Below, piece by piece: positions 1 to 37,886 of a stretch of DNA of 37,886 nucleotides. A program made the position numbers and the translations under genes. Location of the stretch: NCBI GenBank assembly GCA_002256025.1, contig NKIB01015162.1:1-37886 (forward strand), written 5' to 3'. The notes under the pieces are model-generated. The model searched no databases and had not been told where the DNA came from. It was given only the letters and a program-made list of their open reading frames with translations. Numbering within the stretch: the first letter of the stretch is position 1; each line of letters starts with the position of its first letter. The stretch is from Asterionella formosa. Lineage: Eukaryota.

Positions 1-3000
1 TGTGCTAATTGCATGAATGATATAGCTATTGATAGTAACTTATTGTATACTATCTTCCAGTGACTTGCATAGTGATAGTAACTTATTGTACAATATCTTC
101 CAGTAAATTGAATCATTCCACATCATACATTGGATGCATATTGATAGTGATACAGAAGAGTCAGTAGCAAAGATTAGGTGGGTGTGCGGCATTGATATAG
201 AATTGTATACCAACACACCTAATCATGAAGATGGTACTTTTTGCATGAATGATAAATTAATAGTACCGTACTCTATAGTTTGTGCCAGTGAACGGAGACG
301 TTCAACATAATGCATTGCTTGAATATTGATGGAGTTATAGAGGAATCAGTAAAGGGAAACCATCATAACCAAATGGTGTGGTTTTGTTATGAAATGATAT
401 CATATTGATATCATCTGGAGAAAGATCCTTGCTGGTTGTATGAATGATATAATGATAGTATCTTATTCTATACTTTGTGCCAGTAAAAAAGTACGGTTCA
501 TCATGATTTGTTGGTTGAATGTTGATGGAGTTATAGGTGAATACGTATTGGTAAACCATCATTACGAAATGGTGTGGTTTGTTATGAAATGACATAGTGT
601 CCTCATCTCGAGAATGTTCCTTGTTGTATTCATTACATATTGATAGTACCTTATTCTATACTCAGTGCCGATGAATTGAGCTGTTCAACATGGTGTGTTG
701 ATTGAATCTTGATGAAGTTATAGGGGAAACAGTAATGGTAAACCATCATTACCAAATTGTGTGGTTTTGTTATGAAATACCATAGTGACATCATCAAGAG
801 GATGTTCCTTGTTGTATGAATGACATATTAATAGTGACTTATTCTATACTACATTCCGATGAATTGAGCCGTTCAACATGGTTTGTTGATTGACTATTGA
901 TGAAGTTATAGGGGAATCAGTATTGGGAAACCATCATTGCCAAATGGTGTGGTTTTGTTATGAAATGACATAGTGACCTCATCTGGAGGACGTTCAATGT
1001 TGTATTAATTATATATTGATAGTAACGTATTCTTTATTATGCGCCAGTAAGGAGTTGAGACGTTAAACAAGGTGGGTTGATTGAATATTGATGAAGTTAT
1101 AGGGGCGTCAGAATTGGGAAACCAGCCATCATTACCAAATGGTGTGGTTATGTTATATAATGATTTAGTGACCTCATGTGGAGAACGTTCCTTGTTGTAT
1201 TAATTATATATTGATAGTGCCTTATTTTATACAATTGGACAGTGAATAAGGACGTTTAACAAGGTCGGTTGATTGAATATTGATGAATTTATAGGGGAAT
1301 CAGCCAGTATTGGGAAACCATCATTACCAAATGGTGTGGTTTTGTTATGAAATGACATAGTGACCTCATCTCGAGGATGTTCCTTGTTGTATGAATGACA
1401 TATTGAAAGTACCTTATTCTATACTTTATGCCAGTAAATTGAGTCATTTAACAAGGTGGTTGATTGAATATTGATGAAGTTATAGGGGAGTCAGAATTGG
1501 TAAATCATTATTACCAAATGGTATGGTCTTATCATAAAATTATATAGTGATATGATCTGGAGGATGTTCCTTGTTGTATTCATTATATATTGATAGTCCC
1601 TTATTCTATACTATGGGCCAGTGAATTGAGACGTCTAACATGGTGTGTTTTTTGAATATTGATGAAGTTATAGGGGAATCAGTATTGGTAAACCATGATT
1701 ACCAAATGGTCTGGTGTTGTTATGAAATGACATAGTGACCTCATCTCGAGGATGTTCCTTGTTGTATTAATTACATATTGATAGTACCTTATTCTATATT
1801 ATGGGCCAGTGAATTGAGACGTTTAACAAGGTAGGTTGATTGAATATTGATAAAGTTATAGGGGAATCAGTATTGGGAAACCATCATTGCCAAATGGTCT
1901 GGTGTTGTTATGAAATGACATAGTGACCTCATCTCGAGGATGTTCCTTCTTGTTGTATGAATGACATATTGATAGTATCTTATTCTATATTATGTGGCAT
2001 TGAATTGAGACGTCTAACATGGTTTGTTGATTGAATATTGATGAAGTTATAGGGGAGTCAGTATTGGCAAACCATCATTGCCAAATGGTCTGGTGTTGTT
2101 ATGAAATGACATAGTGACCTTATCTCGAGGATGTTCCTTGTTGTATTCATTATATATTGATAGTACCTTATTCTATACTATGGGCCAGTGAATTGAGACG
2201 TTTAACAAGGTAGGTTGATTCAATATTGATGAAGCTATAGGGGAATCAGTATTGGGAAACCATCATTGCCAAATGGTCTGGTGTTGTTATGAAATGACAT
2301 AGTGACCTCATCTCGAGGATGTTCTCTTGTTGTATGAATGACATATTGATAGTATCTTATTCTATATTATGAGGCAATGAATTGAGACGTCTAACATGGT
2401 GTTTTGATTGAATATTGATGAAGTTATAGGGGAATCAGTATTGGGAAACCATCATTACCAAATTGTGTGGTTTTGTTATGAAATGACATAGTGTCCTCAT
2501 CTGGAGGATGTTTCTTGTTGTATAAATGACATATTGATATTCCCTAATTCTATACTATGAGCTAATGAAATTTGAAGTTCAACATGGTGTGTTGATTCAA
2601 TATTGATGAAGTTATAAGGGAATCAGTATTGGGAAACCATCATTACTAAATTGTGTTGTTTTGCTATCAGATCATATAGTGACATCATCTGGACGACGTT
2701 CCTCGTGGTATGAATGACATATTGATAGTACCTCATTCCATACTATGGTGAGACAATGAATTGAGATGTTCAACATGGTGTGTGGATTGAATATTGATCA
2801 AGTTAAAGGGGAATCAATATTGGTAAACCATGATTACCAAATTGTGTGGTTTTGTTATGAAATGACATAGTGACCTCATCTGGAGGACGTTCCTTGTTGT
2901 ATTAATTATAAATTGAAAGTAACTTATTCTATACTATGGGCCAGTGAATTGAGACCTTTAACAAGGTGGGTTGATTGAATATCGATGAAGTGAAAGGGGA

Positions 3001-3249
3001 ATCAATATTGGTAAACCATGATTACCAAATTGAGTGGTGGTGTTGTTATGAAATGACATAGTGACCTCATCTGGAGGACGTTCCTTGTTGTATTAATTAT
3101 ATATTGATAGTACCTTTTTCTATACTAAGTGGCGAAGAATTGAGCAGTTCAACATGGTGTGTTGATTTAATTTTGATGAAGTTATAGGGGAATCAGTATT
3201 GGGAAATCATTATTACCAAATTGTGTGGTCTTGTTATGAAATGACATAA
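1..3249. repeat. Satellite-like tandem array, ~188-bp unit, ~16 recognisable copies plus degenerate copies at the left edge
   Basis: The anchor 'gatgaagttataggggaatcagtattgg' (and variants) recurs at 328, 524, 711, 899, 1090, 1282, 1473, 1661, 1849, 2040, 2228, 2417, 2605, 2796, 2984 and 3175. Spacing is 187-196 bp with mode 188. No frame stays open across units. Confidence 0.97.
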
Positions 3250-3790
3250 GTCGCCGGAAATGATGGTAAATCTGCAGCAGGAGAATGAGGCTGGGATGGG
3301 TACTGGAGCAATGATGGGAATGCAGCAAAAATGATGAATGGTAAGCTATGATGAGAGAGTCGCCCAAAATGATGGTAAAGCAGCAGGAATGAGGCTGGGA
3401 TGACTATTGGAGCAATGATGGGAATGCAATAGGTAGGATGGCGGTGAAGTGATGATGAGAGAGTCGCCGGAAATAATGGGAAAGCAGCAAGAATGAAGCT
3501 GGGATGATGGCTGGGTATTGGAGCAATTATGGGAATGGAACAGGAAGGATGGTGGTGAAGTGATGATGAGAGAGTCGCCGGAAATGATGGGAAAGCAGCA
3601 AAAATGAAGCTGGGATGATGGCTGGGTATTGGAGCAATTATGGAAATGGAACAGGAAGGATGAAGGTCAAGTGATGATGATGATGAGTGAGTTGCCGGAA
3701 ATGATGAGAAAGCAGCAGGGATGATTATTGAGTGGTTTGAGCAATGATCAGTAAAAAGCAATAAGGCTCCTTGAGTGTTGACTTGAGAGA
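3250..3790. repeat. Purine-rich tandem repeat, ~104-117-bp unit, ~5 copies
   Basis: 'gtcgccggaaatgatgggaaagcagca...gctgggatg...tattggagcaat' variants start at 3250, 3359, 3463, 3574 and 3691, decaying towards ~3860. Confidence 0.92.
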
Positions 3791-4019
3791 CAGGGGCAGT
3801 GATGATGGGAAAGCAATGGAAATGTAACTGGCAGTGGAATGATGGATGATGTGTTGAAGATAGTGAAAAAGGACTGGTAATATTGAAGTATTGCTTGTGT
3901 AATTTGGAGAAAATGAGTGAGCAAAATCAGCGAGCCTTGATATTACACTGTTATGTACTCCTATGCTGTATTAGGTATACCGGTATGTACATGTACCCCG
4001 ATCCAACAACAATACACCG

Positions 4020-4260
4020 GTACCTGTGTTTACAATTTTTTGTACCGGCTACATATACTGGTAAATACCAGAGTGCGCTATACCTGAATGTGACAGGTGC
4101 GGGGTACCTGGTACCTGGTACTGTAGTAGACGCTACAGTATTCCTCCTCCTACCTGGTACCAGTACCGCTACTAAAACGAAACAGATGCATGCTGCATGA
4201 CAGCGGGTTGATGGTGAGACAGAAACATGTTGCTGGTACTCCAGGTACCTGGTACCTATG
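4020..4260. repeat. Cluster of GGTACC/(CCTGGTA)n short repeats
   Basis: ggtacctggtacctggtac at 4103, tacctggtaccagtacc at 4151 and ccaggtacctggtacct at 4241. Confidence 0.75.
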
Positions 4261-5784
4261 CATGTATCGTGTTACGTCACGATGTAAACCTACAGCGCCA
4301 TTACACATGTAAAAATACTACCTACATGTTGAGATATTATGATTGGCTGAACCCCCAATGTGGAGCGACTTATGATGCGGAGGGTCCATGTGGAGTTATT
4401 ATGTCCGTGGAGATATTAAGAGGTTTACGGTATTCATTTCCGATGGATACTCCACTAACAATATTTGGTTTGGAGTCTATAAGAACTATAATGATTTGTT
4501 TTGGTGATGGTGGTTCAAGTCATATTTAATTACGTTTGTTGCATGACTGCCTCTTGACAATTGCCACTTGTTGTTTGACAATCCTCATACATATGATATG
4601 TATGTCAGCCATGTAATACTTGCTGGCTGCTATGTTGTATCAACTTTATGACAGTTTTGTTGCTGATAGACAACATTATGACAATGATGAGAGACTATTT
4701 TAAACAGATAACTATTGAATTGTTAAGGTATGAGTAGATCTCAACTAGAAACCTGCATATCATGATACTGGTGCATGCAGCAGCAATGCCTCCTGCATGA
4801 CCGCCTTCTCCTGTGTACCGCTTTAAATGTGGTTGCTTGTCCCAATCCAAGTAGGAAAAAGGAAGCCACTCCTAGCACCTCATGGTTGTCATCAGATTCA
4901 TTGTGGCACAGGAGTACGATGATGCAAGTGGGAGCGACCTTCGATGATCGAATGCAAGTGTTTGCTATTGAATAGAAATGCTCAGGTTGTCAGAGGTTTG
5001 TCCCGGGAGTTGATGATGGTTTGATGTGGGTTGTTGATACATTACACCCAGTATAGTACCCCGGTTTTTAGTATTTATACTTTATTCTACATTGTAAACT
5101 ACCATCCCACAATATCCTTTGATAAGGCAGGTGTGTTGATGACAGTTGATTTGAATGGTGACATCATACAACGAGTATAATCTCTAGCTGAAGCAAAGGC
5201 AGATAAAAATTCATTTTTATAGCGCCTAGAAACCACTTTATTTGTGATAGTAGGGCATCCCATATTACGCTTCCTGGCATGATAGGCCTGTTTTGATAGC
5301 CCATTTCATGACTTTTCTGGGAAAAATCCTTCAAAGGATAACTGTAAGTTTTCTCCAAATTATCAAGAAGGTCCTTCCTCAAATACAAAAATGGTATGTT
5401 TTCTATGTAATCCACCCTAAAATTAAGCTGCTCTGCACTGGAGTCACAGCAAATCACTGCATGTGGTTTCTCCCAGAGGGAGTACCATCAGTCATTCAAG
5501 TTGAGGGTTCAGATAATTACTGGAACACCATGGTACCAAGGTACCTGATATCCTGAAACACTTAGTGTGTTCTAATCTTCATCATTGGAAATGATAACCA
5601 AAAAGAGGGAATCGTCAACAATAGTCTGCCCTATCCTTCAACTATATACAATTTTGCTGCAATCATCACACTTGAGTATGCTCCAGTGACAGGGATTGCA
5701 AAACAAATGAAAAAGATTTGAATTCAAAGAGATGTTGATCCGAAAGTGTATTAGCAAGCTGCTAGCTTTTCCATGCGATTCAAG

Positions 5785-6555
5785 CTAGGCGATTCCTCGT
5801 CTTTTTGTTCGTTTGCTGGTCTGCTCCTCATCAGATGTTGCGTCATTAATAGCCAACTCATCTAGCATTTCCTCCTCACCTTCTTTCTCGCAAGCATCCA
5901 ACATTGATTCTTCCAGTAACCGAAGTTTTGCCCGATGCCCAAGAGGGCAGTCTGGAGTTTTGAAAAAGTCAAGACTTGTCAAGAGTTCCATCACGGATAA
6001 TGTATCTTCTCCGTGAGAGAAAATACATCGACGGACAGCTTCCAATCCGTCGTCATTCACAAATACTTTCTCTTCCAATTGATGCTGCACATCATGAACA
6101 ATAATTGTGGCTTCACATAAGGTAAGACTCTTCTGACCCAAAAGCAGTTTAATGTAGCCGTCCTGTTGCAACCTCGCGACCACGGCGGATCGAATCTTAC
6201 CTGCTTTACGGACCTTTTCCTTGTCACTCGATAAGAGTTCACTCCTAGTCCGAAATCTCGCAGTAGCTCGCAATGAAACTTCAAGATGTCCAATCCCTTC
6301 AGCGTAGTACCAATTGCAACACGCATGTATAGTCAAGACCATGTAGTTACCATGAATAGCGAGACTTCCTTGTATCGAAGCTGATTTGTTCACTTGCTCG
6401 GTCCATTCCACCGCCCAAGATTCAATCTGTTGCTTGACAAGTGCGTCAGGTTTGGATTCTTCCAAGTAACGACGTATGGATTCTTGAAATAAGCAGGAGT
6501 GCAGCGGAACGGTTACAGAACTAATGGGGGATACCTGCGATTGAGAATCTGTCAT
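5785..6555 (-). CDS. Hypothetical protein, 256 aa, with acidic C-terminus and basic NLS-like tail
   Basis: Uninterrupted ATG-initiated ORF with globular-protein composition and GC/CpG content like the neighbouring genes, unlike its AT-rich flanks. It ends ...DEEQTSKRTKRRGIA. No family recognised. Confidence 0.75.
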   Translation of the reverse strand: MTDSQSQVSPISSVTVPLHSCLFQESIRRYLEESKPDALVKQQIESWAVEWTEQVNKSASIQGSLAIHGNYMVLTIHACCNWYYAEGIGHLEVSLRATARFRTRSELLSSDKEKVRKAGKIRSAVVARLQQDGYIKLLLGQKSLTLCEATIIVHDVQHQLEEKVFVNDDGLEAVRRCIFSHGEDTLSVMELLTSLDFFKTPDCPLGHRAKLRLLEESMLDACEKEGEEEMLDELAINDATSDEEQTSKRTKRRGIA

Positions 6556-7399
6556 GGTGACGATTTGTACAGGGAATCCTAAATGTTACATTGAGGACGT
6601 TGGCTGATTGCAAAAAGAGAAAGTATCGTATATTTGGCTGTGCATTGTTTCCATTGGGCACAGCCAGATAGGAGGCAATGTTGAGATGCAGCATATCATG
6701 CAACCTTCGCAGTATTTATGCATACCGATATACCGGTACACTTTTACAAATAAAATAACGGTAGTATGATTCCTATTTGGGAATTAATTAGTTTTCAACG
6801 CAATTTGAAGCTGTCGTGGTGATAATCGGGCTGGCTGTGAATGAGGATATAAGATAGTAGGATTATCGTCACAGCATGCACACATACATACATGCATGGG
6901 AGTCATAGCTAGCATAGTATATAGTCATACATATAGCTATATATATTTACTGGAAAATATACATACAGCACAGCAGCCACAACAACATCACAACATCCTT
7001 CATTTGCTCACCAATTGTCACTAACCATGGTGCCAGCTCCCTACCAACAAAGAAAGCTCTTGTTTGTCCCACTGCATTGCAGAAGGAGCTGCAACAAACT
7101 GTTGCTATTGCTGTGATGGTCAAGATTTCTGTAGGACCTACAAGAATGACAATAAAGAATCTTCAATAGAAAATATACATACTTTATCATGGCGATCCCG
7201 CTTTTCAAGGTAGCATTGGATATTTGGAGTCTCACTCTGCTGAGGGGAAGGGGCCAGTTTGAAGATCTTTGGAGTAGATAGGAGGTGCTGAATACCAACC
7301 TCCCATGAAATGCAGGTAGAGTTTCTGCTTCTGATTTAGTGTAAAAAACTACTATTCACTGATTATCAAAACAAATATGTTGTTGGCTCTCAATTCACT

Positions 7400-7900
7400 A
7401 CAAGATCTCTTGCTGGCACTGGAATGAAAAATTCTCTGCTTTAATTACTGGTTGAACTCTCTTGAAGATGGCTTGGCTTGCTCTGATGAATTGGAAGAAG
7501 GCAGTAGCCTTTGGTTCCCAATTTTGACTTCCTGATGAAACTTTGACTTCTGGTAAACATGTTGAAGGCTATGACAATCATGTCTTAAAAAAGATACTTC
7601 AATACCAAAAGGGTAGAAATAGCTATGAAGATCCTTGCGACCCAGCTAATCATGTTGATGCTGATGAGGATGGAAAAAGCTATGATGATGCATCCTTGCG
7701 AACCAGCTAATGTTGATGAGGATGAGGACAAAGACAAGGACGAGGAAATTATAAGTGCTGTGGCATTAACTGATGATGTTGAGATGCCTGTGGATTATTT
7801 ATTCCATGATGATGACTGGGTTGGATTTCAAATATTTGGACCATTGCAAGAGATGAATTTCAAAACAATTCTTTTGCTAACAAACATAAGGTATTTGTGA
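7400..7900 (+). pseudogene. Possible degenerate coding remnant (gene or TE relic) with a ~57-bp internal duplication
   Basis: Protein-like fragments (DEDEDKDKDEE...MPVDYLFHDDDWVGFQIFGPL) broken by stops and frameshifts. 'gctatga..atccttgcga.ccagctaat..gttgatg' is duplicated at ~7622 and ~7679. Confidence 0.3.
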
Positions 7901-9646
7901 CATCTACAACGCCGATTATTGCACAGCTGCCAGAAAAAACGCTTTTCAAATATGCTCACCCAAATTAAATATTTGGGTGGCTCAATGTTGTGAATTCGGC
8001 TACATATATAGCTAATTTGAGGGAAGGACATGACATAAAAAATATTTTGCATCACAAAATATACTAAAATAGTTTCGTCAGCTTCCATGATTTATTTTAG
8101 AAACCCGCATACTAAGTTTTGGGGCAGACTAACAATATTTTGTGCATCAATCATCATCATCAACAACAATTATTATTCGCAAAGATCATATATCATTTCT
8201 TCAAATGAACAAAGTAAACTGAATATTCTATTGATGTCATGATATTGCTGTAATTGCTACCAGAAAAATATTTTGATTATATGGCTATCATAGCTAGTAC
8301 TATTGTTAGTTTATAAAATTGTGGAACAGGATTATGCTGACGAAATGGAAACAAGTGCGAAGATTGCGGAACAGGCGGAGCATGTTGATATGGAATCACA
8401 CCTCTTCTTTCTTGCTTGTGATAGCCTCCTTCTGGTCGTCTTTCTAGTATCAACCATTATTCTGCCACTTTCACTTGAATCACAGCAGTAGCTGCTGTTT
8501 CACTAGCGTCTGGTGGTCATGGCTGGTTGTTGACTGATTGTAGCATGACAAGCAATGATTCCTGCAAATAGTAGGGAGATGAATCGGTGTGAGTTGCTTA
8601 ATTGAAAACAATGATTGCAAAGCGCTCAGACCAATCGTTGTTGTTCTTACCTTATTTTGAATCTGAGATGTCAAAAGACATTTTTATTTCTCAAGCATGA
8701 TGAGCTACATAAATATTGTGAGTGTTTGCAATGAGCAAATAGCAAGACAATAGGCAGAATGAGACAACTAACAACATATAACACAATAAGCCAATAACAA
8801 AGCCTTGATAACGTCATTCATTTTCATTGAATCTTCAATTTTCTTTCATGGAAGGCTGTAATTTAGAGAGGAGTAAGAGGTGTGAGAAGAAGAAGCTAAA
8901 CCATGTAGACTCCACCATCATCAATGCGGTTTTCCGTATTTCAGCATATTTCACAATTGATGTGGCGCACCAAGAAGAACGATGATGAATGAGTCTATAA
9001 TTAGTTTAAAATGGGCGTGGACATTTATGCTCATTTCATAATACAATTTACCACACTCCTGTGAAATGAACCACAAAAATACTGGCGAGGTCTGCAGTGT
9101 TGTAGGTGTCTGCCAATTCAACTACCATTGCTTAGCAAGAGATAACCCACCTCAGTCCTGATACTCAGGATAATGCATAGTATCATCAATATGACCAAAT
9201 ATGCACTTAGTTTCCAGTAGATCAGTATGTACGGATATCTTCGTATATCATAACCTCAATATAAAATGACCAACATGACTGCCTGTCAAATATTCAACCA
9301 CCACCCGTTGCTGGTATGTATTTCATAACTGCACCTTAGGGCAGGACTAATGCATGCCATGTTTTCTGCCATAATCTCAGAAATTGAATGCTTTTAGATG
9401 TCATTTCTTCTCAATATTAATGATACTTAGCACCAGGATTAATATAGAGTATTGAACACTGCACCTGGTAGTGTACATACCCGAGTTACATACTACATTC
9501 ACCTATAGGCAAAGCTTAACCCTTTAAATATACAACACCAAAGAGAGGCAGCACTTGAAATTATATTGTGCAGTATTTCAGTACAATTGATAACATAAAA
9601 AATTTGCTTTCTTTAGGAATGGCAGTCAAGAATCAAACCCTAATAT

Positions 9647-11269
9647 TTATTGAGGTCGCCACCTCTTCTCGTTTGGGGTCAATCCAATCTTGCCGAATCC
9701 CAAAAAGTCATCGTGATGGAGTAATCCATCTTTTGATGCGTCCATTGCGCCAAATAACAAGTCCACTTCGGCGTCAGAGACCGTACCAGAAAGGCGAGCT
9801 CGTTTGAGCTCCTTTCGAAAATGATCCTTTGACAAGGGTTCCCCTTTGTCAAGCGCTGTCTTGACGGTAAAATCCAAAGCGCACATGTCGCTTAGGGCGC
9901 TATTGAGCGTTTCAATCTCAAATATTCGTTGGGCCGCACGTTTCTGCATGGTTTTGCCACTGACATAATTCATGCAACCTCCAAAGACAGCAATACCAAC
10001 CCCAACCGTTGACGCAACGACGACTTGGAACATATAAGGGTGATGTTCGAACCCGTTAATTAGGTTCATTCCGTAGAACCCTGCCACAGTGGTGCCAATT
10101 CCAAACGTAAGTCCAGTAATTCCAAGGTATAGGTTCATTCGGATCAATCTGTTACGATAGCCTGATAAAGCTAAAGCGACAAATTCTTGTTTGCTCTGCA
10201 GACGTTGAAGGAGGAATTGGATCTCAAAGAGTGTATTATTGAGCTGTCTTGCATACTCTTCCAGAATGAGTTCAACATCAGCGTGCCGACTGCGGGGCAC
10301 TTCCCTTCCTGCGGATTGCGCCTCGTGCTGCTGCGTTATCAGGAGCCCAAGCATGTCGTCGTCATTTCCTAGAAGTTCCATGAGACAGTCCCTAGACTGT
10401 CGTACTTGCATTTCAAAACTTTGGAGAGAATCCTTGAGAGGAGGTAAAAGATGCACGCCCGAATCCGAGAAAATTTCGCTAGAAACCTTGTTCAAGAGAG
10501 AGTCAACAATCGGTTCGTACAATCTAATCCTTCGGTTGAACCCATCACAGGCATCTTGGAGAATTTCTTCCAAGATGATAAGTTCAAAAGGTTCATCTGC
10601 ATACTGAAATATCGTTGGTTTAGCATTGTCACAAGAAATTTGTTTGCTGGACTTCTTTTCTAGTGTTCTTGCCAAATCCCGAGCAAACTGCTTGGTGTTC
10701 ACGTTGTGGGCATCAAAGATTAAAACTGAATTAATAGCGATCATGGCCCGGAGGTTTCCAAAGGAAACCAGCACTTCTTCCCCACGTGGTAGAATTACCG
10801 AAACTGGTCGTCTCGGTGCACCGTGATGGTGCCGATATCGTTCCTGCTTGCTTGTTAAGGACAGGGAGAATAAATCCCGAGCATATACATTCGACGATTT
10901 ACTAAGAATTTCAGATAGCAGCAAGGAATTCATAACGATGCTTCCATCCATTCCTACTTTTGCAACTTTGTAGGAAGGTGGATTGTGCGTGGCTTGGCCT
11001 GGTATCTTTGCCGTGGGGACACTCGATGGCGACAATATACTTGAGGTTGCAGCATTTGTATTGCCTTCTGCGGAGGAGAAACATCGCAATGATATTCTAG
11101 CTATTTCCCTTTGTTGATATCCATTTATTATTGTCGGTCTATTGGGCCATTGATAAGCGGATCTCGTAATGCATGAGTTGGGCTCGGGAATTATCCGTCT
11201 ACAGGCGACAGGAAGGCGACGAATCATGTTCATGTTGCCCGGCATGAGCGTCATTGCTCCCTTCTTCAT
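9647..11269 (-). CDS. MRS2: MRS2/CorA-family magnesium channel, probably mitochondrial, with C-terminal EF-hand
   Basis: ARDL motif, 'EPFELIILEEIL', 'LLGNDDDMLGL', 'VELILEEYARQ' and 'RNRLIRMNL', then two hydrophobic helices joined by the GMN signature (AGFYGMNL). The N-terminus is Arg-rich and acid-poor, ending 'LRCFSS' like a mitochondrial presequence. The exact start Met is uncertain. Confidence 0.93.
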   Translation of the reverse strand: MKKGAMTLMPGNMNMIRRLPVACRRIIPEPNSCITRSAYQWPNRPTIINGYQQREIARISLRCFSSAEGNTNAATSSILSPSSVPTAKIPGQATHNPPSYKVAKVGMDGSIVMNSLLLSEILSKSSNVYARDLFSLSLTSKQERYRHHHGAPRRPVSVILPRGEEVLVSFGNLRAMIAINSVLIFDAHNVNTKQFARDLARTLEKKSSKQISCDNAKPTIFQYADEPFELIILEEILQDACDGFNRRIRLYEPIVDSLLNKVSSEIFSDSGVHLLPPLKDSLQSFEMQVRQSRDCLMELLGNDDDMLGLLITQQHEAQSAGREVPRSRHADVELILEEYARQLNNTLFEIQFLLQRLQSKQEFVALALSGYRNRLIRMNLYLGITGLTFGIGTTVAGFYGMNLINGFEHHPYMFQVVVASTVGVGIAVFGGCMNYVSGKTMQKRAAQRIFEIETLNSALSDMCALDFTVKTALDKGEPLSKDHFRKELKRARLSGTVSDAEVDLLFGAMDASKDGLLHHDDFLGFGKIGLTPNEKRWRPQ

Positions 11270-12507
11270 ATTCTAAATTGTACATACTGGTATAATACTT
11301 AAGATATGAGGATGTTCTGGTACTGCTGGAGAAGCAAATATTAAAATTTCTGCATTTGAACCCCTAGCTCGAGGTAGGGTTAGGTAAAATATTGAGTCAG
11401 ACTTATCAAACACGTACTTTTCAAAACATATAACGCTCATCGAAGCTTTCACCATTAGACACCACCCTTTCCATAAGATATACTTCCATACAGTCTTCAG
11501 ACATTGTACATAGGTCAATAAGACAAGATTTGTGGCTGAAGTGGTTATTCATAGTACTTTCACCAACAGTAAGAATGTTGAAATATAGCCAAAGTGTAAA
11601 GCAGCTTTGACTTTATAAAAAAAAAAGATATATTTGGAATCAGTTTCTTGTAAATGCTTCAGTTTGCACAAGACAAAAGCTCAAACAGGCAGTGTGAGGC
11701 ATGGTTGTATGTAGCCTTGCTGTCTTGCATGGATTTCCAAGTGTACCTCTTTGGGGCTCATGTCAAAATTATCAATCAAATCTTATACTAGTACATTAAA
11801 GCTATCCAAAAATCGCACTCGTGCCCAAATAAATGAATAAATGGACACAATTAGTACCGGTTTTCTGAAATTGGACCAAGCACCATGTCAAGGTGCAATG
11901 ATGATTCAATAGAGGCGAGATATTATTTTATTTGGTACTTCTACTCCTAGTATAGTAAGTCAATGAATTATTGGAGATATTTGGAAAAGTCATGTACCTG
12001 GTCCTAGTCAGCATACAGGACATGTAAATTGTTTTGGCAAAGTTTGCTTCAAATTTAGAGTGACACCCCCACCTTTTCATGCATAATTTAGCTTTTCCAT
12101 GTGGATGGTTTCTTTGGGGAGTTGTTTTCAAGAGTTAAAGTGACATTTTCATCTGGAGATTCTGAAAGTACAAGTACTCTAGCATGCGGAAAGGGCGTTT
12201 CAAAAGTAAAAATCCATGTTCAATTGCTCCATTATATTATATAAATTGGTATCACCTTGCTTTTTAATGTAAAATTGCATGTGATCTAGTTGTGTAGTAT
12301 GACTATTTCTGGCCTGTCATCAATGTGACAAAATAGCCGCTGACCAGACTCATCAGCAAAATTTTGACCCATTATGAAGTTAGCTAGCCAACTGAAATAA
12401 TGCATTGTGGCTTGGACTGTTTAAGTTAATATGCATCATCAGGTGAACTAGTACAAGCCTGACTTGGATTTATTTGTTCCACATTTTGTAATTAGATACC
12501 TATAACT

Positions 12508-13436
12508 TTATTTGGCTCTCTCCGAAAATTCTCCCTTGTCAGTGTCTACCTTGATTTTTTCTCCTTGTTCCAAGAATCCAGGGACCATAATAGTAGCACC
12601 ACAATCCAAGAGAGCTGGCTTGACATAATTATTGACAGTTGCTCCCTTGAGATTGGGGTCCGTTTCTACAATAGTATAGATCATCGGAGAAGGAACAACG
12701 ACTTCAATGATTTTATCATTGAACCACACCAATTGAATTTCCATCCCCTCCGATATCCATTTTGCCCTGTCACCCACCTGTTTGGCACTGACAGCAACTT
12801 CCTCAAACGTTTCCGTGTCCATAAAGAAGAAGTTGTCATTCTATCGACAAATATAATATACAAGTGTGAATATATAAAGTAGTGAAATAAGCCGAAAATA
12901 GTACACTGCCCAAGAAATATACATCAACAGCAATCGCAAAACTTACCTCCGCATAAGTGAATTGAGCCTTTTTCTTTTCAATCAAGGCTGTTTCAAATTT
13001 TTCTCCCGATCGGTAAGTATTTTCAATGGTATTTCCTCTGGCCTGTGTACAAGATAAAAAAGACAACAACAGCAACACAAACAGATGATTTGTTAGTTGG
13101 AACCAAACGGATCGACAATGGAAAAGTAAAACCTAATTTCCTGCACATCCACGTAAAATATAGTATAGTACGTACCAAATTCTTAAACTTGATGGTAGTT
13201 TTGGCAGCACCTCGTGCTTGTTTCATAATACTAAAGGAAAGTACTTTGTAGGGCTCATTGTCAATATTCAAGGTCATGCCATTTTTAATTTCGGATGTAT
13301 CGACCGCAACCGAAAGAGCCGATCCACAACGACGATGGGCCGTCACTGCTGATGGAGGGATCACCATGAAGGCCGCCGTCATGGTGGTTGTGGTCATCAA
13401 GGCCAAGAACGAGAACGTTGCGAATGAATGAAGCAT
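12508..13436 (-). CDS. efp: Plastid-targeted elongation factor P, 3 exons (13436-13176, 13042-12947, 12840-12508), ~229 aa
   Basis: The spliced product reads EIKNGMTLNIDNEPYKV...KFKNL/ARGNTIENTYRSGEKFE...QFTYAE/NDNFFFMDTETFEE...ETDPNLKG...KPALLDCGATIMVPGFLEQGEKIKVDT, matching EF-P domains. Both GT-AG introns are phase 0. A signal peptide is followed by a 'TAA-F' ASAFAP-like motif. Confidence 0.95.
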
Positions 13437-14428
13437 ACTGATGGTGGGGGAGCGGAGAACAAATGTAGCACTTCTGTAGATCGAGCTACAACAACAAAAT
13501 GTGAACAAGACAGGAAGAGTAAAACCGGTATAGGTAGCTATATTCTCTCTCTGTCTTGATGCATGTTGTTTCAAAATACAGGTATACCGGTACCTGATAA
13601 TACCAGCACTGTAGTTTCATCGGGTTAATAGTACCTGGTACCAGGTACACGTACTACAGGTACACAGTGCCATCAGTTCGCTCCGCTTGTTTGGTGGTTT
13701 TTGTTTTCCACCATCCATCCTGGATCCAGGATATTCATACGCATGATGTCCTTTTCAACAATGAGGTCATAGGTTAACTTCGTACCCTGGTACCTGGTAC
13801 GGTACCTGGTACCATGAAGTCAAGAGTGTAAACTAACTGTAAGAAATAAAAATGTCCAGCTATATCTATATATATATAGATACAGAATAAATATTTATCC
13901 CAATGAAATGTATGCATTTATGAATAAATATCCCAGTATAACATGGAAACAGCTCTTCCCCCAGAATACTTCCACACGGAGGTCTGCTTGATTCGTTTCC
14001 TGAACAACCCGGAGGTTCACTCAATGCCATTCATTCGCTCGTCACTTCCCCTGACGGATGAAAGCGCTTTGTTGCTTATCATCTAACTTAGCGATCATGT
14101 AGGTACGGTACTTGAACTATTTATTACCTGGGAAGAATGAACGATGTAGCTACGGTATTAGTATATGATGGACCGCGATGCTATGATTTTCTATGTAACA
14201 TTCTTGTTGTTACCACTCCGAGTCTCTGATAAATATTCTGTTCCGCGTACGGTGTAGGATAGCATGTCCTCTGCTGGCTTTGGAGTTGCTGCACACATCA
14301 ACGACGACTACTCCTCTCCTACGACTAGACTATACATTCTTCGTCTCAAGTGTTGAGATTGGTCGACCCATTCACAGAATACATCAATAGACACACAACA
14401 TTCATTCATTACTATTGATCAAGCACAA
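13437..14428. promoter_or_regulatory. Putative bidirectional promoter region between efp and ABC-F
   Basis: 992-bp spacer between divergent start codons, with perfect palindromes at 13631-13648, 13717-13732 and 13863-13882 and GGTACC clusters. Promoter function is inferred from position. Confidence 0.55.
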
Positions 14429-17383
14429 ATGAGACATTGTGTTGGTGCGCTGTTGCTGTGGGTAACAACAGTTCATTCGTTTAGTGTTCTTCCGACAACC
14501 ATCACACATTCAACTACAGCTTTGTTGGCCAAGCAAAAGAAGCTCAGCGTCGACGCCTTTGCCTTTGACGATGACGACGACGATCAACCGAAATTGTCCA
14601 AGAAGGATTTGTTGAAGAAATTAAAGGGAGGCGACAATGCTGCCACTGCTGCCACTGCTGCTGTTCTAGAAAAGAAGGAACCGTCAGTTCCGACAATATC
14701 CGATGACAAATCAAAAAATAAAAACAGCAATGACTCAACGGAGATGAGTGCGAAGATGAAGAAAATGCTGGCCATGGATGCCTTGGATGCAGCACAACAA
14801 GAATCCAGCAGCTCTACTTCAGAAAAGGAACCAAAGTTATCGGGAAAAGAACAAAAGGCATTGCAGAAGAAATTAGAAAAGGAAGAAGAACGTTTAGCCA
14901 AAAAGGCTGCCAAGAAATTGGCTGGTCCTGTGCTTGATGGGAAGGACGACGAGGAAGTAGCAGTCGTTGACAAGGAAGAACCTCTCACGCCAATGTATCA
15001 GCACGTCGAAGAAGTACGTTTTAATGTTTCCCTCTCCTGCTGGCATGGAATTCCCATATGTATTATGCATTATGCATATGCTTTTGACTCGCACATTTGC
15101 ACTCACACAATTACTCACTCACTCAATTGCACTTACACTCACTCTATCGTCACAAACAAACATACACACACGAATTTATATTTACATAATTAATAAACTG
15201 AATACATCAGCCCATGCTTCCACCGGACCATGAAACATTGGAAGAAAAGATTCGAAAGGAACGTCCTCCACCTCGCATTCGTGTAATGGAATCGTCCCAA
15301 CCTGGATATGCTGCCTTGAGATTGGAACAAGTGGGAATCACCTTCCGAGATCAACAAGTACTGCAAGACGTCACGTGGGGAGTGCAAACAGGAGATCGGA
15401 TTGGATTGGTAGGAGCTAATGGCGCGGGAAAAACTACGCAATTGCGCATTTTGGCAGGGGAGTTGGAACCCACGACTGGAGATGTCGTCAAGAGTAGTAA
15501 AGATTTGCGTGTGACCATGTTGCGACAAGAATTCGTAGATGAATTGGTTCGAGAACGCACCTTGCGAGAAGAATTTATGAGCGTCTTTACCGAAGAAGCC
15601 AAATTGTTGGAAGATATTCGTGAGGCCGAACGAGAACTGGAGACAATGACAGAAGCCGATTCAGATCGGATGCAGATTATTTTGGACAAGATGCAAGATT
15701 TGCAAGGCAAGGCGGATGCCAAGGGTGTATATGCCTTGGCAAGCCAAGTACAAAAGATCATGGACTTGATGGGATTCACCGAAGACGAAGGAGACGATCT
15801 TGTAGCGAGTTTCTCGGGGGGATGGAAAATGAGAATTGGTCTAGGCAAAGTTTTGCTCAAGGATCCAAACATTCTCCTTCTTGATGGTGCGTAGGATAAT
15901 GTATGAGTATGTCAATGCGCATCTCATGAAAGCAACGAAAAGTCTTTAAAACCGTTTCCTAACCTTGAACTCGTTAACAGAGCCGACGAATCATCTTGAT
16001 TTGGAAAGTGTCGAATGGCTGGAAGAATTCTTGCGCCAACAAAAGATTCCTACAATTATTGTAAGCCACGATCGAGAATTTCTGGATCAAGTTTGCACCA
16101 AGATTGTTGATGCAGAAGGCGGCCTTTGTACTGAATACGATGGAAACTATTCGAGATTCCTTGCTCTCAAAAAAGGTACGTGGCCATTTGCTTGTCACTA
16201 ACATCTCTTTGGGTGCTCTTGCTAAATCGCATGCACTACACAGCTCGAACGGATGCTTGGCATGCGGCATATAATGCACAGCAAAAGAAGGTCGAGGAAG
16301 AATTGTCCTGGATCAGGAAGTTCAAGATTAAGCAGCCCCAAGCCGTCAAGCAGCGCCAAGCCAAGTTGGATAAAATGCCGTCGCAAGAAGACTACGTCCA
16401 GAAACCACCCTTTTTGGGCAAGCCCTTTCGCTTTAGATTTCCAGATGCACCTCGTCTTAGTCCGGAAGTGGCCGAAATTCGCAAATTATCTCATGCATAC
16501 CGTAACGGAGAAACCGCAAACACTCTATTTGATGAAGTGGAGCTGTTTATTGAAAAGGGAGACCGTATTGCCGTGGTTGGACCGAATGGATCTGGAAAAT
16601 CGACGTTGTTACGATTCCTCATGGGACGAGAAGCACCCGACTCGGGACAAGCGGAAATCATTGGTCAAAATGTGGATGCCAACTATTTCGAACAGAATCA
16701 AGCGGACGCGCTAGACTTGGACAAGACAGTGATGGAAACGGTCCAAGCAGCGAGTCAGGGGCAATCTTACAATGAAATGAGAGCCTTGCTTGGGCAGTTT
16801 TTGTTCAAGGGCGATTCAGTGGAGAAAAAGGTCAGATTCCTGAGTGGAGGGGAAAAGGCAAGGTTGTCCCTGTGCTGCATGATGCTCCGACCTGCGAATC
16901 TTTTAGTCCTTGATGGTTCGTAACGAAAGAGTGTGTGTGTTTCATATTACATTTTCGACCGCTATATTTTTCTCACTTCTTGACAACTTTCCATTTATAA
17001 CTGCAGAACCCACAAACCATCTTGATATTCCAGCGAAAGAAATGTTGGAGGAAGCCTTACAGCACTTTGCTGGTTCTGTCGTGGTTATTTCCCATGATCG
17101 ATACTTTATCAGTAAGGTTGCTACCAGCATTGTAGCGATTGAGGACAAGAAGTTGACAAAATATGAAGGGGACTACAAGTTCTATATGGAAAAATCCAAG
17201 TATATGCAAGAAAAGATTGAAGCCCGCTACGTCCAGGGAGTGGCCAGAATTGAATCTGCCCCTATTATTGATGTGGAAGCATTGCAAAAGCCAAAAGGTA
17301 ACTTTGGCGGTGCCAAGACAGCTGGATTGGTTACCAGGAAAGACAAGGGCATCAAGAATGCTAAGCGAATGGCACAAAGTTAG
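14429..17383 (+). CDS. Plastid-targeted ABC-F ribosome-associated ATPase (plant chloroplast ABCF5-like), 5 exons (14429-15013, 15211-15886, 15981-16175, 16244-16915, 17007-17383), ~834 aa
   Basis: Two ABC cassettes and no TM domain: Walker A GANGAGKTT and GPNGSGKST, signatures FSGGWKMR and LSGGEKAR, Walker B LLLDEPTNHLD and LVLDEPTNHLD, and SHDR twice. It ends in a C-terminal KNAKR. Signal peptide is followed by 'VHS-F'. The spliced length of 2505 nt stays in frame. Confidence 0.95.
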
Positions 17384-17630
17384 ATATCCAATTATTAGAA
17401 AACTAATGCATATTTACGACAAAGCATGACCCAGGAAATTAGTGTGAAGCAAGCATTATTATCAAGATATACATCTGTAGCGGCATTAGCAGCGCCACTG
17501 CGACGCTCGTCTAGGACAAACACCCGACATTTGCCTTACGTTTAGTTCACCCGACTCAAAGCACAGCGACCTTGACCATTGGACGATGGCCCATGTGGCG
17601 ACTGCTTCCTTCATGACAGATTGACAAACT

Positions 17631-20597
17631 CTATTTCATAGATTCTAGATTGCATTCCACGTCGAGAAGAATATTTTCAAGTTTCTCGAGCTCAGAAGGA
17701 ATCTTCGATGCATCCATGTATGCTTGCTTGATTTTGTTGATAACTCCTCGTAAAAGAAACCTGCACTTGATAAGGCTGTCCTTGCTACCATCACTGGTAT
17801 GAAAGTGCGAGATATGTGCCACAACTTGAATTACTTTTTGGACCTGAAACTGATCTGTCTCCCATCCCTTATACGCTTGAAGGGAGCGGTACTCTTTCAT
17901 AAGATTTTCAAGGACTTCCTCATCGCGACCGACAGCTTCGTTGAACATCGCAAAAGTTTCCCATACCCACGGCTCAGCCTTTGCACTAGAAGTCATCCTA
18001 TCCAGCAAGTCATGAAGACGAGACAAGGTCCTTCTCGCTGAGTCCAACGCCACCTTGTCCTCTCTGTGGTCTTGAAAAATCTTCAACGTGGCAACAACAA
18101 TGGCCCGAACACACTTTTCCTCCAGATCTGGAATCTTTTCGGCATAATTGGTGGTGGCCTTCAAGTCCAGCAGGGTTTGGCATGCTTGAATTGCCTCATC
18201 ATATTTCTTGAGGTCGATGCAGGTATACAGTTTGCTGTTCCATACCCTCCAGTTGTTACGATTGTATTTCAACGATTCATTCAAAGCTGGATATGCTTCC
18301 GACGGGTTCTTATTGTGCATATGAACTGCAGCTACGTTGGCCCATGCATCTGCTTCTTGTGGTTCTTGCTGAACAACCTCAGTAAATGCACTTAGTGCGG
18401 CTGCCCAATCCTTGAGCTGCATACTGATTGTTCCCAAGCGGAACCAAACACTTGGCAATAGGGGGCGTATCTTGACAGCTTTTCGGTAGTATTCGGCTGC
18501 TTTGACGATCTCACTTTGTTCAAAGTAAAATTTCCCCAAAGATACGTAGGCGTTGGAAAAGCGACCATTAGAAAGTTTCAGGGCTTTCTCATAGTGTTCT
18601 GGCTCGTTTGTAATGTCACCTAGGGCTGCCCACATTCTCGGTGTTTCCATTTTTGCCAATCGTTCCCTTACAATTTGCTCCGCTTTGCTAGACTTGCCAG
18701 CCCGCGTGTAACATTCCACGACTTCATCCCACATTTCAATGTCCGCAAAAATCTCGGCCGCGCTTGTAACAATTCCCATGGCTGCATATCGTTCCGCGAG
18801 GTCGGCTAGCATGGACCATCGCGGAGGGTAAACGATGATATGGAGGTTTCGGAGTCGGTCTTGGACAGGAGCTGACTCTTCGATACTTTCAAAGGTTGAT
18901 TGGGTAATTGTCAATCGATTTGTATGTTGATCACTCAAGGCCTGCATTTGGAGAATTGCACGCTCACGGCCATGCGATCGTTCAAATTCAAGCCATGATC
19001 GCTCCAGCAGCGCTGTGGAATACACCATCCAATCGTCATGGTGATCCAAAACTCTGGCCAAGTAAGCCCCCATTTGTTCGCCTGTTAGACCATCCGCCGG
19101 GTTGTTGTTTTTGACGTCAAGGCACAACGACAACAGAATCGCTTGATCCAGAATTGACAAATGTTGAATCTCATTCTCTTGTGTGTTATCATAATTGATT
19201 CGTTCCAGCAATATTTCTTCTTCTGAGTGCTCCACCATTTGCGCTTTAATCTTGCGCTTTTCCTCTTCGCTCCCTGTATTTGTTGGTCTTGTGCTTGAAA
19301 CAGCCTTCACCAGCATCTGAGCAGTGGCTTCCTGTTGAAACTTTGTTCGCTTTCCCACTGCTCCAGTCACCTCCACCTTGACCAATGAATAATCCATTGC
19401 CTTTTGAAAGGCTAACTTGCTATTCGGTTGATAAAAGTGATGCTGAGCCAAACCCCATTCCAACATTACAGTTGCTGCTTGCACGCGACGATCAAAGGTC
19501 TCATCATCAATTTCCATTTCCAAATTTGCACAAAATTTCGTGAGTATATTCGTTTGAAAGATATATTGTGTTTCATCCCACAACGTGACGCTCGCTTCTC
19601 CTTTTCGTGATTGAAGTAGACGCTGGTGAGCCACCACGGCACGAGCACTCCAAAGATGCACCGCAAAAAGTTGTGACGACGCCACAGCAAAGGACTCCGG
19701 TAGAATACTGTCTTGTATGTTATTATTGTTAGTAGTAGTGGTAGTAGTAGATCCGACTGCATGTGTCCATTGTGGTCGTGATGGGTTGGCAAGTGTTGCC
19801 AGAATGGATCTAGCCAACAACAAGAGGTACGGCACTTGGCATATTTGACTTGGCCAATCCCCATCCACTGCCAACTCGGTCAATACTGAGTTTTGATAAT
19901 TGGTATTCCTTCTTGGAGCCGTCAGCAAAAAATCGTTCTTTTCAGTGTCCTGCTCCTGGTCAGTGTCACCATGTAGCAATTTCACGAAACATGGGTGGGG
20001 ATCGATACCTCTGAGTGGATTTTTGCTCATTCCTAGGTCGTCATTCATCATGTGCTCCTTGGCCATCTTTTCCAACGAGGGTCCAGTGTAATTGAGTTGT
20101 AAGAACAAATTTAGAGCAGCGATTGCTAGAAATTCAACCTTGACACACGAAGTGCTGTCGGTGCAAATGGAAAGCACTCGGTCTCTTAATGTCGACGCAA
20201 CCAAGGTACCGGCAGTGCCTGATGGTTCCAATCCATGAAAGAATTCCTGGGCAAATGTCCCTCTAAGTATCTCACAATATTTCCCTTCTGCGAGGTAATT
20301 CTCAAGTTCCTGGATACTGCTGCTTGCAGCGTGTTCAGAGTGATGTTCTTGGGTATTTCTGTTACTTTGAGCAGCAGTATCATTAGCACTATAATGAACA
20401 GTAGCTCCATCCAAATTAAAAGAACAAGACAAGAGAACTCGTCGTTCTGCTGCAAGAGCAGATTCATCAAATGTTGTTGGCGTTGCAACGTTATCGAAAT
20501 CGACACCTGAAAGGTCTAGAGAGTCAAAGGCAAAGTCGCCATCACTGCTGCTGTCATCACTCTCATTCTTGCCAACATCGTGTTGCTGTTGTATCAT
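17631..20597 (-). CDS. TTC27: Tetratricopeptide repeat protein TTC27/Emw1-like, 988 aa
   Basis: FLQLNYTGP, GAVGKRTKFQQ and WMVYSTALLERSWLE...ERAILQMQAL motifs characteristic of TTC27, followed by several TPRs (e.g. WFRLGTISMQLKDWAAALSAF, AWANVAAVHM). Single-exon ORF. Confidence 0.9.
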   Translation of the reverse strand: MIQQQHDVGKNESDDSSSDGDFAFDSLDLSGVDFDNVATPTTFDESALAAERRVLLSCSFNLDGATVHYSANDTAAQSNRNTQEHHSEHAASSSIQELENYLAEGKYCEILRGTFAQEFFHGLEPSGTAGTLVASTLRDRVLSICTDSTSCVKVEFLAIAALNLFLQLNYTGPSLEKMAKEHMMNDDLGMSKNPLRGIDPHPCFVKLLHGDTDQEQDTEKNDFLLTAPRRNTNYQNSVLTELAVDGDWPSQICQVPYLLLLARSILATLANPSRPQWTHAVGSTTTTTTNNNNIQDSILPESFAVASSQLFAVHLWSARAVVAHQRLLQSRKGEASVTLWDETQYIFQTNILTKFCANLEMEIDDETFDRRVQAATVMLEWGLAQHHFYQPNSKLAFQKAMDYSLVKVEVTGAVGKRTKFQQEATAQMLVKAVSSTRPTNTGSEEEKRKIKAQMVEHSEEEILLERINYDNTQENEIQHLSILDQAILLSLCLDVKNNNPADGLTGEQMGAYLARVLDHHDDWMVYSTALLERSWLEFERSHGRERAILQMQALSDQHTNRLTITQSTFESIEESAPVQDRLRNLHIIVYPPRWSMLADLAERYAAMGIVTSAAEIFADIEMWDEVVECYTRAGKSSKAEQIVRERLAKMETPRMWAALGDITNEPEHYEKALKLSNGRFSNAYVSLGKFYFEQSEIVKAAEYYRKAVKIRPLLPSVWFRLGTISMQLKDWAAALSAFTEVVQQEPQEADAWANVAAVHMHNKNPSEAYPALNESLKYNRNNWRVWNSKLYTCIDLKKYDEAIQACQTLLDLKATTNYAEKIPDLEEKCVRAIVVATLKIFQDHREDKVALDSARRTLSRLHDLLDRMTSSAKAEPWVWETFAMFNEAVGRDEEVLENLMKEYRSLQAYKGWETDQFQVQKVIQVVAHISHFHTSDGSKDSLIKCRFLLRGVINKIKQAYMDASKIPSELEKLENILLDVECNLESMK

Positions 20598-21710
20598 GGT
20601 GCTGGTGGTGATGGGTTGGTTCTAGCTTGTTTGAAATAGATTTGAGCAAATGATCACTCCAAATCATAATTCATATAAATTACATGGATATAAATAAATA
20701 CTGGTCCACATCCTCGGTTACCGTTGCCTGGTGCCAGGGTACCGTACCTGGGCCAGGTAATGGTACCAGATACCTGGTACCTGGTACTACACTTTTTACC
20801 GTCATGATGTACAAGGTACCAGGTACCTGCACGTTGCGGTCATTTTGCTTAAATAAACAATTTAATATGGGATAAAATAAAGCTAAACTTTTCGTTTCAA
20901 CACAATTACCGCAACTCCTTCCTGGAGCCTGGCACTTTGGTTGTCGTCATCCAGAGACCGACCACTCCTTGCAGGTCGGTCAGAGAGGAGATACATTTTG
21001 TGGAGGGGATGCTAGGAGTGGTGTCAGATAGAGGTTGGTGGTGTGCGTGGTTGTTGGCGGAAAATGTCCACTTTCCGTAGAAACGGCCAGACACAAACAC
21101 TTGAAAATTTATGTGACGATTTTATCCTTCAAATGTCCTCGTTGAAGCTAGAAGGTCATTTCTTGTCGGAATCACCATTTCCATACATATAGGTACCAGG
21201 TATCATACTGATCCTCACTTGCATGCTTGTACTGTACATAATGGTTACCAGGTATTTAAGTATGTAGCTTCACGATGTTGTTGACTACGACATTTTATTT
21301 ATCTCAGGACATTACAACTGCAATGTGCTGACATCGAGCAATTAATTTACTATGCTGTATGCAGTCTCCTATTCAGTCCTCTACTGTACCTGCCTTTTTT
21401 TTGTTTACATGCAGCAGACATTATATAGACACAAAATTGCCACCTTATTCAACCCTCGCATGTGCCGGGTCATAACCGGACAAAGTTATCCGTACTGGTA
21501 CTACCAGGTACCAGGAAGCAGGATGCAGGGTACCGGAGTACATACTTATATACCGATATGTACGCGACGATGAATTCGCATCGATCAGGAGAAATGAAAT
21601 GCTTGATTTCATCTCGCGGCATACTGGTACTTTCGGTACTTCTACTAGAATGATGGAATACATTTCCTTCCATCTCTCTCGTTCCGCTTCACTTCCTTAC
21701 TGACAACAAG

Positions 21711-21736
21711 CACCACACCACACCACACCACACCAC
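21711..21736 (+). repeat. (CACAC)n microsatellite immediately upstream of the CRAL-TRIO start codon
   Basis: caccacaccacaccacaccacaccac directly before gccaccATG. Confidence 0.8.
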
Positions 21737-21742
21737 GCCACC

Positions 21743-22886
21743 ATGCCGATCAGCTTCTCTGCTCCTCGTATTGACGAAGAGGAAGTGAGGCGAGAAATTC
21801 AGGCCCTTCCACAGGAAGAACGAAATCGGGCCTACCAAGATCTCTACGGCGGCCTCGTTACTGTTGAGGAAACCCCGGCAATGCTCGATGGAGCGTTCAT
21901 GGAGCTACATGCAGCCATACAAAGAATTCCAATGCAGGAAAGTGAAGCCTATCGAGAGGCGTTGCGGATTTGTCCGCACTATGCCGGCAGCAACAATTTC
22001 AAACTCATGTTTCTGCGAGCTACGAATTATGATACCCAGGTACGTCGTGATTACTGGAGGATGGCTGTGTCTCTGTGGTTGAACTGCGGAACTCATCACA
22101 CCATTGAATTTGTATCATGATGGCCATCACCAGGCGGCTGCTCTTAGAATCACTGCTTATTGGCAAGAAAAGGTAAAGCTTTTTGGAATAGACCGGGCAT
22201 TTAGGAGACTTGGGTTGCAGGATCTGACCGAAGCAGAGCACGAAATTGCCCTGCGTCGAGGCGGTATACAGGCCCTGCCCGGTACCGATGCAGCTGGGAG
22301 AGGTATAGTCTTTTATGATAGAACCAGATGGGAGGCACGTCGATCGCATCGAGCCAGTATGGTGAGTTTGTTAGACAGTACTACCGTATATTGCTTCATC
22401 CTCTGTACAAAGACTCATACAACGGTTCATCCATGCTATATGTATTCGCAGTTTCGAGCACATTGGTATATTCTGCACTCTCTTATGGAAGGAAATCCAG
22501 TTGTACAAAAGAATGGACTTGTAATGTTGGTGTACACGTCTCCCAATGCGGAATTGGAGAGTTTTGACAGAAAAATGATTGTCACCATGATGAATCACAT
22601 GCGTCACGTCCTACCCATTCGGATAGTTGGATTCCATCATGTCATCAATAGCAGCATCATACGCTTAATCATGCCCCTCATTTACTACGTGCTTGGGTCA
22701 GAAGTACGGGCGAGGTACATACAACATATTGGCATGACAGGTGTACAAGTAATGGAAGCTCTGAAACAATTTGGATTGGTACAAGAACAGGTGCCTATTG
22801 AATTGGGAGGCCAGTATCAATTCGACTACGAAACTTGGATTGGGATTCAGCAACGAATAGAAAACAATACAACTGAGATTGGTTGA
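21743..22886 (+). CDS. CRAL-TRIO/Sec14-like lipid-binding domain protein, 3 exons (21743-22039, 22134-22361, 22452-22886), ~319 aa
   Basis: 'LMFLRATNYD..AA.RI..YW..K..LFG', 'GTDAAGRGIVF', 'QKNGLVML', 'LPIRIVGFH' and 'QVPIELGG' fit the CRAL-TRIO pattern. Splice sites CAG|GTACGT..CAG and ATG|GTGAGT..CAG keep the frame. Confidence 0.88.
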
Positions 22887-23835
22887 AGCAGCCACCAGAT
22901 TTGTATTCCGAACATACGCGTAAAACCGGTCGTTTCATACCATAATGACCTGATATTGTTATTCAAGCATCATGATATCGGTTGAACCGTCAACTTTGAC
23001 ATTGGAGTCATTTTAAGGTAAAAAATATATAAAGGGAATCATAGTAAAATTGTTCATCCCTTCTTACCTGATATCATAAGACTAAAAGCACTTTCTCTCA
23101 GTAGAATTCGTTCAAGTTCCACATTTGCCACAATATTTTGGCCAAGTGTAGTACCGGTAGGTACTAGACAACCCCTTCCTTCCTCCTCAGATGATAATCT
23201 GTTCCAACCACACACTTGTACCACAGAAACTTTTTGCTTTCTCACACGGATATTTTGAAAAACATAAATCGCATCACATACACTAATATTAAATAATAGA
23301 TCACTAGGTATGGACCGAATTCCTGTATACATCGGTAGGCATATATGATTCAAAATAGACCACGAACAATTAAAAAATATAGAAACGAAAAAAATCCAAG
23401 TCTTGTTTGTCATTTTCAGTAAAAGGTAACTTCTTCTATTAACCATCCGCACGACAACGCAAGGTGACCCCAAACCACCAAATCAACTTCCTTGTGCACT
23501 AATATTACCGGTAATAGTCGCCCCTTGTATGTACAAAATTATTGGTCTACCGGTACCACAACATTTATCAATTTACCAGTACCAGAGGTAGTTGCATTTC
23601 ATAGAGTTTCGGCTGGTCCTGCTTATTCTACCACCTACCTTCAAGATCATCAGATGTTTGATTACTAGATGACAACAATACTGGAAAAGTTATGCTCAAT
23701 AGCGTAGATGATGCGATCTGCTGTTCATCTGATGCATGCGTAACGCTGCACGCTTGTTGTAGGTGACCAAAGTATTCGGTATTGACTGTCTACATCATAT
23801 TTGACTATTGGTAGTTTCAGACATATAATAAAACG

Positions 23836-25323
23836 ATGAATCAGAAGCAACGATCTCGCTCTCGCTCCAAAGTGCGTGCCAACAAAAAAAGAAGGCTTTG
23901 TGAGCATGCCTCAATATCATCAGACCATCTTCCTTCCTCATCATTGCCTGATGCGCCTTCATCAGTACTTTCAACTGTCCCAGAACGAGAAATTTTATCA
24001 CGAGAAAAAATATCTTTGTTCGAGGAATACATTAGAACACAAGATTGGATACCCCATGAAGAACTAAAGAACTTCTTTCAAGTTCTGTCCAACCCCCTTC
24101 CTGTAGGATTTCGTATCCGATCCGAAGACGCTCTAACCATGTTTCAGAAAAAGCATCTTCCCCGAATACGTCACATCTCCATCGAGCTCCCTGGTAATGC
24201 TTGGCAAGTCGACAGATGCTCAGAGCTCCTTCGTCAATGGCTAACCAGCAACAAGGATGTCGTGAGGCAGGAAACTGTGAGTATGTTGCCCGTTTGGTTC
24301 TTGCAAATTGAAGGACATCATCATGTCCTTGACTTATGTGCATCACCTGGTTCCAAGACACTCCAAGCCGTGGATTTGATATCAAACCAAGGTCTGGTGG
24401 TGGCCAACGAGATCGAGCCACGGCGGGCGTATGTGTTGGCTCATCGATGTCGAACGCACCTCAGAGATGATATGTGCAAGATGGCAGTGGTGTGTCATAA
24501 TGCCACCAAGTTTCCCAACGTGCTGGCCCCAATGGTTTACCAGCAAGACCAGGCGATTTCGCCTCTACCGTACGATCGTATTATTTGTGATGTACCGTGC
24601 AGTGGTGACGGGACCTTGCGAAAAGACGTGAAAGTCTGGAAGACTTGGCGTCCAAGTTACGGAATCGCCCTGCATTCGCTGCAGCTGCGAATCGCCAAGC
24701 GAGGCATTGCCCTTTTGAAAGTCGGGGGATATATGACGTACTCAACCTGCAGCTTTCATCCAATCGAAAATGAAGCAGTTGTTGCGGCGCTATTAGCTAC
24801 ACGTAGTGTTGTTCTAGAAAAGCCGAGAACGATTTCATTGAAGTCAAGGCCAGGACTGAAAAGCTGGAAGGTGCTGGATGACCAACTCCAAGAATGTTCG
24901 CAAAGTGACTATCCTGCCACATTGTGGCCACCGGCGGATTCAACAATCCAGAATGAACTCAGTAAATGCGTTCGGATGGCACCTCATGACAACAACACGG
25001 GTGGTTTTTTCATAGCCATATTTCGTAAAATCGGAAGCCTTCCGGTCAAAAAGCAACGAAAGTGCAAAGTGTTGCCTCGTTTGGTCACTCCAACAGCTCC
25101 TCAGCACATCATAAAATCTGCAAATGGAGCTGACTCTTCGCTCGTTTATTACACTCGGTCGCCCAAATGCATCGGTCGGGTATTCGGATTAAATCCCTCG
25201 CTTGCTTCTCACTTGATGGCAAATCCAGGATCGGCCAAGCTCAACCTGATTTATGCAGGAAGGTATGTCAATGTGACTTTTACCATTTCGCCTCCTTTCA
25301 GTTTGTCTGCACACTTAGCGTAG
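23836..25323 (+). CDS. NOL1/NOP2/Sun-family RNA cytosine-C5 methyltransferase, NSUN2/Trm4-like
   Basis: RQETVSMLP, VLDLCASPGSKT, VVANE, DRIICDVPCSGDGTLRK, YSTCSFHPIENEAVV and NTGGFFIA motifs, with both catalytic Cys present. The 3' end is uncertain: a donor GTATGT at 25263 with acceptor at 25488 would end the CDS at 25495. Confidence 0.92.
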   Translation: MNQKQRSRSRSKVRANKKRRLCEHASISSDHLPSSSLPDAPSSVLSTVPEREILSREKISLFEEYIRTQDWIPHEELKNFFQVLSNPLPVGFRIRSEDALTMFQKKHLPRIRHISIELPGNAWQVDRCSELLRQWLTSNKDVVRQETVSMLPVWFLQIEGHHHVLDLCASPGSKTLQAVDLISNQGLVVANEIEPRRAYVLAHRCRTHLRDDMCKMAVVCHNATKFPNVLAPMVYQQDQAISPLPYDRIICDVPCSGDGTLRKDVKVWKTWRPSYGIALHSLQLRIAKRGIALLKVGGYMTYSTCSFHPIENEAVVAALLATRSVVLEKPRTISLKSRPGLKSWKVLDDQLQECSQSDYPATLWPPADSTIQNELSKCVRMAPHDNNTGGFFIAIFRKIGSLPVKKQRKCKVLPRLVTPTAPQHIIKSANGADSSLVYYTRSPKCIGRVFGLNPSLASHLMANPGSAKLNLIYAGRYVNVTFTISPPFSLSAHLA

Positions 25324-25703
25324 CTCTGCTTGTTCTTCCTCATGAATTTGCGTTGAGCTTGCTTCAATCTGTCATTATTTGGTGCAATATTGAACTTGGA
25401 TTGCTGCTTTGCCCACATGCATTTTCTAATGCTTTGTGGATGTCTTTTGTCTATCCAAACACTTACAAGATTGTTTGTTGTTTTCCAGCCGATAGGTGCA
25501 ATAACTGCTGCAGCAATGTACTATGCGAACATTGTTCTTCAAATGTGGCGAACCGAGCATGACAATTTAAGAATGTAGATGTACAGTGCCTAAGAATCTA
25601 CTGTAGTGCATTTCAACTATATTGTTTCTTTATTGCACTATCGTGCGACCCGATTAAATAAGTTTACAAAGGATCTGAAGACACCTGGAAGACTATAGCC
25701 TTA

Positions 25704-28700
25704 TTACGATTTGTAGCGAGGAAGTGTGTGGTTGAAAGTTCTTGCATCGTCCAAATATTGCAGCAGGCGACCACTCTTTGATTGTTCAACTATCCTAAGA
25801 TCAGAAATAGCATGTTCCAGGTTGCAAATACGCTCCGCATCACTTAACTGGTACTCGTACTCTCCTCCCAATCTCATTTGGGCGTCGTCCAATGCGTTTT
25901 GGGCGGCGTTTGAGGAATTCATTCTTCCATGCATGTCGTCACGGTCACCCCACTGATCTTGCACTTCGAAAAATTCGCGATTGTGTGAATGTTTCCCAGG
26001 ATCGCGAATATCTTCAAGACATTCCTCTCGACTGGTAGCTATCATTGCTCGCTCTCTTCGCTTGTTGTCTACCTTCTTCTTGAGGGCACTTAATTCCAAG
26101 GAAAGATTAGCTTGATTTGACCGAATGGATCGAGAAGTGAGTCTCGCCAACTCTAATTGCTCGCGGATGGAACGAGCTTGTTCAGCATTGTCAAGGGCAA
26201 AGGCAGTGCGCGCACGTCTCTCTGGTGATGACACTCGGGAGAGTCGCTCAGGAGACGACCAACGACTTGGCCGCTCCGGAGATGACATTAATCTGTGGCT
26301 ACTCGGCGAGCCACACCTTTCCAGATGATCAGATGAAGGCAAGCGTCCACGTCGGGAAGGCAAGGATTGACGGCGTTCCGGTGATAACATTCTATGTTGT
26401 GGGCTTGGTCGATCAAGCGAAGACATTGTGTGACGATAATTGCGAGACTCTTTACTCTCACGCAAATCCTTGTCTCTGATGTCCAACGTAAAATGGCGTT
26501 GGTCATCCCGAGACGATTGAGTGGAACGACGAATTGAGGGAGTTGTAGCCCTAGAAGAATTACGTTGCCTTGTAGGGGAAGATGTTGGAGCTCTGGGTGA
26601 GGCCCGAAACCTTGGGGATGCATCTTCTGGCCTTGGTGCAGGCCGGCCCCTACTAGGAGGAGTAGCATGCCCCATAACAGGAGTAGAATGCCCCATAATA
26701 GGAGTAGAATGCCGACTTCTAGACGCACTGCTACTTCTAGCCGTTGCGATTGTTAATTCCTTCTGACGACGAAGTTGCGCGAGCACGCGACGTAGATCAG
26801 CCGATTCTGCTCCAAAGGAACTATCATCCGGTTTCCCAGCCCTCTTTAGTCTTCCATTTTGATGTAGTAGCTGATTCACCATGGTATCATACTTTTCAAG
26901 CATGTCTTGCATGGCAACAAGGTCTGGTCCTATGTCTGCAACGGGCGATGCCATGAGTGATGACTCTGAGGGAAATACGAGGGAGCCTAACTTCTCCGCT
27001 ACATTGAGAGAACCAATTTGCGCTGATGAACCTGGACTACAAAGTGGAAGATTTCTGAGACGTCGCTTCTCGTCAAGTCGGGCTCTAATAGAGTCGAGTC
27101 GGGGCGTAATTGGAGATTCGTTTCTGTCAGTGGTGCGGTGAGGCGATACGAAATTGTGTTGGTCTGGTAGCCCTTTCCGTGGAGATGAGGCATTGCCTTC
27201 ATGAGAGGAAATCGGTGGATGAAGTGACTGCTCGTTCTGGGGCGTGTTTTTAATGGTATTTGACCGGTGCGACTTGGGAGACTCCACTTGCTTCGCCACT
27301 GGAGACGCAATTTGAGACTTTCTTGGCTTCGCCTCCTGAGGTGATGGCTCATGAAATTCTGTTTTCTGATTATCATGTACACTGTGTGGTGTGAGCATTT
27401 CTAAGACGATTGCATCGAATTCAGAGATATTACTGGGTATGTCAACGATGCGATCGTCGCCTGTGACCTTGGACTTAGTGGATTTCTTGACCTTCCTCGA
27501 CTTCGGGGACTCCTTCCCCTTAGGACTACTTTTCTTCTTCCTGTGCTTCTTCTTCGTTTGCACTTCAAGGGAGGAGGAATCGTCATCAGAGTCATCCGGC
27601 GTTGTCAGCTGCACCGCTACTGTCATCTTCATCTGTTCGACATCTGCTGATAATTCCACCTCTTCGAACCGTTGCTCAATTCGGATAGGAGAAGCAGGCT
27701 CGGATTGACTTGCCTCTGGATGACCTTGTTCCAAGGTGTTGTTGACAGGAATGCTGTGAATTCTAGTGTTTCCGTTCACCTCCTCATATCGTTCTTCGAT
27801 GGCAACTGGAGGAGGGTTAGTTGAATTTGTCACAGGACAATCACCCTCCAAGCTCGAAACAGTGTTGGGCTCGTCTTCCGTGCGAGTGACGACCAATAGG
27901 AGAGCACTTGTATCGTATGAGCAGTCGTCGGCGCCATCCATCAGAAGTTGATCAATGGCGCCCAGATCAAAGCTCTTGTTGCTGTTTGCCTTCACGGACA
28001 TCACTTCTTGGTTTAATGAAACCAAGAAAGTGTCGTTCGAGGCGTCAGAAGTTGCGGAATTCATCCGAGCTCTGATGGTCTGAAACTTTGCAAGCATGCT
28101 GGTAACTCGTTCATTTTTCTTCTTTGAGGCCACCTCGATCTTCCTGTTCATCGAGTTCGTAGGGGCACTGACATTTACGTCTACCCCTTCGATCTTTCCA
28201 ACTATACCATCTAACTCATTTACCAGATTCACTTGTTCGGACTGAAGGCTCGAATCATGGGATGGCAATGATGGACTAGGCAGAGGTTGTTCCCCACGGT
28301 CGTCTTCTCCGTGTTTCGCCGCTCGCCGTTTCAAGGATGAGGGAGGTGAAGGACCTGACACATTTAGAGTCGATTCATCATTAGTGATTGCCATCTCCAG
28401 TCCACGCATAATGGCAATCTCTAATTCTTCGGCGGTCACGTGAGCCTCTTCGTTCTTTCCATTTTTGATCGTTGAAGTGCTGTAGAGTAAGGACGAATCG
28501 GTACTACTTGAATCAGCGCTCAGAAGATTTTGAAGGTAGTCCATTGCTTTGCCAACAGGTTGGTCTTCTCGCGCTGATCCCAGCTTGCCAATCATAGAAC
28601 GGCCTGCCATACCTTCGTCATTGGAAGACCGATAAGTGATCTCAACAGGGATGCTTGGCACTGCGGAAATGTCAGATTCGCTACTGCCATCGTCCAAAGG

Positions 28701-31217
28701 TTTGGCGGTTTCGATTGCCACGACGTCAGTGTTGACAGCTGTTGGCACAGGTACTTTGGTTTTTTCCCACGGACATTCAACACCACAGCCAACAACTTGT
28801 TCTTCTGGTATGCCTTCGGGATTGTTGTTTTTAGAAAGTTTCCACTCTTCTTGATTATTTTGATTAAGGTGCGCAGACGAAGCAATTGTTGAGAGAGTGT
28901 CCCAGAATGCATCATCTTGGTCCAATAAGCTACCTTTTTCTAGGAAATCTGACTTGCGACTCATGGCCGATGGCAACGTCACCTGTGTTGCAGCTGGAAC
29001 TTTGGTTTCAGAAGTAGTCACTTGAGCTACATTCGTCTGTACTTGCTGTTGAGGAGGAGCATTTTTGACTTCAGATGCTACAACATTTCCTTTCTGTGGC
29101 GGAATTAGACTTGCTGCCATTACCGAATTCGGTGATATTTGATCAGTCTTTAATTCCTCTTCCACTTGATTAGGCGACACCAGATTGGGGGGAGTCGTTG
29201 ACGACGGTTGACAAGAACTGCTTGAAACCATTTCATTGAAGGAAACGCACCAAGAGCTATTTTCCTTTCTACTTCCATCGTCATCGGTGAGTGGGAGGGG
29301 ATGCGGATCCTGCTTAAAAGTGCCGCCGAACGAAGGAGCAACCGCATTTTCTAACATATCGCAAAACTCAGTGCCAGCGTCTGCTGTCGTGTGGACAAGC
29401 GCTACATGATTGTTAGGAAGAGTCGGATCCTGATTAAATGGACCACCGACTGAAGGAGCAACGGCATTTTCTAACATGTCGCAAAAAAGAGTGGCAGCGT
29501 CTGCTTTCTTGTGGACAAGAGCCTTATGACTGTTAGCCTTGGACGCCGCCTTTTCAGCAAAGGACTCTTTCAAATCAAGAAATGAGTGAGAGGCTTCGGA
29601 AGGTAAGTATCGATCTGAAGCACTTGATGATATTGTCAATGTATCACCCAAAGCATCCAGCATTGGGAGGGTACCGAAGGCTTCGATAGGAGGACCAGTA
29701 GTAGAGCCCTTTGACTTCACATTAATAGCAGCTCGACGCTCTGCCAATTTTTTGGAAGGAATTGAAGCAGCGGTCGTTTTTGCACGAGAATCGACTGTGG
29801 CGGTCACTTGAGGCTCGTCTTGGGGGGAGGAGGCAAAGCATTCGCTTCGCCAAAGGGCACACTCGGTCACACATTCTTCCATCTCTTGTTCAAGCTCATT
29901 CTTCCGTCGAAAATTCTGGGTGACCCAATCGTCATTAGCTTGTGTACCAGATTTTGATCGATTTGCTGGTAACGGATTGGACCGACCTGTGGTTGATGGC
30001 GGAATCGTCTGACTTTTGCAATTTGAGGGAGAGGGCGACGAAGGAGTTGATCTCGCTGCTTTTGCCTTTGCAAGAGCAGATTTTTTTGAATTGTGTCTTA
30101 ATGCGGCCAAATTCATGAATTCATCCATGTCGGCCGACTCCGGCTTTACAAGCATATGCAAGGCATCAGGCTGAGCTTCTTTCGCATTGAGGATTTCGTC
30201 CATAGATTTGGCGTTGTTGACACCACCGAGATGACCAGCGGCCATGGCCATGACATCTTGCATAAAGTCATCATTCAGAGCCATAGGAGCGTATTTGTCG
30301 CCCACATCCGCAACAGTCATATCGTCGTCATCGAATGGATTCGTCGACTTGTGTTTTTTTTTGCCAGTTTTGGTACCTTTCTGCAATTTACCCCCAGTAT
30401 GTTTATGCATGTTAAGACCAACTTCTTCTGACTTTACCCCCATCTTTTCCAATCTATCTAGTAACTTTTGTTTCTGAGACTTTTTCGTGGACTTAGACTT
30501 GGTCTCTTCGGTCAAACTCGCCAAGTCTCGCTGCTTGCTGGCGCTGCGAACTCTTTTCGTTTCCTCCAACTTCTCTAAGAGCTTAACAGCCCGTTTCTTG
30601 GACTCTTCCTTGAGGAACTTGGATGCCCGTTCTTTCGTTAGCTCCTCTATGCTTGGAACTGCATGCTCACGCGATTTTTGAACTTCCTCACGTTGAACAC
30701 TTATAGAAAACGGTGATTTCACCGTAATGTTGTTGTCTAACGGCATTGTTTTCTGCTCTGCGGGTCCTTGTGAACTAGTGTCAATAGAAGTGATGGGCAT
30801 GTTGTTCGTTGACTTCATTTTGCTATCATTCATCTTCTTTTTGGCGGCCCCGAAGGCTTTGCTGACACTAAAACTAGATGATGCACTTGATGCCATCGAC
30901 AAAGTGATCATGCCAGATGGAGCGCTGCCCGATGAGGCTGTATAATCTTCAGGTGATTTGCCTAGGAGACTGGCGGTTTTCCTTCGCAAGAGATCGTTGA
31001 CTTCGTTGTCAGTTTCAATGCTAGTCCCTAACGACCCACCAACCTCACTGAATTGCCAATTCGAGTCGTCTTGCGAACTGCTGTTGTCTGCCCTGGATAA
31101 TGCTGTCAATGACACCGCTCGGGTAGGAGTAATATTTCTCGATGGAGCATCCTTGTTGTAGGCGTTGAGGCGCTGCGTACCCAGCTTGGTCGCCTTTGCT
31201 GTTTTTAACAAGCTCAT
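25704..31217 (-). CDS. Large Ser/Pro/Lys-rich, largely disordered protein with coiled-coil segments (~1837 aa from first ATG)
   Basis: 5.5-kb stop-free frame. The ORF-track start at 31307 is a GTG, and the first in-frame ATG is at 31217. It has low-complexity composition, heptad-like stretches near both ends, and no recognisable enzymatic domain. Confidence 0.85.
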   Translation of the reverse strand: MSLLKTAKATKLGTQRLNAYNKDAPSRNITPTRAVSLTALSRADNSSSQDDSNWQFSEVGGSLGTSIETDNEVNDLLRRKTASLLGKSPEDYTASSGSAPSGMITLSMASSASSSFSVSKAFGAAKKKMNDSKMKSTNNMPITSIDTSSQGPAEQKTMPLDNNITVKSPFSISVQREEVQKSREHAVPSIEELTKERASKFLKEESKKRAVKLLEKLEETKRVRSASKQRDLASLTEETKSKSTKKSQKQKLLDRLEKMGVKSEEVGLNMHKHTGGKLQKGTKTGKKKHKSTNPFDDDDMTVADVGDKYAPMALNDDFMQDVMAMAAGHLGGVNNAKSMDEILNAKEAQPDALHMLVKPESADMDEFMNLAALRHNSKKSALAKAKAARSTPSSPSPSNCKSQTIPPSTTGRSNPLPANRSKSGTQANDDWVTQNFRRKNELEQEMEECVTECALWRSECFASSPQDEPQVTATVDSRAKTTAASIPSKKLAERRAAINVKSKGSTTGPPIEAFGTLPMLDALGDTLTISSSASDRYLPSEASHSFLDLKESFAEKAASKANSHKALVHKKADAATLFCDMLENAVAPSVGGPFNQDPTLPNNHVALVHTTADAGTEFCDMLENAVAPSFGGTFKQDPHPLPLTDDDGSRKENSSWCVSFNEMVSSSSCQPSSTTPPNLVSPNQVEEELKTDQISPNSVMAASLIPPQKGNVVASEVKNAPPQQQVQTNVAQVTTSETKVPAATQVTLPSAMSRKSDFLEKGSLLDQDDAFWDTLSTIASSAHLNQNNQEEWKLSKNNNPEGIPEEQVVGCGVECPWEKTKVPVPTAVNTDVVAIETAKPLDDGSSESDISAVPSIPVEITYRSSNDEGMAGRSMIGKLGSAREDQPVGKAMDYLQNLLSADSSSTDSSLLYSTSTIKNGKNEEAHVTAEELEIAIMRGLEMAITNDESTLNVSGPSPPSSLKRRAAKHGEDDRGEQPLPSPSLPSHDSSLQSEQVNLVNELDGIVGKIEGVDVNVSAPTNSMNRKIEVASKKKNERVTSMLAKFQTIRARMNSATSDASNDTFLVSLNQEVMSVKANSNKSFDLGAIDQLLMDGADDCSYDTSALLLVVTRTEDEPNTVSSLEGDCPVTNSTNPPPVAIEERYEEVNGNTRIHSIPVNNTLEQGHPEASQSEPASPIRIEQRFEEVELSADVEQMKMTVAVQLTTPDDSDDDSSSLEVQTKKKHRKKKSSPKGKESPKSRKVKKSTKSKVTGDDRIVDIPSNISEFDAIVLEMLTPHSVHDNQKTEFHEPSPQEAKPRKSQIASPVAKQVESPKSHRSNTIKNTPQNEQSLHPPISSHEGNASSPRKGLPDQHNFVSPHRTTDRNESPITPRLDSIRARLDEKRRLRNLPLCSPGSSAQIGSLNVAEKLGSLVFPSESSLMASPVADIGPDLVAMQDMLEKYDTMVNQLLHQNGRLKRAGKPDDSSFGAESADLRRVLAQLRRQKELTIATARSSSASRSRHSTPIMGHSTPVMGHATPPSRGRPAPRPEDASPRFRASPRAPTSSPTRQRNSSRATTPSIRRSTQSSRDDQRHFTLDIRDKDLRESKESRNYRHTMSSLDRPSPQHRMLSPERRQSLPSRRGRLPSSDHLERCGSPSSHRLMSSPERPSRWSSPERLSRVSSPERRARTAFALDNAEQARSIREQLELARLTSRSIRSNQANLSLELSALKKKVDNKRRERAMIATSREECLEDIRDPGKHSHNREFFEVQDQWGDRDDMHGRMNSSNAAQNALDDAQMRLGGEYEYQLSDAERICNLEHAISDLRIVEQSKSGRLLQYLDDARTFNHTLPRYKS
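29305..29534 (-). repeat. In-frame 120-bp (40-aa) tandem duplication inside the large CDS
   Basis: ALVHKKADAATLFCDMLENAVAPSVGGPFNQDP and ALVHTTADAGTEFCDMLENAVAPSFGGTFKQDP. The DNA copies at 29305-29414 and 29425-29534 are offset by 120 bp. Confidence 0.92.
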
Positions 31218-32223
31218 GTTCGAAACCTGGTTTGGTAAATGCGGCAGACCTTTCCGCTTTGCACCGCCGTTAACACAGATTGGTTTGGAAATTTGCGTGT
31301 ACTGCACACTTTATTTTTGTTGGAGAATTCGATGTATTGCAGGGATTTCGGCGAATACATTGATATCCAACATATTAGGACATGTATATATATGTGTTAG
31401 TCGCCAAAGACATTATCGTAAGTATATAATTTATTGAAGGATAATAACTCATCCGCGATAGCGGCGACAGCCCTACAATTGTATACAGATACTGTCACTG
31501 ACAGTCAATGCTAGATATTTTGGTGCATGCATATGGGATCCAACGCAAAGCACTACCAGGTACCAGTTTCCGGTAGACAGATATAGGACTCGATACCTGC
31601 ATTTAACAGAAATACTCACAGAAAAAAATCAATACTATCACTGTCGCACTTCATATTAATTTCAGTGTGCATAAAAATCCGTTAGGAGACGACGAGAGGG
31701 AATATATGCATCCTCGCTAAATTGTTAGTTTGGATTTAGGCCCACCTTGCTGTCGCTCAAGCGCCATTAGTCCGCAGTTGGCTGCCTTGAATATATATAT
31801 ACCCGGTATGCAGGCAAAAATGATGAGGTGGTCTAGCATCAATTTCAGGATCAAAGGAGAGAGAGGGTCATCCCCCAATCCAATTGGCATGAGATGGATT
31901 TAGCAAAGGGGGTGCTTCCAGCCAAAGGGGGCTTGTTGACTGAATGCAGAACAAGAAAAGAGGATCAGTTGCATATGTTTTGTTGGAAATGACTTGGGAT
32001 TGACCATTAAAGACTATCACCATCATTCTGACTGTGGAGGCAGCTGTAATGACCAAGAGCTAGCATGATAATCTTGATTCTTAAGGACCATCTACCTTAC
32101 TGGTATTGTTATGTGTATCAAATAGCTATTGTATTATTTGTTTTGCTTCTGCATTTCTCATCTATCCGTTTAGTCACAAGGGGCCTGTAGACTTTTTCAC
32201 CATTCTCCACCAAAACTGGTTCA

Positions 32224-33902
32224 CTACTCTTCATATTTGTCAAAGACCAAAGCACAGTTGGTTCCTCCAAATCCAAAGCTGTTAGACATGGCACGTTTAA
32301 ATGGTCCATCCTTTCTTTCTGTCAGGATGTGCATGCCTTCTGCTTCGTCTACAAGTTCATGAATATTCGCAGATTCTGCCATGAAATCATTGTTCATCAT
32401 GAGAATTGTGTAGATGGCTTCATGGACTCCAGCAGCTCCAAGGGCATGTCCTGACAAGGACTTGGTAGATCCCACATATGGTTGGTACCCCTCTTCAGTA
32501 AATAAGTTCTTGATGGCACCAAGTTCTGCCAAGTCACCAACAGGCGTTGATGTTCCATGTGTGTTGATGTAATCAACATGCTTTGGTCCCCCAATACGGT
32601 TCGCTTCCTCCATGGCTATTTTCATGCACCGTTGTCCACCAACCCCCGACGGAGCGACCATATCGTATCCATCTGAGTTGGCACCATATCCAACCAATTC
32701 TGCATAGATCTTGGCACCACGAGCCTTGGCATGCTCCAATTCTTCAAGGACAATAATTCCTCCACCCCCGGCAATCACAAATCCATCGCGTGTCTTGTCG
32801 AATGGACGGGAGGCAGTCTTTGGTGTTTCATTGTATTCCGTTGACAAGGCACCCATGCAGTCAAACATAGAAGTGAATTCCCAGCTCACGTTTTCTCCTG
32901 TCATGCAAGTGTTTCGAGAGATGGTGGGAGTGAAGGAATAATATTAGCATACAATTATTGGCCAAAAATTGATTGAGTCCCCCAGAGCCCAATTATTAGA
33001 CACGTACCTGCCCCACAAAAAGCAATATCCGACTTTCCAAGTTGAATCTGTTCAAATCCAGTTCCAATACAGTGCGCGCCCGTACTGCAAGCACTTGAAA
33101 TCGAAAAGGATGGTCCTTGAAGCTTAAAGGCGGTGGCCAAAACGGCGCTGCAGGTCGATCCCATGGATCGCGTGACCCTAAATGGGCCGACCTTGTTCTT
33201 CCATCGTGAGCCTCCTGCCTGGACTGCTTCGACTGTTTCAACGATATCAGGAATGGAGGTTCCTCCCTGTCCAATAATCCCAGCCACACGTGAATTGGAT
33301 TGATATTCTTCGGGGGTAAGTCCCGAGTCTGCCACAGCTCGGTCCATGGCAACGTAGGCATACTTTGCATTGTTGCCACAGAATCTAAGACTGGCCTTTG
33401 GGATAAGTTCCTTGAAATCATCTTCTGTCAAGGAAGGAATGCCGCGAACTTGGGATTTGATCCCGAGTTCTTTGCATTCTTCCGAAAAGGTAATCCCAGG
33501 GTCACATTTATAAAGGGATTCCTTGACGTCGTCCAAGGTGTTGCCGAGACAAGATACAATGCCCATGCCAGTAACGACAACGCGTTTGAGTCCTGAAATT
33601 TCCATGGCGAGAGTCGTCTTTTGGCGACGAGGTGTCGTGGTCGCGGCTATCCATGATGGGAACAGTGTTGTGTTAGCCAAAACGTGAACATTCATATAAA
33701 ATAAAATAAATGTAACCATGGTGCCGACACATAAAAGATCGATACACGCACCATTCCCACTACTGCGTGTCGCCAGGCCAAAGGCCTTGTGTGGCCCAAC
33801 AAAGGCACCCGATGGCGAGGAGGAGAACGCTCCAACCAGTGTCGTTGATGTTGATGTTGTCGCGGCCACGAAGATAACGAAAGATGCGGTGTGAAACTTC
33901 AT
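32224..33902 (-). CDS. fabB: Plastid-targeted 3-oxoacyl-ACP synthase I (FabB type), 3 exons (33902-33752, 33646-33008, 32897-32224), ~487 aa
   Basis: [16 protein letters not shown], catalytic Cys in [14 protein letters not shown], His in YINTHGTST and [13 protein letters not shown], and [10 protein letters not shown]. It closely follows E. coli FabB as recalled (GITFS, VGPF.VT..M.S, FD.MGALST.YN.TP..ASR). Signal peptide is followed by 'VGA-F'. Confidence 0.95.
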
Positions 33903-34941
33903 GGTCTGCTTTGGTTGTTGTAAGTTATGCTTTGATTGAATTCACTTGACTAGTTGCGACGACGATGGGTTGATGACAATGATGACGAGATAATTGTTTA
34001 GAGACAGTCAAATATATCACAAGGGCAACCGCAATGATGTCGATTACAAAAGGGAGGGGAGTGTGTTCGATAGATGTCGCCGTCACCAAACAGCAACGAC
34101 GACGAAGAATCGGCCGTACAGGCCAATTGCATACCGGTACTATACAGCGGTACCAGATACCCCCTCTCAGATACAACTACCAGTACAGGTACCAGTACCA
34201 GGTACGCCACACTGCGGATGCGCGTGCGTGTTTACAGCGGTGTGATATCTTGTCTTACTGTGCCAGTACCGGTACATACCCGATATGAACACTACAAGAA
34301 CGATGCAGCCGATGATTGCGATCTTTCTCGGTAGGATCGTCATCGAACGTACAGTACTAACTACCTTCGCTCAAGAAAGTTACGTAGAATCTACGATATT
34401 TCCACGACACCGGACATCACTGACGTACTAGGATACCCCAATGTTGGCTGGCTGACATTGATACCGTTGATGCATGGTTGGAGGTATTGTGACCGTACGG
34501 TTAGTTGGCGTGATGTTGTCGCTTCCCAAAATGGTCGACGACGGCGTCGACGACGAAATCTCTATATACCGGTATGCGGTATGTACTATGCACTACTCTG
34601 CAATTGATTACAGTAGGTCTACCCGTACCAGGTACCAGATACTGTTACTCCCATCATGAGGTACTCCAGGTACCAGCTACCATACCAGGATACAGTTCAG
34701 CATCAATCGATGCTTGCACCCTTCAGCAATAGCTAACTGTTTTTTTATAAACAATAACTAAAACAGACACACTATACACCTTTTATTCCGCCCTGCCGAG
34801 CTATTACATATTTTGTTGTAGTGCGAGTTGAGTGCCATTCAAAGCAAAGAATCCAATATAATTTCATTTCATTGAACTATAGCTGCTACAAACCGTTTCT
34901 ATTACCGGCAGTCATTACAACAACAACAACAACAAAACATT
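33903..34941. promoter_or_regulatory. Putative bidirectional promoter region between fabB and fabH
   Basis: 1039-bp spacer between divergent ATGs. GGTACC/TACCAGG clusters lie at ~34130-34280 and ~34620-34690, TGACGT at 34421, and an (ACA)n run precedes the fabH ATG. Confidence 0.55.
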
Positions 34942-36369
34942 ATGAAGTTTTCTCTCGCCACCATCACGTCAAGTCTGCTCCTTGGTACTGCCCACGCAGC
35001 CTTTGGGACCAACACTCCCACATTCCAGCGCCGACGCCTCTCCTCGTGTTTGTCCGCCACGGCTGGATCGCTTGGCTGTCGTCCCATAGGAATTGGGTCG
35101 GCAACTCCTTCAACGATCATTTCCAACACTGATCTGGAAAGCATTGTCGAAACATCCGATGAATGGATTAAAACTAGAACAGGCATCGGGTCTCGACATG
35201 TACTGGTGGACAAGGAATCCATCAAGGATCTAGGCATACAAGCAGCGCAGCAAGCACTGACCATGTCTGGGATTGACCCCCTAGACGTTGATTTACTCCT
35301 TTGTGCCACGTCCTCTCCTGACGATCTATTTGGCGACGCCACATCGATTGCCGCCAGTATCGGATGTACCAACGCCATGGCATTTGACCTCACGGCAGCC
35401 TGTTCGGGATTCCTCTTTGGAATTGTCACGGCTGGACAATTTCTACACAATGGCAGAATGAAATATGCTGTAGTCGTTGGTGCCGATGCTCTTTCAAGAT
35501 GGGTGGATTGGGATGATCGGAATTCTTGTATCTTGTTTGGAGATGGAGCAGGTGCCATGGTCTTGTCAGCAGATGCTGAAACTCATGGTCTGTTGGGATA
35601 TTCAGCTCATTCCAATGGACTGGGCTATGAAAAATTGAAACTTGGGTAAGGCCTTACCTTTGTTGACACGTTTATACATTATTGTTGTTTGCTTGTAGTA
35701 CAGCACATGAAGAAGCGTTTTTATGTAACATTATCATACTCACAAATAACCCCTTTTTTCTTTTTTCCTCATCAACATTCATTGTGCGATTTATTTATTT
35801 TCGTTCCAAAGCTACTGTGGTAGCCCTCGTCTAGTTGCAACACCAGGCGAAGGAACAATCTTGTCGTCTGGAGAATATTCAAAAATTACCATGGATGGTA
35901 AAGAAGTTTACAAATTTGCAACAAGAGAAGTTCCCAGAGTACTGACAGAAGCTATGGAGGCTGCAGAGGGCATCAACTCTGTGGATGACATTGATTGGCT
36001 GTTGCTTCATCAAGTAAGTACAAGAAAATTTGTTTCAATGTTTTAGTTTGTTGCATTGTTGACCATAAATTGCACAACATGTCATTTGATGACCTATTAC
36101 TTACCAAATTTGATTCATGCAACTCTCGATAAATACAAACAAAACAGGCCAACATTCGCATTATGGAAACTGTTGCTGAACGATTGGGAATTCCCATGGA
36201 AAAGGTCATTACAAATTTGAGTGACTATGGTAATACAAGTGCTGCATCCATTCCTCTGGCACTTGACGAAGCCGTTCGATCTGGCAAGGTCAAGAAGGGT
36301 GATGTCATTGCATGCGCAGGATTTGGTGCTGGTCTGTCGTGGGGTGCAGCCATTTTGCGGTGGGGATAA
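34942..36369 (+). CDS. fabH: Plastid-targeted 3-oxoacyl-ACP synthase III, 3 exons (34942-35645, 35812-36013, 36148-36369), ~375 aa
   Basis: [14 protein letters not shown], catalytic triad in [19 protein letters not shown] and [10 protein letters not shown], plus [18 protein letters not shown] and GFGAGLSWG. Signal peptide is followed by 'AHA-AF'. GT-AG introns keep the frame. Confidence 0.96.
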
Positions 36370-37029
36370 AAAAGGGCGTTTTTGTTTCATTCAAAAATCA
36401 TGATACACATGGGTGCTATTTTTATGTAATTGTAGTACCATCAGGAACCAAAGGTGGCCAAAGTCAATGAAACTAGACTGATCCTTCTAACCACTATTAT
36501 AGTCAATACTAACGAAAGCAAGCCCCTAATAATAATGCTGCCTTTTAATACTGTCATGTTGTAGGTATTATTGATAGAGCATTGTACTAATCTTGTGTTT
36601 TATACTGATGCCAAACGAGTGTTGCAAGACTCGTTGGCATTACTTCACATCATAGTGCTTTTGGCTTGAAAATGCAGTCAAGTTGTGACAAGTGTGTCAA
36701 TGTCATGAAGGCTGTCTTTTGAACGAATGTGAGAGTGTTGGCATATACTGGATCATCTATTATACCAGCACGCACCTAAAAAAACCTGACATTTTTGATA
36801 CTTCTTAGTACCTAGGAGTAGAAAATAGATTTAGCAGTTTCATGTTTATGTTGTATGCATTAGCATATACAACTTAAATATACTGTTATATCTTGAATAC
36901 ATAGAATTATATTTTGTAAATAGACTTGAACGCTGAACAACTTATTATTATGCATCAGGAATAGCGATCCAAGCTTATAGCTATTTATAAAGCGTTGCAG
37001 TTTGGAGATCTTTACATCATGATTGAACA

Positions 37030-37886
37030 TCATTACTAAAGTCCTCGGAAATGCTGCTGGACAAATGCAATTAGACAATGATCAGCGACTTGAAGAATTT
37101 CGTTGAATCATGGAGGAGCATCCTCACTTGATCACGGTCAGGAATCACTTGGTATGGAGGTCTCCCTTTGTTGAGTCATGCATGTGCTAGAAATGCATCA
37201 TTAGAGGTGATTCAGTTTTTGGTGGCGCAATATGTCATGATCCTGAAGCCATCAAGAAAAATGGATGGCAGTGAAAGTCTCCTTTTGCATATAGCATGTT
37301 ATAAAGACACAAACCATTTGATTTTATTCAGTTCTTGGTGGAGCAATATCCTGAATCTACATATGAATTTATTCTGTTCTTGCTGAAGCAATGTTCAGAT
37401 CCCATGATCACACGCAAGGATCACAATCACGTTATTCAGTTTTTTCTGGTTCGATTCCTGCATTCTCCACTTTTATGTAGTCCCCCTTCTCAGGGGTGAG
37501 GCTGACAATGAGACATGTCCCTTTGTACCATATGGATGAATAAAACCTGTACTAATTGTTTCCATTCAATTGGGCACAAGTGCGATTATTGGATAGCTCA
37601 ACGTAGTACTACAAAATTCAATTTTTTGTGCTGGAGCTATCATGTCCTGATCTCATCAAGCTCAAGGATCAACAATGATACACCACTGGAGGTGATTCAG
37701 TTCTTGGCAGAGCAATTTCCTGAATTCATCAAGCAAGGTCAGGGACCACAATAATAATATCTTCCGTTGCACCATGCATATAAGTACCAAGTACCTCAGT
37801 AGTTGGTTCAGTTCATGGTGGAGCTAAATCCTGATGTGGTGACATTCACAGACTGCTTTGGAAATTTACCTTTGGTTGATGCAGCA
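37030..37886 (+). pseudogene. Degenerate ankyrin-like repeat gene, truncated by the window end
   Basis: Repeated fragments LSHACARNASLEVIQFLVAQY, LLHIACYK, FIQFLVEQYPES, TPLEVIQFLAEQFPE, LPLHHAYKY and LVQFMVELNPDVV...GNLPL lie in different frames and are interrupted by stops. Confidence 0.75.

Follow-up and report, generated by a model that had tools for sequence, protein, structure and literature searches.

The head-to-head arrangement of an elongation factor P (EF-P) gene and an ABC-F ATPase gene in the diatom Asterionella formosa raises the question of whether the two are held together by a joint role in plastid translation or are chance neighbors. The window analyzed here is the 37,886-nucleotide stretch of contig NKIB01015162.1 (assembly GCA_002256025.1). 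The initial annotation placed efp on the minus strand and the ABC-F gene on the plus strand, diverging from a 992-bp spacer, and our gene models, Pfam matches, and RNA contig joints all agreed with this layout (Table 1). All six introns of the two genes were seen as RNA contig joints across four runs from three studies, with one EF-P intron joint missing in run X7.

Table 1. Coordinates of the EF-P/ABC-F locus within the window
Feature	Position	Strand	Remarks
EF-P 3' UTR	12407..12507	-	To the limit of the RNA contigs, whose ends are approximate transcript ends only; X1 record 1 starts at 12407
EF-P exon 3	12508..12840	-	110 codons plus stop; OB and C-terminal domains
EF-P exon 2	12947..13042	-	32 codons; RNA joints 13041/13175 and 12840/12947
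EF-P exon 1	13176..13436	-	Codons 1-87; Pfam EFP_N 2.2e-11; RNA contig cover
Arg75 codon CGA	13212..13214	-	Loop-tip site; bacterial EF-P has a modified Lys (KPGKG) there
Divergent spacer	13437..14428		Exactly 992 bp, ATG to ATG
GGTACC(W)GGTAC clusters	13630..13814		Two clusters of a heptamer-like motif; imperfect inverted repeats ~150 bp apart
ABC-F exon 1	14429..15013	+	195 codons; signal peptide, transit-like stretch, extension
ABC-F exon 2	15211..15886	+	TLEEKIRKERPPPRIRV block; ABC domain 1; Pfam ABC_tran 1.4e-21
ABC-F exon 3	15981..16175	+	Walker B/E, H-loop, start of interdomain linker; RNA joint 15885/15980
ABC-F exon 4	16244..16915	+	Linker and ABC domain 2; ABC_tran 1.2e-21, ABC_tran_Xtn 2.8e-07
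ABC-F exon 5	17007..17383	+	Second Walker B/E, H-loop, basic C-terminal tail

The ORF listing, sequence reading, and splicing yielded an EF-P gene of three exons encoding 229 amino acids, with introns of the form GTACGT..CAG (133 nt) and GTAAGT..TAG (106 nt). Exon 1 encodes a signal peptide ending in MTAA before Phe23, a transit-like stretch extending to approximately residue 45, and the first part of the KOW-like domain, while exon 3 matched the Pfam families EFP (9.6e-16) and Elong-fact-P_C (1.8e-20); the Pfam matches cover the full three-domain architecture of a KOW-like N domain, an OB domain, and a C-terminal domain. Against the NCBIfam efp equivalog (TIGR00038; cut-off, 185.8 bits), separate exons scored 33.8 bits and, for exon 3, 126.7 bits. 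Full-length diatom orthologues, which are 64 to 71% identical to the window protein over exon 3, scored 206.8 to 212.1 bits.

The EF-P loop encoded in exon 1 reads MKQARGAAK (Met71 to Lys79), and the modifiable loop-tip Lys of E. coli- and B. subtilis-type EF-P (KPGKG) is absent from the window protein. The same loop was found in all 37 diatom-type EF-P sequences; the loop tip of diatom plastid EF-P is Arg, not Lys. Given Arg75, the window protein is an Arg-type EF-P, and still a member of the EF-P family. By the loop definitions for Arg-type EF-P and EfpL given in the accessible text of PMC11611912, the diatom protein resembles the EarP-rhamnosylated Arg-type EF-Ps in having an Arg-tipped beta3-omega-beta4 loop and in lacking a Pro three residues upstream. 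Its ARGAA also resembles the EfpL (YeiP) loop SPTARGAAT (PMC11611912), although the diatom loop is not lengthened in the alignment, and the diatom orthologues score as canonical efp, reaching only 121 to 126 bits on the EfpL profile (cut-off, 216). No grouping of diatom EF-P with the sampled bacterial Arg-type sequences was seen in a FastTree phylogeny.

On the other side of the spacer, the ORF listing and splicing gave an ABC-F gene of five exons and four GT..AG introns, encoding 834 amino acids; a database protein of the same length (P0001) is identical to this model except for the last residue. Exon 1 encodes a signal peptide ending in VHS before Phe18, followed by a Ser/Thr-rich transit-like stretch and a Lys/Glu/Asp-rich extension that matched no Pfam family. 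Exon 2 encodes a block conserved in the ortholog alignment (TLEEKIRKERPPPRIRV) and the first ABC domain, which carries a Walker A motif (GANGAGKT), an arm-like helical insert, and the signature FSGGW, with its Walker B/E motif LLLDEPTNHLD split by the intron between exons 2 and 3. The second domain has GPNGSGKST (Walker A) and LSGGEKAR (signature) in exon 4 and VLDEPTNHLD split by the intron between exons 4 and 5, and the protein ends in a conserved basic tail, FGGAKTA..VTRKDKG.KNAKR. Two ABC_tran domains and an ABC_tran_Xtn linker in one chain identify the product as an ABC-F protein, and it has no transmembrane domain, its sole hydrophobic stretch being the N-terminal signal peptide. The catalytic motifs are intact in both domains (GANGAGKT/GPNGSGKS, FSGGW/LSGGE, LLLDEPTNHLD/LVLDEPTNHLD, and SHDR twice) and invariant across 11 orthologues. 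With the catalytic Glu and the Walker A motif preserved in each domain, the protein is predicted to be ATPase-competent.

Both proteins also carry putative plastid-type presequences, in agreement with the initial annotation: a signal peptide with Phe directly after it, as is typical of plastid import in diatoms. In the window models, the EF-P N terminus is MLHSFATFSFLALMTTTTMTAA followed directly by Phe, and that of the ABC-F is MRHCVGALLLWVTTVHS followed directly by Phe. A Phe after Ala, Gly, or Cys occupies the aligned position in all 31 N-terminally complete diatom EF-Ps, and a small residue followed by Phe lies within positions 10 to 28 of each of the 11 aligned ABC-F orthologues. For Phaeodactylum tricornutum, a supplement to PMC5859163 lists EF-P as "Chloroplast, high confidence" by ASAFind and as chloroplast by HECTAR; the ABC-F (EG02207) is listed as chloroplast by HECTAR and as "Other" by ASAFind, with a SignalP score of 0.415. 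These patterns suggest that both proteins would reside in the plastid stroma.

Since the function proposed for the pair depends on which ABC-F is present, we compared the window protein with known subfamilies. A search of the PDB returned, as its best solved relatives, the ribosome-binding ABC-Fs YheS, EttA, YbiT, and Uup, with Uup (260 bits) scoring below the other three E. coli paralogues. Identity with Uup/YfmR was rejected on two profiles (358.8 bits on NF050005, cut-off 900; 360.7 bits on NF008358, cut-off 936), as was identity with EttA (403.6 bits against an NCBIfam cut-off of 599). Over residues ~205 to 780, the window protein is 46 to 51% identical to ABC-Fs of Cyanobacteria and Melainabacteria. 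One cyanobacterial ABC-F is 49% identical to it (508 to 514 bits), whereas the other ABC-F in the same two genomes is only 33 to 34% identical (271 to 282 bits). Among the 80 bacterial loci kept from a scan with two peptide patterns, and hence in a biased sample, all those at least 37% identical had cyanobacterial or melainabacterial titles, save a few labeled uncultured bacterium, Gracilibacteria, or Marinoscillum. The window ABC-F is therefore orthologous to a single cyanobacterial ABC-F type and of cyanobacterial ancestry.

Given this orthology, it probably belongs to the published cpYdiF class rather than to Uup/YfmR, a label that draws on cyanobacterial affinity and the published description. 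Murina et al. (2019; PMC6723617) describe cpYdiF as a bacterial-like algal ABC-F that forms a clade with cyanobacteria, is predicted to be chloroplast targeted, and has a single representative in each of the diatom genomes listed (P. tricornutum, P. multiseries, and T. pseudonana). The window protein likewise groups with cyanobacterial ABC-Fs over other bacterial subfamilies and has a predicted chloroplast-targeting N terminus. It differs in its 165-residue Lys/Glu/Asp-rich N-terminal extension and basic C-terminal tail, neither of which is described in the accessible text of that paper; the same text is silent on gene neighborhood and EF-P.

These assignments bear directly on the proposal in the initial annotation that the locus is a co-regulated stall-rescue module, in which an ABC-F overlapping in function with EF-P, and driven with it from one bidirectional promoter, relieves proline-rich stalls on the plastid ribosome and buffers the loss of EF-P. 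B. subtilis provides a precedent insofar as EF-P and housekeeping ABC-Fs share a bacterial-type ribosome and interact genetically: YfmR cooperates with EF-P (PMC10895253, PMC11381351), and leaky expression of YfmM or YkpA partially suppresses the efp yfmR double mutant (PMC11381351). However, the buffering partner in that system is YfmR/Uup and not the ABC-F type found in the window, and diatoms have a separate algUup (PMC6723617). The proposed overlap with EF-P is also weakened, as B. subtilis YdiF is reported not to buffer EF-P loss and to interact with efp in the sense opposite to YfmR (PMC11381351). As far as the accessible texts of PMC11381351 and PMC10895253 go, linkage to efp is not reported for YfmR, YkpA, YfmM, or YdiF. 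Even with the conservation and expression data described below, we consider the stall-rescue proposal unlikely.

The opposite sense of the YdiF interaction brings in a second scenario, in which a YdiF-type ABC-F and EF-P would compete for the plastid E site and linkage would keep their dosage balanced, so that an EF-P defect would be eased rather than aggravated by losing the ABC-F. In B. subtilis, the swarming defect of an efp mutant is indeed suppressed when ydiF is lost, and the efp yfmR double mutant fares worse when YdiF is overexpressed (PMC11381351, citing Hummels and Kearns). The cyanobacterial-type, probably cpYdiF, character of the diatom protein, its intact catalytic Glu and Walker A residues, and the titles of solved structures, which put its relatives on the ribosome, would all fit such competition. 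Nevertheless, cpYdiF and B. subtilis YdiF correspond by subfamily name only, YdiF being a paraphyletic grouping according to Murina et al. (PMC6723617), and different co-expression modules (below) argue against tight dose coupling. We regard this antagonism as quite improbable.

Whether the pair is peculiar to A. formosa was addressed by synteny, the check that the initial annotation had called for. The genes diverge in an Amphora-like metagenome contig (L001; ATGs at 3816 on the minus strand and 4321 on the plus strand, 504-bp spacer) and in a Bacillariaceae-like metagenome contig (L018/L019; ATGs at 1552 on the minus strand and 2096 on the plus strand, 543-bp spacer). In P. tricornutum, J41511 (chr_31, 47977-48773) and EG02207 (chr_31, 49475-52114) are 701 bp apart, strand not given. 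P. multistriata has consecutive accessions (VEU38473.1/VEU38474.1) on one 267,851-bp contig, and N. inconspicua has two pairs (KAG7352936/KAG7352934 and KAG7366988/KAG7366986), each on one contig with one accession between, strand again not given for either species. EF-P and ABC-F are thus adjacent in at least six pennate lineages, and the junction was retained in every pennate lineage examined. In the ABC-F tree, the window clade falls beside the raphid pennates within a pennate clade (99% SH-aLRT). Synteny did not extend to Thalassiosirales-like sequences: no EF-P lies beside the ABC-F in contig L015, where the 5 kb upstream hold a different, 899-aa ORF, and none lies in the 6.6 kb downstream of the ABC-F in contig L014. 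Since a Thalassiosirales-like contig lacks the pair, the pairing is not universal in diatoms, which also counts against the stall-rescue proposal. EF-P was likewise found near the orthologous ABC-F in none of the 80 bacterial loci, a mainly cyanobacterial set (flanks of up to 6 kb).

In contrast to the junction itself, the surroundings were not conserved. Comparison of the window flanks with L001, L018, and L019 by tblastx gave no real match, the match between L001 and L019 was confined to the two genes, and the Pfam families in the flanks differed between the window and its relatives' contigs, where the flanks available were short (0.7 to 3.7 kb). Its recurrence in other pennates, where the flanks are not conserved, means that the adjacency is no chance feature peculiar to A. 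formosa. Consistent with the initial annotation, which knew of no such arrangement in algae, literature searches found no published description of the pair. EF-P/ABC-F is a real, conserved, and unreported same-pathway gene pair, whereas its description as a rescue module is unproven.

An adjacency this old could still be neutral: the genes may have become neighbors by chance in a pennate ancestor and stayed so because a spacer of 0.5 to 1 kb is a small breakpoint target, their functions being related only via plastid translation. Absence of the pair from the Thalassiosirales-like contig and from 80 of 80 bacterial loci fits this explanation, as do spacers that vary in length (504, 543, 701, and 992 bp) and share no motif, different expression modules, and the post hoc choice of the pair from a genome-wide reading. 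It accounts less well for a junction kept in every pennate examined when, among L001, L018/L019, and the window, no flanking junction within view (flanks of 0.7 to 3.7 kb) was kept, and products that act at the same site on the same ribosome would be an unlikely coincidence for random neighbors. We consider this neutral explanation rather unlikely.

The reading that we prefer, with a probability of roughly 0.55, is that the locus is an ancient head-to-head nuclear pair of pennate diatoms, encoding two factors for the plastid ribosome and kept via a shared 5' region. EF-P is a full three-domain protein of an unusual Arg-tipped type that would serve the bacterial-type ribosome of the plastid, and the ABC-F is a cyanobacterial-type protein, most likely cpYdiF, with a plastid presequence added in diatoms and the Lys/Glu/Asp-rich extension. 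The pair would have formed in the nucleus after gene transfer, rather than being inherited as a bacterial operon, and would have stayed joined while surrounding genes reshuffled, most likely because a break within the shared 5' intergenic region of 0.5 to 1 kb would tend to damage both promoters. Selection may act on the linkage. In many eukaryotes, a short divergent spacer is more likely to be retained than other junctions are, so retention alone is no proof of a functional tie. Since each of the two proteins is expected to act at the E site, they could not occupy one ribosome together.

The spacer and its transcription are consistent with a shared bidirectional promoter in some respects. The ATGs lie 992 bp apart, within the geometry of bidirectional pairs (divergent, starts less than ~1 kb apart), and the spacer contains no ORF of at least 60 aa in the ORF listing. 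RNA covers 13437-13522 (EF-P 5' UTR) and 14230-14428 (ABC-F 5' UTR), and the ~700 bp in mid-spacer have zero cover or low-depth repeat cover only. RNA contig 5' ends, which are rough starts, fall at 13497-13522 for EF-P and 14230-14374 for the ABC-F, ~700 bp apart; the 5' end of a fourth contig falls within the coding sequence, at 14459. As for co-expression, which the initial annotation proposed to check, both genes were present in four of four RNA runs, from contigs that cannot rank expression levels, an observation that also favors the stall-rescue proposal. The P. tricornutum orthologues fall in different WGCNA modules (midnightblue/ivory versus steelblue), so one tightly shared transcriptional program is not shown; this tells against stall rescue, even though the PhaeoNet authors group ivory and steelblue in one translation- and genome-related subset. 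Nor did the cis-elements expected of one promoter emerge: only one 8-mer was common to the three spacers, within the range obtained by shuffling (mean, 0.4; maximum, 3), and hence no motif beyond chance.

A comparable divergent pair in P. tricornutum, nitrate reductase and a chloroplast-targeted protein, likewise has nuclear genes with a short common 5' region and plastid-targeted product(s) (PMC6779911). For its putative bidirectional promoter, motifs in common and a joint response to nitrate are reported (PMC6779911), unlike the EF-P/ABC-F spacers and the module assignments of the P. tricornutum orthologues. Within the A. formosa spacer, RNA contigs from elsewhere terminate with loose ends in the region of the GGTACC(W)GGTAC repeats.

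The window is eukaryotic DNA with short GT..AG introns, as judged from the ORF listing, sequence reading, and splicing. The initial annotation had placed EF-P (-) and an ABC-F ATPase (+) back to back across a 992-bp spacer, and the gene models bear this out, with the start codons 992 bp apart and the spacer at 13437-14428. Pfam recognized three EF-P domains on the EF-P protein and two ABC domains plus an ABC-F linker domain on the ABC-F. Both spliced transcripts were present in RNA contigs from four runs of three studies (labeled lake or fresh water or algae), and all six introns appeared as contig joints, one of the EF-P introns being absent from run X7. The 5' ends of these contigs, which are rough transcript ends, fall at 13497-13522 for EF-P and 14230-14374 for ABC-F, leaving ~700 bp without solid cover, a gap that does not count as silence; depth is not comparable between the genes, and the contigs cannot rank their expression.

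Coordinates of the features discussed in the text
Feature	Coordinates	Strand	Remarks
EF-P gene	exons 13436-13176, 13042-12947, 12840-12508	-	229 aa
ABC-F ATPase gene	exons 14429-15013, 15211-15886, 15981-16175, 16244-16915, 17007-17383	+	834 aa
ABC-F N-terminal extension	14531-15013 and 15211-15225	+	residues ~35-200; 39% K+E+D, recurring LSKKE-like words
ABC-F basic C-terminal tail	17250-17380	+	FGGAKTA..VTRKDKG.KNAKR, conserved
EF-P Arg75 codon	13212-13214	-	beta3-omega-beta4 loop tip; loop codons 13200-13226
GGTACC(W)GGTAC sites	4103-4256, 13630-13813, 20763-20827, 21193-21512, 31553, 34150-34681, 37784		both strands counted

A few single-base differences from the window (14698, 15285, 15534, and 17510) were seen in the RNA contigs, and a contig of run X1 carried 17 loose A's just beyond the EF-P transcript on its 5' side (plus-strand 13499), possibly a library artifact. 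The database ABC-F protein P0001 is identical to the ABC-F model except for its final residue, ending in ...MAQN versus ...MAQS before the TAG (17378-17383) of the window; this mismatch may reflect an allelic variant or a different last splice. ABC-F contigs also extend beyond 17700 into the convergent TPR gene (17631-20597, -), as in a 5960-nt contig of X1, so the two genes meet or overlap at their 3' ends; a contig spanning both does not establish one single transcript.

The pairing recurs in other pennate diatoms. A metagenome scan returned 21 loci, 5 of them genomic contigs with flanks that derive from three organisms, whereas the remaining 16 are at most 3.1 kb long, carry ABC-F alone (most are ~2.6 to 3.1 kb, intron-less, and transcript-like), and are uninformative on neighbors; the scan patterns missed longer JGI contigs carrying P0004, P0007, P0081, and P0107. 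Contig L001 encodes an ABC-F sharing 91% identity with the Amphora coffeaeformis protein; upstream of it, an EF-P gene runs on the other strand, and a 504-bp spacer separates the two ATGs, at 3816 (-) and 4321 (+). The same arrangement, with a 543-bp spacer, was found in L018 and L019, which come from one organism closest to Nitzschia/Bacillariaceae. Database records agree as far as position, without strand, is concerned: the P. multistriata proteins VEU38473.1 (EF-P) and VEU38474.1 (ABC-F) are adjacent by accession on one 267,851-bp contig, in N. inconspicua, each of two contigs carries a pair whose accession numbers differ by two (KAG7352936/KAG7352934 and KAG7366988/KAG7366986), and on P. 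tricornutum chr_31 the EF-P orthologue Phatr3_J41511 (47977-48773) and the ABC-F orthologue Phatr3_EG02207 (49475-52114) are separated by 701 bp. The expected synteny did not extend to the Thalassiosira-like contigs L014 and L015 (one organism, ~84% identical to Thalassiosira), where no EF-P was found within 5 kb upstream or 6.6 kb downstream of ABC-F and the upstream position is taken by a same-strand ORF of 899 aa that is unrelated. Just one of the two orthologues was identified in each of six further taxa: EF-P in Seminavis (Sro585_g171000), Triparma (GMI31735.1), and Pelagophyceae CCMP2097 (KAJ1461369.1), ABC-F in Cylindrotheca (CAJ1948138.1) and Cyclotella cryptica (KAL3781666.1), and a single orthologue in Skeletonema.

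Conservation stops at the edges of the pair. When the whole window was compared with the five eukaryotic loci, matches were confined to 12485-17389, barring two noise segments; tblastx of 6000-12507 and 17384-24000 against the same loci gave no match, and the similarity between L001 and L019 is likewise limited to the EF-P and ABC-F genes, over visible flanks that are short (0.7 to 3.7 kb). The two segments judged to be noise, of 27 to 28 bits, form a weak match to L001 near ~33.1 kb of the window. The neighboring genes of the window pair encode MRS2-like and TPR proteins; those in L001 encode a rhomboid and a weak Tic110-like protein. The pairing is thus conserved within pennate diatoms, and the flanking genes are not. 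In a maximum-likelihood tree of ABC-F (27 rows), which follows diatom phylogeny, the window and four other sequences group next to the raphid pennates with 98% SH-aLRT, within a pennate clade supported at 99%, a position that fits an araphid-grade pennate and implies that the pairing goes back at least as far as the sampled pennates. The pair is not a bacterial operon: among 80 bacterial loci, searched over flanks of up to 6 kb, none had EF-P near the orthologous ABC-F. That the linkage is a neutral accident seems unlikely to us, although it is the strongest of the alternatives; were it neutral, this would be a conserved divergent pair of the ordinary kind.

In diatoms, import into the stroma is marked by a signal peptide followed by an aromatic residue (the ASAFAP motif, the basis of ASAFind). 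Signal plus ASAFAP-type presequences had been claimed for both proteins, and these were found: the EF-P begins with MLHSFATFSFLALMTTTTMTAA and then F, and the ABC-F with MRHCVGALLLWVTTVHS and then F, so that in each case a hydrophobic signal peptide is followed by Phe and a Ser/Thr/Ala-rich stretch. Of 37 aligned diatom-type EF-Ps, 31 are N-terminally complete, and all of these have the Phe (preceded by Ala in 16, Gly in 14, and Cys in 1); a small residue plus Phe follows the hydrophobic stretch in 11 of 11 aligned ABC-F orthologues. For P. tricornutum, published predictions (PMC5859163) give the EF-P a SignalP score of 0.833, a Phe, "Chloroplast, high confidence" from ASAFind, and chloroplast from HECTAR; the ABC-F is given a SignalP score of 0.415, "Other" from ASAFind, and chloroplast from HECTAR, the ASAFind call being due to the SignalP score of only 0.415. 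Plastid targeting is accordingly a well-supported prediction for EF-P and a probable one for ABC-F.

The ABC-F appears to be ATPase-competent, insofar as Walker A, signature, Walker B-Glu, and H-loop are intact in both nucleotide-binding domains and invariant across 11 orthologues. It reaches no NCBIfam equivalog of an E. coli paralogue, scoring 404 bits on EttA (cutoff, 599) and 359 bits on Uup (cutoff, 900), and the solved structures are about equally distant from it (YheS, 297 bits; EttA, 289; YbiT, 285; Uup, 260). A prokaryote scan with one genome per species returned 80 loci, a sample that is biased because only two peptide patterns, taken from the diatom alignment, were used; loci at least 37% identical nearly all bore cyanobacterial or melainabacterial titles, with 46 to 51% identity over residues ~205 to 780. 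Since in two cyanobacterial genomes the matched ABC-F was 49% identical (508 to 514 bits) and the other ABC-F 33 to 34% (271 to 282 bits), the diatom protein is orthologous to one specific cyanobacterial ABC-F. Four cyanobacterial matches seemed to contain 3.6-kb "insertions"; these proved to be an artifact, the true matches being ~1.6 kb and the excess consisting of neighboring weak ABC hits. Murina et al. 2019 (PMC6723617) describe a class of just this kind, cpYdiF, that is single copy in P. tricornutum, P. multiseries, and T. pseudonana, with separate algUup, algEttA, and algAF1. The window ABC-F is probably cpYdiF, an assignment made by orthology and class description.

Relative to its cyanobacterial orthologues, the diatom ABC-F adds the presequence and a ~165-residue Lys/Glu/Asp-rich extension, which the orthologues do not have, which differs in length between diatoms, and which matched no family in a Pfam search. 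An RPPPR motif just N-terminal of ABC domain 1 (residues 213 to 217; 15250-15264) is invariant in 11 of 11 diatom orthologues; it is a polyproline motif in a gene that itself undergoes cytosolic translation.

The E-site region of the ribosome is occupied by EF-P and by ABC-Fs, and ribosome-bound ABC-F entries among the solved relatives of our protein agree with E-site binding. Since both use the E site, the two cannot act simultaneously on one ribosome; the expectation is a common ribosomal site, not binding of one factor to the other. We favor, at a probability of roughly 55%, a retained divergent pair, in which the short shared 5' region would limit rearrangement and two E-site factors would be supplied to the plastid ribosome. 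The initial annotation had instead envisaged functional overlap of the Uup/YfmR type. Its bacterial background is sound, in that YfmR (Uup) and EF-P cooperate in B. subtilis and their double loss is severe (PMC10895253 and PMC11381351), but the transfer to this pair is not supported, given that the ABC-F falls far below the Uup cutoff, is of cyanobacterial type, and is probably cpYdiF. The true diatom counterpart of YfmR may be the separate algUup. In B. subtilis, YdiF overexpression aggravates the efp yfmR mutant, and ydiF loss of function suppresses the efp swarming defect (PMC11381351). If the diatom ABC-F acts like its subfamily namesake, it might compete with EF-P instead of duplicating its role; these efp-ydiF genetics are what speaks for an antagonistic dose balance, which we nevertheless consider the least probable account of the linkage.

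A co-regulated rescue module was the original proposal, and it bears on expression. Both genes were expressed in all four RNA runs. In PhaeoNet, a P. tricornutum WGCNA study (PMC7596299), EF-P belongs to midnightblue, which is merged into ivory, the module enriched in chloroplast ribosomal proteins, whereas ABC-F belongs to steelblue, where ribosome and tRNA biogenesis and nucleotide metabolism are overrepresented; the authors put ivory and steelblue in one subset, "transcription, translation and genome repair." Different modules within a common subset imply that expression of the pair is not unrelated, yet is no tight pair. In a second data set (diel and iron; PMC5156380), a gene table that may be a subset places ABC-F in the turquoise module, labeled chloroplast, and does not include EF-P. 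A k-mer search of three spacers yielded one common 8-mer, within shuffle range, and nothing above chance. Co-regulation is weakly indicated, and a co-regulated rescue module is improbable, somewhat more so than neutral linkage.

The EF-P has its own peculiarity. Its loop reads MKQARGAAK in place of the bacterial KPGKG, which puts Arg where bacterial EF-P has modified Lys, and this loop is identical in all 37 diatom-type sequences. Among EF-Ps with presequences, related K[QT]AR loops are also seen in Parmales/Triparma, Pelagophyceae CCMP2097, and Chromera velia, and KPGKG is retained in other extension-bearing EF-Ps. Published work (PMC11611912) describes Arg-type EF-Ps that are rhamnosylated by EarP and have no upstream Pro, as well as EfpL, with an unmodified Arg in SPTARGAAT. 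Like the EarP-type proteins, the diatom EF-P has no upstream Pro, and its loop length is canonical; unlike EfpL, it scores as efp. It did not join the sampled bacterial Arg-type sequences in a low-resolution tree, and we found no paper on EarP and EF-P in plastids, subscription journals and bioRxiv supplements lying outside the search. The nearest non-stramenopile relatives tabulated by PhaeoNet are "Prokaryotes, Proteobacteria" for EF-P and red algae for ABC-F (PMC7596299), which hints that the two come from different evolutionary sources. Arg-tipped EF-P across ochrophytes and Chromera poses a separate question, namely, whether and how plastid EF-P is modified.

A more ambitious version of the story, which we offer as speculation and hold to be doubtful, is that a two-gene nuclear unit dosing mutually exclusive plastid E-site factors predates the raphid/araphid split and has been retained by pennates; it would pair an Arg-tipped EF-P (perhaps unmodified, or carrying a modification not yet described) with a cyanobacterial YdiF-type ABC-F, the linkage being selected as their ratio would matter, via cooperation or via the antagonism hinted at by B. 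subtilis efp-ydiF. If true, it would be the first eukaryotic selected gene neighborhood for organellar translation-elongation quality control. While cpYdiF and plastid EF-P are already known separately, and divergent, possibly co-regulated diatom pairs are on record (nitrate reductase with a chloroplast-targeted protein; PMC6779911), the EF-P/ABC-F linkage, which the initial annotation did not know to be described in algae, was found in no paper searchable outside subscription journals and bioRxiv supplements. The handling of hard-to-translate sequences by plastid ribosomes is scarcely studied, and a 2026 preprint calls it yet to be explored (10.64898/2026.05.28.728419); the conserved pennate pair points to two candidate partners. 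The interest is chiefly that of a cheap, sharp test: with Phatr3_J41511 and Phatr3_EG02207 701 bp apart in a transformable model diatom, knockout and reporter tests are straightforward, and the outcome would tell whether bacterial efp/ABC-F genetics, and with which sign, carries over to an organelle.

The EF-P/ABC-F spacer also contains a repeated motif, GGTACC(W)GGTAC, which occurs 26 times in the window (at most 1 mismatch, both strands; shuffles expect 0.01) and was not seen in the L001 or L019 spacers. Its clusters are intergenic and mostly on the 5' side, another lying upstream of the TPR gene. We rejected a single MITE family, as the copies share the motif and no internal sequence; possible readings of the motif are a short tandem heptamer and an element associated with promoters.
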